A stretch of 64,000 bases of DNA from Lutibacter sp. (lineage in GTDB: Bacteria > Bacteroidota > Bacteroidia > Flavobacteriales > Flavobacteriaceae), in assembly GCF_013041805.1 (NCBI RefSeq), contig NZ_JABDRI010000094.1, positions 1 through 64,000 on the forward strand. The letters are read 5' to 3'. The translations under genes were made by a program, and so were the position numbers. Under the pieces are notes generated by a model that was not told the DNA's origin, did no database searches, and saw only the letters and a list, made by a program, of their open reading frames with translations. Shown one piece after another: positions 1 through 64,000 of the stretch (positions are counted from its first letter, which is position 1; each line of letters begins with the position of its first letter).

Positions 1-3000
1 GTTGCAGGAAGTTGTTGCCCATTAAATATGCCATTCCAGCCATTTCCTTCAGGGTTAATTTGAGTAATTAATTTTCCAAACCTATCAAAAATATAGATAT
101 TAGAATTTGGGTAAAAAATTTCATTAACACCAAGAACTTTCCAAGTATCATTAAAACCGTCGTTATTAGGAGTAAAGAATTTAGGAAATCCAATAACGGA
201 GATATCAATTGTTTGAATACCACACTTATTTTTATCACGAATAGAGAGTGTATATATACCTGGGATTAGATTTTCAAAAAAAGGTTCATCTTGAAAGAAG
301 GAATTGAATCCATCAGCTTTTTTGAGAGAAAATTCATAATCACCAATCCCTAAATTGGTGGTATCAATTGCAATAGAATTATTTTCAGAATCATCAACAA
401 CGGTAATATCGTTTTGAGTAATAGTTGCAATACTAGATGCTTCAATAGCAATAGTTTGCGGAAAAGAAGTACATCCATCAGCAGAAGTTGCTATAACCGA
501 ATAGTTTCCTGCACTTGAAATTACAGCGTTAAATTGATTGCTAATGGAGTTATTATTCTCATCGGTCCATAGGTAGGTGTAGGCATCTAAGGCATCAAAT
601 GTTTGAACGGTAATAGGTGGTAAGTTTAAACAATAGATGGCACTTTGATCTAAGAAGAACTGCGGTTTAGGATTGACAATAATTTCAAAGGTATTTTCAG
701 CAACACAAGTTGTATTTAATTCATTTTCAACAAGTACACGAATGGTTTGCGATTCAGAAAAGAACGGGTTTGGAAGTGGACTAGGTAAAGTGTTTCCGTT
801 TTCATCAAAGTAGGAAACAATCATTCCAGTTTGTCCGTTTAAAACAGCATCTTGAATAGTTGAGGTATCAAAATCAATAAATCCATCAAAATCGTCATCG
901 CATAGAATTAAATCAGGAACTAGATTAGCTACCGGTTTTTTATCTACAATAAATTCTAGTGTAGTTTCATCAAAACAAGCTCCTGAAGGAACATTTGTGT
1001 TGTTATTAGTAACTCTAATAGTAATGGTTTGGCTATTGATAGAAAAAGGATTAGGAAGCGGACTTGGTAAAGGGTTTCCATTTTCATCAAAGTAAGATAC
1101 AGTAACATTGGTTTGTCCATTTAACAGATCACTTTCAATGGTAGTTATATCGAAAGGGAAAAAACCATCAAAATCATCATCACATTGTCTATTGATACTT
1201 ACGGGGTTTGCAATTGGAAGCGCTTCAACACGTAAGGTAATTACGTGACTCAGTCCTAGACAAGCATTTACATCATCGCTATCAATTCGGGCATAAATTT
1301 TCTGTTCCCAAGGATCAGAATTTTTATAATTCGACACATCAGCAATTGCATTGGTTTCAGCTAAAGCATCATCTAAATTTTCAAAAAAGGAAATGCGAAC
1401 AAGTTGCGAAGAAAACACAGGTTTACTATCAATTAATTGCTGTTGCGCATTGCTAAAGTCAAAGAAAGTTCTACCATCCTGATTATTTGAAGGCGTATCT
1501 TCACAGGCATAATAATCTAAATGAAAACTAGCAGGAATTTGAGTGGCTCCCACTTTTAAAAGTATTTTAGCAAAGCGTTCACAACCATTTATAGTTGAAA
1601 TTTTCACAAAAACCTCACTATTCACCACTGTAGGATTAGGATAAGCAAAAGGATCTGCAATTAATTGAGTATAAGCAGCATCAGCATAAAATTCAAAAGT
1701 TTCGTGTTGATAATTTGCAGAAATTAGTTCGTTGGCTTCATTTAAATTAAAAAAGCTAAACCCGTCATTCGCTAAATTATCGTCACATTGTTCAAGAAGA
1801 ACTTCAGTATTTAATAGAATAGGTAAAGGGTTAACTTTTAATTCAAACGAAATATCTGTAAAGCAATTAGTATCAAGGTTATTAGCCATTCTTACATAAA
1901 TTGGTTGACCGCCTGAAATTGTATTTGTAAATGTTGATGGATTGTCAATTTTATTCACATATCCTGAGTCGGTAAAATAAGTTGTTGTAAAATTTGAATT
2001 CGATTTCCCATTTAATAGAATTGAAATAGTTGAAGTTAAATCAACTTCAGCAAAACCATTGGTATCATCTCCATCATCAGCATCATCGCAGATATTCATT
2101 GGTGGAATTTCAGAAGTAAGAAGTGGTATAACCGTTTCAAAAACGGTAATAGTTATTGCCAATCTATTAGCACTTTCACAACCATTTAGAGTTTGGGAGG
2201 CGTAATAAATTGTATTATTTGTTAGTTTATTGTTGGTATCTAAAGGGATTCCACCAGAAGGAGCATTGTACCATAAAATGGAAGTTCCTGAAATTGAGAT
2301 GTCATTTAAAGTTTTATTTTCAATATCACAAAAAGTTTGATTTTGATTTGTTGTAGTGGGTGTATTTGTTTGAAATACAGTAGCAGTAACAGAAGTTCTA
2401 TGAGTTGTACTACAGCCATTTTCAGTAGCATCAACATAATAAGTTGTAGTTGTTGTTACTATTGGACTAAAACTACTCCCTGAACTAATTGGTATTCCTC
2501 CTGTTGAATTTGAATACCAATTGATAGTACCTGAAGAGGCATTTGCGGTTAAGTTTGCTGTTCCACCATTACAAATTTCAGTTGGAGATACTGTTGTTAT
2601 CGTGGGAATATTATTGATAGTTGCAACTACAGGAACTCTTTCTCCAAAATCACAAAATCCATCGGATGAAGCTAGCGCATAATAGGTTTTACTTGCTGAT
2701 ATTGCCGGAGTACTAAAAGATGTGCCAGAACCTAATTGACTTCCACCAACTAATGAATCAAACCACAAAACCGTTCCTCCTAATGTAGCTGTAGCCGATA
2801 GTGTCACTGAGCCTGGACCACAATTTGAACCATTTTGAGGATTTATTATTTCAGTTTCTGAAACTGAAATTTGGCTACTTGCAGAAATATTTAATGTTGG
2901 ATCTCCAGCCATACCACCATACTCAACAATATATCCTTTCGGTTGATAATCTCCAAATGATCCTCCTACGTTACTTAAATCATTCCAGGAACCAGTAATC

Positions 3001-3791
3001 CCTACTCCAGGTGCCGTTATATGCGCATAATCTTCATTTCCCAAATTATTTGGTTCGTTATTATTCCAAAAAGAAAACACGCCAGCAGGACTAGAACCAT
3101 TTATTGAACCATTCCAAAAAGTCATTCCGTTCTCAGGACCTGTTACCCATTTCCAAACTCCTTCAGTTGTAGCATCACTACCTCCAATCCATCCAGCTCC
3201 TGCCGCTTGTTCACCTGAAAGCTGAGCTTCTTCAATTGATGTAATAGTGGCTAAATAACCTTGTAAACCGTAATAATCTTTTCCTTCAGCTGCACTTTTT
3301 GCAGCTGTCCAAGTAATTCCAATATCTTCAACATATTCATAATAATGGTCGGTTGATGGAAGATAATTTGCCTCATCCACTGTAAAAGAAAAATATTTTT
3401 CTCCAGAAATTGAGACCGAATTGCTATAAAAAGTAACATCTTTTACTGCATCAATCAAATCTAAATAGGTAGTTGTTGATGTAGTTAAAGAGCTTAAGGC
3501 TAATTTACCTTCGGAAGCACTCCACGTTGTTGTAACATTTGGATGCGAGCCTATTAAGGCTAAAATATCTTCACCCTGTTTATAATTTTCTGAAATTTGA
3601 ATAAAAACGGCTTCAATTTGTTCACTTCCAGGTATTATATTAAAATCAGTAACGATATTAATTTCTGAAAGAGGGCAATAGTTTTGATTTCCAATGGCTG
3701 CAATAGTTGGAGGAGTTTGAGACCAACTATAATTTGAAAGTAGTAAAATAACTAAGCTTGCATAAAACAATTTGTAATTAATCGAACTCAT
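1..3791 (-). CDS. Large secreted adhesin-like protein, 3' end outside the window. It has an N-terminal signal peptide, a C-type-lectin-like domain, tandem ~94-aa repeat modules, and a T9SS type-B C-terminal sorting domain at the window edge.
   Basis: This ORF is not in the supplied track because its stop codon lies before position 1. I hand-translated the minus strand in the frame set by the ATG at 3791..3789. The N-terminus reads MSSINYKLFYASLVILLLSNYSWSQ, a signal peptide. Residues from positions ~200..1 read FFTPNNDGFNDTWKVLGVNEIFYPNSNIYIFDRFGKLITQINPEGNGWNGIF, matching the FTPNGDGxNDxW signature of the T9SS type-B (gliding-motility CTD) sorting domain. The frame is open across the whole region. 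Confidence 0.7.
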   Translation of the reverse strand, partial: MSSINYKLFYASLVILLLSNYSWSQTPPTIAAIGNQNYCPLSEINIVTDFNIIPGSEQIEAVFIQISENYKQGEDILALIGSHPNVTTTWSASEGKLALSSLTTSTTTYLDLIDAVKDVTFYSNSVSISGEKYFSFTVDEANYLPSTDHYYEYVEDIGITWTAAKSAAEGKDYYGLQGYLATITSIEEAQLSGEQAAGAGWIGGSDATTEGVWKWVTGPENGMTFWNGSINGSSPAGVFSFWNNNEPNNLGNEDYAHITAPGVGITGSWNDLSNVGGSFGDYQPKGYIVEYGGMAGDPTLNISASSQISVSETEIINPQNGSNCGPGSVTLSATATLGGTVLWFDSLVGGSQLGSGTSFSTPAISASKTYYALASSDGFCDFGERVPVVATINNIPTITTVSPTEICNGGTANLTANASSGTINWYSNSTGGIPISSGSSFSPIVTTTTTYYVDATENGCSTTHRTSVTATVFQTNTPTTTNQNQTFCDIENKTLNDISISGTSILWYNAPSGGIPLDTNNKLTNNTIYYASQTLNGCESANRLAITITVFETVIPLLTSEIPPMNICDDADDGDDTNGFAEVDLTSTISILLNGKSNSNFTTTYFTDSGYVNKIDNPSTFTNTISGGQPIYVRMANNLDTNCFTDISFELKVNPLPILLNTEVLLEQCDDNLANDGFSFFNLNEANELISANYQHETFEFYADAAYTQLIADPFAYPNPTVVNSEVFVKISTINGCERFAKILLKVGATQIPASFHLDYYACEDTPSNNQDGRTFFDFSNAQQQLIDSKPVFSSQLVRISFFENLDDALAETNAIADVSNYKNSDPWEQKIYARIDSDDVNACLGLSHVITLRVEALPIANPVSINRQCDDDFDGFFPFDITTIESDLLNGQTNVTVSYFDENGNPLPSPLPNPFSINSQTITIRVTNNNTNVPSGACFDETTLEFIVDKKPVANLVPDLILCDDDFDGFIDFDTSTIQDAVLNGQTGMIVSYFDENGNTLPSPLPNPFFSESQTIRVLVENELNTTCVAENTFEIIVNPKPQFFLDQSAIYCLNLPPITVQTFDALDAYTYLWTDENNNSISNQFNAVISSAGNYSVIATSADGCTSFPQTIAIEASSIATITQNDITVVDDSENNSIAIDTTNLGIGDYEFSLKKADGFNSFFQDEPFFENLIPGIYTLSIRDKNKCGIQTIDISVIGFPKFFTPNNDGFNDTWKVLGVNEIFYPNSNIYIFDRFGKLITQINPEGNGWNGIFNGQQLPA
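740..1180. repeat. Intragenic tandem direct repeat with period about 281 bp (about 94 aa); at least two copies inside the adhesin gene.
   Basis: The segment beginning near 766 (gggtttggaagtggactaggtaaagtgtttccgttttcatcaaagtaggaaac) and the segment beginning near 1047 (ggattaggaagcggacttggtaaagggtttccattttcatcaaagtaagatac) are about 80% identical at the DNA level and sit in the same reading frame. Confidence 0.6.
2950..3350 (-). other. C-type-lectin-like domain (CTLD) inside the adhesin. It lacks cysteines and carries EPN and WND motifs.
   Basis: Hand translation gives ...WTAAKSAAEGKDYYGLQGYLATITSIEEAQLSGEQAAGAGWIGGSDATTEGVWKWVTGPENGMTFWNGSINGSSPAGVFSFWNNNEPNNLGNEDYAHITAPGVGITGSWNDLSNVGG. This lines up with the canonical CTLD pattern: WIGLTD as WIGGSD, EGxWxWxDG as EGVWKWVTG, GEPNN as NEPNN, EDC as EDY, and WND as WND. 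Confidence 0.55.
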
Positions 3792-3904
3792 TTTAAGTCT
3801 TAGTCTAATTTTAAAATTGAAGGCAAATATACAAAACTTAGTTTTTGATATTTTATGTAAAATTTGTTGAGTATTAAATATTTTGATTGGCTTTAACTTA
3901 TGTT

Positions 3905-4804
3905 TTAATCCGGAGTAATTTTCACCTTAATTTCTGGTGCTTCAACTAAATGGAATGTTGCAGAAGCAAACTTAATTTCACCATTTGTTTTTTCAACTTC
4001 TGTTAAAATTTGAGTAAACAATTCAGATTTTATAAACCGTCTTTTTCTAAAATTCACAACATATCTTAATGTAAATTCAACCCAATTATCAGTTGCAATT
4101 ATAGATATCATTGGTTCGCTTTGTGCATTTTCAAGCATAAATTTTTTTTGTAATAAATTCCATTGCTGTTGAGATTTGTCGGTTAGGTCTCCAACGGTTT
4201 TTTTTGCAATCTCTACAAATAATACTTTTGCTTTTGCGTAATTACTACCATATTGTATTGGTATTTTAATTTCATCCCATAAAAAAGGGAAATCACCTGA
4301 ATAATTAAAAACGGGTTCTTTAAAAACAAAACTATTCGCAATTAAAACAATTCTACCATTGTATAAATCTCCATCTACCCATTGTCCAACTTCCATTATT
4401 GTAGTTCGTAATATACCAATATCCATGACGTCACCTTTTATACCTCCTAATTGTACTCTATCCCCTGTTTTGTAAAATCCGCCAAATAAGATAGCCAGCC
4501 AGCCAGCAAACGAAGCAATTATTTCTTGTAAAGCAAAAGCGATACCAGCTCCGGCTACACCTAGTGCAATTGTTAGCCCACCTAATTTATCACTATATAC
4601 AATTGTTATAATTAGTATAGAGAAAAGATATCCTGCAAATGATGAAATTTTTTTTGTTTTATATCTTTGGTTGCTGTCTTTAAGTTTTGAAATGAAATTA
4701 CGTTGAACGGCTTTTATTACAATCCAAATAATTAAAATACCAAATAAAATGATTGCAATTTTCCCAATTGTTGGATCAGATAATATTTTTTTTAATTGTT
4801 CCAT
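3905..4804 (-). CDS. Small-conductance mechanosensitive channel, MscS family
   Basis: N-terminal TM helices followed by the MscS beta-domain motif GDRVQLGGIKGDVMDIGILRTTIMEVGQW. Confidence 0.8.
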   Translation of the reverse strand: MEQLKKILSDPTIGKIAIILFGILIIWIVIKAVQRNFISKLKDSNQRYKTKKISSFAGYLFSILIITIVYSDKLGGLTIALGVAGAGIAFALQEIIASFAGWLAILFGGFYKTGDRVQLGGIKGDVMDIGILRTTIMEVGQWVDGDLYNGRIVLIANSFVFKEPVFNYSGDFPFLWDEIKIPIQYGSNYAKAKVLFVEIAKKTVGDLTDKSQQQWNLLQKKFMLENAQSEPMISIIATDNWVEFTLRYVVNFRKRRFIKSELFTQILTEVEKTNGEIKFASATFHLVEAPEIKVKITPD

Positions 4805-4896
4805 AATTTCATGTTAAAATGAAAGGAATATTGTATACTAAATATACGAAATATATTTAACTGATATAAAGAATATTAAATTAAAGCTAAGGAAAT

Positions 4897-5187
4897 TTAA
4901 TAATAATTAAAAGCCAAAAAAACTATGGTAACACCGACAGCAAATAAGATCAAAACAATTAGTTGTTTTTTGCGCTCTTTAATGGCTTCTTCTTTAATTT
5001 TATTTTTAAGAAGTTTTAATTCAGAGTTTGACACTTTTGGAAAATCATATTCAGGTTTTGATAATTTTTTCTTAGAAAAGTTTGTCTCTCTATTATTTCC
5101 TTTAAATTTATTTCTGCGAGAAACTTTTAAGGCTGCATTTTGCCTTATCCTGTTCATCATGTCCGTCATATGACCTCCAGCACTCAT
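4897..5187 (-). CDS. Hypothetical small lysine-rich protein with a C-terminal membrane anchor. The start codon is uncertain; an internal Met at MTDMMNR is possible.
   Basis: This ORF sits between mscS and the flotillin gene on the same strand. It has a single C-terminal hydrophobic helix, LIVLILFAVGVTIVFLAF. Confidence 0.3.
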   Translation of the reverse strand: MSAGGHMTDMMNRIRQNAALKVSRRNKFKGNNRETNFSKKKLSKPEYDFPKVSNSELKLLKNKIKEEAIKERKKQLIVLILFAVGVTIVFLAFNYY

Positions 5188-5261
5188 TTTTAAACAAGGT
5201 TTTAAATGAACTAACCCTAGTTAAAGGGGTAGTTTACACAATAAATTAAAGTAGTATTTTT

Positions 5262-6692
5262 TTATTCTTCTTTATCTTCAGTTAATTCCGAATGATCTTC
5301 CTTTTTAGGTTCAATAATGTCTTCACCTTTTAAATAATTAGGTAATTGCATACCTGCCATATTAAACATTTCTTGTAATGGAGGTACCGCTTTGTACATT
5401 CCAGAAATAAAGTTTGAGGTAGACGTTTTCCCATCTTTTCCGCCACCATTTTCCCAAACGGTAACTTTATCAATTTTAATATTTTTAATAGCTTCAGCTT
5501 GCGTTTTTACCAATTCAGGTAGCTTATCAGCAATTAATAGCAATGCTGCATTTTGAGCGTCGTCTCCAGAAGCTTTTACAATTGCATCTAAACCTTGCGC
5601 TTGTTTTGTTAATACTTCAAAAATACCTTTTGCTTCGGCTTCTTTTTTCATAAAAATTGCATCAGCTTCACCTTTTGCAATTCTCCTTATTTGTTCTGCT
5701 TCTGCTTCAGCATCAATTTCAATCTTACGCTTATCAATTTGGGCAGGAACAATTATATCAGCTCCTTGTTCAGCTTCTTTACGTTTTGCTCTAGCATCTT
5801 CTGCTATTTTTTCGGCGGCGTAAGCTTCTTCTAAAGCTTTTGCAGCTTGAACTTTTTCAGAGGCAATGGCAATTCTTTCCGCCTCAGCTTCTCGCGACCT
5901 TCTATCAGCATTTGAATTAGCAATTTGAACTTTAGCAGTGTTTTCTCCTTCAACAGCATTTGCATCTGCCGCAGCTACTTGAATACGTTGATCTTGTACT
6001 GCGTTTGCCGCACCAATAGATCCATCTCTATCTTTTTGAGCTACAGAAACTTTTGCTTCATTAATGGCTTTTGCAGCTGCCTCTTTACCTAAAGCCTGAA
6101 TATAACCTGATTCATCATGAATATCGGTGATATTTACGTTGATTAATTTTAAACCTACTTTTTTTAATTCGGCTTCCACACTATGTGTAATATGTGATAA
6201 AAATTGGTCTCTGTCGGAATTAATTTCTTCAATATCCATAGAAGCAACAACTAAACGTAATTGCCCAAAAATAATTTCTTGTGCTAATTCCTGAACCGCA
6301 TCTAAATTTAAACCTAACAAACGTTCAGCGGCATTTTGCATAACACTTGGCTCGGTTGAAATACCAATGGTAAATCTTGAAGGAACATTTACACGTATAT
6401 TTTGTTTACTTAAGGCATTTGTTAAATTGACCTCAATGGACATTGGTGTTAAATCTAGAAACTCATAATCTTGAATAATAGGCCAAATAAATGATGCCCC
6501 ACCATGAATACATTTTGCAGATTTTCCACCACCGGTTTTTCCATAAACAACTAAAATTCTATCAGAAGGACAACGCTTGTATCTTCTAATCATAGAAAAG
6601 AAGAATACAACAACAATAAAAATAACAGCTCCAATTAAATATACAGTGGTTGCTGCAGACTGCAGTGGTAATAATAATGACAATAAATTCAT
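5262..6692 (-). CDS. Flotillin / SPFH (band-7) domain protein, YqiK-like
   Basis: N-terminal TM segment, an SPFH domain, and a long Ala/Glu-rich coiled coil (EAEAERIAIASEKVQAAKALEEAYAAEKIAEDARAKRKEAE). Confidence 0.8.
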   Translation of the reverse strand: MNLLSLLLPLQSAATTVYLIGAVIFIVVVFFFSMIRRYKRCPSDRILVVYGKTGGGKSAKCIHGGASFIWPIIQDYEFLDLTPMSIEVNLTNALSKQNIRVNVPSRFTIGISTEPSVMQNAAERLLGLNLDAVQELAQEIIFGQLRLVVASMDIEEINSDRDQFLSHITHSVEAELKKVGLKLINVNITDIHDESGYIQALGKEAAAKAINEAKVSVAQKDRDGSIGAANAVQDQRIQVAAADANAVEGENTAKVQIANSNADRRSREAEAERIAIASEKVQAAKALEEAYAAEKIAEDARAKRKEAEQGADIIVPAQIDKRKIEIDAEAEAEQIRRIAKGEADAIFMKKEAEAKGIFEVLTKQAQGLDAIVKASGDDAQNAALLLIADKLPELVKTQAEAIKNIKIDKVTVWENGGGKDGKTSTSNFISGMYKAVPPLQEMFNMAGMQLPNYLKGEDIIEPKKEDHSELTEDKEE

Positions 6693-6699
6693 AGTTTTT

Positions 6700-7278
6700 T
6701 TATTTAGTTAATTTTTTTACAAGTAATATTTCAGCACTTACAATTTCTATCACTTGCACCATGCTGCCAGTTTCTAAATCTTCAGTTTCATCGGTTATAG
6801 CTTCTAATTCACGTAAGCTACCTTGCACTTTAATTTGTACTTTCCCCATTTTTGAACGGTTTGCACCAATTGGTAAATAAACTTCACCAATAACGCCAAC
6901 TGCATTTTTTATTTTTAAAGTTCCAGATTCGGCTAATTTATGCATCCAATAAAATAATGATGATGTTAAAACCATCATTAGTAAACCAGCTAGAGTAGAA
7001 ATTATAATTGTTGTAGAAGTTGATATCCCATTATCAATGCACGCAATTCCACTCCAACCAAAAATAGTAAAAAAGGCTACTATATTTTTAAAGGTAAAAA
7101 ATTGAAATCCAACGCCACCATCATCAGCTTCAAAATCTGAAGCGTCAGCTTCCATATCAGCATCTCCACCACCAATAAATGTTAACAAAAATATTACAAG
7201 AAAAACTGCAGAACCAACCAAGGCTATAATCCAATAGGTTTGTTCGAGGGATGACATTTCGGCAAAAAATTCCTTCAT
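6700..7278 (-). CDS. NfeD-like / YqiJ-like membrane protein, the usual flotillin operon partner
   Basis: Multi-TM N-terminal half and a C-terminal OB-like soluble domain. It lies 7 bp upstream of the flotillin gene on the same strand, the classic yqiJ-yqiK arrangement. Confidence 0.65.
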   Translation of the reverse strand: MKEFFAEMSSLEQTYWIIALVGSAVFLVIFLLTFIGGGDADMEADASDFEADDGGVGFQFFTFKNIVAFFTIFGWSGIACIDNGISTSTTIIISTLAGLLMMVLTSSLFYWMHKLAESGTLKIKNAVGVIGEVYLPIGANRSKMGKVQIKVQGSLRELEAITDETEDLETGSMVQVIEIVSAEILLVKKLTK

Positions 7279-7466
7279 AGGTTTTCAATTTTAGTTAATA
7301 TCGAATATACTATTATTCATTCAATTTAGGAAAAAAATAAGCGTTATTTTGAGCGATACTCTTAAAAGCGAGTTGATTTATATTTTATGAGTAGTTAAAT
7401 TGTGTAAAATGTTACGATGTTGCATAATATTTCGTTTAAATTTGCATTTTTAAATCAATAAAAATT

Positions 7467-7886
7467 ATGACAAATAAAATTGAAGTTAGTTGGAAAGGTG
7501 AAATGCTTTTTGAATCTGTGGCTCCTGAAGGAACCGTGATGATTGATGCTGATGAAGCAGTTGGCGGACAAGGAAAAGGATTACGTCCAAAGGCAATGAT
7601 GTTAACATCATTAGGAGGTTGTACCGCTATGGATGTTGCTTCATTATTAAAAAAAATGAGAGCTGAAGTTGATGATTTTAAAGTTGAAATTGAAGCTAAT
7701 TTAACAGATGAACACCCAAAATATTATGATAAAGTACACGTGATTTATCGTTTTTTTGGAAGCGATTTTAAAAAGGATAAAATTGAAAAATCGGTAAATC
7801 TTTCTGTTGAACGTTATTGTGGTGTTTTTGAAATGTTTCGCCAGTTTTCTAATATTTCTCATGAAATAGTTTACATGGAGCAATAA
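7467..7886 (+). CDS. OsmC/Ohr family peroxiredoxin-like protein
   Basis: OsmC-like core motif LTSLGGCTAMDVASLLKKMR with the conserved Cys; length 139 aa. Confidence 0.75.
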   Translation: MTNKIEVSWKGEMLFESVAPEGTVMIDADEAVGGQGKGLRPKAMMLTSLGGCTAMDVASLLKKMRAEVDDFKVEIEANLTDEHPKYYDKVHVIYRFFGSDFKKDKIEKSVNLSVERYCGVFEMFRQFSNISHEIVYMEQ

Positions 7887-7921
7887 AATAATTTGCTTAC
7901 TTTTGAGGAAAAAGCACTGCT

Positions 7922-9619
7922 ATGCGTTGGAAATTAAAACCAGAAACAAATCCTCAAATAACTATAAAATTAGCCAAGGAGTTAGGAGTTGAAAACACAA
8001 TTGCTAAATTACTAGTGCATCGTGGAATAGAAACTTATGAACAAGCCAAAGCTTTTTTTAGGCCAAATTTAACAGATTTGCACAATCCATATTTAATGAA
8101 AGATATGGATAAAGCGGTTGAACGAATCGAGAAAGGAATTTCTGAAGGTGAAAAGATTCTTGTTTACGGCGATTATGATGTTGATGGTACAACTTCAGTT
8201 TCACTACTTTCCTCATATTTAAAAACTTTTTATCCCAATATTGCGACCTATATTCCTGATAGATATAGTGAAGGGTATGGTATTTCTTTTCAAGGAATTG
8301 ACTTTGCTGAAGACAATGAAATTACATTAATTATAGCCCTAGATTGTGGTATAAAAGCCATTGATAAGGTAGCATATGCCAAAGAAAAGGGCATCGATTT
8401 TATTATTTGTGATCATCATAGACCTAGCGATACAATTCCGAATGCTGTTGCAGTTTTAGACCCAAAACGTTCAGATTGTGAATATCCGTACAAAGAATTG
8501 TGTGGTTGCGGCGTTGGCTTCAAATTGGTGCAAGCACTAGCAAGTAACCAAGAACAAACCATAGATGATTTGGTTCCCTATTTAGATTTGGTAGCTACGG
8601 CAATTGCAGCAGATATTGTTCCCATTACTGGTGAGAACAGAATTTTAGCATACTTTGGATTGCAAGTTATTAATCAAAATCCAAGAACTGGGATTAAAGC
8701 GATGATTGAGCAAGTTAAAAGAGATAAATTCACTATTACTGATGTTGTTTTTATAATTGCTCCTAGAATTAATGCTGCAGGAAGAATTAAACACGGAAAT
8801 TATGCAGTAGAATTACTAACTGAAATGGATTTTGACACTGCAGTAAAATTTGCTTTAGAAATTGAACAAAATAATATAGATAGAAAAACATTAGATAAAA
8901 CAATAACAAATGAAGCACTACAACAAATTATTGAAAATAATGAGGAACAAACATTTTCAACGGTTGTATATGCTGAAAATTGGCATAAAGGTGTTATCGG
9001 TATTGTGGCTTCTAGACTAATTGAAACGTATTATAAACCAACATTAGTTTTTACAAAAAGTGGAGATAAATTGGCCGCATCTGCGCGTTCAGTAAAAGGA
9101 TTTGATGTATACAATGCTTTAGAACAATGTTCTGAATTTATAGAGCAATTTGGTGGGCATAAATATGCTGCAGGCTTAACGTTAAAAGAAGAGAATTATC
9201 AAAATTTTAAATTGAAGTTTGAAGAAGTCGTAAGGAATACTTTACCTGAAGAATTAAGAACTCCAGAAATTTCTGTAGATGCTGAAATTAATTTAGAGGA
9301 AGTTACTCCTAAATTCTATAGAATATTAAAGCAATTAGAACCTTTTGGGCCTCAAAATATGAAGCCTGTATTTGTAGCTAGTGCTTTGCGAGATAACGGT
9401 TACGGTAAAAAGGTTGGAGCAGATGAGTCTCATTTAAAATTGAATATTTTTCAAGGTACCGATCAAAAAACATACAACGCTATTGGTTTTGGTTTAGGCG
9501 CAAAAGAAGAAGTTGTAAAAAAAGGCAACTTGTTTAAAGCTACCTTTTGTTTAGATGAAAATCATTGGAATGGAAATACTTCCATTCAATTATTGTTAAA
9601 AGATATTCAAGAGGAATAA
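7922..9619 (+). CDS. recJ: Single-stranded-DNA-specific exonuclease RecJ
   Basis: DHH motifs VYGDYDVDGTTS and ICDHHRP, a DHHA1 region and a C-terminal OB-like region; about 565 aa. Confidence 0.85.
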   Translation: MRWKLKPETNPQITIKLAKELGVENTIAKLLVHRGIETYEQAKAFFRPNLTDLHNPYLMKDMDKAVERIEKGISEGEKILVYGDYDVDGTTSVSLLSSYLKTFYPNIATYIPDRYSEGYGISFQGIDFAEDNEITLIIALDCGIKAIDKVAYAKEKGIDFIICDHHRPSDTIPNAVAVLDPKRSDCEYPYKELCGCGVGFKLVQALASNQEQTIDDLVPYLDLVATAIAADIVPITGENRILAYFGLQVINQNPRTGIKAMIEQVKRDKFTITDVVFIIAPRINAAGRIKHGNYAVELLTEMDFDTAVKFALEIEQNNIDRKTLDKTITNEALQQIIENNEEQTFSTVVYAENWHKGVIGIVASRLIETYYKPTLVFTKSGDKLAASARSVKGFDVYNALEQCSEFIEQFGGHKYAAGLTLKEENYQNFKLKFEEVVRNTLPEELRTPEISVDAEINLEEVTPKFYRILKQLEPFGPQNMKPVFVASALRDNGYGKKVGADESHLKLNIFQGTDQKTYNAIGFGLGAKEEVVKKGNLFKATFCLDENHWNGNTSIQLLLKDIQEE

Positions 9620-9646
9620 AAATTATTATGGTTACGATTATTTATA

Positions 9647-10687
9647 TTATTGTTCCTTAATTAAATACATGTAAATAGGATAATGATCACTGTAACCGCC
9701 AATAAAATTACTACCAGCGAAACTTCGGTACGGATACCTTTTAAATTTGCCAGTTTGGGTAGTTAAGTATTGGGGATTAAAAATATTTACTTTATACATT
9801 TTGTAGGTTGAATAATCCTTTTTTGTAGTTAATAAAGGAGAAGTAAACATAATTTGATCAAACAAATTAATGTTATCTCTGTAAACCAATGTGTTTTGTC
9901 CACGTCTGAACATATCTTCAGTTGGATTGTAGATATCACCTTCTTTTACATTCGCTTTTATAGCTTTTGTTTTTAATACATTTTTTACACTTGAATTTGT
10001 TGGGTCATCATTTAAATCGCCCATAATAATCACTTTTGGATTGGGATCACTTAATTTTATTTTTTCAATAATTTGGGTATTTAAATAAGCTGCTTTTTCT
10101 CGTGACGATCTACTTTTTTCTTCACCACCTCTTCTAGATGGCCAGTGATTAACAATTACATGAATTAATTCATCATCTAAATAACCAGAAACTAATAATT
10201 GATCTCTTGTATAAATTCTCATACCATTTTCATCCCATAATTTTAACTCAAAAGTTTCGTGGTGTGTTGGTTTAAAATAGCTAGATTGATACAATAATGC
10301 AACATCTATACCTCTTAAATCTGGTGAATCATAATGGATAATACTATATTGTTTGTCTTTCAAGTAAGAGGTATTAATTAAATCTTCTAAAACGGTAAGA
10401 TTTTCAACTTCAGCCACACCCAAAATTATAGGACTATTTTTAGCTTCTTTTGTGCCAAGTTCTGAAAGAACTTTAGCCATATTGTTTAATTTTTGTTTGT
10501 ATACACTACTTCTGTTTTCTTTTATCTCCATGATAGGGCTTGCCTCATCATTTTTAGTTGGATCGTTAATGGTGTCAAAAAGGTTTTCCAAATTGTAAAA
10601 AGCAATGGTTTTAATTTGGAAATTTTTCTGACTGAAAAGAAGGTTTGTTGAAATTAAAAATAAAATTAATAGTGAAAAACGTTTCAT
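9647..10687 (-). CDS. Secreted endonuclease/exonuclease/phosphatase (EEP) family protein
   Basis: Signal peptide MKRFSLLILFLISTNLLFSQ, then EEP signatures AFYNLENLFDT, VNHWPSRRGGEE, GDLNDDPTN and SDHYP. It is a paralog of 20769..21740. Confidence 0.7.
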   Translation of the reverse strand: MKRFSLLILFLISTNLLFSQKNFQIKTIAFYNLENLFDTINDPTKNDEASPIMEIKENRSSVYKQKLNNMAKVLSELGTKEAKNSPIILGVAEVENLTVLEDLINTSYLKDKQYSIIHYDSPDLRGIDVALLYQSSYFKPTHHETFELKLWDENGMRIYTRDQLLVSGYLDDELIHVIVNHWPSRRGGEEKSRSSREKAAYLNTQIIEKIKLSDPNPKVIIMGDLNDDPTNSSVKNVLKTKAIKANVKEGDIYNPTEDMFRRGQNTLVYRDNINLFDQIMFTSPLLTTKKDYSTYKMYKVNIFNPQYLTTQTGKFKRYPYRSFAGSNFIGGYSDHYPIYMYLIKEQ

Positions 10688-10817
10688 AACTTGAAAATTT
10701 GAAGATGTAAAGTTACTAACAAAATTTAAGCCAAAGAGTATTTAGTTAATTTTTAAATTGAGGTAGCACTAACTAAAATTTGTATATCTATATTAATTTA
10801 TTATTTTTAATAAAAAA

Positions 10818-13577
10818 TTGCAAATGAAAAGAATGGTTATTATCACTTTTCTATGGCTCTGCTGTGGAATAAGTGCAACTTCACAAATAATAACTTCATT
10901 ACAAGGAAAAGTATTTGAAGCTTCCAAAGAAAACCCTTTAAAAGGTGTTTTAATTACAATTAAAAATACAGCTATTGTTACTGAAACAAGTATAAATGGT
11001 TATTTTTTCATTCAAAATATCCCAACTGGAAATCAGGTTTTAGTTATTAGTATTGAAGGCTTTGAAACTCAAAAAATAATAATTTTAATTCAAAAAAACG
11101 AAAAGATAGATTTAGGAGTTATTTACTTATATCCTTTGATTGAAGAAATTCTTGAAACTAGTATTGTTTTTTTATCGGATGATGATTTATTAGGCGACGG
11201 AGACAGAAGTTCTGATAATATTGCTGGGTTATTTCAGTCTTCAAAAGACACTTATTTAAAAGCAGCAGCATTTAATTTTGGTCAGGTATGGTATAAAGTT
11301 CGTGGTTATGACTCTAGGTATGGAACCATTTCTATCAATGGAATTCAAATGAATAAATTATATGATGGAAGACCCCAATGGAGTGATTGGGGAGGATTGA
11401 ATGATGCTTTTAGAAATCAGGATTTTACAAATGGTTTAGCACCTTCAGAAATAACATTTGGAGGCGTTTTAGGAACAACTAATTTTAATACAAGAGCATC
11501 TGATTATCAAGAAGTTTCAAAAATATCATTGTCTGCAACTAATAGAAGTTATACAGGTAGGATTATGGCAACGTACGCTAGTGGAATGAACAAAAATAAT
11601 TGGGCTTTTGTTGTTTCAGGCTCAAGGAGAATGGCAGATGAAGGCTATGTAGATGGAACATCATACAATGCATGGGCTGCATTTTTAGCGGCTGAAAAGA
11701 AACTAAATAACAATCATAGTTTAAATGTAACGGCATTTGTTGCGCCAAATAGAAGAGGTAAATCATCACCTAACACACAAGAAGTTTTCGATTTAAAAGG
11801 ATACAAATACAACGCCTATTGGGGAATGCAAGAAGGTGATAAAAGAAACTCTAGAATAAAAGAGATTGTAGAGCCAGTTGTTATGTTAAGTCATTTTTAC
11901 AAAAAAGAAAATACTACGTTACAAACAACTTTAGCATATCAATTTGGGCATATTGGGAATAGTAGGTTAGGCTTTTTTAATGCACAAAACCCAGATCCAA
12001 CTTATTGGAAATATTTACCAAGTGGTTATTTGCGTTTTGAAGATAATTTAGATTATGCAAATGCCTATTTAGCTGAGCAAGAGTTTTTAGAAAATGGTCA
12101 ATTAGATTGGAATGAACTATATGAGGTAAATGTGAATAATGGCAATTCGTTGTATTATTTATATGAAGATCGTGTTGATGATTCTCAAATTATGTTCAAT
12201 TCAACTGTAAATTCTATTTTAAGTTCAACTATAAATTTAAATGCAGGTGTTTCCTTCCAAAATTTATCCTCAGAAAATTATGCAAATATGTTGGATTTAT
12301 TAGGAGGAAGTGGCTTTGAAGATTTAGATCAGTATGCTGAAGGTGAAGCGCAACAAAATGATTTAAATAACCTTGATAGATTTGTAGGTGTAGGTGATAA
12401 ATTTCAATACAATTATACTATTAATGCAACTACTATTAGCGGTTTTGCTCAATTACAATTTACAAAGCCTAAGTTAGATTACTTTATTGGTATGAATGTT
12501 AAAAACACCGCTTATCAACGTGACGGTTTATATAAAAACGGAACATATTCTACAAATTCGTTTGGCAAAAGCGAAAAAGTATCTTTCACAGATTATAGTG
12601 TAAAAGGTGGTTTCACCTATAAATTTACGGGTCGCCATTTGGTAAACATAAACACAGCATTTGTTTCAAATGCTCCTACAATTCGAAATTCTTTTTCAAA
12701 TTCAAGAGTTAACAATGCTATTACACCAGATTTAACGAGTGAAAAAATAATCACGTGTGATGTAAGTTATCTTTTGAGATTACCAAAAATTCAAGCAAGA
12801 GTTTCTGCATATTATACCAAATTTAGTGATGCAATAGAAACGTCATTCTTTTTTGCGGAAGGATTATTAGGTGACCAAGCCGATTTTGTCAATGAAATTA
12901 TTACTGGAGTGAGTAAGAAGAATATCGGGACTGAATTAAGCATTGAATATCAGGCTACACCAACTATTAAGTTGTTAGGTGCTGTAGGATTTGGGCAATT
13001 TACATACAATAACAACCCACAATTATATCTTCAGTCTGAAAGTTTCACGGATGAGAATAGTGATTTTGGAACGGCTTATTTAAAAGGTTATCATCTTTCT
13101 GGAACACCTCAAAGAGCTTATTCATTAGGTTTTGAATATCGAGATCCAAATTTTTGGTGGTTTCAAATTAACACAAATTTAGTATCAAATAACTATGTAG
13201 ACATTTCTCCATTATTAAGAACCGACAACTTTTATACAGATGCAGATGGTGTTCCTTTTATAGATGATGAAACAGGTGTTGAAGTTACTCAAGAACAAGT
13301 GAACTCATTATTAATTCAAGAAAAATTTGACGATGCTTTTTTAGTGAATCTAGTTGGTGGAAAATCCTGGTTAATCAATGGTAATTATGCTGGTTTTTTT
13401 CTAGGAATTAATAATGTTTTAGGTGAACTATTTAAAACAGGAGGTTTTGAGCAATCTAGAAATGCAAATTATCCTGAGCTAAAACAAGATAGGCAATTAA
13501 AAAAACCAATTTTTGGTTCAAAATATTGGTACGGAAATAACACTTCATTTTATCTAAACGTATATGTAAGATTTTAA
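10818..13577 (+). CDS. TonB-dependent-receptor-like outer-membrane beta-barrel (SusC-like) with an N-terminal CarboxypepD_reg domain
   Basis: Signal peptide, then a CarboxypepD_reg-like segment (QGKVFEASKENPLKGVLITIKNTAIVTETSINGYFFIQNIP), a plug-like segment (YKVRGYDSRYGTISINGIQMN), a long beta-rich region, and a C-terminal ...YLNVYVRF ending in Phe. Confidence 0.6.
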   Translation: MQMKRMVIITFLWLCCGISATSQIITSLQGKVFEASKENPLKGVLITIKNTAIVTETSINGYFFIQNIPTGNQVLVISIEGFETQKIIILIQKNEKIDLGVIYLYPLIEEILETSIVFLSDDDLLGDGDRSSDNIAGLFQSSKDTYLKAAAFNFGQVWYKVRGYDSRYGTISINGIQMNKLYDGRPQWSDWGGLNDAFRNQDFTNGLAPSEITFGGVLGTTNFNTRASDYQEVSKISLSATNRSYTGRIMATYASGMNKNNWAFVVSGSRRMADEGYVDGTSYNAWAAFLAAEKKLNNNHSLNVTAFVAPNRRGKSSPNTQEVFDLKGYKYNAYWGMQEGDKRNSRIKEIVEPVVMLSHFYKKENTTLQTTLAYQFGHIGNSRLGFFNAQNPDPTYWKYLPSGYLRFEDNLDYANAYLAEQEFLENGQLDWNELYEVNVNNGNSLYYLYEDRVDDSQIMFNSTVNSILSSTINLNAGVSFQNLSSENYANMLDLLGGSGFEDLDQYAEGEAQQNDLNNLDRFVGVGDKFQYNYTINATTISGFAQLQFTKPKLDYFIGMNVKNTAYQRDGLYKNGTYSTNSFGKSEKVSFTDYSVKGGFTYKFTGRHLVNINTAFVSNAPTIRNSFSNSRVNNAITPDLTSEKIITCDVSYLLRLPKIQARVSAYYTKFSDAIETSFFFAEGLLGDQADFVNEIITGVSKKNIGTELSIEYQATPTIKLLGAVGFGQFTYNNNPQLYLQSESFTDENSDFGTAYLKGYHLSGTPQRAYSLGFEYRDPNFWWFQINTNLVSNNYVDISPLLRTDNFYTDADGVPFIDDETGVEVTQEQVNSLLIQEKFDDAFLVNLVGGKSWLINGNYAGFFLGINNVLGELFKTGGFEQSRNANYPELKQDRQLKKPIFGSKYWYGNNTSFYLNVYVRF

Positions 13578-13588
13578 AAATTAATGCT

Positions 13589-15655
13589 ATGAAAATTCAA
13601 ACTATTAAACCTAAAATAGGAGTATTTCTTCTATTCACAAGTCTGTTTTTAGGCTGTGTTAAAGATAAAGATTTTTCAACTCCAACAGTAAATTGTGTTG
13701 AGACTGAAATTTCTGTAACCAATACAATTCAACAGGTAAAAGATATGTATACATTCGGGAGTGCAACTAAAATAGATACTGATGTGATTATTGAAGGTTA
13801 TGTGGTTTCAAATGACGAATCAGGGAATATTTATAAAACACTTTCCATACAAGATAAACCTGAAAATCCAACATCGGCAATCAAAATCTCTATAGATGAA
13901 ACCAATTTGTACACAACGTATGATGTTGGTAGAAAAATTTATGTAAAGCTTAAAGGTTTGGCAGTTGGGTATAGTTTTGGGAGTATCCAAATTGGACAAG
14001 CAGTTGGTGGTGAATTGGCAAGAATTTCATCTTTTGAAGTAAAAAATCACATTTTTCGTTCGTGCGAAGTGGCTGAAATCATTCCTAAAAGAGTAGCTAT
14101 TTCAGAGTTGAATGAGGGCCTATTAGAAATGTTAATTGAAATTGAGAATGTACAATTTAAAACTACTGATTTAGGTTTGTCTTATGCAAACGTTGAAGAC
14201 ACTGAAACTGTAAATCGCGTATTAGAAAACTTTGACAGTAATTGTAACTTAGTGGATGAAGTTATTGTTCGAAATAGCGGTTTTTCAAAATTTAAAAACC
14301 AATTATTACCTGAAGGAAAAGGAAGTGTTGTAGCAGTTTTTGGAAATTATTATGATGATTTTCAGTTGTATATTAGAGATACAGATGACGTGAAATTTAC
14401 TGAACAAAGATGTGACTATTTCAATGCTTTAACTCCTACAATTTCAATTTCTGAAGTGAAAGAAATGTATCAAGGATCTATGGTTGAATTTGGAGTAGAC
14501 ATTAATTATATAATTGAAGGCTATGTTGTTTCAAGTGATGAATATGGAAATTTTAAAGAAAAATTAGTCGTGCAAGACGCTACCGAAAATCCAACTTCAG
14601 GAATACAATTACTAATTGATAAAGAAGCAATTTTTGAAGATTATAATATTGGAGATAAAGTTTATATAAAACTGAATAAATTGTATATGACAAAGAATGT
14701 TGATGTTTTAACAATTGGGTTTCCAAGTGGAGATAAGATTACGAAAATTGAAGCTTCAGAGGTAAACAATTTTGTCTATAAGAGTGAAGAAAATTTTGAA
14801 ATAACACCAACTGAGATTCCAATTTCAGAAGTTCAAAATCCTGATTATGAAAACACATTGGTACGTATTTTAAACGTGCAATTGGTTGAAAATGAATTAG
14901 GAAAAGCATTTGCTTTTTTCACAGGAGATGATGACGGAGTACGAACACTTGAAACTTGTGGAGAAACTACAAAAATATTGGTATTTACAAATGGAGATGC
15001 CACTTTTGCCCATGAATTATTTCCTGAAGGACATGGTTCAATTACAGGTATTTTAAGTGATAATTTAAAAATTAGAACTACTGAAGATGTTCAATTTAAA
15101 GAGCCGTTTGAAGTTTGTCCTGTTATTATTCCAAAAATTATGATTACTGAAGTTGCTGACCCCAGAAATGATGTGTCGGCTCGTTTTGTTGAATTGTATA
15201 ATGCAGGAGATTCTGAAATAAATTTAACTGGTTGGAAATTAAATAAATATATAAACGGTTCAACTACAATCTCTAGTTCGCCAGTTGAATTAAATGGATA
15301 CACTATTCCTGTTGGCGGTTTTATAATTATTGCAAATACGGGATATGCAGCTATTTTTAATGATGTGCCAACAATTCAATCAACCTATATTTCTGGAAAC
15401 GGTGATGATGTATATGAGTTAGTGGATAATACAGGAACCGTTATTGATGTTTTTGGAGTTATAGGGGAAGATGGAAATGGAACTAATTGGGAATATTTAG
15501 ATGGAAGAGCGGTTAGAAATTTAGATATTTCAGAACCAAATATAACGTTTAGAGCTACTGAATGGACTATCTATTCAGGTGCTTCAAATAATTTAATTTT
15601 AAGTCCTAATTCACCTCAAAATGCTCCAAATGACTTTAATCCAAGAGTGCGATAA
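13589..15655 (+). CDS. Lipoprotein with two tandem ~100-aa OB-fold-like repeat domains and a C-terminal lamin-tail domain (LTD)
   Basis: Lipobox LFLGC. Repeat one is IEGYVVSNDESGNIYKTLSIQDKPENPTSAIKISIDE...GRKIYVKL. Repeat two is IEGYVVSSDEYGNFKEKLVVQDATENPTSGIQLLIDKE...GDKVYIKL. The LTD signature is MITEVADPRNDVSARFVELYNAGDSEINLTGWKL. It lies 11 bp after the TBDR-like gene. Confidence 0.5.
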   Translation: MKIQTIKPKIGVFLLFTSLFLGCVKDKDFSTPTVNCVETEISVTNTIQQVKDMYTFGSATKIDTDVIIEGYVVSNDESGNIYKTLSIQDKPENPTSAIKISIDETNLYTTYDVGRKIYVKLKGLAVGYSFGSIQIGQAVGGELARISSFEVKNHIFRSCEVAEIIPKRVAISELNEGLLEMLIEIENVQFKTTDLGLSYANVEDTETVNRVLENFDSNCNLVDEVIVRNSGFSKFKNQLLPEGKGSVVAVFGNYYDDFQLYIRDTDDVKFTEQRCDYFNALTPTISISEVKEMYQGSMVEFGVDINYIIEGYVVSSDEYGNFKEKLVVQDATENPTSGIQLLIDKEAIFEDYNIGDKVYIKLNKLYMTKNVDVLTIGFPSGDKITKIEASEVNNFVYKSEENFEITPTEIPISEVQNPDYENTLVRILNVQLVENELGKAFAFFTGDDDGVRTLETCGETTKILVFTNGDATFAHELFPEGHGSITGILSDNLKIRTTEDVQFKEPFEVCPVIIPKIMITEVADPRNDVSARFVELYNAGDSEINLTGWKLNKYINGSTTISSSPVELNGYTIPVGGFIIIANTGYAAIFNDVPTIQSTYISGNGDDVYELVDNTGTVIDVFGVIGEDGNGTNWEYLDGRAVRNLDISEPNITFRATEWTIYSGASNNLILSPNSPQNAPNDFNPRVR

Positions 15656-15858
15656 TTTGACATAATTGTTATTATTTTGTTTTTTTAGAACAGACATTAA
15701 ACATTCTAAAAAACAATCTGAAATATAGTAATGTGTGAGCTTTTAAATATCGAATATAAGTTGTTATTTTAGTAAAAATATTTCATAAGTTACAGTTCTA
15801 ACAAATTTTAGGTTTAGAGTTCTAAATTTAGTTTGTGGTTTGAGTTTCTGTAAAAACA

Positions 15859-17091
15859 TTGTGTATGAATAAAAATGTAAGAAAACAAAAGGCTGATTTG
15901 TCAAAATCTAGTTCTACTCAACTTCGTCCAGATTTGTTATCTTCAGTGATGGCAAATTTTTTAGTGTTTGCCGTTTTAATTTTTTGCTATTGGCTTATTA
16001 ATAATAATGAAGCGCTTTATAACGCTATTGTTCAAGAAGATGAAATTATAGAATGGTCGACGGCTTGGGCTTTCCTATTGGCCTCGTTTGGAAGTGTGTT
16101 TGGATTTATTTTAGGAAATAAGAAGTTTAAAAAGTTTCAATGGTTCTATCTTGGTCTTTCTATCTTCTGTTTTCTAGTTTTCATGGAAGAAATTTCTTGG
16201 GGTCAACGCCTTTTTGGTTATCTACCTCCTAACTATTTTTTAGAAAATAATTTTCAGCAGGAATTTACAGCGCATAATGTAATAAATGACTCTTTTAGAA
16301 TGATATCAGTCAAAGTTGTTATTTTAGGATATGGGGTAATTCTCCCATTATTAATGCAATTTCCAGCATCAAGGCGTTTTTTAAATTATATGGGTGTAGT
16401 GGTTCCACCATATGAGTTAATTCCATCTTTTTTTGCTGTTTTTTATATTTATCAGATTTACCCTTGGGATTTTACGGGTGAGGTAATAGAGCTAATGCTG
16501 GGAATGTGCTTTTTGTTTACCGTTTTATTTCGTCTATGGGATTTTAAACTAGAAATAAAAAAATCAAAGAGATATTGGCAACTCATATCTGTTTTAGGAG
16601 TAGCTCTTTTATCTGTAGGACTTAGTGCGGGGACGGTGAGGGTTAATAATTATAAAAATAACTCTCCCATAAAGAGGGATGCTTGTTATAAGGAGCTTCA
16701 AGCCATTGAGAAAGATTTTGCCAATAGGGCGAAAGAACTTGGTCGTTCACCTTTTAAAAATTACTTCCACCATAGACTTTATACAGTTGTAAAGAATAAT
16801 GACTTTAACTGGATATATAAAGGCCAATTTGCTAATCTTACCAAAGAAGGTCTTAACCAAGATCGTGCAGATTATTTTATTGATCCTTGGAATATGGCTT
16901 ATTGGTTATTGTATAAGTATGATAAGGCAACTGGTCGTAAACGCATTGTTGCTTATTCATTTGGTCCAAATAGAAAGCGCGACTCTGATCACTGGACTTT
17001 AAAAGGTGATGATATTGGGATAATCCTTTGGGATACTGGGCTGAAATATCCATATATCTCAGAAAATGAAATTGTTCCAAAGAGCTATTAA
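15859..17091 (+). CDS. Hypothetical integral membrane protein: roughly six TM helices followed by a ~180-aa soluble C-terminal domain. The start may be the internal Met at 15949 (MANFLVF...).
   Basis: Hydrophobic helices through residue ~250, then a hydrophilic domain. I recognise no family. A terminator follows. Confidence 0.4.
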   Translation: MCMNKNVRKQKADLSKSSSTQLRPDLLSSVMANFLVFAVLIFCYWLINNNEALYNAIVQEDEIIEWSTAWAFLLASFGSVFGFILGNKKFKKFQWFYLGLSIFCFLVFMEEISWGQRLFGYLPPNYFLENNFQQEFTAHNVINDSFRMISVKVVILGYGVILPLLMQFPASRRFLNYMGVVVPPYELIPSFFAVFYIYQIYPWDFTGEVIELMLGMCFLFTVLFRLWDFKLEIKKSKRYWQLISVLGVALLSVGLSAGTVRVNNYKNNSPIKRDACYKELQAIEKDFANRAKELGRSPFKNYFHHRLYTVVKNNDFNWIYKGQFANLTKEGLNQDRADYFIDPWNMAYWLLYKYDKATGRKRIVAYSFGPNRKRDSDHWTLKGDDIGIILWDTGLKYPYISENEIVPKSY

Positions 17092-17217
17092 ATTGTAAGT
17101 TTATATTTTATTTGTTCTTTAGTACTCATTTTTTATAATGAGAGTCTATAACTATTTCAAATAATTTGTAAAATCCATTTTTTTAGAGTTATTGGTGAAG
17201 ATAGAAAGCACAAAAAG

Positions 17218-17256
17218 GAAAGCCTGTTTACAACTTATTGTATACAGGCTTTTTAT
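17218..17256 (+). terminator. Rho-independent terminator downstream of the 15859..17091 gene
   Basis: aaagcctgt-N-acaggcttt hairpin followed by ttttatatat. Confidence 0.55.
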
Positions 17257-17631
17257 ATATATTGGGGTTATTAGTTTTAATTAAGAAGCGTATCGTCTAT
17301 GTTTACTCCATTGTGTTCTTTTTGTATTTGCAAAACTTACAAAGATTAATTTTGATTTATTTTCTGTTGTTGAATTTGTGTTTATTGTTTTCATATTAAA
17401 AGTTTTAATTTAGTTAAGTATACATAAATGACGGTCCAACTATTAAATTGTTACGCTTTTATTGTTTGATTAACAGATTTTTAACGTATCCGTTCGTTTT
17501 TTAACTTAAACTGTTAATATGAAGTTAATGAATTTGAAAATTAAAAAATGAAGACTTTATTATAACGTGTAATAAAAAAAGCAGGGAGTAATTTTACCAC
17601 CTACTTTTAATATTTTAATACCCTTAAAGAG

Positions 17632-19539
17632 TTATAAAGTTTCCTTCAACCATTTGTAAAATTCACGTTGCCAAACTAAACTATTTTGATTGTCTAGCAC
17701 CCAATGATTTTCTTCAGGAAAGAATAATAATTTACTTTTAATTCCTTGCAATTGTGCTGCTTGAAAAGCGGCTAATCCTTGTCCAATAGGAACTCTAAAA
17801 TCTATTCCGCCTTGAATAATTAAAATAGGAGTATTCCACATACTTACTTTTTCAGCCGGATTAAATTCAGTATGAGATTTTTGAGCAGCTGCATTATTTT
17901 TATCCCAATAAGCACCACCTAAATCAAAATTAACAAAGAATAATTCTTCAGTGGTTCCATACATACTTCTCCAATCAAAAATACCATCGTGAGAAATAAA
18001 ACTTTTGAATCTGCCTTCGTGAATTGCAGCCAAATAAAATACAGAATAACCACCATAACTTGCTCCAATAGCACCTAATCGATTATTATCTACATAAGGT
18101 TCTTTAGCTAATTCATCAATAGCAGATAAGTAATCTTGCATATTTTGCCCTCCATAATCTTTACTTATTTGTTCATTCCATTCAACCCCATGACCTGGCA
18201 TTCCTCTTCGGTTTGGTGCAACAATAATATACCCATTTGCAGCCATTAATTGGAAATTCCATCTAAAAGAATAAAACTGACTTAACGCCCCTTGAGGACC
18301 TCCTTGACAATATAATAATGTTGGATATTTTTTTGAAGGATCAAAATTGGGAGGATAAATTACCCAAGTTACCATATCTTTTCCATCGGTGGTTTTAACC
18401 ATTCTTTTTTCAATCTTACCTAATGAAATTGAATTGTAAATTGCATCATTTGCATGTGTTAATTGCTTCATTTCTCCATTATTCAAATTAACAGAGTATA
18501 GCTCTACTGCATGATTCATATCTCTACGACTAGCAATCAACGTATTTTTTGTTTGACCTACAATTCCACTCACATCAAACTGACCATTTGTAATTTGTTT
18601 AGGGCCACTTATTTTTTCTTTAGAAGTAGGAACTTCAATTTCAAATAATTGAACTGTACCACCAGTAGGAGCAACAAAATATATTTTAGTTCCTTTATCT
18701 TCCCAAATAAAACTATTTACTGTTCCATCCCAATTAGAAGTTAAGTTTATTGAATTACCATCAATTTTAACAATGATATCATTTTTGTCAGATTCATAAC
18801 CATCTCTTTTCATTTGTAACCAAGCTAACTGTCCTTTTGAAGAAAATGCAGGTTGTGTATCATACCCTTTATTGTCAAACGTTAAATTTGTAGTTGTTTG
18901 TGATTGAATATTGTATTGGTAAATATCAGTATTTGTACTAATAGCATAGTCAACACCACTTGATTTTTTGGTGACGTATAAAATATTTTTACTATCAGGA
19001 CTCCATAAATAATCTTCTGAACCACCAAAAGGTTTTTGTGGACAATCATAAGGTTCATTAAGCATAATGTCAATTGGTTCAGTATCATTATCAGAAATAA
19101 TTTGATAAAATACATGACTGTAAGCTCCATCTTCCCAAGTATCCCAATGACGATAATTTAATGCATCATAAATTTTTACATTTGATTTTGGTACATCAGA
19201 ATAAAAATCTTGCCCATTCACTTTTTGAAGTTTTACATCAGCTGTGGAAATTTTATACTTTCCATTAGGCGAAATATTTCTATCAACTAATAACTCTTTA
19301 TACTCATTTATAAGTTGAGGTTCTCCACCTGAAATAGGTATTTGATATGTTGATGATGATTTACTATTTGTTTCAAGATTGAAACTAGAAACACTGTAAA
19401 TTAAATGCTTACCGTCTTTTGTAATTCCTTTTCCTGAAACTTTATTTAATTGAACTAGTATTTCTGGTGTCATTACATCTTGTGCAAATAAACTAATGCA
19501 AGTAAATGAAATTAGAAAACTAAAAAGTATTTTATACAT
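17632..19539 (-). CDS. Secreted S9-family serine peptidase (prolyl oligopeptidase / dipeptidyl-peptidase type) with an N-terminal beta-propeller
   Basis: Signal peptide; GGSEDYLWSPD-type propeller repeats; catalytic nucleophile motif GASYGGY; a C-terminal alpha/beta-hydrolase domain with Asp and His. Confidence 0.8.
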   Translation of the reverse strand: MYKILFSFLISFTCISLFAQDVMTPEILVQLNKVSGKGITKDGKHLIYSVSSFNLETNSKSSSTYQIPISGGEPQLINEYKELLVDRNISPNGKYKISTADVKLQKVNGQDFYSDVPKSNVKIYDALNYRHWDTWEDGAYSHVFYQIISDNDTEPIDIMLNEPYDCPQKPFGGSEDYLWSPDSKNILYVTKKSSGVDYAISTNTDIYQYNIQSQTTTNLTFDNKGYDTQPAFSSKGQLAWLQMKRDGYESDKNDIIVKIDGNSINLTSNWDGTVNSFIWEDKGTKIYFVAPTGGTVQLFEIEVPTSKEKISGPKQITNGQFDVSGIVGQTKNTLIASRRDMNHAVELYSVNLNNGEMKQLTHANDAIYNSISLGKIEKRMVKTTDGKDMVTWVIYPPNFDPSKKYPTLLYCQGGPQGALSQFYSFRWNFQLMAANGYIIVAPNRRGMPGHGVEWNEQISKDYGGQNMQDYLSAIDELAKEPYVDNNRLGAIGASYGGYSVFYLAAIHEGRFKSFISHDGIFDWRSMYGTTEELFFVNFDLGGAYWDKNNAAAQKSHTEFNPAEKVSMWNTPILIIQGGIDFRVPIGQGLAAFQAAQLQGIKSKLLFFPEENHWVLDNQNSLVWQREFYKWLKETL

Positions 19540-19866
19540 GGTTTTTTTGAATTATGAATTTATTTATTATTCACAAATTTATCATTTTAATTTAAACATA
19601 TAGGCTGTTATAAGTCGACTTTAACATAATTTAAGTTAATACATAAAACAGGTTATCATTATTTTTTTGTAAAGTGTGTTTTTTAATTATCTGAAAAACA
19701 AATACTTAATAATATAATTGTCAAGAAATACCAAAATTCACGAATAATTATATAGTTCAATTTGGTTAAACATTTGTTAATCAGATGCCGTTTAAACTAC
19801 TGAATACTAATAAGATATACATTTGGAATATCAAAGCAAAAGATGTTTAACTAAAACCTATCTATC

Positions 19867-20199
19867 ATGAAAAAATTTAAATTAATGGCACTTGTATTTA
19901 TAATTGGAACTGCCAGCTTATTTGCGACTAATACAAACGAATTAACGACAGTTAATAAAGAACTTAGAAATCAAATTGTAAGTTTACTTCAGTCACCAGA
20001 TTTTTATGTTGAAAAAGATGCTGTAATTAATATTACTTTTACCTTTAGTTCGCAAGGTGAAATTGTTGTACTAAAAGTAGGATGTGATAATTGTGATGTA
20101 TTGAATTACGTACGCAAAAATTTAAATCACAAAAAAATTGAAAATCCTGGCGTAGCTAATAGAGTGTATACACTTCCTTTAAAGGTGAAAGCCGTATGA
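19867..20199 (+). CDS. Small secreted protein of unknown function, 110 aa, paralog A
   Basis: Signal peptide MKKFKLMALVFIIGTASLFA. Conserved block INITFTFSSQGEIVVLKV...DVLNYVRKNLNHKKIENPGVANRVY shared with 20386..20718. It has its own terminator. Confidence 0.5.
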   Translation: MKKFKLMALVFIIGTASLFATNTNELTTVNKELRNQIVSLLQSPDFYVEKDAVINITFTFSSQGEIVVLKVGCDNCDVLNYVRKNLNHKKIENPGVANRVYTLPLKVKAV

Positions 20200-20217
20200 A
20201 AAGAAAATTAAGCAATT

Positions 20218-20250
20218 AAAAACTCAAACTTAGTAGGTTTGAGTTTTTTT
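20218..20250 (+). terminator. Rho-independent terminator
   Basis: aaaaactcaaac-ttagtagg-gtttgagttttttt. Confidence 0.7.
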
Positions 20251-20385
20251 ATGTCCCCATAATTTTATTTATAAAGCATTGAATCAGGCTATTAGTTAAA
20301 AGTTTGTTAATAGAATTATACTAATGTAACATCTATTTATGTGTAACGTCTTTAGAATATACTAACAATTAAATAAATAGAAATT

Positions 20386-20718
20386 ATGAAAAAATTTAAA
20401 GTTTTAGCACTAGCCTTATTCATTGGAACTGGAAGTTTATTTGCTGCAAATGGAGATAATTTTAAAGAGCCTAATAAAGAAATTAGAAGTCAAATTGTTT
20501 CTTTACTGAAGTCATCAGTAGAAAAAATTGATGATGAAATGAGTGTAAACATTACATTTACATTTAGTTCGGAAGGTGAAATAGTGGTTTTAAACTTGGA
20601 TACAAAAGATGCGGATGTATTAAACTACGTTAGAGAAAACTTAAATTATAAAAAAGTCGATAATCCTGGAGTTCCTAACAGAATATACTCTTTCCATTTA
20701 AAATGTAAAACGGTATAA
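20386..20718 (+). CDS. Small secreted protein of unknown function, 110 aa, paralog B
   Basis: Same length and architecture as 19867..20199, about 55-60% identical (VNITFTFSSEGEIVVLNL...DVLNYVRENLNYKKVDNPGVPNRIY). Confidence 0.5.
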   Translation: MKKFKVLALALFIGTGSLFAANGDNFKEPNKEIRSQIVSLLKSSVEKIDDEMSVNITFTFSSEGEIVVLNLDTKDADVLNYVRENLNYKKVDNPGVPNRIYSFHLKCKTV

Positions 20719-20733
20719 AATCAAGGCAAAAAT

Positions 20734-20768
20734 AAAAAAGCCCAAACATAGAAGTTTGGGCTTTTTTA
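20734..20768. terminator. Bidirectional rho-independent terminator between convergent genes
   Basis: aaaaaagcccaaac-atagaa-gtttgggctttttt, with A-run and T-run flanks. Confidence 0.7.
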
Positions 20769-21740
20769 TTAATCTTTTTTAAGATAAACATATACGGGAA
20801 AATGATCACTAAATCCACCTTGATACCATTTACCAATATAAGTTCTAAAAGGGTTTCCTTTATACTTTCCTTTCCATTCTTTTAAAAAATGTTTATCAAA
20901 AACTTCTGCATACTTAAAGGTGTGTTTGTGTTTTTCAATATTGAAAAAGTTTTTAGAAAATATAATTTGATCAAACAAATGCCACTTTTTTTTATGATTT
21001 AAGGTCCCGTTTCCGGTATGTATTAAACGTTCCATTGGATTATAAAAAGTATCATTTACAAGATGCTTTTTCACACTTACATTTGTGGGATTATCATTAA
21101 AATCACCCATAATTATAATTTTAGCACTTTCGTTCTCATCAGTTATTTTTTTTACAATAACAGAATTTAACTCGGCAGCTTTTATTCTTTTTTTCTCTGT
21201 TAGGTCCTCACCACTTCTGCGTGAGGGCCAATGATTTACTAGTACATAAATTAATTCGCCATTTAATTTCCCTTTTACCATTAGCACATCTCTTGTGTAA
21301 TCTCTCTCTCCATTATCACTCTCTAAAAACAACGGAAATGTTTCTGAATGTAATAATTCAAAAAGTTCTTTTTTGTATAATAATGCTACATCAATACCTC
21401 GTTCATCAGGAGAGTCGTAATGTACAATTCCATAATTATGACTTTTTACATTTTTAGAGTTTACTAAATCTTGCAATACATGTTGATTTTCTACTTCAAC
21501 AACACCAATAATTGCAGGAGGGTAAAGAGATCGAGCAGTTCCTAATTGAACAATCACATTTCCTAATTTCCTTATTTTATTTTTATAACGTTTAGTATTC
21601 CAATTTTTTTTTCCTTTTGGTGTAAAATCATCATCTAAGGTGTTTGGGTCATCTTTAGTATCAAACAAATTTTCAAGATTATAAAATGCAATAGTATAGG
21701 CTTGTTTATTTTTTCCGGGTAATTTAAAATATGAAAACAT
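20769..21740 (-). CDS. EEP-family protein, paralog of 9647..10687, with no obvious signal peptide
   Basis: AFYNLENLFDTKDDP, VNHWPSRRSGED, GDFNDNPTN, SDHFPVYVYL. The N-terminus MFSYFKLPGKNKQ is not hydrophobic. Confidence 0.65.
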   Translation of the reverse strand: MFSYFKLPGKNKQAYTIAFYNLENLFDTKDDPNTLDDDFTPKGKKNWNTKRYKNKIRKLGNVIVQLGTARSLYPPAIIGVVEVENQHVLQDLVNSKNVKSHNYGIVHYDSPDERGIDVALLYKKELFELLHSETFPLFLESDNGERDYTRDVLMVKGKLNGELIYVLVNHWPSRRSGEDLTEKKRIKAAELNSVIVKKITDENESAKIIIMGDFNDNPTNVSVKKHLVNDTFYNPMERLIHTGNGTLNHKKKWHLFDQIIFSKNFFNIEKHKHTFKYAEVFDKHFLKEWKGKYKGNPFRTYIGKWYQGGFSDHFPVYVYLKKD

Positions 21741-21863
21741 AGAATATGTTAAATTTATAAATGCTAAAGTATGGATTTAAAGCTTAAAACTATACGTGAT
21801 ATAAATCAGGTTCATTTAATTAATAATTTTCTAACTTTAAAGTTCGTTTTTCATTTTAAAAAA

Positions 21864-23903
21864 ATGCTAGAAAGGTTGTTCAAGAAAAGTTCTCTAAAGT
21901 ATATGTTGTTTTTTATTGCAATAGTTTCATTAAAAAATGTACATAGTCAAACTTTAAAGGATAGCTTACTTATAAAACTTAGGACAACTCAACAAGATTC
22001 TTTAAAAGTAAACTTATTACTGGATATAGGAGAAGAGTATTATTATACCTATCAAGATTCTTCCAAATATTATTATTTAAAGGCTCTAGATTTAGCTAGA
22101 AAAATTAAAAACAAAAAATTAGAAGCAGAAAGTTTATTAAGTGTTGGTTATTATTATGATACACAGGAAATAGTCAAAGAAGCAATAGCATACTATTCTA
22201 AAGCTATAGATCTTTTTAAATCTATAAATGATGAACAAGGATTGGCTAGATGTTATAACTATATTGGATATAGTTTCTCTTATTTAAATTCATTGGATAA
22301 ATCAATAGAATTTTACTATAAATCATTAGATATATTTAAAAAATTGAATGATAGTATAGGATTGGCTGCAGTGTATAGAAGTTTTGGTAATTTGTATTAT
22401 GATCAGCAAAATTATACAAAATCAAAAGAGTACTTTTTAAAATCTTACGAAATACATGAAAAGCAAAATAATAAAACGGGATTACTAGACACATATATCA
22501 ATTTAGGAAATGCTTATTCAGATGATGGAAATATAGAAAAAGGATTATTTTATTATTTGGAATCTGTAAAATTAAGTAATAACATAAAAGATTATCAGGC
22601 CTTAGCCATTAATTACAATAATATTGCAGATTGTTATCTTGTGAAGGAAGACTACAAAACTGCTCAAAAATATTTTAATAAGTCTTTAGATTTAGTTAAT
22701 AAATATAATTTTAAAACTCTAAGATCCTTATTGTTTGCAAATTTATCATATACATACTTGCAAGTTGAAGATTATCACAAAGCAATAGCATTTGCAAATA
22801 AAAGTTTAGAATATAATAAAATCACAGACTGGATTAATATGAATTATAATAACCACTTATATTTAAGTGAAGCCTATGAAAAATTGGGTGATTATAAAAA
22901 AGCACTGGAAAATCATAAAATTTTTCAAAAATATTCTGACAGTATATTTGATGTAAAAAACTACGAACAAGTTGCAAAATCGGAAACATTATATGAGCTA
23001 AAAAATCAAGAGGCCAAAATTGATGACTTATTGAAAAAAGATGATTTAAGAAAAAGTGAGTTAAGAAATCAAAAAATTGTAAATTATGTTCTAGTATTTT
23101 TTATTCTAGGATTTTTATTATTTATTTTCATTTTGAATTCCCTAAGAAGAGCAAAAAATAAAGCAAATATATTATTAGAAATAGAAAAAGAGAAGGCACA
23201 GGAAAGTGATCGTTTAAAATCCTCTTTTTTAGCAAATATGAGTCATGAAATTCGAACTCCAATGAGTGCTATTTTAGGTTTTTCATCACTGTTAAAAGAC
23301 AATGATTTAAACGAGGAAAAAAGAGATCATTTTATAGAAATAATCAGCAAATCTGGAGAAAGATTAATGGCTATTATTAATGATATTATTGATATTTCTA
23401 AAATTGAATCAAATCAAATAAAGGTTGATTTAGAGAATGTAAATGTCTCAAAGGCATTAAATGATATTATTGAAATTCAGAAGGAAACAAATGATCTTCT
23501 AGCTAAAAATAAGATTGAGTTAAAATTAAAATTACCAACAAATTCTCGAACTATTTTTATTAAAACTGATGAGAATAGATTTACTCAAATCTTTAATAAT
23601 TTAATTAGTAACGCTTCAAAATTCACAGAAAATGGTTCGATAGAAATTGGATTTGAATTAAAGAATAATTCAGAAAACCAATGTGTGCAATTTTATGTAA
23701 AAGATACGGGTTGCGGAGTTCCTCAGTCCAAATTTGAAGATATTTTTAATCGTTTTTCACAAGCTGGCGATAAGGATTTTAAAACTGGAAATGGATTGGG
23801 ATTAAGTATTTGCAAAGGATTGCTCAACAATTTAGGTGGTACTATTTGGCTAGAGTCTGAAGTTGGAGAGGGAACAACCTTTTATTTTACATTACCTTAC
23901 TAA
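21864..23903 (+). CDS. TPR-repeat sensor histidine kinase with one TM segment and HisKA plus HATPase_c domains. I chose the start at Met-32 of the listed ORF; 21771 is the alternative.
   Basis: From 21864 the N-terminus MLERLFKKSSLKYMLFFIAIVSL looks like a signal peptide or TM. Multiple TPR-like repeats, a TM segment (IVNYVLVFFILGFLLFIF), H-box ANMSHEIRTPM, and G-boxes GNGLGLS and GEGTTF. The 21771 start would leave only 30 bp to the divergent EEP gene. Confidence 0.7.
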   Translation: MLERLFKKSSLKYMLFFIAIVSLKNVHSQTLKDSLLIKLRTTQQDSLKVNLLLDIGEEYYYTYQDSSKYYYLKALDLARKIKNKKLEAESLLSVGYYYDTQEIVKEAIAYYSKAIDLFKSINDEQGLARCYNYIGYSFSYLNSLDKSIEFYYKSLDIFKKLNDSIGLAAVYRSFGNLYYDQQNYTKSKEYFLKSYEIHEKQNNKTGLLDTYINLGNAYSDDGNIEKGLFYYLESVKLSNNIKDYQALAINYNNIADCYLVKEDYKTAQKYFNKSLDLVNKYNFKTLRSLLFANLSYTYLQVEDYHKAIAFANKSLEYNKITDWINMNYNNHLYLSEAYEKLGDYKKALENHKIFQKYSDSIFDVKNYEQVAKSETLYELKNQEAKIDDLLKKDDLRKSELRNQKIVNYVLVFFILGFLLFIFILNSLRRAKNKANILLEIEKEKAQESDRLKSSFLANMSHEIRTPMSAILGFSSLLKDNDLNEEKRDHFIEIISKSGERLMAIINDIIDISKIESNQIKVDLENVNVSKALNDIIEIQKETNDLLAKNKIELKLKLPTNSRTIFIKTDENRFTQIFNNLISNASKFTENGSIEIGFELKNNSENQCVQFYVKDTGCGVPQSKFEDIFNRFSQAGDKDFKTGNGLGLSICKGLLNNLGGTIWLESEVGEGTTFYFTLPY

Positions 23904-23952
23904 AATAAAATCATTTCTTATTTACAAGGAAACTAATTTGTAAATTTGCAAT

Positions 23953-25164
23953 ATGATCGAAGAAAAAAAAGTGACATCTGAAAAAGCTGTTTTAATCGGT
24001 GTTGTTACTCAGCATCAAGATGAGGAGCAATCAAATGAATATTTAGATGAATTAGAGTTTTTAACTTTAACTGCTGGAGGAGAAGCTGTAAAAAGGTTTA
24101 CCCAAAAGCTAGAAATGCCACATCCTAAAACTTTTATTGGTACGGGGAAGCTAGAAGAAGTTAGAAATTATATGCGAGATCATCATATTGAAACTGCTAT
24201 TTTTGATGATGAACTATCTTCTTCACAATTACGAAATATTGAGAAAGTATTAGATTGTAAAGTTCTTGATAGAACAAATTTGATTTTAGATATTTTTGCT
24301 AGAAGAGCTCAAACTAGTTATGCGCGTACACAAGTAGAATTAGCGCAGTGCCAATATTTATTACCTAGATTAACACGTTTATGGACTCACTTGGAACGCC
24401 AAAAAGGTGGAATTGGAATGCGTGGACCTGGTGAAACAGAGATTGAAACAGACAGACGTATTATTCGCGATAAAATTACCTTACTTAAAAAGAAACTTAA
24501 GATAATTGACAAGCAAATGGCTGTGCAGCGTAAAAATAGAGGAAAGATGGTACGAGTGGCGTTAGTTGGCTATACAAATGTTGGAAAATCAACGTTAATG
24601 AATGTTGTTAGTAAAAGTGATGTTTTTGCTGAAAACAAATTATTTGCAACATTAGACACTACCGTAAGAAAAGTAGTTATCAAAAATATTCCTTTTTTAT
24701 TAACTGATACCGTTGGTTTTATTAGAAAATTACCAACACAATTAGTTGAGTCATTTAAATCTACGTTGGATGAGGTTCGTGAAGCTGATTTGTTGTTGCA
24801 TATTGTTGATATTTCACATCCAAACTTTGAAGATCACATTGCTTCAGTGAATAAAATTTTAGATGAAATTAAGAGTATGGATAAACCAACTATTATGGTT
24901 TTTAATAAAATTGACGCCTATCAACATCAAACTATTGATAAGGATGATTTAACTACTGAAAAAACAAAAGACCATTACACGTTATCAGAATGGAAAAAAA
25001 CTTGGATGAATAAACTTGATAATAACTGTTTGTTTATTTCAGCATTACATAAAGAAAATTTAGAAGAGTTTAGAGCTAAAGTTTTTGAAGAAGTAAAGAA
25101 AATTCATATTACACGTTTTCCTTATAACGACTTTTTGTATGAAGAATACACCGAAGAAAAATAA
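23953..25164 (+). CDS. hflX: GTPase HflX
   Basis: HflX N-terminal domain followed by a G-domain with GYTNVGKSTLMN (G1), DTVGF (G3) and NKID (G4). Confidence 0.85.
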   Translation: MIEEKKVTSEKAVLIGVVTQHQDEEQSNEYLDELEFLTLTAGGEAVKRFTQKLEMPHPKTFIGTGKLEEVRNYMRDHHIETAIFDDELSSSQLRNIEKVLDCKVLDRTNLILDIFARRAQTSYARTQVELAQCQYLLPRLTRLWTHLERQKGGIGMRGPGETEIETDRRIIRDKITLLKKKLKIIDKQMAVQRKNRGKMVRVALVGYTNVGKSTLMNVVSKSDVFAENKLFATLDTTVRKVVIKNIPFLLTDTVGFIRKLPTQLVESFKSTLDEVREADLLLHIVDISHPNFEDHIASVNKILDEIKSMDKPTIMVFNKIDAYQHQTIDKDDLTTEKTKDHYTLSEWKKTWMNKLDNNCLFISALHKENLEEFRAKVFEEVKKIHITRFPYNDFLYEEYTEEK

Positions 25165-25167
25165 CTA

Positions 25168-25881
25168 TTACGATAAAAAGTTTTTTTCAATAAATTGGTG
25201 AAACTTTTCTTTGTACTGATCACTTACGGGAATATAAACCTTATCAAAAACAATTCTATTACGTTCAATAGTAGAAATTTTATTTAAGTTTACAATATAA
25301 GAACGGTGTACACGCATAAATGAATTGTTTTCTAATTGTTTGTCCATTGCTTTCATACTTAACAGCGTCATAATTGGTTTTTCATTTGCTAAGTGAATAC
25401 GTATATACTCTCGCATTCCTTCAATATATTTAATTTCAGATATTTTAACGCGTATAATTTTATATTCTGATTTAATAAATAAAAAATCATCGTTTCCCTT
25501 TAATTCTTCACTTGAATTATTTTGTAATGTAAACCATTCTTGTGCTTTAGTTGCTGCTTTTAAAAAGGTTGCATAATCTATTGGCTTTAATAAATAGTCT
25601 AATGCATCAACACGAAAACCTTCTAAAGCATATTCACTGTAGGCAGTTGTAAAAATAATTTTAGGGGCATTGCTTAAAGATTTTACAAAATCTATTCCGT
25701 TTAAATCGGGCATATTTATATCAACAAATAGTAAGTCAACCTCATTCTCTTGCACATATGAAATGGCTTCTAAAGGGCTTTCAAAACCTTGTAAAAGTTC
25801 TAAAAAAGGTGTTTTATGCACATAATTAGAAATTTGTTTTAATGCTAAAGGCTCGTCATCTATGGCAATACATTTAATCAT
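25168..25881 (-). CDS. LytTR-family two-component response regulator
   Basis: Receiver domain (IAIDDEPLAL...DLLFVDINMPDLNGIDF) plus a C-terminal LytTR DNA-binding domain (IRVKISEIKYIEG...FMRVHRSYIVNLNKI). A 4-bp overlap with the upstream kinase gene implies translational coupling. Confidence 0.85.
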   Translation of the reverse strand: MIKCIAIDDEPLALKQISNYVHKTPFLELLQGFESPLEAISYVQENEVDLLFVDINMPDLNGIDFVKSLSNAPKIIFTTAYSEYALEGFRVDALDYLLKPIDYATFLKAATKAQEWFTLQNNSSEELKGNDDFLFIKSEYKIIRVKISEIKYIEGMREYIRIHLANEKPIMTLLSMKAMDKQLENNSFMRVHRSYIVNLNKISTIERNRIVFDKVYIPVSDQYKEKFHQFIEKNFLS

Positions 25882-26984
25882 AGCGGAATACTTAAATTTA
25901 CTTTATAAATTTCTTTATTTTCTGAAATAGTAAAATCAAAATTATTAAATAATAAAGCGATTCTTTTTTTAGTGTTCTCAATTCCTATACCTGAATTTTC
26001 ATCTGTAATTTTTGAATGGTTACTGTTTTCAATCTCAAAATGAAGTTTATTTTGAGAAAACCTCATTATAATAGTTATAAAAGAATCTTTATTATAACTT
26101 ATACCATGTTTAAATGCATTTTCTAACAATGAAGTAAATAGTAATGGTGGAATAAATTTTTCAGGAATTTCTGAAGGAATTTGAACAGATATTTTTACTT
26201 TATTTGAAAAACGAAGTTTCATTAACTCCACATAGCTGTTAATAAATTCAACTTCCTTTTTTATAGGAGTCATTTTTTCTTCCGAATCGTAAAGCAAATG
26301 ACGCATTAAATTAGATAGTTTTATAATAGCTTGTTTAGCTTCTTCTGAATCAATATCAACCAATGCGTGAATATTGTTCAATGTATTCATAAAAAAGTGT
26401 GGACTTACCTGGTTTTTTAGAATAGCTAACTGATTTTCTATATTTTCAGTTTGAAGTTTCATTTTTTCCTGATCTAAACTTGCCCATCTCATTGAAACCT
26501 GTAAACCTGCATCAAAACCGACCAATAAAATAGCTAGAATTAAAAAGTTAGCAAATGGTGGAATAGAATCTGGTTTGTTTTGCCTTGGCAGCATTCGAGG
26601 TCTTTCGTTCATCGAAAATTCAGAAGGAGTTTGTTGTGTACCATCCATAGCACTTCTTGCAGGTGGTGGAGGCGTCCTATTTTGTTGATTGTTATTTGTA
26701 GTATGAAAGAAAAATAAACCTAAAGTAATTGCTCCAATTAAAAGTGTGGTACTTATAAAATAGGTTACTCTTTTCCCTTTAAAGAATAATTTTGGAAGTA
26801 GAATATATCTATTTATTAAAAAGACAACAAGTAAAGGCACATAATTTAACCAAACCATAAAAATATGATCCCAGTCAATTTCGTCTTCAAATCTTCCAAA
26901 TAATAACGGAGATGCAAATAATAATGCCCAAAAAGCAGTAATTATTAAAGGTTGAAAGCGGTCAAAATTACTTGTTGTTTTCAT
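25878..26984 (-). CDS. LytS/YehU-type sensor histidine kinase (His_kinase / HATPase)
   Basis: N-terminal TM helices, the LytS-family H-box region SPHFFMNTLNNIHALV, and a C-terminal ATPase segment. Confidence 0.8.
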   Translation of the reverse strand: MKTTSNFDRFQPLIITAFWALLFASPLLFGRFEDEIDWDHIFMVWLNYVPLLVVFLINRYILLPKLFFKGKRVTYFISTTLLIGAITLGLFFFHTTNNNQQNRTPPPPARSAMDGTQQTPSEFSMNERPRMLPRQNKPDSIPPFANFLILAILLVGFDAGLQVSMRWASLDQEKMKLQTENIENQLAILKNQVSPHFFMNTLNNIHALVDIDSEEAKQAIIKLSNLMRHLLYDSEEKMTPIKKEVEFINSYVELMKLRFSNKVKISVQIPSEIPEKFIPPLLFTSLLENAFKHGISYNKDSFITIIMRFSQNKLHFEIENSNHSKITDENSGIGIENTKKRIALLFNNFDFTISENKEIYKVNLSIPL

Positions 26985-27072
26985 TAATGCTTTTCAATTA
27001 TGGTTTTAAATAATTGATAAAATTTGTCCGTGCAACTATATTAGAAGCACGAACAAATATACCAAACTTAAA

Positions 27073-28491
27073 CTAATTCAAATAGTTATTAACTGCTGTA
27101 CTTCGACTTGAAGCATGTGATTTTAAAGTTGTAATTGCGGAGTAAAATGAACTACTGCTATTTAGAAATGTGAAACCTGAAACTTCTGTTGTTGCATAAG
27201 GCTCAACCAAAGCAGCATATGTGTCATAAACTCCTTGAATATAAGATGTTTCAAATGGGCCATCTATAGTAGCTTGTACATATTCATTGTATTTAGCTTT
27301 GTAAACGTCATCTTCATATAAATATTCAATTAATGGCCAATCTCCTGATAGATCTGAAAAATTTAAATTTAAAGAGCCACCCATTTTTCCATCTTGAAGT
27401 GCTTCATTATTATCCCAAGGGATCCACGTAAGTAAACTGTTGTCTGGATTATTGTATAAATAATAATTGTGTTCCATAACTCCATACGTATCCCAATTTT
27501 GAATAATTGTATTTACAGCCAAATAATTCAAGAAAACATCAGTATCAAAAACGGCATCTAAACCAGCTCTCCATGTTTCAGGGTCTGTTATTCTTGTATC
27601 ACTGTGTAAAGCTGTGAAAACGGATTCAATATCTGACCAATCTGCTTCGTCTTCATTTGTTTTCTTTTCAAAACCGTCTTCATTAAAAGTGCCTTCTGCA
27701 AAGCTTGACCCGTAATCTTCAGGCTTGTATAAATTACCATCATCACTTGAAAATTGTGTATCTAATACTGTTCCATCAACTTCTTCAACCAAAGTGTACA
27801 ATCCGAAATATTGAGGTCCATCACCATAATCAACATATAATGTGTAAAATGACGTATTTGAAACAGCCAATCCTGCATTTTGGAAAACTTCTGCAGCTAC
27901 TTTTTCTCTTAAAAATGAGCTGTCATCATAGTTGTTCTTTAAACTAAATTTTTTGAAACCATAAAAACGTTGGTTGTCAATTTGCGGATAATCATCTTCA
28001 AATTCATCAAAATCCATTTTAAATGAAAGTTTTAAAATACCTGATCCCCAAGCACTTGCCAAACTAGAGTTCCCTTTAAATCGTAAACCTACTTTATACC
28101 ATTCAATTCCTTTGTAAAAAACAGATGCAGGGACAAAAATAGGATCCTCATCATCAGAATTAAAAGAACCACTTGAACGTCCAAATGTTCCGTATAAGTC
28201 AGTCATATCGGCTAACATAGCTGCCCAATTGTTTTCTGATATTACAAAATCCAATCGTTTTACAGCTGTATCGTCAAATACTTCTGTGAAATTTGGGTCT
28301 GCATCTTTACTGTGAGTTTCAGTTGTCCAATCTGTAGCTACAAAATCTGAATCTATAACTTCTACATCTGTATCTGTATTTACAACTTCTGTTTCTGAAA
28401 TTGAATCATCATCTGAGCAGCTTATAAATAAGTAACCTACTAGAAAAAGCATACTTACAATTGTTGAGATTTTTAAAATTGATGTTTTCAT
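27073..28491 (-). CDS. CotH-family (atypical kinase) lipoprotein
   Basis: Lipobox LFISCSDD, and the CotH-like signature block EHNYYLYNNPDNSLLTWIPWDNNEAL. This call comes from motif memory and is not searched. Confidence 0.55.
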   Translation of the reverse strand: MKTSILKISTIVSMLFLVGYLFISCSDDDSISETEVVNTDTDVEVIDSDFVATDWTTETHSKDADPNFTEVFDDTAVKRLDFVISENNWAAMLADMTDLYGTFGRSSGSFNSDDEDPIFVPASVFYKGIEWYKVGLRFKGNSSLASAWGSGILKLSFKMDFDEFEDDYPQIDNQRFYGFKKFSLKNNYDDSSFLREKVAAEVFQNAGLAVSNTSFYTLYVDYGDGPQYFGLYTLVEEVDGTVLDTQFSSDDGNLYKPEDYGSSFAEGTFNEDGFEKKTNEDEADWSDIESVFTALHSDTRITDPETWRAGLDAVFDTDVFLNYLAVNTIIQNWDTYGVMEHNYYLYNNPDNSLLTWIPWDNNEALQDGKMGGSLNLNFSDLSGDWPLIEYLYEDDVYKAKYNEYVQATIDGPFETSYIQGVYDTYAALVEPYATTEVSGFTFLNSSSSFYSAITTLKSHASSRSTAVNNYLN

Positions 28492-28551
28492 TTTTTATTG
28501 TTTTTTTATTTGAGACGAAGCTCCATATTTTTGATAGTTTTTGAAATAAAA

Positions 28552-28590
28552 ATCAACGAATTAGTGATTTTTATCAACGAATAATGATTT
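28552..28590. promoter_or_regulatory. Tandem 21-bp direct repeat upstream of the CotH-like gene
   Basis: atcaacgaattagtgattt and atcaacgaataatgattt; the ATCAA cores at 28552 and 28573 are exactly 21 bp apart. The repeat lies 61-99 bp upstream of the ATG at 28491. Confidence 0.45.
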
Positions 28591-29296
28591 ATTTATTATG
28601 AATAGTATACGTATATTTTAAACCAATTATATTCGTTGTTTTTGGAATACTTTTGTTAAGCTCTTTTTCTATCCGATAAAACAAACTTATTTTACCTAAT
28701 TTTTTAAATTTGTAATCGGTTCCTAAAGTCAAACGATATTTATCAAATCCATTTTTTTCTCCTTCTTCAAAATGATTAAAAATTTCAGCAGAAAATTCAG
28801 GGTCTAATTTCCAATTTTTAAAGTTGTAGTCAATTGCAGTTTTAAAACGAATATGCTGATTGGCATAATCTCCTTCAGAATTACTTACTCCTAATTCATT
28901 TTTATTTTGATAACGAAACCTATATTTAAGTGTGAAATCGTTGATTTTATGTTTGTATGATGCATCTGCATTAAATCTAAAATGATTTTCGTATCCTTGA
29001 ATATTTCCTTCAGTATCATTTTCTTTAATATATCTTATTCCAGCCCCAAGTGTAAATTTTTTAGAAACTGAATATTCGGCATTAAGTTGTGTAAAATATT
29101 TATCTATTGTAGAAATATCTTCTTTTAAACGAAGCTGCTCTTCAATACCAAAATTCCACTTTTTATTTAATTTATATTCCAATGCAATGGTTGTCCAATT
29201 GGCCAAATCACTATTTTGAGAATATCCAAAATTTGTAATTATTACAATTAAAAGGATTGAAAGTAAAACTGTTGAATTATTTATTTTAGTTGCCAT
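28589..29296 (-). CDS. Small outer-membrane beta-barrel protein, DUF2490-like
   Basis: Signal peptide, then an alternating aromatic/hydrophilic beta-strand pattern; about 235 aa. It sits within the CotH/DUF4956/VTC neighbourhood. Confidence 0.45.
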   Translation of the reverse strand: MATKINNSTVLLSILLIVIITNFGYSQNSDLANWTTIALEYKLNKKWNFGIEEQLRLKEDISTIDKYFTQLNAEYSVSKKFTLGAGIRYIKENDTEGNIQGYENHFRFNADASYKHKINDFTLKYRFRYQNKNELGVSNSEGDYANQHIRFKTAIDYNFKNWKLDPEFSAEIFNHFEEGEKNGFDKYRLTLGTDYKFKKLGKISLFYRIEKELNKSIPKTTNIIGLKYTYTIHNK

Positions 29297-29322
29297 TTAT
29301 TGATGTGTTTTGGAGGTTAATT

Positions 29323-29925
29323 TTATTTTCCTTTGAAATAGAAAATGGTAACTTTAGCGATATCTCGTAAGAAATCTATATCACCAATTGTAATATTATT
29401 AATTTCTAAACCGGTTCTGTTTTCTAAATCACTTTTAAGTATTTCGTAATTTTCAGGCTTTATGTTTTCAATGTTTTCATAAACAATAGATTTTGATTCT
29501 TCTTGTTTTAAAGCCCAATACCTTTCAATAAGTACAAGAATGATAATGATAATTGTATTGGCTCCTAAAATTTCAGCATAACTCATTTTTTTATTGGCCA
29601 AAGAATTAATTACTGACACACCAATAACCACAAATAAATAGGTCATTTCTTTTATAGGAATAGCATCTGTTCGGTATCGAATAATTCCAAAAATGGCAAA
29701 TAATCCAAGAGCCATCCCAATATCTAGTTCATACTTTTTTAATGTAAAACATAGAAAAAATACAATAACGCTGATTAAATAATAAGTAAACACGTAATCT
29801 TTACGTTTAGAATATGGATAATAAACGAAACGTATTATAAAAGTTAAAAATATAAAATTGATAAAAAATCTAAAAATCATTTTTAAAAAATCATCGTCAA
29901 AAAGAGGTATGTCTAAAAATTCCAT
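29323..29925 (-). CDS. Polytopic membrane protein, DUF4956-like
   Basis: Four to five TM helices and about 200 aa. Its position between the VTC-like and CotH-like genes matches the neighbourhood I remember for this family. Confidence 0.45.
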   Translation of the reverse strand: MEFLDIPLFDDDFLKMIFRFFINFIFLTFIIRFVYYPYSKRKDYVFTYYLISVIVFFLCFTLKKYELDIGMALGLFAIFGIIRYRTDAIPIKEMTYLFVVIGVSVINSLANKKMSYAEILGANTIIIIILVLIERYWALKQEESKSIVYENIENIKPENYEILKSDLENRTGLEINNITIGDIDFLRDIAKVTIFYFKGK

Positions 29926-29936
29926 TTGTAAAGGTA

Positions 29937-30686
29937 TTAAGCTGTTAAATTATTAATTTTGATAAGTTTTCTTTTAAATCTATTGTATTTCAATTGTGGA
30001 TAAATATGTGTCATTCCAATACAATATTTACTAATACTATATGGGTTTATACATTTGTTTTTTAGTGCTTTTACAACAGGAGAAGCTCTATTAAAACGCT
30101 CTTGTTTTACTTCAATAATTACTAAATTTGAATAGTATTTTTCAGACTTGTTCATTTTGTAGAGAAGATTTAAATCTATTGTAAGTCTTTCTTTTACTTT
30201 AATATTTACTAAGGTTATTCTATTAAATTTATTCCAAATAATAGGTTTTAACTTCATTTTTTCTGAAGTGGTTTTTTCTATAAAATCTATTAAGCTTTTT
30301 GGTAAATTTGGTTCAAAGTCTTTAATTTGAATTCTGGATTTTGCGGTTTTTCCTTTACCGTCTTTTTGTTTAATTTCAAGAAAACAAATGTCAGATTCAA
30401 CGTACTTTCGCATTCTAACTTTTGTTCTGTTTATTTTTCCATTATGATGATCATTATAAAACTTTTTATCTTCCGTATCAAAGTATAGTGATGAATAAGT
30501 CATCATTCTATTTTCATTAATTTGAAGAACTTTGTATTGATCTTTAATAGTTTCTAAAACTTCAATTAATTTTTTTTCGTGAATTACAAATTTGGTATCT
30601 GTTCGTTTCATTAATGAAACACTATCCATTTCTTTTAAAGAAATAGATTCCAAATTATTTATAATATGTGATAGTTGTTCTTTCAT
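29937..30686 (-). CDS. VTC-domain (CYTH-like, polyphosphate-polymerase-like) protein
   Basis: N-terminal MKRTDTKF-type motif, then YFDTED, RTKVRMRKY and CFLEIKQKDGKG segments reminiscent of the VTC catalytic domain; about 250 aa. Confidence 0.5.
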   Translation of the reverse strand: MKEQLSHIINNLESISLKEMDSVSLMKRTDTKFVIHEKKLIEVLETIKDQYKVLQINENRMMTYSSLYFDTEDKKFYNDHHNGKINRTKVRMRKYVESDICFLEIKQKDGKGKTAKSRIQIKDFEPNLPKSLIDFIEKTTSEKMKLKPIIWNKFNRITLVNIKVKERLTIDLNLLYKMNKSEKYYSNLVIIEVKQERFNRASPVVKALKNKCINPYSISKYCIGMTHIYPQLKYNRFKRKLIKINNLTA

Positions 30687-30729
30687 GATGGAACAAATAA
30701 ACTACGTTTAGATAGTAATTGGAAAACAA

Positions 30730-30759
30730 ATCAATGAACTGGGAAGTTTTATCTATGAA
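30730..30759. promoter_or_regulatory. Direct repeat ATCAATGAA / ATCTATGAA, 21 bp apart, upstream of the VTC-like gene
   Basis: Cores at 30730 and 30751, lying 44-73 bp upstream of the ATG at 30686. Confidence 0.4.
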
Positions 30760-30867
30760 TTAGTTTCTATTAGTTGCAGATTTTTTTGTGAATAGTTGAA
30801 AAAAACCGCTTATACACAAACTATTAATTTATGATAAGCGGCTAGTTAACCAAACAAACAAACCTAA

Positions 30868-31257
30868 TTAATTCTTTCTTTTTTTTTCTCTTTTTTTAGA
30901 ACTATTATTTTTTAAATATGTTGTATATAATTTTTTTTGATCATTTGTTAATAACGCTTTAATATCGTTTTCAAGTGAGTTTTTTAAAGCTTCCATTTCA
31001 TTTCTATCAGGTTTTCTAGAACTTGTTTTATCTTCCACTTCTTCAAAATGTTTAGTATATAATTCCAATACTTGAGTTTCCTGTTCATCTGATAATAATA
31101 GGTCGTCTGATAAATCACTAACCATTGTATTAATTTTTTTAGCTGTTGGTAATGCTGGAGGTCCGCTTTGTCCACCTCTTTGTTGTCCGCATGCAGATGT
31201 TGTAATTACCAATACCACTGCTAACGTTTTCCAAATCTTGTTTATTTTTAATTTCAT
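30868..31257 (-). CDS. Periplasmic lipoprotein with LTXXQ motifs (Spy/CpxP-like family)
   Basis: Lipobox TSAC, two LxxxQ helices (LSDEQETQVLELY and LTNDQKKLYTTYL), and a basic C-terminal tail. Confidence 0.45.
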   Translation of the reverse strand: MKLKINKIWKTLAVVLVITTSACGQQRGGQSGPPALPTAKKINTMVSDLSDDLLLSDEQETQVLELYTKHFEEVEDKTSSRKPDRNEMEALKNSLENDIKALLTNDQKKLYTTYLKNNSSKKREKKRKN

Positions 31258-31328
31258 TTTTTTAATTTTTAAAAGGTTATTAAATTATGAAACAAAGAAA
31301 AGTAAGTTTTGAATAATTAAAAATAACA

Positions 31329-31356
31329 ATCAATGTTCAGAGAGTTTTCATCAACC
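31329..31356. promoter_or_regulatory. Direct repeat ATCAATG / ATCAACC, 21 bp apart, upstream of the LTXXQ gene
   Basis: Cores at 31329 and 31350, lying 72-99 bp upstream of the ATG at 31257. Confidence 0.35.
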
Positions 31357-31392
31357 AAATAAGTATAATTAATAACAACTGTATTTTTGGAA

Positions 31393-33132
31393 TTATACAG
31401 GCCAACTATTAAAAGGTTGTTTTTCGAACTGCATCGTGCCATCTTCTCCTTTAAATATATTAATCCACGCTTTCCAGTTTTCATTGTCTAATTCGGGGTA
31501 ATCTAATCGATAGTGACTACATCTACTTTCTGTTCGCATGATAGAAGCTTTTAATTTCATTTCAGCCGTAGTAATCATATTTGCCGTTTCATGTGCTAAG
31601 CGGAGTTCATGCATATTAGCAGCTCGTAACATGGGTACATGATGATCTCTTAATTCTTCAATATAGGCCAAAGCGGCGTTTAATAAATTTCCTTTTTTTA
31701 TGTAAATGATAAAATTAGGAATCATAATGCTTTGTAAGGTTTGTGTTACCCAAGCCGGACTATAACCTGCTTCTCGTTTTAAAGGGGCTAATATTTCTTC
31801 TTGAATTTCATTTATTTTTGAAGATGAAATAGAAGATTTTTCAACTGTTTTGCTATAAATCGCAGCTGCTTCACCAGCAATTCCACCTTGTACTGCAGAA
31901 CCAGCTAACGATGAACCTATTTGTGTATAAATTGCTCCTGCCATATAAGATCCTAAAGCATCTCCTGCAGCATATAACCCTGGAATATTAGATTCACATT
32001 TATCATTTATAGGAACCAGGCCTTCAGCCTTGTGAATTGACATTCCTGCTGAAGAACCTCCAACTACACTACCTCCCATTCCTGGAGGACCTCCTTCACG
32101 GTCTTTTCTTGGAGGTCTTTTATTATCGTCTTCTTCTCCACCTGGTCGGCTACTAGCTTTATTAAATTCTTCAGGTTTGTAGGGTCCTCCTGCTATTACT
32201 GTATCCTGTTTTCCCATTCTTGGAGGTCCGATTTGCGCAGAACCACCAGTCATATAGGCGGTGTAATTCATATCAACGCCTAAATCATGACGAATTTCAA
32301 TACTAGTAGTTTCAGGTTTTTTCTCAAACATATCTCCCCAACCATTATAACATGCAGCGGCATTTTCAGATCTAGCTGGGTGACCATCATTCCATTCTTT
32401 ACCTGTAACTTTTGCACCAATATTGTAGGCCATTATGGTTCCATCATGTGTTAAGTCGCAAATAGGAAAACCATTAGGTTTAAACCCCCCTGCGCCAGTG
32501 CAAAGTATAACACTTTTAGCTTCATAAAAAATCACTTTTTCTTTGTCAATACTAAAACCCGCAGCCCCTACAATTTTGTTGTTTTCTTTTATTAAATGAG
32601 TAATTGCAATTCGTTCCTGTAGCGGAATATTGCGTTCATTTATGGGTTTACTAAAACTTTTGTTGTACAATGTAGAATCAAAAAACCCCCATTCTTTTAA
32701 TTCGTTAACCCGATCTAATGAATGTTCTGCCAATTGTTTAGTATAAACCGTATTATTGGTTCCTAATGCTGATCTAGAAACAGCTTCAGTAAATTCGTCA
32801 ATACTTAATTTTTCTTTTTTTGGATCGTAAGCAAAAATTCCTTTGGCAAAAGGCGTTTGACCCGAAGCACCCAATCTTCCTTTGGAAACCATTAATACTT
32901 TAGCACCGGCATCGTGCGCTTTTACAGCCGCAAAAAGTCCTGCCATTCCACCACCAATAACTAGTACATCGGTACTTATTTTATCACTTTCTAAACTATC
33001 TATATCTATTTCAGGTTCATTTAGCGCCCAGTCTAAAGGTACTCCCATAGCTGAAATAGCGGCAAAACTTGCAGCGCCTCCTGCTAAGGTTATAAATTTT
33101 CTTCTTGAGAGATTATTTGTTGATTTTTTCAT
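31393..33132 (-). CDS. Tat-exported FAD-dependent oxidoreductase of the fumarate-reductase / succinate-dehydrogenase flavoprotein superfamily, carrying an unusual Gly/Pro-rich insertion
   Basis: Twin-arginine signal SRRKFITLAGGAASFAAISAMG. Dinucleotide-binding motif VLVIGGGMAGLFAAVKAHDAGAKV. The C-terminal family motif RTESRCSHYRLDYPELDNENW. A low-complexity insert around residues 296-365 (positions about 32040..32250). Confidence 0.7.
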   Translation of the reverse strand: MKKSTNNLSRRKFITLAGGAASFAAISAMGVPLDWALNEPEIDIDSLESDKISTDVLVIGGGMAGLFAAVKAHDAGAKVLMVSKGRLGASGQTPFAKGIFAYDPKKEKLSIDEFTEAVSRSALGTNNTVYTKQLAEHSLDRVNELKEWGFFDSTLYNKSFSKPINERNIPLQERIAITHLIKENNKIVGAAGFSIDKEKVIFYEAKSVILCTGAGGFKPNGFPICDLTHDGTIMAYNIGAKVTGKEWNDGHPARSENAAACYNGWGDMFEKKPETTSIEIRHDLGVDMNYTAYMTGGSAQIGPPRMGKQDTVIAGGPYKPEEFNKASSRPGGEEDDNKRPPRKDREGGPPGMGGSVVGGSSAGMSIHKAEGLVPINDKCESNIPGLYAAGDALGSYMAGAIYTQIGSSLAGSAVQGGIAGEAAAIYSKTVEKSSISSSKINEIQEEILAPLKREAGYSPAWVTQTLQSIMIPNFIIYIKKGNLLNAALAYIEELRDHHVPMLRAANMHELRLAHETANMITTAEMKLKASIMRTESRCSHYRLDYPELDNENWKAWINIFKGEDGTMQFEKQPFNSWPV

Positions 33133-33769
33133 TTTTTGAAGTTTTAAAAAAATAGGTTTTTAGCAAATAGAAAATACCACTAACAACTATTAATAAATAG
33201 TAAATTGAGAAAGAGGTATTGCTATGTCGCCCTATATTAATCACATGCCAAGTGGCTGTTACTATAAAAAGTAGTGTAAAATAACCATGTAAACTTCTCC
33301 AGATTCTGTAACTTAAATTCAATTTGAACCTACAGAAAGAAGTAATTATTAAAATGACCATGCTAGTATATGCAATTAACCCTAAAATTACACCTGCGCT
33401 ACTAAAGGTTGTTATCAACCTATAAAAAGCATCAGTAGGTGTAACTGTATTATCGAAAAACTTTGGAACTATGATAAAGAAAGGATGCAATAACAATATT
33501 GAAATAAATACATATCCAACTATTTTATGAATTTTAAGCACATTTACCATTCGAATATCTTTTACTAATTTTCTATTCATTCTAGTTGAAAAGAATTGTG
33601 AAACGAGCAAAGTAAATCCTACAATAGTAGTAATTGATAAGATTTCCTTAAGTGAATTTCTTCTAGGAAATTCTGATATATAATAAAGCAATATAGGTAC
33701 AATTATAAAAAGGATTGTGAGTATTATAAGTCGGAATATGTGTCGTTTCTTTTTCATAATTAGCCCCAT
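33113..33769 (-). CDS. Di-haem ferric-reductase-like transmembrane protein (MsrQ/YedZ-type b-type cytochrome)
   Basis: Six predicted TM helices and two His pairs with the bis-haem spacing: HKIVGYVFISILLLH (H-x14-H) and HGYFTLLFIVTATWH (H-x13-H). It overlaps both neighbouring genes by a few codons. Confidence 0.55.
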   Translation of the reverse strand: MGLIMKKKRHIFRLIILTILFIIVPILLYYISEFPRRNSLKEILSITTIVGFTLLVSQFFSTRMNRKLVKDIRMVNVLKIHKIVGYVFISILLLHPFFIIVPKFFDNTVTPTDAFYRLITTFSSAGVILGLIAYTSMVILIITSFCRFKLNLSYRIWRSLHGYFTLLFIVTATWHVINIGRHSNTSFSIYYLLIVVSGIFYLLKTYFFKTSKNEKINK

Positions 33770-33975
33770 GAAACGATTACTGGAATGGATTTTTCTGGTG
33801 TGATTGTTATCGCATCAACTGGACAATACATTCTGCATAAATGACAGATTTGACAATCTTCAGGAAATAAAATTTCAGCTTTTTTTGAATCAGGATTCAA
33901 CCTGATTACATCAGTAGGGCAGCTTTTAATACACTCTTCGCACCCTATACAACCGTTAATACTTTTAATTGCCAT
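33760..33975 (-). CDS. Cytoplasmic 2[4Fe-4S] dicluster ferredoxin
   Basis: Two CxxCxxCxxxCP motifs, CIGCEECIKSCP and CQICHLCRMYCP; 71 aa and no signal peptide. Confidence 0.8.
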   Translation of the reverse strand: MAIKSINGCIGCEECIKSCPTDVIRLNPDSKKAEILFPEDCQICHLCRMYCPVDAITITPEKSIPVIVSWG

Positions 33976-34039
33976 GATTCCTTGTTTTCTAGTCTCAATT
34001 TAGATAACAAAGTAATGCTCTATGCTAGTTATATTAAAA

Positions 34040-34070
34040 AAGAATCAATGAGTTGAGTTAAAGAATCAAT
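34040..34070. promoter_or_regulatory. Perfect 10-bp direct repeat AAGAATCAAT x2, 21 bp apart, upstream of the ferredoxin operon
   Basis: Copies at 34040..34049 and 34061..34070, lying 65-95 bp upstream of the ferredoxin ATG at 33975. Confidence 0.45.
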
Positions 34071-34139
34071 AAATGAGATAATTTTAACAACGAATAAAAA
34101 TTAAAAAAATGATATTTTAAGACTTAGAAAAGATTGATA

Positions 34140-35243
34140 TTAATCTTCGTCAGGACTTGATTCCTTTTTTTCATCAATAAGAAGTCCAATTTTTTTAGCT
34201 CTTACCTCCCAATTTTTACGAGCTAAATTTTGTAAATCTTCAACATTATCACTTTCATCCATTATTTCAAGGCCAAGTAGTGTTTCAATAACATCTTCCA
34301 TAGTTACTAAACCGCTTGTTGTACCATATTCATCAACAACCAAAGCTATATGTTCTCGTTTTGCTACAAATTTTGAAAATAAATCAGGGATAGGTAAATT
34401 TCTATTAGTAACTAGAATTTCTCGTTTAATATTAGAAAGTGATTTATTTCCATTTCCGTTAATAATTTCTTCTAAAACTTCACCTTTTAAAATAAAACCA
34501 GTAATATTATCAGGACTAGTTTTAAAAATGGGGATTCTAGAAAATTGAAGTTTGGGATGTTTATCAAAAAAAACTTGAATTGTTTCATCTTCAGAAGCTG
34601 TAATCATAACTGTTCTAGGGGTCATAATATCTTTTGACTGAACATCTTTAAATGTAAGTAAGTTTTTAATAATAGCACTTTCATTTTCTTCAAAAACACC
34701 TTCCTCTTGAGCAATATCAGTCATAGTATGAAAATCTTCCCTACTAAATACAGAACCGTGTACACTTTTACCACCAATTAATTTTGTTGTTAGTTGCAAA
34801 AGCCATAGAATACCTGTCCATTTTAAAGGAAAAATTAATAAAATCAATGCTTTTGAGGTAATATTTGCAAGCGGTTGCCAATACGTTGCCCCTATTGTTT
34901 TTGGTATTATTTCAGAAACAACTAAAATTAATATAGTCATAATTGCTGATACTATACCTACAATATTTACACCAAGTATGTTTACTTTAATATCTAATGT
35001 CTCAGCTTGAACTCCAACTAAAATTGCTCCAACCGTATGTGCAATTGTATTAACAGTTAAAATAGCGATTAAAGGTTTATCAACGTCGTTCTTTAAGTCT
35101 TCAAGTGTTAACGCAAATTTTTTCCCTTCTTGCTTTTTTATTGAAATAAAAGTTGAAGTAATACTAAGTAATACAGCTTCCATGATGGAACAAATGAAAG
35201 AGAACAAAATTGAAACGGTAGCGTAAAGTATTAATAACGACAT
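34140..35243 (-). CDS. CNNM/DUF21 plus CBS-pair membrane protein (hemolysin / HlyC-CorC family)
   Basis: N-terminal four-TM DUF21 region followed by tandem CBS domains. Confidence 0.75.
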   Translation of the reverse strand: MSLLILYATVSILFSFICSIMEAVLLSITSTFISIKKQEGKKFALTLEDLKNDVDKPLIAILTVNTIAHTVGAILVGVQAETLDIKVNILGVNIVGIVSAIMTILILVVSEIIPKTIGATYWQPLANITSKALILLIFPLKWTGILWLLQLTTKLIGGKSVHGSVFSREDFHTMTDIAQEEGVFEENESAIIKNLLTFKDVQSKDIMTPRTVMITASEDETIQVFFDKHPKLQFSRIPIFKTSPDNITGFILKGEVLEEIINGNGNKSLSNIKREILVTNRNLPIPDLFSKFVAKREHIALVVDEYGTTSGLVTMEDVIETLLGLEIMDESDNVEDLQNLARKNWEVRAKKIGLLIDEKKESSPDED

Positions 35244-35285
35244 TTTAATAGATGTTTAATTGCTAAAATAACTAATTTATATGAA

Positions 35286-35318
35286 ACAAAAAGATGCTTT
35301 ATGTAAAGCATCTTTTTG
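35286..35318. terminator. Rho-independent terminator, bidirectional in appearance
   Basis: aaaagatgcttta-tg-taaagcatctttt with flanking A and T runs, lying just downstream of the 35339 gene's 3' end. Confidence 0.65.
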
Positions 35319-35338
35319 TTAGGATATATTTTTTGAAA

Positions 35339-36187
35339 TTAAAACCCGTAATTAACACCTAAGCCAAAAACTTCTCTTGTTTGAAATCCTTCAAACGCAT
35401 TATCATCATAAATTGTTTGAAAACTAAGGTTAGCAGACAAGTACTTGTTTACTGCCATTACAATATTCATAGTGTAATCTAAATCTACATTTTGTGGGTC
35501 TTCTAAGTAGTTTGAATATAAATTTAAGATATTTTCCATACTTACATTTGGCATCAAATTAAATTTAGCATAAGCGCCAATTGCTGCTCCAAATTCAAAA
35601 CGTGTACTTTTTCCTTCTTCAACACCAAAATAAGCATCGTTAGGTAAGGTTAAATTTTTGTCTACAATTACTAATTTTGCAGTTGCAGGAGCAAAGTTAA
35701 TTTTTAAGTTATCAGACTTTTTCCATAACATACCTGGTCCAAACTGCAAATAACCTGGAGATAAAAATTTAGTAGGCCCATCTGTATCACTATCTAAGTC
35801 ATCAGCAAATTGAGTTTTGAAATTTAAAAAAGCAGAATAAAACCAATTACCTGAAGCTTTTTTCCCTATTAAAGAGTTCCATTCAATTCTATCATCAGAT
35901 TTCTGAACATCTTCTCCTTTAATTTTAGTCAGTCCAAATGCTAATATTAATTTATTATCCCAATTTAAATCACCTTTTTTATAGTTAAAATCGTAGTTTA
36001 AACCAACAGTACCAGTTACGTTACTTTGCCCACCAGCAATCCAATTATTAAAAGCAGATTGATTTACTAGGAATGAGATGTTTCCTGATTTTACCCATCC
36101 ATCTTTTGGTCCCTCTTCGTTATCTTGCGCAAAAGACAGCGTACAAGATAATATTGCAATAAGTAATAAAGTAATTTTTTTCATCAT
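35339..36187 (-). CDS. Outer-membrane beta-barrel protein, DUF3078-like, paralog 1
   Basis: Signal peptide, motif GWVKSGNISFLVNQSAFNNW, and C-terminal ...GLGVNYGF. Confidence 0.5.
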   Translation of the reverse strand: MMKKITLLLIAILSCTLSFAQDNEEGPKDGWVKSGNISFLVNQSAFNNWIAGGQSNVTGTVGLNYDFNYKKGDLNWDNKLILAFGLTKIKGEDVQKSDDRIEWNSLIGKKASGNWFYSAFLNFKTQFADDLDSDTDGPTKFLSPGYLQFGPGMLWKKSDNLKINFAPATAKLVIVDKNLTLPNDAYFGVEEGKSTRFEFGAAIGAYAKFNLMPNVSMENILNLYSNYLEDPQNVDLDYTMNIVMAVNKYLSANLSFQTIYDDNAFEGFQTREVFGLGVNYGF

Positions 36188-36332
36188 GTTTTGTTTTTAA
36201 AATAAGTTTGCAAAAGTATATTAATTAATATTAATAACGTTTAAAAATGTTATTAATTTTCAATTACTAAAATACTGATTTATAAATAAGTAAAAAAATT
36301 ATTTTAGAGTGAATTGAAAATTATTTCAAAAG

Positions 36333-37208
36333 TTAAAAATCATATTTAACCCCAAAGCCAAAAACCTCTCTAAGTTGGAATCCCTCAAAAGCATTATCAT
36401 CATAAATGGTTTGAAAAATAAAATTTGTAGTAAAATATTTATTAATTTTCATAAATATAGTTAGGGTGTAATCTAAATCTAAGTTTTGAGGATCTTCTAA
36501 GTAGTTAGAGTATAAAGCAATTATATTTTCTGCCGAAATATTTTCCATTAACTCAACTTTTAAATATCCAGTAGCGCTAAAGCCAAGTTCGAGCCTGGTG
36601 CTTTTACCTTCTTCTACACCAAAGTATTCACCATTAGGTAAAGTAAAATTTTTATCTACAATTATTAGTTTAGTCGTTGCGGGAGCAATATTAAATTTAA
36701 AATCTTCACTTTTCTCCCAAAGCATCCCAGGACCTAATAAGAAAGTAGCTGGAGAGAAAAAGTTAGTATGTTCTCTTCTATCTTCTATTCCTTGATCCGT
36801 TTTAAAATATTTAAACCCTTTAGTAAATTGTGTTTTAAAATTGAAGAGGACAGAATAGTACCAGTAATTGTCGGCATTAATACCTAAAAGGGAATTTAGT
36901 TCAAATCGGTCATCTGTTTTCTTCTCAAATTCATTATTTTTACTTTTGGTTAAACCATATGAACTAATAATATTATTTTTCCAAGTAGTATTTCCTTTTC
37001 TAAAATTAAATTTATAATTTAAACTAACATTTCCAGCAATTGTATTATCACCACCAGCAACCCAATTATTAAAAGCAGATTGATTAAAAATAAATGAAAT
37101 ATTCCCACTTTTTACCCATCCTTGTTTAACTATTTTTTTTTCTTGTGAAAAAAAAGTAGCGTAGTTCAGTAGAATAATAATAAGTAGTAATAATTCTTTC
37201 GTTTTCAT
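36333..37208 (-). CDS. Outer-membrane beta-barrel protein, DUF3078-like, paralog 2
   Basis: About 50% identical to 35339..36187 (GWVKSGNISFIFNQSAFNNW ... GFGVKYDF). Confidence 0.5.
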   Translation of the reverse strand: MKTKELLLLIIILLNYATFFSQEKKIVKQGWVKSGNISFIFNQSAFNNWVAGGDNTIAGNVSLNYKFNFRKGNTTWKNNIISSYGLTKSKNNEFEKKTDDRFELNSLLGINADNYWYYSVLFNFKTQFTKGFKYFKTDQGIEDRREHTNFFSPATFLLGPGMLWEKSEDFKFNIAPATTKLIIVDKNFTLPNGEYFGVEEGKSTRLELGFSATGYLKVELMENISAENIIALYSNYLEDPQNLDLDYTLTIFMKINKYFTTNFIFQTIYDDNAFEGFQLREVFGFGVKYDF

Positions 37209-37281
37209 GCCGCCTAAAAATTAAGCGAGCAAATTTATAGCACATAAAACGATTATAAAAATAAAATTATAGTTTTTTAAC

Positions 37282-37800
37282 TTATTTTTTAAATAAGGGT
37301 ACTGTAGAGCATGCTTCACCAAACATGATTGATTTGGCAACGGGTTGTAATTTTTCAATCAACTGAATATAAGCTGTTTCAGGAATAGGTTTACTTGAAC
37401 AGCCTTTAATAATTACAGGTTTATTGGTATATGTTTCAAGAGGAAAAGACTGAATAATGTCATAAAAAATAGAAGTTTCTAGGTCTTTTAAATTCCCAAC
37501 AACTATTTTTTTTGCGAATGGAGTTAAATAGGTTGTAATAAGCATATATGCCCACGATGGAATTATAGCATCACTACTACAAGTAAGCGCTACAAAACTA
37601 TTTTCATATTGAGTCCAATCATGATTTTTTAAATGTTCCCGAAACGCTATTTCCTTTAAAATGAATTCTTCAAACAACCAGTTTTTAATGTCAAGGATAG
37701 TTCTTTTCCCTTGTGGATAAAACTCTTCAAGATCAATTGTTTGCAACTTGCTTTTAGCAACTCTATTTATAATTTCATCAGGCATTTTAAAGAAATCCAA
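37282..37800 (-). CDS. Hypothetical protein, possibly DUF2480-like, conserved downstream of sufE/DUF59
   Basis: No recognisable catalytic motif. It overlaps the DUF59 gene by 14 bp, which suggests co-transcription. Confidence 0.35.
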   Translation of the reverse strand: MDFFKMPDEIINRVAKSKLQTIDLEEFYPQGKRTILDIKNWLFEEFILKEIAFREHLKNHDWTQYENSFVALTCSSDAIIPSWAYMLITTYLTPFAKKIVVGNLKDLETSIFYDIIQSFPLETYTNKPVIIKGCSSKPIPETAYIQLIEKLQPVAKSIMFGEACSTVPLFKK

Positions 37801-38107
37801 GTTCTAATTTAGCTTCTTCACTCATCATATCTTGTGTCCAAATAGGGTCAAAAGTAATTTCAACTTCAGTACTTTTTACTTCTTCTAAAGTTGTTACTTT
37901 TTCTTCTATCTCTACAGGTAAAGTTTCTGCAACTGGGCAATTTGGAGATGTTAGTGTCATTAAAATTTTAACATCGTTATTATCACTAACCATCACATCA
38001 TAAATTAATCCTAATTCATAGATATCCACAGGGATTTCAGGATCATAAATGGATTTTAAAACTTCAACTATTTTAATACCTAGTTCTTCTACGCGTTCAC
38101 TACTCAT
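37787..38107 (-). CDS. DUF59 / MIP18-family Fe-S cluster assembly protein (SufT/PaaD-like)
   Basis: IYDPEIPVDIYELGLIY motif; about 106 aa. Confidence 0.7.
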   Translation of the reverse strand: MSSERVEELGIKIVEVLKSIYDPEIPVDIYELGLIYDVMVSDNNDVKILMTLTSPNCPVAETLPVEIEEKVTTLEEVKSTEVEITFDPIWTQDMMSEEAKLELGFL

Positions 38108-38158
38108 TTCAATAAACTCTGTTTATATTGATTCTAAATAAGTGCAAATATACATGAA

Positions 38159-38581
38159 TTAACTTAATTTCGACTGAAATGCTAAAGCGTATAATTTAAT
38201 TTGTTTAATCATAGAAACTAAGCCATTTGCTCTTGTAGGGGATAAGTGTTCTTTTAAACCAATTTCATCAATAAAGTATAGTTCTGCGCTTAAAATATCA
38301 GCCGGTTTTTGATTGTTAAATACTCGAAGTAAGATTGCTACAATTCCTTTAGTTAAAATAGCATCACTATCAGCAGTAAATTTTAGAGATTCATGTTCAA
38401 TTTCAGAGTGTAGCCATACTTTTGATTGACAGCCGGAAATTAAATTTTCATCTAATTTAAACGTTTCCTCAATAAGTGGTAGCGATTTCCCAAGTTCAAT
38501 AATATATTCATATCGTTCCATCCAATCTTCAAACATTGAAAACTCGTCTATAATTTCTTCTTGTATTTCTTTGATAGTCAT
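38159..38581 (-). CDS. sufE: SufE-family sulfur acceptor protein
   Basis: About 140 aa with the conserved Cys in ISGCQSKVWL. Confidence 0.75.
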   Translation of the reverse strand: MTIKEIQEEIIDEFSMFEDWMERYEYIIELGKSLPLIEETFKLDENLISGCQSKVWLHSEIEHESLKFTADSDAILTKGIVAILLRVFNNQKPADILSAELYFIDEIGLKEHLSPTRANGLVSMIKQIKLYALAFQSKLS

Positions 38582-38680
38582 TTTTTAAACTTATTTTTGC
38601 AAAAATAACCACATCTTCTGTTTAAAAAAAATATAAATGCAAATAAAGCATTTTAGATGTGCTAAGAATTTAATATACTT

Positions 38681-39607
38681 ATGAATAAATTACTTATTGT
38701 TGGTACGGTTGCTTTTGATGCTATTGAAACTCCGTTTGGTCAAACAGATAAAATTTTAGGTGGCGCTGCAACTTATATTTCGTTATCAGCTTCACAATTT
38801 GGCGTTAAATCTGGAATTGTATCTGTAGTTGGAGGTGATTTTCCAAAAGAATATTTGGAAAAACTAAATGCAAAAAATATCAATACAGAAGGTATTGAAA
38901 TTATTGAAGATGGTAAAACATTTTTTTGGAAAGGTGTTTATCATAACGATTTAAATTCCCGTGATACTTTAATCACAGATTTAAATGTGTTGGCTGATTT
39001 TAATCCTATTGTTCCTGAAGAATTTAAAGACACGGATTTTTTAATGCTTGGTAATTTACATCCAGCAGTGCAAATGTCTGTGATCAAACAAATACCTGTT
39101 CGTCCAAAATTAGTAGTTTTAGACACTATGAATTTTTGGATGGATAATACCTTAGATGAATTGATGGAAGTTATTGCAAAAATAGATGTGATTACCATTA
39201 ATGATGAAGAAGCTCGTCAGCTTTCAGGAGAATATTCTTTGGTGAAAGCAGCTCAAAAAATTCATAAGATGGGACCAAAATTTGTGGTAATTAAAAAAGG
39301 AGAGCACGGCGCATTATTATTTAATAACGGCGATGTATTTTTTGCTCCGGCACTTCCATTAGAAGAAGTTTTTGATCCTACAGGAGCTGGTGACACTTTT
39401 GCAGGAGGGTTTGTTGGACATATTGCAAAATCTGGAGATATTTCTTTTGATAATATGAAAAGAGCTGTTATTTCAGGTTCAAATTTAGCTTCATTTTGTG
39501 TAGAAAAATTTGGTACTGAGCGTATGGAAAACCTTTCAGATGATGAAATACAAAAAAGGTTATTACAATTTAAACTTTTAACACAATTTGATATTGAGTT
39601 AACTTAA
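38681..39607 (+). CDS. PfkB-family carbohydrate kinase (ribokinase-like)
   Basis: C-terminal anion-hole motif DPTGAGDTFAGGFVG; about 308 aa. Confidence 0.8.
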   Translation: MNKLLIVGTVAFDAIETPFGQTDKILGGAATYISLSASQFGVKSGIVSVVGGDFPKEYLEKLNAKNINTEGIEIIEDGKTFFWKGVYHNDLNSRDTLITDLNVLADFNPIVPEEFKDTDFLMLGNLHPAVQMSVIKQIPVRPKLVVLDTMNFWMDNTLDELMEVIAKIDVITINDEEARQLSGEYSLVKAAQKIHKMGPKFVVIKKGEHGALLFNNGDVFFAPALPLEEVFDPTGAGDTFAGGFVGHIAKSGDISFDNMKRAVISGSNLASFCVEKFGTERMENLSDDEIQKRLLQFKLLTQFDIELT

Positions 39608-39608
39608 T

Positions 39609-39640
39609 AAAATTCCGCCAGCGTGCGGAATTTTTTTTTA
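39609..39640 (+). terminator. Rho-independent terminator
   Basis: aattccgc-cagcgt-gcggaatt followed by nine T. Confidence 0.75.
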
Positions 39641-39663
39641 AATTTACTTCGAAAACAATAACT

Positions 39664-41565
39664 ATGAGTGACGCTATTAAACACGAATGTGGAATTGCAA
39701 TGGTTCGATTATTAAAACCTTTGCAATATTATAAGGATAAATACGGAAGTGCATTTTATGGTTTAAATAAAATGTATTTATTAATGGAAAAGCAGCATAA
39801 TCGTGGTCAGGATGGTGCAGGTTTAGCAAGTATTAAATTTGATGTTTCTCCAGGTACCAGATATATTAGCCGTGTTCGCTCAAATGCCAGCCAACCAATT
39901 CAAGATATTTTTGCACAAATAAATGAACGTTTAAACACGTTAAATGAAACTTTTCCTGAGAAAGCTGATGATGTTGAATGGCTAAATAATAATGCACCAT
40001 ATTTAGGAAATCTATTTTTAGGCCATGTCCGATATGGTACTTTTGGTAAAAATAGTATTGAAAGTGTGCATCCATTTTTACGTCAAAGTAACTGGATGCA
40101 TAAGAGTTTACTAGTGGCAGGTAATTTTAATATGACCAACTCCAAACGTTTATTTAACGATTTGGTTGAAATTGGGCAGCATCCGAAAGAAATGACTGAT
40201 ACGGTAACTGTCATGGAAAAAATTGGTCATTTTATTGATGATGAAGTGGCAGATTTATATGTGAAGATTAAAAAACAGAAGGGTGTAAATAAAAAGGAAG
40301 CTTCACCCTTAATTGAAGAACAAATCAATATTAAAAAAATTCTAAAGCGATCTGCCAAAAACTGGGATGGAGGTTATGCAATGGCTGGTTTGCTAGGTCA
40401 TGGAGATGCATTTGTTTTGCGTGATCCTGCAGGAATTAGACCAGCTTATTATTATAAAGATGATGAGGTTGTTGTGGTAGCTTCAGAGCGCCCTGTTATT
40501 CAAACCGTTTTTAATGTAGCTATTGAAGATGTTAAGGAAATTGAAAGAGGTCATGCTTTAATTATAAAACGAAACGGTAAAATTTCTACCAATAAAATTG
40601 TAGCACAGTTGCCTCAAAAATCTTGTTCATTTGAACGAATTTATTTTTCTAGAGGAAGTGATGCTAGCATTTATACAGAACGTAAAAATTTGGGAAAATT
40701 TGTTTTTCCTCAAATTTTAGATAAAATTAATAATGACATTAAAAATTCAGTTTTCTCATATATTCCAAATACTGCAGAAACATCATTTTATGGAATGCGA
40801 GAAGCTGCTGAAGATTTCTTAAATCAACAAAAAGCAGAAGTTATTTTAAAAGGACAACGAAGCTTATCTGTTGAAAAGGTAAAGGAAATCTTATCTGAAA
40901 GGCCGCGTGTTGAAAAGCTAGCTATTAAGGATGCTAAACTACGTACGTTTATTGCAGACGATACGAGTAGAGATGACTTAGTTGCTCATCTTTATGATGT
41001 TACCTACGGTATTGTTCAGCCAACAGATAATTTAGTAATTATTGATGATAGTATTGTTAGAGGAACTACTTTGAAAAAAAGTATTATTAAAATTTTAGAT
41101 AGACTGCACCCTAAAAAAATCGTAATAGTATCATCAGCTCCTCAAATTCGATATCCAGATTGTTACGGAATTGATATGGCGAAATTGGGTGATTTTATTG
41201 CTTTTAGAGCGGCACTAGAATTATTAAAAGATACGAAACAATATGCTATTGTTGAAGAAGTGTATGCGAGTTGTAAAGCTCAAAAAAAATTAGAAGATAC
41301 CGAAATTGAGAATGCTGTAACAGCAATTTATGCACCTTTTTCAAATGTTCAAATTTCAGATAAGATCGCTTCAATGCTAAAAACAGAGGACATCAATGCT
41401 GAAGTTGAAATTGTGTTTCAAACCGTAGAAAATTTACACAAAGCTTGTCCAGATCATTTAGGTGATTGGTATTTTACAGGTAATTATCCAACTCCAGGAG
41501 GTAACCGTGTTGTAAATGATGCTTTTATTAATTTTTATGAAGGAAATGATAAAAGAGCATATTAG
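39664..41565 (+). CDS. Long-form class-II glutamine amidotransferase / phosphoribosyltransferase (PurF-like amidophosphoribosyltransferase)
   Basis: A short propeptide (MSDAIKHE), then the Ntn nucleophile C in CGIAMV. PRPP-binding motif VIIDDSIVRGTT. 633 aa, the long Bacteroidota-type form. Confidence 0.65.
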   Translation: MSDAIKHECGIAMVRLLKPLQYYKDKYGSAFYGLNKMYLLMEKQHNRGQDGAGLASIKFDVSPGTRYISRVRSNASQPIQDIFAQINERLNTLNETFPEKADDVEWLNNNAPYLGNLFLGHVRYGTFGKNSIESVHPFLRQSNWMHKSLLVAGNFNMTNSKRLFNDLVEIGQHPKEMTDTVTVMEKIGHFIDDEVADLYVKIKKQKGVNKKEASPLIEEQINIKKILKRSAKNWDGGYAMAGLLGHGDAFVLRDPAGIRPAYYYKDDEVVVVASERPVIQTVFNVAIEDVKEIERGHALIIKRNGKISTNKIVAQLPQKSCSFERIYFSRGSDASIYTERKNLGKFVFPQILDKINNDIKNSVFSYIPNTAETSFYGMREAAEDFLNQQKAEVILKGQRSLSVEKVKEILSERPRVEKLAIKDAKLRTFIADDTSRDDLVAHLYDVTYGIVQPTDNLVIIDDSIVRGTTLKKSIIKILDRLHPKKIVIVSSAPQIRYPDCYGIDMAKLGDFIAFRAALELLKDTKQYAIVEEVYASCKAQKKLEDTEIENAVTAIYAPFSNVQISDKIASMLKTEDINAEVEIVFQTVENLHKACPDHLGDWYFTGNYPTPGGNRVVNDAFINFYEGNDKRAY

Positions 41566-41595
41566 CTTCATTTAAAAAATAACTTTGAAATAATT

Positions 41596-43797
41596 TTGAA
41601 AGACATACTTTTTATTACGCCGCCATTTACACAGTTAAATACGCCTTATCCGGCGACGGCTTATTTAAAAGGATTTTTAAATACAAAAGGAATCAGTTCT
41701 TTTCAAATAGATTTGGGAATTGAAGTTATTTTGAAACTTTTTTCTAAAAAAGAACTTCAACATATATTTGATACTGCTATTGAAAATAATAAAATCCTGT
41801 CCAGTAATGCACAAAGAATTTTTGCCTTAAGAAGTGAGTATTTAAAAAATATAGATGCTATTATTTCTTTCTTACAAGGAAAAAATCAAACATTTGCTCG
41901 TCAAATATGTACTGAAAATTTTCTACCTCAAGCTTCTAAATTTGAACAATTAGACGACTTAGATTGGGCTTTTGGTTCTATGGGAATTCAAGATAAAGCG
42001 AAACATTTAGCAACCTTATTTTTGGAAGATTTATCTGATTTTATTGTGGAATGTATTGATGACAATTTTGGATTTAGTAGATATGCTGAACGATTAGGAA
42101 AAAGTGCCAACAGTTTTAATGAGTTGTACAACAAATTACAAGGAAAGAATTCTTTTATCGATAGAATTGCCTTAAAAATTTTAGAAGAAAGATTACAAGA
42201 AGTTCAGCCAAAATTGGTTTGTTTTTCAGTTCCATTTCCAGGGAATTTGTACAGCGCCTTTCGTTGTGCTAAATTCATTAAATGTAACTATCCAGATATT
42301 AAAATTGCAATGGGTGGTGGTTTTCCAAATACAGAATTGAGAACTTTAACTGATACACGTGTGTTTGAGTTTTTTGATTATATAACACTAGACGATGGAG
42401 AATTACCAATAGAATTAGTATTCTCTAATGTACTGGATGGAACACCTAACAATCCAGACTATAACTTATTTAAAAGAACTTTTATACTTGAAAATTCAGA
42501 AGTAGTTTATAATAATTCTTCCCTAAAAAATGATTATAAGCAAGCATACGTTGGTACGCCAGATTATTCAGATTTATTACTAGACAAGTATATTTCGGTA
42601 ATAGAAATTGTCAATCCAATGCATAGTTTGTGGAGTGATGGACGTTGGAATAAATTAACAATGGCTCACGGATGTTATTGGGGGAAATGTACTTTTTGTG
42701 ATATTTCGTTAGATTATATTAAAATATATGAACCAATTGCGGCTAAACTATTGGTTGATAGAATGGAAGAAATGATTACTCAAACTGGAGAAAATGGTTT
42801 TCATTTTGTTGATGAAGCTGCACCACCGGCTTTAATGAAAGAATTGGCAATAGAAATAATTAAGCGAAATTTAACAGTATCTTGGTGGACAAACATTCGG
42901 TTTGAAAAGAGCTTCACTAAAGACATATGTACGTTATTAAAGGCATCAGGTTGTATTGCTGTTTCCGGCGGTTTAGAGGTAGCGTCAGATAGATTATTAG
43001 AATTAATAAAAAAAGGAGTAACAGTTGAACAGGTAGCTAAAGTAACCCATAATTTTACGGAAGCAGGTATTATTGTTCATGCGTATTTAATGTATGGATT
43101 TCCAACACAAACAGTACAGGAAACTATTGATAGTTTAGAAATGGTGAGGCAATTGTTTGAATTAGGGTGTATTCAGTCTGGTTTTTGGCATCAGTTTGCA
43201 TTAACAACACACAGTCCAATTGGCTTAAAACCACAAGAATATGGAATTATGCCCGACTATAAAAATATTACTTTTGCAAATAATGATGTTGATTTTAAAG
43301 ATAAAACAGGTATAAATCATGATTTATTTAGTTTTGGTTTAAAGAAATCTATCTATAATTTTATGCACGGAATTGGTTTTGAATTACCACTTAAGGATTG
43401 GTTTGAATTTAAAATTCCAAAAACAACAATTCATCCTTATTTTATAAGTAACTGTTTAGAAATTGAAGATAGTTTAGAAATCAAATCATCAACTAAAATT
43501 TATTGGTTAGGAGCAGAACCAAACGTGTTAAATATCACAAAATCTAAAAGAGGAAAAACGAAGCAAATGCTTCAACTGACATTTCATGAAAATTATGATA
43601 GTTTTACGATTTCTTTGGAAGAAGAAAAAGGGAAGTGGCTCTTATATAGTTTAGAAAAGTTAACTATTTCGCATTCAAATTCATTTACTTTTTCAGAATT
43701 AAAATCAGATTTTGAAAATTATTTCGAAAACTTTGAATTGTTTTGGTGCTCAAAGCCAATTCAATTGTTAAGAAAAAATGGTTTATTGGTTTTGTAG
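41596..43797 (+). CDS. B12-binding-domain radical SAM protein (733 aa)
   Basis: N-terminal B12-binding-like region, a radical-SAM cysteine cluster CYWGKCTFCD, and a long C-terminal extension. It lies 30 bp after the PurF-like gene. Confidence 0.65.
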   Translation: MKDILFITPPFTQLNTPYPATAYLKGFLNTKGISSFQIDLGIEVILKLFSKKELQHIFDTAIENNKILSSNAQRIFALRSEYLKNIDAIISFLQGKNQTFARQICTENFLPQASKFEQLDDLDWAFGSMGIQDKAKHLATLFLEDLSDFIVECIDDNFGFSRYAERLGKSANSFNELYNKLQGKNSFIDRIALKILEERLQEVQPKLVCFSVPFPGNLYSAFRCAKFIKCNYPDIKIAMGGGFPNTELRTLTDTRVFEFFDYITLDDGELPIELVFSNVLDGTPNNPDYNLFKRTFILENSEVVYNNSSLKNDYKQAYVGTPDYSDLLLDKYISVIEIVNPMHSLWSDGRWNKLTMAHGCYWGKCTFCDISLDYIKIYEPIAAKLLVDRMEEMITQTGENGFHFVDEAAPPALMKELAIEIIKRNLTVSWWTNIRFEKSFTKDICTLLKASGCIAVSGGLEVASDRLLELIKKGVTVEQVAKVTHNFTEAGIIVHAYLMYGFPTQTVQETIDSLEMVRQLFELGCIQSGFWHQFALTTHSPIGLKPQEYGIMPDYKNITFANNDVDFKDKTGINHDLFSFGLKKSIYNFMHGIGFELPLKDWFEFKIPKTTIHPYFISNCLEIEDSLEIKSSTKIYWLGAEPNVLNITKSKRGKTKQMLQLTFHENYDSFTISLEEEKGKWLLYSLEKLTISHSNSFTFSELKSDFENYFENFELFWCSKPIQLLRKNGLLVL

Positions 43798-43826
43798 AAA
43801 ATTTAAGCTGAAAAAATCAAAATTTT

Positions 43827-44747
43827 CTAAACAAAAAACAAGACAATTCCACCAAGCGCTATAAATGCACCAATAACTTCTTTTAAGGTTACTTTTTCTT
43901 TATAAATCAAAATTGCTGGTGGAATAATTAAAACAGGTATAATAGCCATAATTGTAGATGCAATTCCAACGGTTGTATATTTTACCGCAAGTAAAGAAGT
44001 GTAAACACCTAAAAAAGGACCAAATATAGAACCAAGTAGTATAAATTTCATAGAAATGGAGTTTGTAGCCGCTTCTTTTACTTTTGGCCAACGTTTTATA
44101 ACTGAAATTAACAATACAAAACCAAAACACCCTGCAATTATTCTAATTTGAGTTGCTGCAAATACGTTGTAATCTTTCATTCCGTATTTACTTAAAACCA
44201 AACCTGTTGCTTGACCAATTGAACCAAAAAATGCAAATAGCATTCCTTTTGGAGAGAAAGAAAATTGAATTTTTTTTCGTTGCTTTTTTAACTTTTCATC
44301 GTCTAATTTCTTTTTTTCAGTTATCACTATCATAATTCCAACAATGGTAATAAACATCGCTACTAATGAAATAAAATTCATAGTTTCCCCTAAAATTGAC
44401 CAACCTATAAAAGCAGCAATAGGAGCACTTAGTGACATAATTAGCATAGAAATTCGCGCACTAATTAACTCATAAGATTTAAATAAGAAATAATCTCCAA
44501 ATACAAATCCAACCAATCCAGAAATTGACATCCAAATCCATTGACTTGTAGTAGCGTCTATTGGAAAAAATAACCCTCTAGTAAAAAATGAAATTATTCC
44601 ATAGATAAAAAATGCAACAATTAGCCGAAGTACATTTACTGAAAGTGATCCGGCTCTCCTAGTTGCTTGTTGAAATGATAAACTAGTAGTTGTCCAAAAA
44701 AAGGCGGTTAATAAAGCAAATAATTCGCCTAAATGGGATGTTAACAT
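43827..44747 (-). CDS. EamA/DMT-superfamily transporter
   Basis: Ten TM helices arranged as two EamA repeats. Confidence 0.7.
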   Translation of the reverse strand: MLTSHLGELFALLTAFFWTTTSLSFQQATRRAGSLSVNVLRLIVAFFIYGIISFFTRGLFFPIDATTSQWIWMSISGLVGFVFGDYFLFKSYELISARISMLIMSLSAPIAAFIGWSILGETMNFISLVAMFITIVGIMIVITEKKKLDDEKLKKQRKKIQFSFSPKGMLFAFFGSIGQATGLVLSKYGMKDYNVFAATQIRIIAGCFGFVLLISVIKRWPKVKEAATNSISMKFILLGSIFGPFLGVYTSLLAVKYTTVGIASTIMAIIPVLIIPPAILIYKEKVTLKEVIGAFIALGGIVLFFV

Positions 44748-44853
44748 AATAAATATAACTAACTTTTGAGATGCTAATGTACTTAAAACGGATTATTAAA
44801 AGGTAATCGCTACAAAATATATTATGCATACTAGCGATATTGTAATAAAAAGA

Positions 44854-44884
44854 AAAAACCTGCTTTTAGCAGGTTTTTGTTTTC
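44854..44884. terminator. Rho-independent terminator downstream of the SOD gene
   Basis: aaaaacctgc-tttta-gcaggttttt. Confidence 0.65.
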
Positions 44885-44904
44885 TTAGTTAGTAGTAGTA
44901 ACTA

Positions 44905-45513
44905 TTATTTATTTTCAGCGTAACGCTTTTCTACTTCGTTCCAGTTTATCACACTAAAAAATGCATTGATATAGTCAGGTCTTCTGTTTTGGTAGTTTAA
45001 GTAATATGCATGTTCCCAAACATCTAGAGCCAAAATTGGAGTTCCTTCACAGCTAACACCTGGCATTAATGGATTGTCTTGATTTGGCGTAGAGCATACT
45101 TCAAGTTTTCCACCTTTATGAACACATAACCAAGCCCATCCTGATCCAAATCTAGTTGCTGCTGCTTTTGCAAAAACATCTTTGAACGCATCAACAGAAC
45201 CAAATTGAGCAATAATTGCATCTTTTAATTCTCCAGACAAATAACCTTTGTCTTCTGGATTCATAATTTCCCAAAACATGGTGTGATTCCAAAATCCACC
45301 GCCATTATTTCTAACAGCAGCATTATTCATATCTAAATTCGTGATAATATCTTCAATAGATTTTCCTTCTAAATCTGTACCTGCAATTGCATTATTTAAA
45401 TTGTTGGTATATCCTGCATGATGCTTTGTGTGGTGTATTTCCATTGTTCTTGCATCAATATGTGGTTCTAGCGCATCGTAAGCGTACGATAATTTTGGTA
45501 ATTCAAAAGCCAT
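44905..45513 (-). CDS. Fe/Mn-family superoxide dismutase
   Basis: [14 protein letters not shown] and DVWEHAYYL metal-ligand motifs; 202 aa. Confidence 0.9.
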
Positions 45514-45628
45514 AATTGTAGTTTTAGTTTAATTAAATTTATTTCAAAGATAAAGAATGAAGATCATTCTTAAAAACCTTAAAAATCGAATGTATTTATA
45601 GTGTTATTGTTAATAGTTATTTTGATGC

Positions 45629-46651
45629 TTAATAATCGGCATCTTTTGGGTATTTTGCCATAAATTCTTCAGCTTTTTCAACCATTGTTTTACTTCCACA
45701 GAAAAAAGGAACACGTTGATGTAGTTCTGTAGGTTTAATATCTAAAATTCGCATATAACCGTCGCTTGCTTTTCCATTAGCTTGTTCAGCTAAAAAAGCC
45801 ATAGGGTTACATTCATATAATAATCTCAATTTTCCTTGTGGACTTTTAGTGCTTGTTGGATATAAATAAATTCCACCTTTAATCATATTTCTATGAAAAT
45901 CAGAAACTAAAGATCCAATGTATCTTGAAGTGTAAGGTCTATTTTCTTTTTCTTCTTGGCAATATTTTAAATAATCTTTTACTCCTTGCGGAAAGTGTAC
46001 ATAATTTCCTTCGTTTATAGAATAAATTTTTCCAATTTCAGGAAATTGCATATTTGGATGCGATAAATAAAATGAACCAATTGCAGGATTTAATGTAAAA
46101 CCATTTACCCCGTGACCTGAAGTTAAAACAAGCATAGTTGAAGTTCCATATACAACATAACCAGCCGCTACTTGCTGACTACCTCTTTGCAGAAAATCAG
46201 CTTCTTCAACAGGTGTGCCTATGGGTGTTACTCGTCTATAAATTGAAAAAATGGTTCCAACAGATACATTCACGTCAATATTTGAAGATCCATCTAATGG
46301 ATCCATTAATAAAATATATTTGTTTTCGTTTGTTCCATGTTTTCCTTTAATTGTCACATATTCATCTTCTTCTTCACTCGCAATTCCACAAACAATTTCT
46401 CTGTTTATAAGTGTTTGCATAAACACATCATTTGCATAAACATCTAACTTTTGTTGATCTTCTCCTTGAATATTTGTATCACCTGCATCACCAGTAATAT
46501 CAACTAGTCCTGCTTTGTTAACTTTATAATTTACAACTTTAGCAGCTAACTTAATAGAACTGATTAAACGATTAAACTCTCCTGATGTAGATTTGTAGTG
46601 TTTTTGGTTTTCAATTATAAACTCTCCTAAAGTAAGGTTTTTGTTTGGCAT
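45629..46651 (-). CDS. fbp: Class-1 fructose-1,6-bisphosphatase
   Basis: FBPase class-1 motifs ([28 protein letters not shown]); 340 aa. Confidence 0.85.
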
Positions 46652-46774
46652 ACTTGTATGTAGTTGTTTGTTTTTACAAATATCGAGAAAATAATTTTCA
46701 AAAAGACATTTGTTTTTCAGATACTTTGAGTAAAGATTTTTATTTTAGCTAAAACTAATAATTAATTAATTGAA

Positions 46775-47254
46775 ATGGGCTTTAAAATAAGAGAAGGTAA
46801 AAAAACTGATATGTTTTCAGTTTTAAAATTAATAAAAGAATTGGCTCATTTTGAAAAAGAACCTGATGCAGTTATAGTTTCTAAAGAAGATTTAGAAAGA
46901 GATGGCTTTGGTTCAGCTCCTTTATTTAAAACTTTTGTAGCCGAAATGGACAATGATATTGTAGGAATGGCATTATTTTATCCAAGATATTCTACTTGGA
47001 AAGGGCCCACAATTCATTTAGAAGATTTAATTGTAACAAAAAGTAAAAGAGGTTTAAATATTGGTAGTGCTTTATATGCCAAGGTTATTGAATATGGTTT
47101 TAATCAAGGGGTAAAACGCATTGAATGGGTAGTATTGGATTGGAACAAACCTGCCATTGATTTTTATAAAAAAACTGGTGCAGTTGTTTTAGAAGATTGG
47201 AATACTGCACAAATGAATGAAGATGCTATTAAAAAATATATAGAAACACTTTAA
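46775..47254 (+). CDS. GNAT-family N-acetyltransferase
   Basis: GNAT motif A region (VTKSKRGLNIGSALY); 159 aa. Confidence 0.7.
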   Translation: MGFKIREGKKTDMFSVLKLIKELAHFEKEPDAVIVSKEDLERDGFGSAPLFKTFVAEMDNDIVGMALFYPRYSTWKGPTIHLEDLIVTKSKRGLNIGSALYAKVIEYGFNQGVKRIEWVVLDWNKPAIDFYKKTGAVVLEDWNTAQMNEDAIKKYIETL

Positions 47255-47255
47255 A

Positions 47256-48503
47256 ATGAAAATTTTTAAGTTTGGTGGCGCATCTGTCAAAGACGCTGAA
47301 GGAGTAAAAAATGTGCTGAACGTTTTAAAACATGAAGGGTTTAAAAATACCTTAATTGTGATTTCTGCGATGGGGAAAACGACCAATGCTTTTGAAAAAA
47401 TAATTGATTCTTATTATAATAAATCATCAGACTTAGAACAACATTTAGAAGATGTTAGAAAATTTCATTTAGAAATTATTTCCAATTTGTTTGAAATTAA
47501 AAATCATCCAATTTATATGGAAGTTGAGCAACTTTTAGGAAAGTTAGGAGGATTTTTAATCGATAATAAATCAACTAATTATAATTTTATTTACGACCAA
47601 ATTGTTGGATATGGAGAATTGCTTTCAACAAAAATAGTAAGCGCATATTTAAATGACCATAAATTAAATGCTAATTGGATTGATGTTAGAGATTATATAA
47701 AAACAGATTCTAGTTATAGAGACGCAAAAATAGACTGGGAACAAACATCAGTTAAAATTTCAAAAATTAATACAGAACAGCTATACATTACACAAGGTTT
47801 TATAGGGTCAAATTCTAATCAAAAAACAACCTCGCTAGGAAGAGAAGGTTCTGATTTTACAGCAGCCATATTTGCTTATTGTTTGAATGCACAAAGCGTA
47901 ACAATTTGGAAAGATGTAGTTGGTGTTTTAAATGCAGATCCTAGATTTTTTAAAACTACAGAATTGTTGCAGCAAATATCTTATTCTGAGGCAATTGAAA
48001 TGGCCTTTTATGGAGCATCTGTAATTCACCCTAAAACATTAAAACCTCTTGAAAATAAAAATATACCTCTATATGTTAGATCTTTTTATAGTTTAACTAA
48101 AAATGGAACAACAGTAGGGAAGGGACATTCATTAATCCCAGAAGTACCTTGTTTTATTTTAAAACAGCATCAAATATTAATTTCTATAGCCGCTTTAGAT
48201 TTTTCCTTCATGGTTGAAAGTAATTTAAGCGATATTTTTAAGATACTGCATAACTATAAATTAAAGGTAAACCTTATTCAAAATTCAGCTTTAAGCTTTT
48301 CAGTTTGTATTGAAGATAACTATCATAATTTTCAACAGTTTTTAAATGAAATGAAATTGAAATACAATTTGAATTACACTGAAAATGTTTCATTATACAC
48401 CATTCGGCACGCAACTCAAGAATCAGTTCAGGAAATAGAACAAAAAGGGAGAATACTGCTAAAGCAAGCAACAAAAGGAACGGTCCAACTAGTTATGCAA
48501 TAA
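47256..48503 (+). CDS. Aspartate kinase
   Basis: N-terminal KFGGASV motif, an amino-acid-kinase fold, and a C-terminal ACT-like region. Its start codon is 2 bp after the GNAT stop. Confidence 0.8.
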   Translation: MKIFKFGGASVKDAEGVKNVLNVLKHEGFKNTLIVISAMGKTTNAFEKIIDSYYNKSSDLEQHLEDVRKFHLEIISNLFEIKNHPIYMEVEQLLGKLGGFLIDNKSTNYNFIYDQIVGYGELLSTKIVSAYLNDHKLNANWIDVRDYIKTDSSYRDAKIDWEQTSVKISKINTEQLYITQGFIGSNSNQKTTSLGREGSDFTAAIFAYCLNAQSVTIWKDVVGVLNADPRFFKTTELLQQISYSEAIEMAFYGASVIHPKTLKPLENKNIPLYVRSFYSLTKNGTTVGKGHSLIPEVPCFILKQHQILISIAALDFSFMVESNLSDIFKILHNYKLKVNLIQNSALSFSVCIEDNYHNFQQFLNEMKLKYNLNYTENVSLYTIRHATQESVQEIEQKGRILLKQATKGTVQLVMQ

Positions 48504-48542
48504 TTTTATGTATTTTTGTAATTCCCATACTAATTGAAGTGA

Positions 48543-50378
48543 ATGAGTCTAGTATCAGCCAAAGAAATTGCAAAAGTAATTAACCTAGATAAATATGGGT
48601 TTGTTGGAACATTTTTTGGGTGGCTACTCATGAAATTACTACGTATTTCTACAATTAATAAAATATACAATAAGCACAAACATTTAAAAGATATTGCTTT
48701 TTTTACAGCTTTGTTGGATGATTTACAAATTAAATTTGAAATACCTGAAGAGGACTTAAGAAGAATTCCAAAAGAGGGTCCTTTTATTACGGTTTCTAAT
48801 CACCCTCTTGGAGGAATAGATGGTATTTTATTGTTGAAGTTATTAATAGAAAAACGACCTGATTATAAAATTATCGCAAATTTTTTACTGCATAGAATAG
48901 AGCCAATGCAACCTTTTATTATGCCTGTAAATCCTTTTGAAGATAGAAAGGATGAGCAATCTAGTATAATAGGAATAAAAAATGCATTGTCTCATGTTAG
49001 AGAAGGAAATTCATTGGGTGTTTTCCCAGCAGGTGAAGTGTCTACATATAAAGATGGTAAATTAATTGTTGATAAACCGTGGGAAGAGGGTGCAATAAAG
49101 TTGATTCAAAAAGCTAAGGTTCCTGTAATTCCAATTTATTTTCACGCAAAAAACAGCCCCCTATTTTATGTGTTATCTAAATTAAATAGTAAATTAAGAA
49201 CCGCAAAACTACCTTCAGAATTATTGTCGCAAAAAGGAAGAATTATTAAGGTAAGAATTGGAAAACCTATTCATGTAAAAGATCAAGAAGAATATAAAAG
49301 TACTTATGATTTTTGCGATTTTATTCGTAGAAAAACATATATGCTAGCAAACCCTTTTGAAAAAGAAATAAAAACGTTAAATACATCCTCTTTAAAAATA
49401 CCAAAGTCACCAAAGGAAATTGTTTGCCAAAAAAATATTGACAAAATGATTCTTGAAGTGGAAGCACTCAGAAATAATAATGGACGCCTACTTAAAAGTA
49501 AAAACTATGAAGTGTTTTTTGCTCCAAGTAAAAAAATTCCAAATATTATGTTTGAAATTGGACGTTTGAGAGAAATTACTTTTAGAGAAGTAGGTGAAGG
49601 AACGAATGAATCTATTGATTTGGATAAGTTTGATGGTTATTATCATCATTTATTTTTATGGGATGAGGAGGCTAACCAAGTAGTTGGCGCTTACCGAATG
49701 GGTTTAGGAAAAAATATTTATAAAAAGTTTGGAATAGAAGGCTTTTATGTACAAACCCTATTTAAGTTTGAGCCTGAGCTTTATGGAATGATGGAAAATT
49801 CTATAGAAATGGGAAGAGCTTTTATAATTAAAGAATATCAACAAAAACCAATGCCATTATTTTTGTTATGGAAAGGAATTGTTCATATCACATTGCGCTA
49901 TCCAGAATATAAATATTTAATTGGTGGAGTAAGTATTAGCAATCAATTTTCAAATTTTTCAAAATCTTTGATGATTGAATTTATGAAATCTCATTATTAC
50001 GATCCTTACATTGCACAATATATTCATCCTAAAAAAGAATATAAAGTTAAACTAAAGGATGCGGATAAAGATTTTGTATTTGATGCTACCCAAGCAGATA
50101 TGAATAAATTTGATAAGGTAATTGATGAAATTGAGCCCGGTGCATTACGTATTCCTGTTTTGATAAAGAAATATGTGAAACAAAATGCTCGTTTGGTAGC
50201 GTTCAACGTTGATCCAAAATTTAATAATGCCGTAGATGGTTTAATGTATATTAGAGTTGCTGACATACCTGAAAGTACCGTAAAACCAGTTATGGAAGAG
50301 TTTCAAGCAGAACTTGAAAGTCGATTAGAAATTGAAAAGAACAAAGATGAAGTTAATGAAACTCCATCTCCACTTTAA
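48543..50378 (+). CDS. Bifunctional lipid acyltransferase, OlsF-like: an N-terminal PlsC-type O-acyltransferase fused to a C-terminal OlsB/GNAT-like N-acyltransferase
   Basis: HX4D motif SNHPLGGIDG and FPAGEVS in the N-terminal half. The C-terminal half resembles hemolysin/OlsB-type N-acyltransferases (FREVGEGTNE...WDEEANQVVGAYRMG). 611 aa. Confidence 0.55.
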   Translation: MSLVSAKEIAKVINLDKYGFVGTFFGWLLMKLLRISTINKIYNKHKHLKDIAFFTALLDDLQIKFEIPEEDLRRIPKEGPFITVSNHPLGGIDGILLLKLLIEKRPDYKIIANFLLHRIEPMQPFIMPVNPFEDRKDEQSSIIGIKNALSHVREGNSLGVFPAGEVSTYKDGKLIVDKPWEEGAIKLIQKAKVPVIPIYFHAKNSPLFYVLSKLNSKLRTAKLPSELLSQKGRIIKVRIGKPIHVKDQEEYKSTYDFCDFIRRKTYMLANPFEKEIKTLNTSSLKIPKSPKEIVCQKNIDKMILEVEALRNNNGRLLKSKNYEVFFAPSKKIPNIMFEIGRLREITFREVGEGTNESIDLDKFDGYYHHLFLWDEEANQVVGAYRMGLGKNIYKKFGIEGFYVQTLFKFEPELYGMMENSIEMGRAFIIKEYQQKPMPLFLLWKGIVHITLRYPEYKYLIGGVSISNQFSNFSKSLMIEFMKSHYYDPYIAQYIHPKKEYKVKLKDADKDFVFDATQADMNKFDKVIDEIEPGALRIPVLIKKYVKQNARLVAFNVDPKFNNAVDGLMYIRVADIPESTVKPVMEEFQAELESRLEIEKNKDEVNETPSPL

Positions 50379-50382
50379 TACT

Positions 50383-50658
50383 TTAAAACCACTCTTTTTT
50401 GTTTATTTGGTAGGTGTTTATAAACTCTTCATCTGTTTTTGTAAGGTAAATTATGCCCTCAATTAAAGAGATAAGTCCAACAGCACCACAAGTTGCAAAT
50501 GTTAAAACTAGTTGAATGATTCCTGTTTTAGTATAGCCAAGAATAAATTTATGTATGGCAAGTCCTCCAAGTAATATGGCTAAAACACCAGCCAAAATTC
50601 TTTTACTTTCCTCATTACTTTTCGAAATGGTTTTCCCGTTTTCATCTAAAATTTCCAT
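50383..50658 (-). CDS. TM2-domain small membrane protein
   Basis: Two TM helices with a GGLAIHKF-type TM2 motif; 91 aa. Confidence 0.5.
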   Translation of the reverse strand: MEILDENGKTISKSNEESKRILAGVLAILLGGLAIHKFILGYTKTGIIQLVLTFATCGAVGLISLIEGIIYLTKTDEEFINTYQINKKEWF

Positions 50659-50705
50659 GTTGTATTTATGTTTTAAATTCAGAAATACAAAGCTATAAAA
50701 TTATC

Positions 50706-52052
50706 TTATAAAGCAGCGTCAATTGGTTGCCAAAGTTCGATTTTATTTCCTTCAGGATCTAAAATCCAAGCAAATTTACCATATTCGTATTCTTCTATTT
50801 TCCCAATAATTTCAACACCTTCTTTCTTTAATTCATCTAATAGTTTAACCAAATTTTCTACTCTATAATTGAACATATGGTCTTTTTTCGATGGCGAAAA
50901 ATAAGTAGTGTCTTTTTTAAATGGACTCCATTGGGTACTTGATTTTTTGTTTTCTTCATCTTTCCACCAAAAAGTACAGCCCCAATCATCAGTGTGAAAA
51001 CCCAAATGCTTTTTGTACCAATCTTTTAATTCTTGAGGGTTTTTAGCTTTAAAAAATATACCTCCAATGCCCGTAACTCGTTTAAATTCTTCGTTTGAGG
51101 TTAATTCTTTTTTTGAAAAAAATTGTACATTAACTTTATCAACAATAGTTTGTGCTAGTTTTATTTTGGATTCAACAGTCCAACCAGCAATATGAGGAGA
51201 TAATAAGACATTTTCAGCATGAATTAAATAATCAAAAGCTTTTGGTAACGATTCGTTTTCAAATAGATTTTCAAACGACAGTTTTTCGTATTCTAATACA
51301 TCTAAACAAGCTCCCAATACTTTTTTATTTTTAAGAGCATCCACTAAATCGTTCGTAACTATGGCAGAACCTCTAGCAGTGTTAATAATATAAAAAGGTT
51401 TTTTAAACTCATTGATAAAAGAGCTATTTACCATATTATGTGATAAAGCGTTATATGGCGTATGTAAACTTAGAACATCCGTTTTTTCTTGAAGTTCACT
51501 TAATGAAACCTGCTTGCAATTATCATCACCAACACCTTCTTTTATATCATAACAAATTACTTCAACGTCAAAACCTTTTAACTTTTTAGCAAAGGCTTTT
51601 CCCATGTTTCCATAACCAATTATACCAATGGTTTTTCCTTCTAATTCAATACCTCTATTTGCTTCTCTTAACCATTTTCCATTTCTAATTTCAAGATCCG
51701 CTTTTTTAAGGTTATTAAATAACATTAAAAGCATTCCTAACGCATGTTCACCAACGGCATTTCTATTTCCCTCAGGCGCAGAAATTAAATGAATACCTTT
51801 TATTGCAGCATAAGTTTCATCAATGCTTTCAAGACCAGCACCAACACGTGCAATAAATTTTAAGTCGGTTGCTTTGTCTAAAAATTGTGCATCAATATTA
51901 AACCTACTTCTAATAACAACTCCTTCATAATTTTGAATTTTTTCTTCAATTTGTTGTTTGGTTGAAGTATAATCTTCATCACAAATACAACCTAGTTTTT
52001 CTAAACCAGTTTTAAGTAATTCATGATTCTTATCAATTAAAAGGACTTTCAT
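50706..52052 (-). CDS. D-isomer-specific 2-hydroxyacid dehydrogenase (phosphoglycerate-DH-like) fused to a C-terminal VOC/glyoxalase-like domain
   Basis: NAD-binding motif GIIGYGNMG, a catalytic His region, and a ~120-aa C-terminal tail resembling the VOC fold (GIGGIFFKAKNPQELKDWY...ELWQP). The ORF abuts the panB start at 52052. Confidence 0.6.
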   Translation of the reverse strand: MKVLLIDKNHELLKTGLEKLGCICDEDYTSTKQQIEEKIQNYEGVVIRSRFNIDAQFLDKATDLKFIARVGAGLESIDETYAAIKGIHLISAPEGNRNAVGEHALGMLLMLFNNLKKADLEIRNGKWLREANRGIELEGKTIGIIGYGNMGKAFAKKLKGFDVEVICYDIKEGVGDDNCKQVSLSELQEKTDVLSLHTPYNALSHNMVNSSFINEFKKPFYIINTARGSAIVTNDLVDALKNKKVLGACLDVLEYEKLSFENLFENESLPKAFDYLIHAENVLLSPHIAGWTVESKIKLAQTIVDKVNVQFFSKKELTSNEEFKRVTGIGGIFFKAKNPQELKDWYKKHLGFHTDDWGCTFWWKDEENKKSSTQWSPFKKDTTYFSPSKKDHMFNYRVENLVKLLDELKKEGVEIIGKIEEYEYGKFAWILDPEGNKIELWQPIDAAL

Positions 52053-52870
52053 TAATATTGTTCTTCTTCGTTTGGAAAATCTTGACTTTTTACATCTAAA
52101 ATATAATTTGAAAAAGCAGTATTCATTTCAGTATATAAATCTAAATAACGGCGTAAAAACCGAGGATGAAATTCGTGTGTCATACCTAGCATATCGTGCG
52201 TTACAAGTACTTGTCCGTCTACTCCATTTCCAGCTCCAATTCCAATTACTGGAATTGAGATACTTTTAGCAACTTCTTTTGCCAATTTAGCGGGAACTTT
52301 TTCTAAAACTAATGCAAAACAACCTAATTTCTCTAATAAAAGCGCATCTTCTTTTAATTTTTCAGCTTCTTCTTCTTCCTTTGCTCTTACAGAGTAGGTT
52401 CCAAATTTATAGATAGATTGTGGCGTAAGTCCAAGGTGTCCCATAACAGGTATTCCTGCAGTTAAAATTCTAGAAATAGATTCGCTAATTTCGCTTCCAC
52501 CTTCCAATTTCACAGCATGACCACCCGATTCTTTCATAATTCTAATGGCAGAATCCAAAGCACTTCTAGAGTTTCCTTGATAGCTACCAAAAGGCAAATC
52601 AACTACTACCAAACAACGTTCAATAGCTCTAACTACAGAACTTGCATGATAAATCATTTGGTCTAAAGTTATGGGTAAGGTAGTTTCATGGCCGGCCATT
52701 ACATTTGAAGCTGAATCGCCAACCAAAATAATATCAATACCCGCGTGGTCTACAATTTTTGCCATCGTATAATCGTAGGCGGTAAGCATGGCAATTTTTT
52801 CGCCATTATTTTTCATTTCTACTAAAGTCTTAGTTGTAATTCTTTTATAATCTTTTTTTGCTGATGACAT
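52052..52870 (-). CDS. panB: 3-methyl-2-oxobutanoate hydroxymethyltransferase
   Basis: [10 protein letters not shown] and GHLGLTPQS motifs; 272 aa. Confidence 0.9.
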
Positions 52871-53034
52871 TTGCTAATGTTTAATTCTTAAAAGGTAAAA
52901 GTAATGAAAATTCAGTTTTATTTGTAAAAGATATATTTTTAATGCATTTTATTGAAATAAGTTTAAATGATTATCTCCTAATTAATTTTAAAACCAAGTA
53001 ATTATAAGTTATATTTACTTCAAAATTATCTGTT

Positions 53035-53829
53035 TTGAGCACCCATAAAAGTTTAGAGTCAAAAAAATATATAGAAGAATTAGAAGATAAAATTGTAGCT
53101 CTTAGCTTGCAGTATAAAAGTAAAGCGAATGAGTTAAATTTATTGAATGAAAGTCATGAAAAATCTGTTGGAAAATTAATTCATAACTTGAGAAATCCAA
53201 TAGGTGTTATTTTTTCTTTTTCTGATATGATATTAGAAGATTTAGATGACTATACTCCAGATAAACTTGAAAAGCACATTCAAATAATAAAAAGTTCAGC
53301 AGCATTTTCGTTAAAAATGATAACTACTGTTGCTAAAAACACACAGTTAAATTCACCAGAACATAGATATGATTTTAAAACTATAAATTTTGTTGAGTTA
53401 GTAAATGAAGTTATTAATGAATTGACTGAAAATGCTTTAATGAAAAACTGTATAATTAAAACAGATATTGAAAACCATCCAATACATTTAAGTTTAGATT
53501 TAACTGAAATTTCAGTTGCATTAAAGCACATTATTAATAATGCGATTAGATATTCTGATGAAAATTCGGTAGTTAAAATTATACTTAAAGAAAATGAAAA
53601 TACTGTTGATATTGCTGTCATTGATCAAGGAATTGGTATTAGTGAAGAAAATTTAGGTCAAATTTTCAAAGAATTTTTTGTTGTAAATACCTACTCAGAG
53701 GATAAGCAAAAGTGTATTGGCTTAGGTTTATCAATTGCAAATAAAATTATTAAAGATCATAAAGGTAAAATTTCTGCAACAAGCAGTTTAAATAAAGGAT
53801 CTACTTTTAAAATAACTTTACCAAAATAA
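53035..53829 (+). CDS. Soluble histidine kinase core (HisKA plus HATPase_c) with no sensor domain or TM
   Basis: H-box HNLRNPIG and G-boxes GIGLGLS and GSTF; 264 aa. Confidence 0.7.
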   Translation: MSTHKSLESKKYIEELEDKIVALSLQYKSKANELNLLNESHEKSVGKLIHNLRNPIGVIFSFSDMILEDLDDYTPDKLEKHIQIIKSSAAFSLKMITTVAKNTQLNSPEHRYDFKTINFVELVNEVINELTENALMKNCIIKTDIENHPIHLSLDLTEISVALKHIINNAIRYSDENSVVKIILKENENTVDIAVIDQGIGISEENLGQIFKEFFVVNTYSEDKQKCIGLGLSIANKIIKDHKGKISATSSLNKGSTFKITLPK

Positions 53830-53931
53830 ATTTTTACTATTCTTATTTTAGGATCCTTATTTAGTAAAATAATTGTAACATATTAAAAAAAATGTATCTT
53901 TATAATATGTAAAGCCCCAAACGTTAATAGA

Positions 53932-56900
53932 ATGAAAAATAAGGTTACTCCAAAAACTAATCTTACCGATTCAAATAAACTTGTGAAATCATCTCAAGTA
54001 CTTTCAGATAAACTAAATAATAAATATTTTACTTTTTTCGAAAACGTACCAGTGGCTTTATGGATTGAGGATTTTTCAAAAGCAAAAAAACACATTAGTA
54101 GTCTAGCTAAAGAAAATAATACGAGTATTAAAGACTACTTAGCAAATCATCCAGCTGTAATTTCAAAGTTATCATCATTAGTTGAGATTAAAGATGTAAA
54201 TGCGATCGCTGTTAATTTATATAAAGCTAAAAGTAAAGCTGAACTATTAAATAATTTAAATACAGTTTTTACAAAAAAATCTATAGAAGGTTTTTCAAAA
54301 TTAATTAAGGCAATTTTAAATAAAGAGAATGTAGGCGAAATAGAGTCTATTAACAAAACATTAGAAGGAAATGAATTTAACGTTGCAATTAAGTTTAATG
54401 TACTTAGTGGAAGTGAAGAATCACTTGAGAATGTTATTGTTTCTATTGAAGATATTTCAGAAAAAGTAAGAGCTAGAACTGTACTATTTGAAAGTGAAAA
54501 AAGATATAGGCAAGCACAAGCAATTGCCAAAATTGGAAGCTGGAGTTATAAATTTTCTTCAAAAAAAACATATTGGTCGGATGAAGTATATAAAATTTTA
54601 GGAGTTAATGAACGTAATAAAGAAATAAATCTCGATTTTTATTTATCATTTGTTCATACAGATGATCGATTTTTAGTCAATAATTTTAGCATAGATTTTT
54701 TGTTAAAAAACCAAACTCAAAATTTACAGTATAGAGTTCAATCAAATCTTGGAGAATTAAAATATATTAATGAAAAACGAAGTGTTATTGTCAAAGATGA
54801 AAAAATTATAGAAGTAATAGGAATTTGTCAGGATATTACTGAAACTGTAATCAATGAAAAAAAGTTAAATACTACTAAAAATCTTTTTTCAAACACACTA
54901 TCAAGTATAAAGGATGGATTTGTTATTTTAGATTATAATTCTAATTATTTATATGTTAATAAGGAAGCTGCAGATTTATTAAATGTAAAGAGTCCTCAAA
55001 ATTTAATAGGTAAACATATTTGGACTGAGTTTCCTGAAAAAGAAGGAGATACTTTTTTTGACAATTACCATAAAGCGCTAGAAACAAGAAAACCGATACG
55101 TTTTGAAAATTATTTTAAACCTTGGAATAGATGGTTTGAAAATAGAATTATTCCTTCAAATGAAGGGATGCTCTTGTTTTTTCATGAAATAACAGATAAA
55201 AAGGAGTCAGAAAATAAAATTAAGGAAGCTTATAATATTATTAATAAAAGTTCAACTATTGCAATTTTATGTAAAAACGAATGGGATTTTCCAATTGAAT
55301 TTGTCTCTGAAAATGCCTTAGGTTTATTTGGATATACCAACAAAGAGTTACTATCAAATGAACTAAAAATTGCAGAATTAGTGCATCCTGATGATTTAAA
55401 AGAAATTAGCAATCAAATTTTTACCATCTTAAAAGACTCAAATTTTGAGGCTATTAGACCAGAACCATTTAGAATTATTACAAAAAAAGGTGAAATAAAA
55501 TGGGTTAGATCAAATATTGATACCGTTAGAAATAAAAACAATGAAATAACACATATTCAAGGAATTACTGAAGATTATACTGAACAGAAATATACAGAAG
55601 ACTTATTATTTGAACGAAGTCAACGGTTAAAAGATCAATTTAATAATACGCCGTTAGCTTCAATAATGTGGGATGTAGATTTTAAAATTGTAGAATGGAA
55701 TGATGCTGCAGAAAGAATTTTTGGGTACACAGCTGAAGAAGTAAAAGGAAAAGAATGTAAAGATTTATTGACACCTCCACATTTGCTAGACCATATGAAA
55801 GAGTTAAGAGAAAATTTATTTTCTCAAGAAGATGGGCTTAAAAACACCAATGAGAATATAACAAAAAGCGGAGAAATAATAATTTGCGATTGGTATAGTG
55901 TTGTCTTACGTGATGTTCAAAATAATATTGTTGGAAGTGCTTGTTTGGTTGATGATATAACAGACAGAAAGAAAACAGAAAATTTACTCTTTGAAAGTAA
56001 TCAACGCTTTACAGATCAGTTTAATAATACGCCATTAGCGTCCATAATTTGGGATGTAGATTTTAATGTGTTGGAGTGGAATAATTCAGCACAAAGAATA
56101 TTTGGTTACTCGTCAGAAGAGGCCAAAATAAAGCCAATTAAAGATTTAATAACACCTCCTTATTTAGAAGTTGAAATGAAGGAGATGCTAAAAGAATTGT
56201 TAAAACAAAAAAAAGCGTTTAGAAATACAAATGAGAATGTAACTAAATCAGGAGAACTCATAACTTGCGATTGGTATAATGTAATTTTAAAAGATGCTCA
56301 AGGAAATTTAACAGGAGTTGCCTCATTAGTTGATGATATTACCGAAAGAGTAAAATCAAAAGAATTACTACAAAAGTCTGAACAGAAGTATCGAGATATT
56401 TTTGAAAAAACAATTGATGCTGTTTTAATTATAAAAGATGGCGTTTTTGTGGATTGTAATGCATCAACCTTAAAAATGTTTGGATATAAAGATAAGGCAT
56501 CATTATTCCAATTACATCCATCAAAAATTTCACCAGTAAAACAAAATAATGGAATAAATTCGTACATAAAAGCTGAAGAAATGATTAAAATTGCTCTTGA
56601 AAATGGGAGTAATAGATTTAGATGGCTGCATAAACGGAAAAACGGACAAGTATTTCCTGCGGAAGTATCTTTAACAAGGATAGATGATATTGATAATACC
56701 GATAGAATTCACTCAGTTGTTGAAGATATTACTGAAAGAGTAAAAAAGGAACAACTTGAAGATGTTTTATACAATATTTCAAAAGCCGCTCTTACTATTA
56801 ATGATTTTAAAAAATTTGGTTATTTTATAAAAGTTGAATTAGAACAAATTATAGACACAAATAACTTTTATATTGCAATTTATAATGAAGAAACCGATAT

Positions 56901-58386
56901 TATAACAACCCCAGTTTTTGTTGATGAAAAGGAAGATGTTGAAGAGTTTTATGCTGAAAATTCATTAACAGGTTATGTTATAAAATCAAAAAAGCCTTTG
57001 CTATTAACGAACGAAGAACATGTAAGTTTAATAGAAAAAGGAGAAGTATCTTTAGTTGGTTTGCCTACAGAATGTTGGTTAGGCGTACCTTTAATTATCA
57101 AGAACAAATCAATAGGTGCAATAGTTGTTCAAAGTTATGATAATGAAAATGCTTACAATGAAAATGATGTTCAATTATTAGAATTTGTTGCAGATCAAAT
57201 AAGTACAACAATTCAGCGTAAAAAAGCTGAAAACGAATTAACAGTTGCCTTAAAAAAAGCACAAGAGTCAGATAAGTTAAAATCATCGTTTTTAGCAAAT
57301 ATGAGTCACGAAATAAGAACTCCTATGAACGGAATCATTGGCTTTTCTGAATTGTTTTTAGAACCAAATTTAACAGATAAAGAAAGAAATAACTACGCTC
57401 AAGTAGTAATTAATAGTAGCAAACAATTATTATCTATTGTAAACGATATTTTGGATATTTCAAAAATTGAAGCAGGGGTAGTGCAGTTGGACTATGAACC
57501 TATTAATTTAAATCAATTATTAGATAGGATGTATGGATTTTACAATCCTAAGGCTTTAGAAAATAATTTAGAGTTGAATTGTAAAAAAGGGTTGGGAGAT
57601 GTTGAAAGTTTTATTGAAATTGATCAAACTAAATTAAGTCAAATTTTAACAAACTTATTATCCAACGCTTTTAAATTTACAGATAGCGGTAGCATCAAAT
57701 TTGGTTATGAATTGAAAGAAAATTACTTGCAATTTTTTGTAAAAGATACAGGAGTTGGCATTGAATATAATCTACAAAATAAAATTTTTGATAGATTTAT
57801 ACAGGCAAATACACATTTAAGTAAAAAATTACAAGGAACCGGACTTGGACTATCAATTTCGAAAAAATTTGTTGAGTTATTTAAAGGGAAAATATGGGTA
57901 GACCCAACAAATACGCAAGGAACTACCATCTTTTTTACAATACCTTATATAAAATCAGCAAAAACAACAAAAATAACTTCTGTTTTTGAAACAGATTTAA
58001 AACCTAAAAATGAAGTGAAAGATTTAAACTTAACTATTCTAGTTGCTGAAGATGAAGAGTATAATATGATGTATATCAACGAATTATTTTCAAAAACAAA
58101 TTTCAATATTATTGAAGCAGAAAACGGAAAAAAAGCAGTGGAGTTATTTCTTAAGAATCCAGAAATAGATTTAGTATTAATGGATATTAAAATGCCTATT
58201 ATGGATGGTAATGAAGCAATGAAAATAATTAAAAAGGAAAAACCTTTAATACCTGTGGTTGCACTATCCGCTTTTGCAATGGAGTCAGATAAAAAAGCCG
58301 CAATAAAAGAAGGCTTTGATGCTTATTTAACAAAACCAATTGATAGAAAATTACTTTTTAATATTATTGATAAATACGCAAATTAA
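53932..58386 (+). CDS. Giant cytoplasmic hybrid sensor histidine kinase: multiple PAS/PAC domains, a GAF domain, HisKA, HATPase_c and a C-terminal receiver
   Basis: At least five PAS-like modules, including a near-identical tandem pair. GAF-like segment around LPTECWLGVPLIIKNKSIGAIVVQSY. H-box ANMSHEIRTPMNG, ATPase G-boxes, and a receiver domain (LVAEDEEYN...DLVLMDIKMP...K). Confidence 0.85.
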   Translation: MKNKVTPKTNLTDSNKLVKSSQVLSDKLNNKYFTFFENVPVALWIEDFSKAKKHISSLAKENNTSIKDYLANHPAVISKLSSLVEIKDVNAIAVNLYKAKSKAELLNNLNTVFTKKSIEGFSKLIKAILNKENVGEIESINKTLEGNEFNVAIKFNVLSGSEESLENVIVSIEDISEKVRARTVLFESEKRYRQAQAIAKIGSWSYKFSSKKTYWSDEVYKILGVNERNKEINLDFYLSFVHTDDRFLVNNFSIDFLLKNQTQNLQYRVQSNLGELKYINEKRSVIVKDEKIIEVIGICQDITETVINEKKLNTTKNLFSNTLSSIKDGFVILDYNSNYLYVNKEAADLLNVKSPQNLIGKHIWTEFPEKEGDTFFDNYHKALETRKPIRFENYFKPWNRWFENRIIPSNEGMLLFFHEITDKKESENKIKEAYNIINKSSTIAILCKNEWDFPIEFVSENALGLFGYTNKELLSNELKIAELVHPDDLKEISNQIFTILKDSNFEAIRPEPFRIITKKGEIKWVRSNIDTVRNKNNEITHIQGITEDYTEQKYTEDLLFERSQRLKDQFNNTPLASIMWDVDFKIVEWNDAAERIFGYTAEEVKGKECKDLLTPPHLLDHMKELRENLFSQEDGLKNTNENITKSGEIIICDWYSVVLRDVQNNIVGSACLVDDITDRKKTENLLFESNQRFTDQFNNTPLASIIWDVDFNVLEWNNSAQRIFGYSSEEAKIKPIKDLITPPYLEVEMKEMLKELLKQKKAFRNTNENVTKSGELITCDWYNVILKDAQGNLTGVASLVDDITERVKSKELLQKSEQKYRDIFEKTIDAVLIIKDGVFVDCNASTLKMFGYKDKASLFQLHPSKISPVKQNNGINSYIKAEEMIKIALENGSNRFRWLHKRKNGQVFPAEVSLTRIDDIDNTDRIHSVVEDITERVKKEQLEDVLYNISKAALTINDFKKFGYFIKVELEQIIDTNNFYIAIYNEETDIITTPVFVDEKEDVEEFYAENSLTGYVIKSKKPLLLTNEEHVSLIEKGEVSLVGLPTECWLGVPLIIKNKSIGAIVVQSYDNENAYNENDVQLLEFVADQISTTIQRKKAENELTVALKKAQESDKLKSSFLANMSHEIRTPMNGIIGFSELFLEPNLTDKERNNYAQVVINSSKQLLSIVNDILDISKIEAGVVQLDYEPINLNQLLDRMYGFYNPKALENNLELNCKKGLGDVESFIEIDQTKLSQILTNLLSNAFKFTDSGSIKFGYELKENYLQFFVKDTGVGIEYNLQNKIFDRFIQANTHLSKKLQGTGLGLSISKKFVELFKGKIWVDPTNTQGTTIFFTIPYIKSAKTTKITSVFETDLKPKNEVKDLNLTILVAEDEEYNMMYINELFSKTNFNIIEAENGKKAVELFLKNPEIDLVLMDIKMPIMDGNEAMKIIKKEKPLIPVVALSAFAMESDKKAAIKEGFDAYLTKPIDRKLLFNIIDKYAN

Positions 58387-58624
58387 TACAGTTACTACTG
58401 AAAAATAAATTTATTTTATTAATTTTAGGTAGTTCGATCTCACATATATTTATAAGTAAAATTGGATATCTAAAAACAGCATTAACAACACAATTCAAAC
58501 TTTTTTAAAGGAATAACCCAAAAGAGATGCTATACTTATGAATAAATGTATAAGCAGCTCATTTAAATTAAAAGAGTAATAATAGAAAGATTTAACTACT
58601 TTAGTATTTAAGTAAATAAATTGA

Positions 58625-59194
58625 ATGTCATATTCAAAGAAACATACGCTAGATCCAACTAATTGGATAGAACTGCACTCAGATTATTTGTATAATTATA
58701 CAATTAGTAGAATTAATAATCATGATGTAGCAAAAGATATCATACAAGACACTTTTTTTGCAGCACTCAAAGGAAAAGATAACTTTAAAGGAAATGCAAG
58801 TGAAAGAACATGGTTAATTTCTATTTTGAAACGGAAAATTATTGATTATTATCGAAAAATAAACTCAGCTAAAGGGAAAGCAGAAGTTAGAATGAATTTT
58901 TATTCAGATGGCGAAAGAGAAGGACAGTGGATTGAAGAACGTGTTCCAAGTACTTGGGATGCTGAGGTTGAAAAAGATATTGAAAATGAAGAATTGAGTA
59001 AAGCTATTGAAAAGTGTTTGGGTTTTTTGCCGGAAAAGTATGCTATAGTGTTTAGAATGAAAACTATACAGCAATTTGAAACAGAAGAAATTTGTAATGA
59101 ATTAGCCATAACTTCGTCAAATCTTTGGGTTATTATTCATAGAGCTCGAACTCAATTAAGAAAATGCTTGGAAGATAGTTGGTTTAAAAATTAA
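58625..59194 (+). CDS. ECF-subfamily RNA polymerase sigma-70 factor
   Basis: Region-2 (DIIQDTFFAAL) and region-4 helix-turn-helix segments; 189 aa. Confidence 0.8.
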   Translation: MSYSKKHTLDPTNWIELHSDYLYNYTISRINNHDVAKDIIQDTFFAALKGKDNFKGNASERTWLISILKRKIIDYYRKINSAKGKAEVRMNFYSDGEREGQWIEERVPSTWDAEVEKDIENEELSKAIEKCLGFLPEKYAIVFRMKTIQQFETEEICNELAITSSNLWVIIHRARTQLRKCLEDSWFKN

Positions 59195-59205
59195 AAAATA
59201 CTATT

Positions 59206-59454
59206 ATGAAAATAAGCTGCGATAAAGCAACTAAAATTTGTGATAAGCAACAGTATAAAGAAGCTTCGTTATGGGAAAAAGCTCAATTAAACTTGCACTT
59301 ATTTTTATGTAAAAAATGTGGTCTTTACTCAAAACAAAATGTCGTATTAACCAAATGTTATAATAAGTATAAAAATGTTGAGAATAGAAATACAAAATGT
59401 TTAAGTAAAGAAGATAAAAACCAACTAGAAAATAAGCTAAAAGCAAAATTATAG
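59206..59454 (+). CDS. Putative soluble zinc-binding anti-sigma factor (ZAS-type, H-x3-C-x2-C)
   Basis: HLFLCKKC matches the ZAS motif. There is no TM helix. It lies immediately downstream of the ECF sigma gene, 12 bp away. Confidence 0.45.
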   Translation: MKISCDKATKICDKQQYKEASLWEKAQLNLHLFLCKKCGLYSKQNVVLTKCYNKYKNVENRNTKCLSKEDKNQLENKLKAKL

Positions 59455-59484
59455 CATACTAATTAATTATTTTTTCAGAACATT

Positions 59485-59715
59485 ATGAAACTAAAAACAA
59501 AGGCGTTTCTTTTAAATATTGTTATTTTTTTTGTAACATTTTTAGTTATCCACTTTATATTAAATTATTTTTTTAAAGATTTAAAAGGAGCATATGTAGC
59601 TGGTATTTCAGGAGGATTAACAGCAATGTTAGCTCCTAGAGCTAAAAATATTAAAACACAAAGTGGAGATCATATTCAAATGACTTGGATTTTCTCAAAA
59701 AAAGTAAGAACGTAA
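59485..59715 (+). CDS. Small membrane protein of unknown function, possibly part of the ECF sigma module
   Basis: One N-terminal TM helix; 76 aa. Confidence 0.3.
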   Translation: MKLKTKAFLLNIVIFFVTFLVIHFILNYFFKDLKGAYVAGISGGLTAMLAPRAKNIKTQSGDHIQMTWIFSKKVRT

Positions 59716-59746
59716 ATCTTACATTTTTTTAAATAACTTATAAATT

Positions 59747-60388
59747 ATGAACTTTTTACCTGATAATATTGACAACTATATCGTTCATCATTCGCAACAA
59801 GAACCAGCTATTTTAAAAGAATTAAACAAAGAAACTTGGCAAAAGGTTTTAAACCCAAGAATGTTGAGTGGTGCTTTTCAAGGAAGAGTTTTATCCATGA
59901 TTTCTAAATTAATAAACCCTAAAAATATTCTTGAAATAGGTACTTATACAGGTTATTCAGCTTTGTGCCTAGCTGAAGGTATGCAAAAAACCGGAACATT
60001 AATTACAATTGATAAAAATGAAGAGTTAGAGGATTTTTCTAAAAAATATTTTAATAAATCAGACTTTCAAAATCAAATACTTCCATTAGTTGGGAATGCT
60101 TTAGATATTATTCCAACACTAGATAAAAAATTTGATTTGGTTTTTATTGATGCTGATAAGTCTAATTATGTAAATTATTTCAATTTGATAATTGATAAAA
60201 TGAAATCAGGTGGAGTAATTCTTTCAGACAATGTTTTATGGAGTGGAAAAGTGGTTGAAAATCTTGAACCAAAAGATATCGACACTAAAACTCTGTTAAA
60301 GTATAATCAATTATTAAATACAGACGATAGAATTGAAACTGTTTTGCTGCCAATTCGTGATGGTTTAACCATTAGTAGAGTAAAGTAG
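59747..60388 (+). CDS. Class I SAM-dependent O-methyltransferase (caffeoyl-CoA OMT-like)
   Basis: SAM-binding motif LEIGTYTGYSALCLAEG and an acidic motif VFIDADK. Confidence 0.8.
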   Translation: MNFLPDNIDNYIVHHSQQEPAILKELNKETWQKVLNPRMLSGAFQGRVLSMISKLINPKNILEIGTYTGYSALCLAEGMQKTGTLITIDKNEELEDFSKKYFNKSDFQNQILPLVGNALDIIPTLDKKFDLVFIDADKSNYVNYFNLIIDKMKSGGVILSDNVLWSGKVVENLEPKDIDTKTLLKYNQLLNTDDRIETVLLPIRDGLTISRVK

Positions 60389-60390
60389 AC

Positions 60391-60708
60391 TTATTTATTT
60401 CTTTTAATAGGTCCGGTAATTTCATCAACAATAGTGTCTTTTACCTTGCTTACGGGCTTTGTATAATCGTCGAAGTTATCTTTTACTTTACTTATTTCTT
60501 TTCTGATATTTTTCACAGCGTCAATATCAATATCATTTTTGTCTGCGCTATTTTTAATTTCTCTTTTAATATCATTAGTAGCATCTTTAATTTGGCGCAT
60601 ACCCTTTCCTAGTCCTCTGGCAATTTCAGGAAGTTTATCGGCACCAAATAACATAACTACAATAAGTAGAATTACAAATATTTCAGCTCCGCTAATAAAT
60701 AAAAACAT
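60391..60708 (-). CDS. tatA: Twin-arginine translocase TatA/TatE-family subunit
   Basis: N-terminal TM helix, then the amphipathic helix FGADKLPEIARGLGKGMRQIK, and a charged tail. Confidence 0.7.
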   Translation of the reverse strand: MFLFISGAEIFVILLIVVMLFGADKLPEIARGLGKGMRQIKDATNDIKREIKNSADKNDIDIDAVKNIRKEISKVKDNFDDYTKPVSKVKDTIVDEITGPIKRNK

Positions 60709-60796
60709 GACAAGTTATTTTGGGTGCTAAGATAGTTAAAAAATTGTTCGAAAACATATTGAATTTAAATTGTCGAAGTTAAAATTAGAATAAACT

Positions 60797-61249
60797 TTAG
60801 TTTATTTTAGACTGTCTATCATACATAACAATACTTCCTGCTACAGATACATTTAAGCTTAAAGTAGATTTAAATTTCACTAAAAAATGTGACTTATCAA
60901 TAGCAGCTTTTGATAATCCGTGGTCTTCAGCTCCTAATAAATAAACACATCGTCTTGGATGTTTAAATGTTTCTAAATGCTCTGCTTTTTCATTTAATTC
61001 AACACCAACTAACATAGCTCCTTTGGGTAAATTTTTGTAGAAATCATCAAATGTATTATAATGAAAATAGGGCATTGCACCAGTAGCTTTATGAGTATCG
61101 CAGGCTTGTTTTGCATATCTATTTCCAATAGTAAAAATAAAACTAGCGCCCATATTCTGTGCAGACCTCCACAAAACACCTAAATTTTCAGGTGTTTTTC
61201 CATTCTGAATTCCAATACCAAAAAATCCTTGTTCTAAATTATTTACCAT
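60797..61249 (-). CDS. SpoU/TrmH-class RNA 2'-O-methyltransferase, TrmL-sized
   Basis: SPOUT motifs VYLLGAEDHGLS and LNVSVAGSIVMYD; 150 aa. Confidence 0.7.
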   Translation of the reverse strand: MVNNLEQGFFGIGIQNGKTPENLGVLWRSAQNMGASFIFTIGNRYAKQACDTHKATGAMPYFHYNTFDDFYKNLPKGAMLVGVELNEKAEHLETFKHPRRCVYLLGAEDHGLSKAAIDKSHFLVKFKSTLSLNVSVAGSIVMYDRQSKIN

Positions 61250-61263
61250 CTAAAATAAAAATC

Positions 61264-62997
61264 TTATTTATACCTCCAACTAGTTAAATCAGCACCTTTT
61301 GGAGCGCTTTGAGCAATGCGTTTCATTATTTTAGGAACATACATAGAGTTATAGCGAAGACGAGAAATAGCATTTGGATTTTCGGGATCACCGTTCCAGC
61401 AATGTTCGGCTCTATCACCATATTCAATTTCGCCATCATAATAAGGGTCAGTTGTACTTTCCAAAAAATCTTCCATTAAATACACAGCATTATTTAAATA
61501 ATAGTTATCCATATCACCGCAATAAATATGAATTTTTCCTTTTAATTTCTCACCTAGTTTATCCCAATCTCGCTCTAGAATATGTTTTAAATCGTAATTT
61601 TCTTTCCAAAAATTTGCAACTTCATGATTAATTTCTCCGGTATATTTATCCCATATGCGAGTTGGATAACCTTCATTATTTTGTGGGGAATAGGTAGCTT
61701 CCCAAATATCCCATTGCCCACCAGATCTCGAATTGTCACCTAAAACTAATTCTAAATGATTTGATTCCTTTACTGTTGAAGAAATATTTCCTAAATAATC
61801 TCTATGAGCCGGAACTTCAAGTTGTTTGTGTTCGCTTTCATAGTAATAAGCATTTATGTCTTCGTAAATATTGGTCAAGCAATAGGCTTGAAAATCGATA
61901 GGGTCAGGGCAAGCAGCGAAACATCCATTATATTCATCTGGATACTTTACTTGAACGGCTAAAGCTTCCCAACCACCAGTAGAGCCACCATATAAAAATC
62001 GTGACCAACCTTTTCCAATTCCTCTAAATTCTTTTTCAATATGTGGAATTAATTCATAAGTAATGGCATCTCCATAAGGCCCCTGATTGGCTGAATTAAC
62101 GGCATAAGAATCATCATAGTATGGTGTTGGGTGTTGAATTTCTATAATAATAAAACGCGGAAAATCTGGTTCGTTCCAACGCTTATAAAAATCATATGCT
62201 TCTTGTTGCTGAATTATATTGTAGCCATCTAAATCAAATCTTTCCGAATATTCAGGTTTCATTTCTTTATCAGGAGGTGTTGTTCTAAATCCACCAAAAT
62301 CAGTTGGGAAATGGCCATGAAATATCATTAATGGGTAATTAGCTTCTGGATGGTCTTCAAAACCTTTAGGTAATAAAACATGTGCCCCCAAATACATGTC
62401 TCTACCCCAAAATTTTGATAATTTTTCCGACTTAAATTTAATGTGTTTTATCCATTCTGTATCTTCAGGTTGTTCTATTTCTGGTATTATTTTATCTAAA
62501 CTAATTTGAACATTTTTTATTCCTTCTGAAGTAATTGTTATTTTTTGAGGAGTACTATATAAGTTCCCTGGAGATCGATTCCATTGTTGACCTTCTCCAT
62601 TATCCATAGGAAGTTTCACGGTATGTCCTGTTTCTAAATTGAAAGTTTCATACACGTGTAACAAGGCTTGAATATAATATTCACCCGGTTTTAGATCTTG
62701 TAAACTACTCAAAGGAAAACCAAATATTGTTTCATCAAATAGTACGTTTTGGTTAGCTTCTAAAGCATCAACATTTTGTCCGAATATTAATTGATTATTC
62801 AGTCCTTCACCAATTTGAAATCTAGGTTCATTGTCATTATTTGTTGAAAGCATTAATAACATTCTACCATCTAATTTTTGTGAGCTTAAAGTTTCTGATA
62901 ATGAAACATTAATAGTTATTTGAGGAGTATCTTTTTGGTTTGAAGTGCAACTCGTTAAATATGCAACGAGTAAACAATAGAATGCGAATTTTTTCAT
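61264..62997 (-). CDS. Lipoprotein with a C-terminal alpha/beta-hydrolase (esterase-D / enterochelin-esterase-like) domain
   Basis: Lipobox YLTSCTS and a GxSxGG-type nucleophile elbow YGGSTGGWEA. I did not classify the N-terminal ~200 aa. Confidence 0.45.
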   Translation of the reverse strand: MKKFAFYCLLVAYLTSCTSNQKDTPQITINVSLSETLSSQKLDGRMLLMLSTNNDNEPRFQIGEGLNNQLIFGQNVDALEANQNVLFDETIFGFPLSSLQDLKPGEYYIQALLHVYETFNLETGHTVKLPMDNGEGQQWNRSPGNLYSTPQKITITSEGIKNVQISLDKIIPEIEQPEDTEWIKHIKFKSEKLSKFWGRDMYLGAHVLLPKGFEDHPEANYPLMIFHGHFPTDFGGFRTTPPDKEMKPEYSERFDLDGYNIIQQQEAYDFYKRWNEPDFPRFIIIEIQHPTPYYDDSYAVNSANQGPYGDAITYELIPHIEKEFRGIGKGWSRFLYGGSTGGWEALAVQVKYPDEYNGCFAACPDPIDFQAYCLTNIYEDINAYYYESEHKQLEVPAHRDYLGNISSTVKESNHLELVLGDNSRSGGQWDIWEATYSPQNNEGYPTRIWDKYTGEINHEVANFWKENYDLKHILERDWDKLGEKLKGKIHIYCGDMDNYYLNNAVYLMEDFLESTTDPYYDGEIEYGDRAEHCWNGDPENPNAISRLRYNSMYVPKIMKRIAQSAPKGADLTSWRYK

Positions 62998-63049
62998 TAG
63001 AGAGAAAGATTAGTTTGAAGTTATTAAGGTATAAAATTTTAATTAAAAT

Positions 63050-64000
63050 TTACTTCCTTGTAAGCATTCTCTTGATTTCATTTAGTTTCATTAATGCTTC
63101 AATAGGTGTAAGCGTATCTATATTTGTAGTTAAAATCTCTTCTTTTATATTTTCTAGTAAAGGATCGTCTAGGTTAAAAAAGCTTAACTGCATTTCTTGG
63201 TCTGAAGCATTTTTTAGTGTTTCTTTTATCTCTTCATTTGTATGATTTTTCTCTAGCTGTTTTAACATTTTTGTCGCTCTATGAATTACAGAACTTGGCA
63301 TACCTGCTAATTTTGCAACATAAATACCAAAACTATGCTCACTTCCACCAGGAACTAATTTTCGTAAGAAAATAACTTTATCTTTTAATTCCTTTACTGA
63401 AACATTGAAGTTTTTAACACGCTCAAATGTATTTGTCATATCATTTAATTCGTGATAATGTGTAGCAAATAATGTTTTTGCTTTTGAAGGATGTTCGTGC
63501 AAATATTCAGCAATTGCCCAAGCAATTGAAATACCATCGTAGGTACTTGTTCCTCGTCCAATCTCATCTAAAAGCACTAAACTTCTTTGAGAAATATTAT
63601 TCAAAATACTTGCGGTTTCATTCATTTCTACCATAAAAGTAGATTCACCCATAGAAATGTTATCGCTTGCCCCAACTCTTGTAAAAATTTTATCAACTAT
63701 ACCAATTCTTGCGTGTTGTGCTGGAACATAACTTCCCATTTGGGCCAATAAAACAATCAATGCTGTTTGACGTAAAATAGCTGATTTACCACTCATATTT
63801 GGTCCAGTAATCATAATGATTTGCTGTAAATTTCTGTTTAAAACAACATCATTTGCAATATACTCTTCTTCAATTGGTAATTGTTTTTCAATCACAGGAT
63901 GACGACCGTTTTTAATTTCTAAATCGGTGCTTTCATCTAATTGCGGACGCACATAATTGTACTGTTTGGCAATTTCTGCAAAAGAGCTTAAACAATCTAT
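63050..64000 (-). CDS. mutS: DNA mismatch repair protein MutS, C-terminal ATPase and dimerisation part. The gene continues beyond the window end.
   Basis: Walker A GPNMSGKS, the STF/DE region, and a C-terminal HTH-like segment. The reading frame stays open from 63952 to position 64000, and the upstream residues [19 protein letters not shown] are MutS-like. Confidence 0.85.

Follow-up and report, generated by a model that had tools for sequence, protein, structure and literature searches.

Paired direct repeats in 21-bp phase as probable LytTR operators of a CotH/VTC/ferredoxin gene cluster in Lutibacter

Gene content of the cluster

The window analysed here is a stretch of 64,000 nt of a Lutibacter sp. 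contig with a G+C content of 30%. On its minus strand, a histidine kinase/response regulator gene pair is found together with four units that are predicted to form one regulon (Table 1). The small lipoprotein among them had initially been labelled as an LTXXQ protein, for which Pfam gives just a sub-threshold match to DUF4890. It was not equated with the LTXXQ protein of the ECF-type loci described below either, as a single pairwise comparison (E = 0.008) was not significant. Folding places a terminator hairpin at 30804-30843, 3' of the small lipoprotein gene; 3' of the flavoprotein gene, the folded hairpin did not reach significance (z = -0.66). A separate terminator scan gave no minus-strand terminator within its loop limit. 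A strong hairpin separates cotH from the kinase gene and probably acts as an intrinsic terminator; kinase and regulator may therefore represent a separate unit. An Rfam search of the whole window returned no RNA family, and an explanation at the RNA level was therefore dropped.

Bacteroidota are rich in LytTR response regulators. In case of the regulator of this cluster, a receiver domain (Pfam Response_reg, 2.8e-19, residues 6-109) with the acidic pair D8/D9 and the predicted phospho-acceptor D54 is followed by a LytTR domain (1.3e-20, residues 141-231). The nearest NCBIfam model is BtsR (YehT; NF008677), matched with 127.8 bits below a cut-off of 246 bits, and the protein is thus a relative rather than an orthologue. 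Searching the sequences of solved structures with the regulator yielded receiver domains only and no LytTR-DNA complex. The overlapping kinase gene (4 nt) encodes a His_kinase domain of family PF06580 (residues 185-262), with no other Pfam domain and no NCBIfam match. LytS is characterised by the specific membrane sensor domain 5TMR-LYT besides PF06580. Due to the lack of any Pfam domain other than His_kinase, the initial designation of the kinase as LytS was replaced by membership in the PF06580 family. According to the ORF list and Pfam, the cluster contains no further gene for a DNA-binding protein.

Table 1. Genes, putative operators and promoter boxes of the cluster in window coordinates (bits: operator matrix trained on other genomes)
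Feature	Position	Strand	Sequence	Evidence
Response regulator, receiver and LytTR domains; proposed operator-binding protein	25168-25881	-		Pfam
Membrane histidine kinase, PF06580 His_kinase family	25878-26984	-		Pfam 4.9e-24
Hairpin in cotH/kinase gap, probable terminator	27023-27057	-	followed by UUUUAU	-24.9 kcal/mol, z = -6.8
CotH-family lipoprotein gene, predicted regulon member	27073-28491	-		Pfam CotH 1.3e-69
Expected position of -7-like box, cotH promoter	28516-28523	-	GAGCTTCG, degenerate	
cotH operator	28544-28584	-	distal TTCGTTGAT (28573-28581), proximal TTCGTTGAT (28552-28560)	pattern, repeat finder, 38.1 bits
VTC-DUF4956-DUF2490 operon, predicted regulon member	28589-30686	-		Pfam
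DUF2490 outer-membrane barrel	28589-29296	-		Pfam DUF2490 2.6e-29
DUF4956 membrane protein	29323-29925	-		Pfam DUF4956 9.7e-55
VTC-domain protein	29937-30686	-		Pfam VTC 3.3e-32
-7-like box, VTC promoter	30694-30701	-	TTTATTTG	alignment and -7 consensus
Operator of VTC-DUF4956-DUF2490 operon	30722-30762	-	distal TTCATAGAT (30751-30759), proximal TTCATTGAT (30730-30738)	38.9 bits
Small lipoprotein gene (129 aa), predicted regulon member	30868-31257	-		
-7-like box, lipoprotein promoter	31293-31300	-	TTTCTTTG	site alignment
Operator of small lipoprotein gene	31321-31361	-	distal TTGGTTGAT (31350-31358), proximal AACATTGAT (31329-31337)	33.1 bits
Ferredoxin operon, predicted regulon member	31393-33975	-		Pfam, NCBIfam
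FAD flavoprotein, fumarate-reductase type, twin-arginine-like signal	31393-33132	-		
Ferric-reductase-like membrane protein	33113-33769	-		
2x[4Fe-4S] ferredoxin	33760-33975	-		
-7-like box, ferredoxin-operon promoter	34008-34015	-	TTACTTTG	site alignment
Operator of ferredoxin operon, three in-phase half-sites	34036-34097	-	TTCGTTGTT (34086-34094), TTTATTGAT (34065-34073), CTCATTGAT (34044-34052)	14.7 and 16.5 bits in two registers

Phased repeats and their distribution

Inspection of the sequence confirmed all eight half-sites that the initial annotation had located upstream of the four units. Read on the plus strand, ATCAACGAA occurs identically at 28552 and 28573 (cotH), ATCAATGAA at 30730 and ATCTATGAA at 30751 (VTC), ATCAATG at 31329 and ATCAACC at 31350 (lipoprotein), and AAGAATCAAT identically at 34040 and 34061 (ferredoxin). 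The coding-strand form of the element is TTCRTTGAT-N12-TTCRTTGAT, each of the four promoters having 9-nt half-sites separated by a 12-nt spacer. As claimed, the four pairs are intergenic and lie on the strand of the genes; the end of the promoter-proximal repeat is 43-71 nt upstream of the ATG (60 nt in case of cotH, with its ATG at 28491). Paired copies were found at each of the four sites, although the description as a pair falls short for the ferredoxin promoter, which has a third in-phase copy. The 21-bp direct repeats of the cotH and ferredoxin promoters were also returned by an independent repeat finder. No operator was found 5' of the kinase/regulator genes in the window, which together with the strong hairpin after cotH leaves autoregulation uncertain.

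The pattern ATCAAY-N15-ATCAAY occurs four times in the window at an expectation of 0.08 +/- 0.27, and none of 100 shuffles reached this number. With the relaxed pattern ATCWAY, five matches were found (0.41 expected); the fifth, at 5712, is situated inside the ORF 5262..6692, has no flanking features and was taken as a chance match. Among spacings of 6 to 60 bp, only 21 bp is enriched (four pairs), nearly all others being represented by no or one pair and 54 bp by two. A matrix trained on other genomes only ranked the four operators of the cluster as the best four sites of the 64-kb window (Table 1), with the next best site at 0.2 bits. In 200 simulated windows the maximum per window averaged 4.0 bits, with a 95th percentile of 11.0 and a largest value of 17.6 bits. 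The ferredoxin site is the weakest of the four (14.7-16.5 bits, compared with this largest null value of 17.6) and was called mainly because of its three-fold phasing and the orthologous ferredoxin promoters. By pattern counts, spacing histogram and matrix, other intergenic regions of the window lack the phased pair, in agreement with the earlier observation for those inspected.

For comparison, 80 genome loci were considered and 1.48 Mb of related loci entered a matrix scan, with scanning confined to loci of 21 kb. Both half-sites are kept in the lipoprotein, VTC, cotH, and ferredoxin promoters of Lutibacter, Maribacter, and uncultured Flavobacteriaceae, with flanks and spacer randomised in these orthologous promoters. 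In the 1.48 Mb and the window together, 30 sites reached at least 14.6 bits, all of them upstream of lipoprotein, VTC/DUF4956, cotH, or ferredoxin genes, except for the operator of locus L023 (33.6 bits), which precedes an Lcl_C lipoprotein gene. With a matrix of 41 bp length, no match of at least 14 bits was obtained in the 1.48 Mb outside the promoters of this gene set, the Lcl_C site of L023 excepted. The proposed association of the electron-transfer genes with the VTC/CotH genes is seen in other genomes as well.

Operators occur in all seven loci that carry the orthologous kinase/LytTR pair, with two to five operators each, versus 2 of the 73 other loci (Fisher p = 1.1e-8, a value that overstates independence since the loci are phylogenetically related). 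The two exceptions without the pair are L006, whose contig breaks off 92 nt past cotH, and L023, which has no LytTR gene within 10 kb. None of these operators was found in loci with only LytTR paralogues (39-51% identity). An unanchored metagenome scan resulted in 115 pattern matches, including about 33 high-scoring operators, in about 26 cases located in front of VTC, DUF4956, CotH, lipoprotein, ferredoxin, or Lcl_C genes. Several of the contigs with high-scoring operators carry a kinase/LytTR pair, too, and operator and pair were found together in L119, L163, L174, and L193. In L163 and L193, where the regulator is 57% identical, the operator precedes an operon that includes kinase and regulator. 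About 80 of the 115 matches are low-scoring, have no flanking features, look like chance, and were set aside.

A paralogous LytTR system with a different 9-mer and identical geometry occurs in Maribacter and relatives (L007, L010-L012, L041, L071, and L076). Here, kinase and LytTR regulator genes adjoin cotH as well, and two 9-mers 21 bp apart are followed after 28 nt by a CAyCTTTG box, all of them preceding an EF-hand-cotH operon. However, the regulator is 42% identical to that of the window, the 9-mer is WWCACTTAA or TTCGCTGAT, and the regulatory genes are divergent from this operon.

Most Flavobacteriaceae use a bipartite promoter motif of ECF-sigma type for the same genes instead. Judged from the promoter motifs, ECF-type and LytTR driving of the same genes constitute a clean example of regulator replacement. 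An ECF-type promoter before these genes is independent evidence that they belong to one functional unit.

Promoter geometry and proposed regulation

In an ungapped alignment of 30 operator sites (26 from other genomes and 4 from the window), information is restricted to the two half-sites, a T-run located approximately 7 nt further downstream, and a box of the sequence TTnCTTTG that follows the proximal TTG at a distance of exactly 30 nt; operator flanks and spacer carry none. This box resembles the -7 promoter consensus of Bacteroidota, TAnnTTTG (PMC9723704). In case of the VTC promoter, the -7-like box starts 30 nt past the proximal TTG. Its end is 7 nt upstream of the ATG, and the mRNA would thus be nearly leaderless. 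The promoter-proximal pair of the ferredoxin operator is located at the standard distance from its -7-like box, and no clear box was found at the expected position of the cotH promoter in the window. The -33 position is occupied by the T-run alone and lacks the consensus G, in line with a promoter that depends on an activator. Bacteroidota promoters have a spacing of roughly 19 nt between -33 and -7. The proximal TTGAT was therefore rejected as a -33 element, due to its distance of 30 nt from the -7-like box. A sigma-70 promoter scan was uninformative, its promoter-like matches corresponding to the shuffle expectation.

Repeats of 9 nt separated by 12 nt are the classical LytTR arrangement. 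The half-site TTCGTTGAT fits 8 of 9 positions of the LytTR consensus [TA][AC][CA]GTTN[AG][TG], reportedly that of Nikolskaya and Galperin in 2002. Two direct repeats with a spacer are described for LytTR regulators (PMC4847170; PMC4227749), and for LytTR operators PMC4847170 gives a length of 9-11 nt for each of the two direct (or inverted) repeats and of 11-13 nt for the gap in between, dimensions that fit the half-site pairs of the window and likewise the 26 sites of other genomes. The phased repeats are very probably binding sites of the neighbouring LytTR regulator, and we consider it likely that they serve as its operators in partnership with the adjacent kinase. The locally encoded LytTR regulon suggested by the initial annotation is thus supported by background, conservation, and co-occurrence, with binding as a prediction.

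According to the proposed mechanism, the kinase would respond to a signal and phosphorylate the regulator, presumably at D54. A regulator dimer would bind the two 9-bp direct repeats (consensus TTsRTWGAT), which, with centres 21 bp apart, would lie on the same face of the helix. Placed by means of the -7-like box, the operator would span about -69 to -40 from the start site, an activator position directly upstream of the weak -33 region. The bound dimer may recruit or stabilise RNA polymerase with the primary sigma factor, and ferredoxin operon, small lipoprotein gene, VTC-DUF4956-DUF2490 operon, and cotH would be induced together.

It is unlikely, although conceivable, that the repeats are real operators of a conserved regulon bound by another of the numerous LytTR paralogues that Bacteroidota possess or by an unrelated regulator encoded elsewhere. 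Such a binder would account for the operator of L023, which has no LytTR gene within 10 kb, and LytTR paralogues of Flavobacteriaceae have similar operators (TTCGCTGAT compared with TTCATTGAT), which makes cross-talk conceivable. However, the operators go with the orthologous pair (7/7 versus 2/73), they are missing from the paralogue-only loci, the repeat architecture is of LytTR type, and the distant L163 and L193 keep an operator before the kinase/regulator operon. Slightly less probable still is that the local regulator binds the repeats as a repressor or dual regulator. Some LytTR proteins repress at certain sites, for instance AgrA at bsaA, but the geometry observed here matches AgrA-activated promoters (PMC4227749): the operator is located wholly upstream of the presumed -33 region, keeps a constant distance of 30 nt from the -7-like box, overlaps neither this box nor the start site, and is followed by a T-run that fits activator dependence.

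Both the fixed distance to the -7-like box and the ECF-sigma-type motif driving the same genes in other Flavobacteriaceae could also be explained by an intrinsic promoter element, e.g., an UP-like element or a sequence recognised by an alternative sigma factor. We regard this as very improbable, as a direct repeat in helical phase with two copies (in one case three) does not resemble a sigma recognition site, a box similar to the -7 element of the primary sigma factor is present, and co-occurrence is with a LytTR gene and not with a sigma factor gene. Least probable of all are chance matches in AT-rich intergenic DNA. The low G+C content of the window favours such matches, and the pair at 5712 is probably one, but four pairs against 0.08 expected, the enrichment specific to 21 bp, the preservation of sites and not of flanks in other genera, and their recovery by an independent matrix refute this origin.

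Regulation by the local LytTR pair, as preferred here, yields a precise operator definition (TTsRTWGAT-N12-TTCRTTGAT, 30 nt from the -7 box) that links CotH, VTC, and DUF4956, which are conserved from Firmicutes to Bacteroidota and have no known function, with an unexplained ferredoxin/flavoprotein module. With one regulator and four units, it provides a genetic handle on the function of these genes. Speculatively, and with considerable doubt, the operator might mark a conserved envelope-response regulon of Bacteroidota built around one machine: VTC enzyme and DUF4956 protein would synthesise polyphosphate, or a similar phosphorylated compound, and export it, the DUF2490 barrel would serve for its passage across the outer membrane, and at the cell surface it would be used by the CotH kinase-like lipoprotein (accompanied by EF-hand or Lcl_C lipoproteins elsewhere). 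Co-induction would extend to a periplasmic flavoprotein reductase that receives electrons from ferredoxin via a haem membrane protein. In this scenario, control of the module would have changed hands at least three times (LytTR pair, paralogous LytTR pair, and ECF sigma factor), suggesting one physiological response that is entered via different sensors.

Comparison with known systems

In the papers searched, neither an operator nor a regulon is described for any LytTR regulator of Flavobacteriia or for this gene set. The systems BtsS/BtsR (YehU/YehT) and YpdA/YpdB of Escherichia coli also combine a PF06580 His_kinase sensor with a receiver-LytTR regulator, and their regulators bind paired direct repeats, spaced by some two turns of the helix, in front of few target genes; YpdB binds GGCATTTCAT twice (PMC4847170). 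In contrast, the half-site of the window is TTsRTWGAT, its promoters are of the Bacteroidota -33/-7 type, and its predicted targets are four or more units with CotH, VTC, DUF4956, DUF2490, and redox genes, where the E. coli systems have a single transporter gene related to pyruvate.

Paired direct repeats, here at a position predicted to be just upstream of the promoter core, are shared with AgrA at P2/P3 as well as with ComE, PlnC/PlnD, and FsrA. In Staphylococcus aureus an AgrA dimer occupies two direct repeats immediately upstream of P2/P3, and promoters of this type have sub-optimal core elements that need an activator (PMC4227749). The kinase of the window belongs to another family than AgrC, and phylum and promoter type differ. 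ORFs and Pfam matches within 25168-35243 include no gene for a pheromone precursor, AgrB/AgrD-like protein, processing or export function, or ABC exporter; thus nothing suggests quorum sensing.

CotH, polyphosphate-polymerase (VTC), and DUF4956 genes form a linked accessory module adjacent to pel loci in streptococci, clostridia, and bifidobacteria (Whitfield et al. 2020, PMC7112168), the same three families as in the cluster. There, a gene linkage in Gram-positives was described without regulator or operator, whereas the module of the window has in addition a DUF2490 outer-membrane barrel and the putative LytTR operator. Overall, this is very probably an ordinary LytTR mechanism that would control a poorly understood gene set.

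Repeat elements and transcription units

The initial annotation had read direct repeats in 21-bp phase, upstream of four minus-strand units, as operators of the LytTR regulator encoded nearby, and every half-site was found at its coordinate. On the gene strand the element reads TTCRTTGAT-N12-TTCRTTGAT, with the start codon 43-71 nt beyond the end of the promoter-proximal copy. ATCAAY-N15-ATCAAY matches four times in the 64-kb window, compared to 0.08 +/- 0.27 expected from dinucleotide-preserving shuffles (four matches in 0 of 100); with the relaxed ATCWAY the VTC site is captured as well (5 matches vs 0.41 expected). Among same-strand ATCAAY spacings of 6-60 bp, four pairs fall at 21 bp and two at 54 bp, almost all other spacings being represented by no pair or one. 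Direct repeats 21 bp apart were also reported by an independent repeat finder, in the promoters of cotH and of the ferredoxin operon. The ferredoxin promoter carries a third in-phase half-site; a general third repeat was not seen at the other promoters.

The sole ATCAAY-N15-ATCAAY match outside the cluster (5712-5738) is situated inside an ORF (5262..6692, minus), lacks the flanking features of the operator, and is taken as chance. An inverted half-site copy, TATTCGTTG (28630-28638, plus strand), located within the DUF2490 gene at its 3' end, some 50 nt ahead of the cotH operator, may likewise be due to chance.

Pfam bore out most of the originally assigned gene labels, except for "LTXXQ" in case of the lipoprotein gene. 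No domain besides PF06580 was obtained for the kinase in the Pfam search, and the ORF and Pfam survey revealed no quorum-sensing genes in the cluster. Strong hairpins follow cotH and the lipoprotein gene, both missed by a consensus terminator scan due to its loop-length limit. They delimit the ferredoxin operon, the lipoprotein gene, the VTC operon, cotH, and the kinase/regulator genes, the latter probably being a separate unit.

Features of the cluster and of compared loci
Feature	Position	Strand	Remarks
Receiver + LytTR regulator	25168-25881	minus	Pfam
PF06580 histidine kinase	25878-26984	minus	Pfam
Hairpin + U-run after cotH	27023-27057		z = -6.8, very stable
CotH	27073-28491	minus	Pfam
cotH promoter box	28516-28523	minus	GAGCTTCG, degenerate
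cotH half-site starts	28552/28573		plus coordinates
DUF2490 outer-membrane barrel	28589-29296	minus	Pfam
DUF4956	29323-29925	minus	Pfam
VTC domain	29937-30686	minus	Pfam
-7-like box, VTC promoter	30694-30701	minus	TTTATTTG
VTC half-site starts	30730/30751		plus coordinates
Hairpin + U-run after lipoprotein gene	30804-30843		z = -5.9, very stable
Lipoprotein, 129 aa	30868-31257	minus	Pfam: DUF4890, sub-threshold match only
-7-like box, lipoprotein promoter	31293-31300	minus	TTTCTTTG
Lipoprotein half-site starts	31329/31350		plus coordinates
FAD flavoprotein, twin-arginine-like leader	31393-33132	minus	Pfam
Ferric-reductase-like membrane protein	33113-33769	minus	Pfam
2x[4Fe-4S] ferredoxin	33760-33975	minus	Pfam
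-7-like box, ferredoxin-operon promoter	34008-34015	minus	TTACTTTG
Ferredoxin half-site starts	34044/34065		plus coordinates
Third half-site, ferredoxin promoter	34086-34094	minus	TTCGTTGTT, 21 bp upstream of pair
Bipartite motif, locus L002	5912-5938, 6998-7024, 7786-7812, 14735-14761
Paralogous intergenic region, locus L010	9476-9668		equivalents in L007, L011, L012, L041, L071, L076
Cross-phylum CotH, loci			L022, L024, L025, L027, L032, L035-L037, L042, L046, L047, L049, L052, L055, L060, L061, L063, L066, L067

Conservation and co-occurrence with the regulator

For comparison, 80 genome loci with 10-kb flanks were taken from a scan for CotH relatives, and their gene order was determined by tblastn with eleven window proteins. 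In L001, L003, L004, L005, L009, L013, and L017, which belong to Lutibacter, Maribacter, and uncultured Flavobacteriaceae, the cluster is followed by an orthologous kinase/regulator pair (57-80% identical). A 41-bp weight matrix of 11 seed operators, scanned over 1.48 Mb of loci and the window, gave 30 non-overlapping sites of at least 14.6 bits. Except for the site in L023, upstream of an Lcl_C lipoprotein gene, all precede one of the genes of this set (lipoprotein, VTC/DUF4956, cotH, ferredoxin) in these seven loci, L006, and the window. The expected conservation and co-occurrence with the LytTR gene were observed: 7/7 loci that have the orthologous pair contain operators (2-5 per locus), vs 2/73 others (Fisher p = 1.1e-8), the exceptions being L023 and L006, whose contig ends 92 nt after cotH. 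Among the 80 loci, those whose LytTR genes are all paralogous (39-51% identity) lack operators.

Under a second matrix, for which only the 26 sites outside the window were used, the window sites rank first with 38.9, 38.1, and 33.1 bits, followed by the ferredoxin site with 16.5/14.7 bits in two registers; the next best window site reaches 0.2. Since the best score per simulated window (n = 200) has a mean of 4.0, a 95th percentile of 11.0, and a maximum of 17.6, there is no doubt about the first three sites. The case for the ferredoxin site is weaker and draws on its three-fold phasing as well as on the sites at orthologous ferredoxin promoters (L013, 28.5; L005, 27.6; L009, 16.9; L001, 16.5 bits).

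Metagenome contigs were searched for TTNRTWGATAAAANNNNNNNNTTYRTTGATT with no gene as reference, and the matrix scores of the 115 loci obtained form two groups. The approximately 33 high scorers have the CCAG and the T-run and, in many cases, a TTTG box, and about 26 of them are situated upstream of VTC, DUF4956, CotH or CotH-like, lipoprotein, ferredoxin, or Lcl_C genes; the low-scoring matches lack flanking features. The kinase and regulator also occur on contigs L119, L163, L174, and L193, L174 having the gene order of the window except for the ferredoxin operon.

In Maribacter polysaccharolyticus (L009, 3410-5803) the small lipoprotein gene occurs as four tandem paralogues, at least two of which are each preceded by an operator (25.4 and 32.5 bits). 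Lcl_C (PF07603) lipoproteins at L023 (12026-13168), L127, L164, and L002 (11641-12849), some with a LytTR operator upstream, are further regulon members in other genomes. CotH proteins 63-72% identical to flavobacterial CotH were found in Shewanella, Colwellia, Thalassotalea, Sulfurovum, Thermodesulfobacteriota, Hydrogenedentota, and others; this identity, unusually high across phyla, suggests horizontal transfer of cotH.

Promoter anatomy

When the 30 sites and their flanks are aligned without gaps, only four blocks carry information: the distal half (TTsGTWGATAAAAT), the proximal half (CCAGTTCRTTGATT), a T-run approximately 7 nt further downstream, and a TTnCTTTG box starting exactly 30 nt after the proximal TTG. 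Since all remaining positions are random, among them the 25 upstream nt and the larger part of the spacer, we regard this pattern as a phylogenetic footprint and not as a sign of recent shared ancestry. The box is similar to the -7 element TAnnTTTG, recognised at -12 to -5 by the flavobacterial primary sigma factor (PMC9723704). Aligned on it, the distal and proximal 9-mers fall at about -69 to -61 and -48 to -40, and the T-run occupies about -34 to -32, the expected place of the -33 element; thus the operator would abut a weak -33 region, a putative activator position.

In the VTC promoter (30684-30701) the ATG lies only 7 nt past the end of the box, as in the orthologous promoters of L001, L004, L006, L126, and L158, so that the VTC mRNA probably has little or no leader. 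In a flavobacterium, leaderless mRNAs have been reported to be rare (5.5%; PMC9723704).

Alternative regulators and known systems

In L007, L010-L012, L041, L071, and L076 a kinase/LytTR pair, its regulator 42% identical to that of the window, is divergent from an EF-hand lipoprotein gene and cotH operon. The intergenic region contains a different 9-mer in the same 21-bp phase, TTCACTTAA-N12-TTCGCTGAT or AACACTTAA, with CAyCTTTG 28 nt after the repeat, a geometry identical to that of the window operator. Two regulator lineages with two 9-mers and one geometry is what would be expected of a LytTR activator family.

A conserved bipartite motif, sCrCAAGTTTTT-N14-gCATCTAAA, occurs in 32 of the 80 loci with 1-7 co-directional copies each (108 in total). 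Its AAGTT and TCTAA are separated by 16 nt, the typical spacing of ECF-sigma promoters, and it has the geometry of an ECF-sigma -35/-10 promoter. In L002 the first gene of the array encodes an ECF sigma factor (Sigma70_r2 + r4_2); next come genes for a small membrane protein, an LTXXQ protein, EF-hand, VTC-DUF4956-DUF2490-CotH, Lcl_C (after cotH), Cthe_2159, and YHYH proteins, several of these units being preceded by motif copies. In the 31 further loci (e.g., L008, L014, L020, L073) the motif recurs upstream of VTC, cotH, EF-hand, and other genes where the LytTR operator is lacking. Thus it seems that most Flavobacteriaceae control the same structural genes through an ECF sigma factor, and others through LytTR systems. 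Operator (9 loci) and motif (32 loci) never share a locus, which suggests that a single conserved gene set has had its regulator replaced.

LytTR operators consist of two 9-11 nt repeats with 11-13 nt between them and no shared consensus (PMC4847170), the architecture found at the window sites. The phased repeats are confirmed, and their interpretation as candidate operators of the local LytTR regulator is supported by architecture, conservation, and co-occurrence. The phosphorylated regulator would bind as a dimer and thereby activate the four promoters. The system is a well-defined addition to LytTR-type regulatory systems; its regulator is related to the LytS/LytTR-type systems of E. coli, but is not an orthologue of BtsR, the nearest curated family (127.8 bits vs a cut-off of 246). 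The CotH/VTC/DUF4956 trio is linked in Gram-positive bacteria too (PMC7112168); in the window it is coupled to a ferredoxin/flavoprotein module, and the value of the finding lies in the definition of a regulon that comprises both.

Follow-up and report, generated by a model that had tools for sequence, protein, structure and literature searches.

Three tightly packed genes on the minus strand of a 64,000-nucleotide stretch of Lutibacter sp. DNA (hereafter the window) encode a ferredoxin, a ferric-reductase-domain (FRD) membrane protein and a flavoprotein with a twin-arginine (Tat) signal. This arrangement raises the question of what such a set of electron carriers would reduce or oxidise, on which side of the membrane the ferredoxin would work, and in which direction the electrons would pass.

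The three genes and their products

All three open reading frames were real, at the coordinates that an earlier note on this DNA had given (Table 1). That note had described the genes as overlapping by a few codons. This held for the FRD and flavoprotein genes, which share 20 nt, but the 10-nt overlap of the ferredoxin and FRD genes requires the first ATG to be taken as the start, because a second ATG sits 2 nt past the ferredoxin stop codon. The flavoprotein gene had the highest GC content in the window (0.375 vs a mean of 0.303), the FRD gene being typical (0.272). Recent transfer was considered and rejected as the reading of this high GC, which was put down to the Gly/Ala/Pro-rich composition of the flavoprotein. 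A scan for sigma-70 promoters and terminators performed no better than on shuffled sequences, and the Rfam and tRNA scans of the 64-kb window were empty.

Table 1. Features of the Lutibacter cassette, in positions of the window.
Feature	Position	Strand	Description
Ferredoxin gene	33760..33975	-	71 aa, 2x[4Fe-4S], Fer4 families, without signal peptide; proposed beta subunit
FRD gene	33113..33769	-	218 aa, six-helix MsrQ/NOX-type membrane protein, PF01794
Flavoprotein gene	31393..33132	-	579 aa, Tat signal, SdhA/FrdA/AprA superfamily; proposed catalytic alpha subunit, periplasmic
Twin-arginine signal peptide MKKSTNNLSRRKFITLAGGAASFAAISAMG	33043..33132	-	Flavoprotein residues 1-30; conserved SRRxF
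Gly/Pro/charged low-complexity segment	32077..32226	-	Flavoprotein residues 303-352; pLDDT below 50
C-terminal superfamily hallmark RTESRCSHYRLDYPE	31492..31536	-	Flavoprotein residues 533-547
Possible accessory gene	30868..31257	-	129-aa small lipoprotein directly downstream of the flavoprotein; weak LTXXQ/Spy-like similarity

The flavoprotein matched PF00890 (76.1 bits, cut-off 20.4) and PF02910 (50.6 bits, cut-off 20.8), and has its GxGxxG motif at G60-G65. Within the C-terminal hallmark, R533, E535, R537, H540, R542 and P546 were invariant in a diverse alignment. The proposed membership of the FrdA/SdhA/AprA superfamily was confirmed. The N-terminus reads S-R-R-K-F-I-T, then LAGGAASFAAISAMG, against a general Tat pattern of S/T-R-R-x-F-L-K plus a hydrophobic stretch, and residues S9, R10, R11 and F13 of the Tat motif LSRRKFITLAGG were at least 90% conserved among 24 homologues. 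The twin-arginine signal was thereby upheld, and export of the protein is predicted.

An AF2 model of the flavoprotein made with 97 diverse sequences had a pLDDT of 87.7; a model made with 24 near-identical homologues (pLDDT 48) was not used. Foldseek searches showed a structural kinship to PAPS reductase (PAPSR) and AprA, the best PDB match being the PAPSR alpha subunit (8a8o, E 1.5e-29, TM 0.72), followed by FrdA/SdhA and AprA (TM 0.67-0.72 over PAPSR, FrdA, SdhA and AprA). HMM searches agreed with its earlier description as uncharacterised. The best NCBIfam equivalog score was 159 bits vs cut-offs of 587-1196, and all equivalog scores were three- to ten-fold under cut-off (for example 159 vs 587), including those for aprA (TIGR02061, 73.3 bits vs 641.75) and MFR SdhA (52 bits vs 1100). 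Judged by these models, the flavoprotein falls in no characterised equivalog. In an HMMER alignment to 7d6v_A, Gln404 stood at the substrate-binding Arg of the HGxNRLG motif and Gln92 at the covalent-FAD His; of the marks of the fumarate reductase/SDH functional families (equivalog score, HGxNRLG Arg and FAD-linking His), none was found. The superfamily has two conserved histidines in its active site, with which H251 and H367 aligned, and the homologue alignment contained no invariant Arg in the capping region.

The Gly/Pro/charged insertion reported earlier for this protein was real, but about 50 residues long (303-352) and not about 70. It is predicted to be disordered (AF2 pLDDT below 50), lies within the capping-domain region, and varied in length and sequence among Flavobacteriaceae. 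In the relatives without a Tat signal, an ordered ...NAEG...HAGRGP... segment occupies its place. The insertion was restricted to the exported (Tat-plus) clade, of which it is a hallmark.

The membrane protein matched PF01794 (Ferric_reduct, 47.4 bits, cut-off 28). The positive-inside rule gave an N-in/C-in topology, and hydropathy agreed with six transmembrane helices (TM). H81, H95, H161, H175, H182, P96, P102 and G130 were invariant in 13 sequences. Both histidine pairs (H81/H95 and H161/H175) have the spacing H-x13-H, where H-x14-H had been given for one of them, and FRD proteins are marked by two bis-His pairs of about this spacing in TM3 and TM5; H81 and H161 would ligate an inner haem, and H95 and H175 an outer haem. 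The match, the four invariant histidines and the topology support the earlier view that this is a genuine FRD protein of the MsrQ/NOX di-haem type, its haems being predicted. None of the NCBIfam MsrQ models matched it at E values up to 0.1. The Lutibacter protein ends after TM6, without the C-terminal FNR-like dehydrogenase domain of NOX-type proteins.

The ferredoxin matched the Fer4 families (E 6e-11), with Fer4, Fer4_7 and Fer4_21 above their cut-offs. It has two CxxCxxCxxxCP motifs (C9, C12, C15, C19-P20 and C41, C44, C47, C51-P52). None of the eight cysteines varied among 27 homologues, and the C-terminal tail ...PEKSIPVIVSWG is likewise conserved. As the first cysteine is already residue 9, there is no space for a signal peptide, in keeping with the earlier note. 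The PAPSR beta chain matched the ferredoxin profile collinearly, and many generic ferredoxins matched the Lutibacter protein at least as well as PAPSR beta did. The aprB model TIGR02060 gave 26.7 bits vs a cut-off of 135.65 on this protein of only 71 aa. No FMN_bind domain was matched by Pfam in any of the three proteins. The domain identities, the haem and cluster ligands and the Tat motif are directly supported by these comparisons.

Distribution of the cassette and its partners

In a neighborhood comparison, 15 independent loci carried all three genes as a group. These loci represent at least six phyla or classes (Bacteroidota, Alpha- and Gammaproteobacteria, Campylobacterota, Desulfobacterota and Dehalococcoidia), and the arrangement is therefore not a matter of chance. 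This co-conservation bears out their description as one module. Only the ferredoxin, FRD and flavoprotein genes were co-conserved across the 15 loci; all other neighbors differed, and included response regulators, a SpoU methylase, a PDEase, an EF-hand protein and AhpC. Clustering of the neighborhoods gave nothing consistent as a fourth conserved gene or functional hint, and no Mo-enzyme (MsrP-type) gene was found in or next to the cassette, either in the window or in any of the 15 loci. Homologues of the 129-aa lipoprotein, which had sub-threshold Pfam matches only, adjoin the cassette in two Bacteroidales loci (L003 and L005) and not elsewhere, and its membership in the system is uncertain. 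The ferredoxin was the best conserved of the three proteins (70-93% identity across phyla), and flavoprotein identity among the cassette loci was 58-77%. From its distribution, the cassette appears to be both conserved and horizontally spread among unrelated phyla.

In five loci (L010, L020, L016, L022 and L017) the FRD protein has about 455-466 aa and carries C-terminal FAD_binding_8 and NAD_binding_1 domains, by which it is a predicted NOX-like, NAD(P)H-driven conduit. All five NOX-type loci retain the ferredoxin. The short-FRD cassette encodes no donor to the FRD protein, and its gene order was ferredoxin-FRD-flavoprotein in all short-FRD loci. The ferredoxin gene is in consequence not adjacent to the flavoprotein gene, which fits a functional pairing of ferredoxin and FRD.

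An FRD gene lay beside 14 of 14 Tat-plus flavoprotein genes with enough flanking DNA, and beside none of about 14 genes for the cytoplasmic, Tat-less relatives (from Chloroflexota, Actinomycetota, Bathyarchaeia and metagenomes), which have a ferredoxin of the same family adjacent. Ferredoxin and flavoprotein were paired in all 15 Tat-plus loci showing a ferredoxin and in the approximately 14 Tat-less loci; the contigs of L007 and L012, which end early, contain neither partner gene and stand outside the 15. Co-conservation, the correlation of Tat with FRD and the NOX-type fusions are thus seen directly in the gene neighborhoods. The correlation and the ferredoxins of the Tat-less loci together suggest that the ferredoxin belongs to the flavoprotein and the FRD protein to export. 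The signature CQICHLCRxYCP was common to all Tat-associated ferredoxins, and the tail ...SWG occurred with CQICHLC..YCP in the ferredoxins of Tat-plus loci, with short and NOX-type FRD alike. A signature shared across both FRD forms points to partners present in either case: the flavoprotein, and the FRD protein at its periplasmic face.

No natural fusion of ferredoxin and flavoprotein was found in 270 homologues and all locus ORFs. One candidate, L051, was rejected because it arose by out-of-frame read-through into the GltD-like gene that follows. A metagenome scan seeded with Tat-lipoprotein homologues returned no close relatives of that subgroup, and added further Tat-less and Tat-plus examples; the N-termini of the subgroup resemble what we take to be Gram-positive (Coriobacteriia-type) Tat lipoproteins.

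Placement of the ferredoxin and direction of electron flow

Taken together, the cassette probably specifies a two-subunit flavo-iron-sulfur reductase of the periplasm, which would draw on the reducing power of the cell through the di-haem FRD protein, its ferredoxin being co-exported by Tat. For the co-export, the order of the carriers, the direction of flow and the donor to the short FRD protein we infer the following course. In the cytoplasm, the flavoprotein with its non-covalent FAD would fold and bind the 2x[4Fe-4S] ferredoxin, giving an alpha-beta unit like that of AprAB or PAPS reductase, and the twin-arginine signal of the flavoprotein would direct the pair to Tat, the ferredoxin being exported as a hitch-hiker. 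The FRD protein would accept electrons at its cytoplasmic face, in Lutibacter from menaquinol or from a flavin reductase encoded elsewhere, as in MsrQ, and in orthologous cassettes from the fused FAD/NAD(P)H domain. The electrons would cross the stacked pair of haems b, reach the ferredoxin on the periplasmic side and pass on to the FAD, for a two-electron reduction of a periplasmic substrate. PAPSR and AprAB are alpha2beta2 enzymes in which a 2x[4Fe-4S] ferredoxin-like beta subunit passes electrons to FAD (PMC10322725), and in the MFR of Wolinella and Campylobacter a signal-less Fe-S subunit was shown experimentally to be co-exported by Tat with an SdhA-like flavoprotein of non-covalent FAD (PMC2680327). 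MsrPQ is the precedent for an FRD protein that feeds a periplasmic reductase (PMC12525009; PMC5676040).

The earlier note had instead left the ferredoxin in the cytoplasm, to feed the membrane haems. In this model it would reduce the inner haem of the FRD protein, and the haems would hand the electrons straight to the flavoprotein's FAD in the periplasm. Such a route is consistent with the missing signal peptide of the ferredoxin, with the possible ferredoxin/FRD overlap and the gene order of all short-FRD loci, and with the short FRD protein having no built-in donor domain; MsrQ, too, passes electrons straight to its periplasmic enzyme with no intermediary. However, the NOX-type cassettes own an NAD(P)H/FAD domain, which makes a cytoplasmic ferredoxin donor redundant in those five loci, yet they keep a ferredoxin 71-76% identical to the Lutibacter copy. 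In NOX-type proteins the dehydrogenase domain sits on the cytoplasmic face beneath the inner haem, so that long and short FRD proteins have no docking site for a ferredoxin in common. The structurally closest enzymes all feed their FAD from a bound Fe-S subunit, and the Tat-less relatives pair a ferredoxin of the same family with the flavoprotein where there is no FRD at all. Because the ferredoxin is kept in those relatives and in the fused-FRD loci, and because the nearest solved structure is an alpha-beta enzyme with a beta subunit of this ferredoxin kind, it is more likely to be a flavoenzyme subunit that leaves with its partner via Tat than a cytoplasmic donor; these observations do not support its earlier role, and we consider the direct route unlikely.

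The opposite direction of flow, in which a periplasmic flavoprotein-ferredoxin dehydrogenase would oxidise its substrate and reduce the quinone pool by way of the haems, appears very improbable. SdhA-family enzymes can work either way, the short FRD protein has no obligate donor domain, and MsrQ-type proteins interact with quinones (PMC12525009). Orthologous and paralogous cassettes with a NOX-type fusion, however, have NAD(P)H as the donor, and reverse flow to NAD(P)+ would be thermodynamically unfavourable for most substrates. Characterised FRD-family proteins all carry electrons outward (PMC3591440; PMC5676040). Outward flow to the periplasmic flavoenzyme, which the earlier note had also proposed, is on this evidence the most likely direction. 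Very improbable, too, is that the cassette is a periplasmic version of a known fumarate reductase (Mfr-like) or APS/PAPS reductase with an odd membrane anchor. Fumarate reductase/SDH flavoproteins, TfrA, AprA and PAPSR do head the NCBIfam and PDB matches, and H251 and H367 align at the active-site positions of the superfamily, but the equivalog scores given above, the two Gln replacements, and the want of an invariant Arg in a capping domain remodelled by the disordered insertion all argue against it; APS and PAPS are, moreover, cytoplasmic metabolites.

Relation to known systems and possible role

The earlier note knew of no characterised system so arranged. Literature searches for the combination of ferredoxin, FRD protein and flavoprotein found nothing specific, and to that extent the statement holds, but MsrPQ and MfrABE are close counterparts of the two halves of the arrangement. 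MsrPQ (E. coli YedYZ) likewise encodes a short FRD protein, of six helices, two His pairs and about 210-220 aa, next to a Tat-exported reductase of the periplasm, with outward flow and a donor (quinol or soluble flavin reductase) from outside the operon. It differs in that MsrP is a molybdoenzyme, where the cassette has an FAD flavoprotein and a 2x[4Fe-4S] ferredoxin, and in that some orthologous cassettes fuse the FRD to an NAD(P)H/FAD domain. The 8-methylmenaquinol:fumarate reductase MfrABE (SdhABE) of Wolinella succinogenes and Campylobacter jejuni also has a twin-arginine flavoprotein of the SdhA superfamily with non-covalent FAD and a signal-less Fe-S subunit that is Tat-exported along with it, its periplasmic orientation being experimental (PMC2680327). 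In contrast to the cassette, its Fe-S subunit is of the three-cluster SdhB type, its anchor is the haem-less, Cys-rich SdhE, and its substrate is fumarate.

AprAB and the PAPS reductase of Methanothermococcus thermolithotrophicus (8a8o) have the closest solved folds to the flavoprotein. As is proposed for the cassette, they combine an FAD subunit, non-covalent in its FAD and, like the flavoprotein, without the NRLG arginine of fumarate reductases, with an adjacently encoded small 2x[4Fe-4S] ferredoxin-like subunit. Unlike the cassette enzyme, they work in the cytoplasm and have neither a Tat signal nor an FRD partner; the identity amounts to only about 19-20%, and the capping domain of the flavoprotein is remodelled by comparison. 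The Lutibacter ferredoxin lacks the C-terminal extension with which AprB wraps AprA and presumably also the relay Trp, Gln42 aligning at what we take to be the electron-relay Trp position of AprB. A nucleotide sulfate is unlikely as the periplasmic substrate.

The SpNOX-type bacterial NADPH oxidase-like proteins join an FRD to an FNR-like domain, the same architecture as in the five NOX-type loci. The window copy differs in its short, MsrQ-like FRD and in the proposed acceptor, a dedicated periplasmic enzyme and not O2; non-oxygen acceptors for bacterial NOX were raised merely as a possibility by Hajjar et al. 2017 (PMC5676040). The Shewanella fumarate reductase Fcc3 and the urocanate reductase UrdA are, like the proposed enzyme, periplasmic FAD_binding_2 reductases for organic acceptors. 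They receive electrons via fused c-type haem or ApbE-flavinylated FMN domains, however, with no ferredoxin subunit and no FRD conduit, and their similarity to the flavoprotein is confined to the N-terminal FAD domain.

We tentatively propose, as a possibility rather than an expectation, that the cassette represents a new class of extracytoplasmic reductase, in which a NOX/MsrQ-type di-haem conduit powers a Tat-co-exported ferredoxin-flavoprotein heterodimer, and the disordered Gly/Pro-rich loop of a shortened capping domain may let into the active site a new kind of substrate, such as oxidised or sulfated envelope or environmental macromolecules. If this is true, its role would be one of repair or scavenging, analogous to MsrPQ, and it would be the first dedicated physiological partner enzyme for bacterial NOX-like proteins besides MsrP. 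To our knowledge, no dedicated periplasmic acceptor enzyme has been established for bacterial NOX/FRD proteins except in MsrQ-MsrP. As a candidate for such a role, the three-gene cassette is concrete, widely distributed and easy to clone, and it has the same periplasmic enzyme coupled to either a short MsrQ-like or a full NOX-like FRD. Flavo-iron-sulfur enzymes of the AprAB/PAPSR type, so far cytoplasmic only, would reach the periplasm, and Mfr would be joined by a likely second example of Tat hitch-hiking within the SdhA superfamily. Its spread across unrelated phyla of marine and sediment bacteria suggests that the cassette is of general use, for instance as an accessory electron acceptor or in detoxification or repair.

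Gene content and family assignment of the cassette

An ORF listing of the 28-38 kb part of the window returned the ferredoxin, ferric reductase domain (FRD) and flavoprotein genes on the minus strand, at the positions given in the earlier note. The overlap between the FRD and flavoprotein genes is 20 nt, and that between the ferredoxin and FRD genes is 10 nt when counted from the first ATG; an alternative FRD ATG lies 2 nt past the ferredoxin stop codon, and the three genes are tightly packed whichever FRD start applies.

Features of the cassette, its surroundings and homologous loci (L-numbers, loci in other genomes or metagenomes)
Feature	Sequence	Positions	Strand	Length (aa)
Ferredoxin gene	window	33760..33975	-	71
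FRD membrane protein gene	window	33113..33769	-	218
Flavoprotein gene	window	31393..33132	-	579
Small lipoprotein gene	window	30868..31257	-	129
Four-gene block	window	27073..30686	-	
Tandem paralogous DUF3078 genes	window	35339..37208	-	282 and 291
DUF2480 gene	window	37282..37800		
Lipoprotein homologue	L003, Bacteroidales	3734..4108		
Lipoprotein homologue	L005, Bacteroidales	4187..4597		
Two flavoprotein-ferredoxin pairs	L017, Dehalococcoidaceae contig	1606..7647		
Cassette with NOX-type FRD	L016, Alteromonadales MAG	69..9092		
Cassette with NOX-type FRD	L022, Congregibacter brevis	4522..13483		
Flavoprotein homologue and larger protein	L051, actinomycete MAG	5947..9464		

Pfam searches showed the ferredoxin to be of the 2x[4Fe-4S] type; with the first cluster-binding Cys already at residue 9, it lacks a signal peptide. 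They assigned the membrane protein to the FRD proteins (PF01794, 47.4 bits; cut-off, 28), and the flavoprotein combines FAD_binding_2 with the fumarate-reductase C-terminal domain. The nearest NCBIfam models for the flavoprotein (PRK08275, TfrA, AprA and SdhA) all scored three- to ten-fold under their curated cut-offs, in agreement with the proposal that it lies outside the well-characterised families. An identical flavoprotein is recorded from a Lutibacter sp. MAG, and Flavobacteriaceae homologues with 70-90% identity are annotated solely as 'FAD-binding protein'. Two details of the earlier note were corrected. The membrane protein does have two His pairs, but both are spaced H-x13-H (H81/H95 and H161/H175), not x14 and x13; the flavoprotein does have a low-complexity insertion, but its disordered part covers about 50 residues (303-352), not about 70.

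The GC content of the flavoprotein gene (0.375) was the highest among the 42 window ORFs of at least 150 aa (mean 0.303, sd 0.029), with 0.46 in its low-complexity part, while the FRD gene was typical of the window at 0.272. The high value probably reflects amino-acid composition, not recent transfer.

Distribution and genomic context

To find orthologues, one genome of each GTDB species was scanned for a pattern, and the hits were examined by ORF calling and phmmer. Close flavoprotein orthologues (58-77% identity) were found in Flavobacteriaceae, Bacteroidales, Octadecabacter, an alphaproteobacterial MAG, Sulfurimonas, Desulfosediminicola, a deltaproteobacterial MAG, Shewanella ulleungensis, Marinomonas vulgaris, a gammaproteobacterial MAG and a Lentisphaeria MAG, and remoter relatives bearing a twin-arginine (Tat) signal (34-38%) in Alteromonadales, Congregibacter and Dehalococcoidaceae. 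When neighbouring ORFs were clustered all against all, the ferredoxin, FRD and flavoprotein genes proved to be the only ones common to the loci, and no fourth co-conserved gene emerged. As all other neighbours vary from locus to locus, the cassette is a self-contained unit that moved between phyla. Identity was highest for the ferredoxin (70-93%), followed by the flavoprotein (58-77%) and the FRD protein (32-61%).

Directly downstream of the flavoprotein gene lies a small lipoprotein gene, whose product gave sub-threshold LTXXQ/Spy-like matches and has a Gly/Gln/Pro-rich mature N-terminus (...GGQSGPPALP...). Its homologues adjoin the cassette in two Bacteroidales loci and not in other phyla, and in locus L001 an unrelated small EF-hand lipoprotein occupies its position. 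The block immediately downstream of the Lutibacter cassette (CotH kinase-like, porin-like DUF2490, DUF4956 and polyphosphate-polymerase-like VTC-domain genes) is not tied to the cassette in other genomes. Elsewhere in the window, the DUF2480 gene comes next after the DUF3078 pair.

In L016 and L022 the NOX-type FRD (with a fused FAD/NAD(P)H domain), flavoprotein and ferredoxin genes are clustered, in differing gene orders, with an IclR regulator, a TonB-dependent receptor and an S1 sulfatase. This sulfatase context of a paralogous Gammaproteobacterial group may hint at a sulfated substrate, possibly inapplicable to the Lutibacter subgroup. A further subgroup of homologous flavoproteins (P0158, P0174, P0182, P0185, P0186, P0189, P0194, P0202 and P0206; approximately 650-720 aa, 31-40% identity) is marked by a Tat signal, after which come a lipobox (e.g., LLGCSP) and a long Ser/Ala-rich linker, and by a conserved C-terminal extension (...EWKGDLS.PY..RYP.RFPGE.EALG). 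In our reading of the sequences, they resemble Gram-positive (Coriobacteriia-type) Tat lipoproteins at the N-terminus. In L051 a flavoprotein homologue without a Tat signal is followed by a larger protein with a ferredoxin-like CxxCxxCxxxCP start, the rest resembling the GltD/NAD(P)H-oxidoreductase family; electrons may enter through this protein as an alternative partner.

Placement of the ferredoxin

The earlier note had kept the ferredoxin in the cytoplasm, as electron donor to the haems of the membrane protein. An FRD gene adjoined 14/14 Tat-bearing (Tat-plus) flavoproteins with enough flanking DNA (including locus L159; metagenome scan). Relatives lacking the signal (Tat-less; Chloroflexota, Actinomycetota, Bathyarchaeia and metagenomes) kept a neighbouring ferredoxin of the same family and had no FRD. 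Given that Tat and FRD always occur together and that the ferredoxin also stands beside Tat-less flavoproteins, the ferredoxin is the flavoprotein's invariant partner, and the FRD protein an add-on needed for the exported enzyme. On L017 two paralogous flavoprotein-ferredoxin pairs are divergently arranged: the Tat-plus pair has a lipobox-like FWGC in its signal and a NOX-type FRD, and the Tat-less pair has no FRD of its own.

In an alignment of the window ferredoxin with 26 homologues, the unusual C-terminal ...SWG tail was conserved in Tat-less and Tat-plus partners alike, its penultimate Trp being near-universal in both groups. All ferredoxins tied to Tat-plus flavoproteins shared the second-cluster signature CQICHLC(R)xYCP, and most lacked two residues ahead of the first Cys; at both places the Tat-less partners were variable. 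Five cassettes (L010, L020, L016, L022 and L017) encode an FRD protein of approximately 455-466 aa that ends in FAD_binding_8 and NAD_binding_1 domains. This is the NOX architecture, with NAD(P)H as electron source, and these cassettes would have no need of a ferredoxin as cytoplasmic donor. The ferredoxin was kept in 5/5, those of L010 and L020 having 71-76% identity to the Lutibacter ferredoxin and the CQICHLC..YCP signature.

The AF2 model of the flavoprotein (pLDDT 87.7, pTM 0.88) best matched the alpha subunit of Methanothermococcus PAPS reductase (PAPSR; E 1.5e-29, TM 0.72), followed by FrdA/SdhA and AprA. The PAPSR beta chain aligned collinearly with the ferredoxin profile, as do many generic ferredoxins. 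Both PAPSR and AprAB have an alpha2beta2 make-up, with a small ferredoxin-like beta subunit (2x[4Fe-4S]) bound to the flavoprotein as electron donor to its FAD (PMC10322725). For the Wolinella succinogenes methylmenaquinol:fumarate reductase (Mfr), experiments showed that an Fe-S subunit lacking a signal is exported together with a Tat-signal flavoprotein of the same superfamily; the FAD of Mfr is non-covalent (PMC2680327), as is predicted for the flavoprotein of the cassette. Donation from a cytoplasmic ferredoxin to the haems is thus contradicted by the Tat-FRD pattern, by retention of the ferredoxin where the FRD has its own NAD(P)H domains, and by structural matches to enzymes fed by a bound ferredoxin-like subunit, and we consider it unlikely. 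The ferredoxin is, on balance, probably a co-exported subunit that would form a complex with the enzyme.

Active site, proposed mechanism and likeness to known systems

HMMER alignment to mycobacterial SdhA placed Gln92 at the covalent-FAD His position and Gln404 at the Arg of the HGxNRLG substrate-binding motif, with both superfamily histidines (H251 and H367) retained. A diverse alignment contained no invariant Arg in the capping region. In every Tat-plus flavoprotein the capping domain includes a Gly/Pro/charged stretch, variable in length and disordered in the AF2 model, at the place where Tat-less relatives have an ordered ...NAEG...E.HAGRGP... segment; this ordered segment probably corresponds to the NxxGERF...E..GRG motifs of SdhA/FrdA. 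Judged from sequence and model, the capping domain is remodelled in the exported clade. Together with the active-site replacements, this makes a role as fumarate reductase or APS/PAPS reductase unlikely.

In the mechanism that we propose, the flavoprotein and ferredoxin would take up their cofactors and assemble in the cytoplasm before joint Tat translocation. With the FRD protein N-in/C-in, the H81/H161 haem would lie on the cytoplasmic side and the H95/H175 haem on the periplasmic side. Electrons would pass outward from FRD to the ferredoxin clusters, FAD and substrate, a reductive direction suggested by the NAD(P)H-domain fusions and by the outward electron transfer in all FRD proteins so far characterised. 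The donor would be NAD(P)H for NOX-type FRDs and, by analogy with MsrQ, menaquinol or a separately encoded flavin reductase for the short Lutibacter FRD. The interpretation in the earlier note is thus supported in part: its predicted trans-membrane conduit to an uncharacterised periplasmic flavoenzyme is upheld.

Full-text literature searches found no published description of the ferredoxin/FRD/flavoprotein gene combination, in line with the view that no characterised system has this arrangement, but MsrPQ and Mfr resemble parts of it. Like the cassette in its proposed function, MsrPQ uses an FRD conduit to feed a Tat-exported periplasmic reductase; Mfr is a Tat-exported SdhA-like flavoprotein with a hitch-hiking Fe-S subunit, as we infer for the cassette; and AprAB and PAPSR resemble its soluble part. 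The cassette belongs to none of these. A large survey of extracytosolic electron transfer covered MsrQ-like clusters only if linked to ApbE flavinylation (PMC8238504), a feature absent from the cassette, and the paper describing bacterial NOX explicitly allowed for the possibility that such proteins serve acceptors in the periplasm besides O2 (PMC5676040).

We regard the cassette as a variant on known kinds, with parts like those of MsrPQ, Mfr and AprAB/PAPSR and with a predicted complex, ferredoxin export and short-FRD donor. It provides bacterial FRD/NOX proteins with a testable physiological partner and, by predicted export and structural likeness, AprAB-like enzymes with a periplasmic branch.
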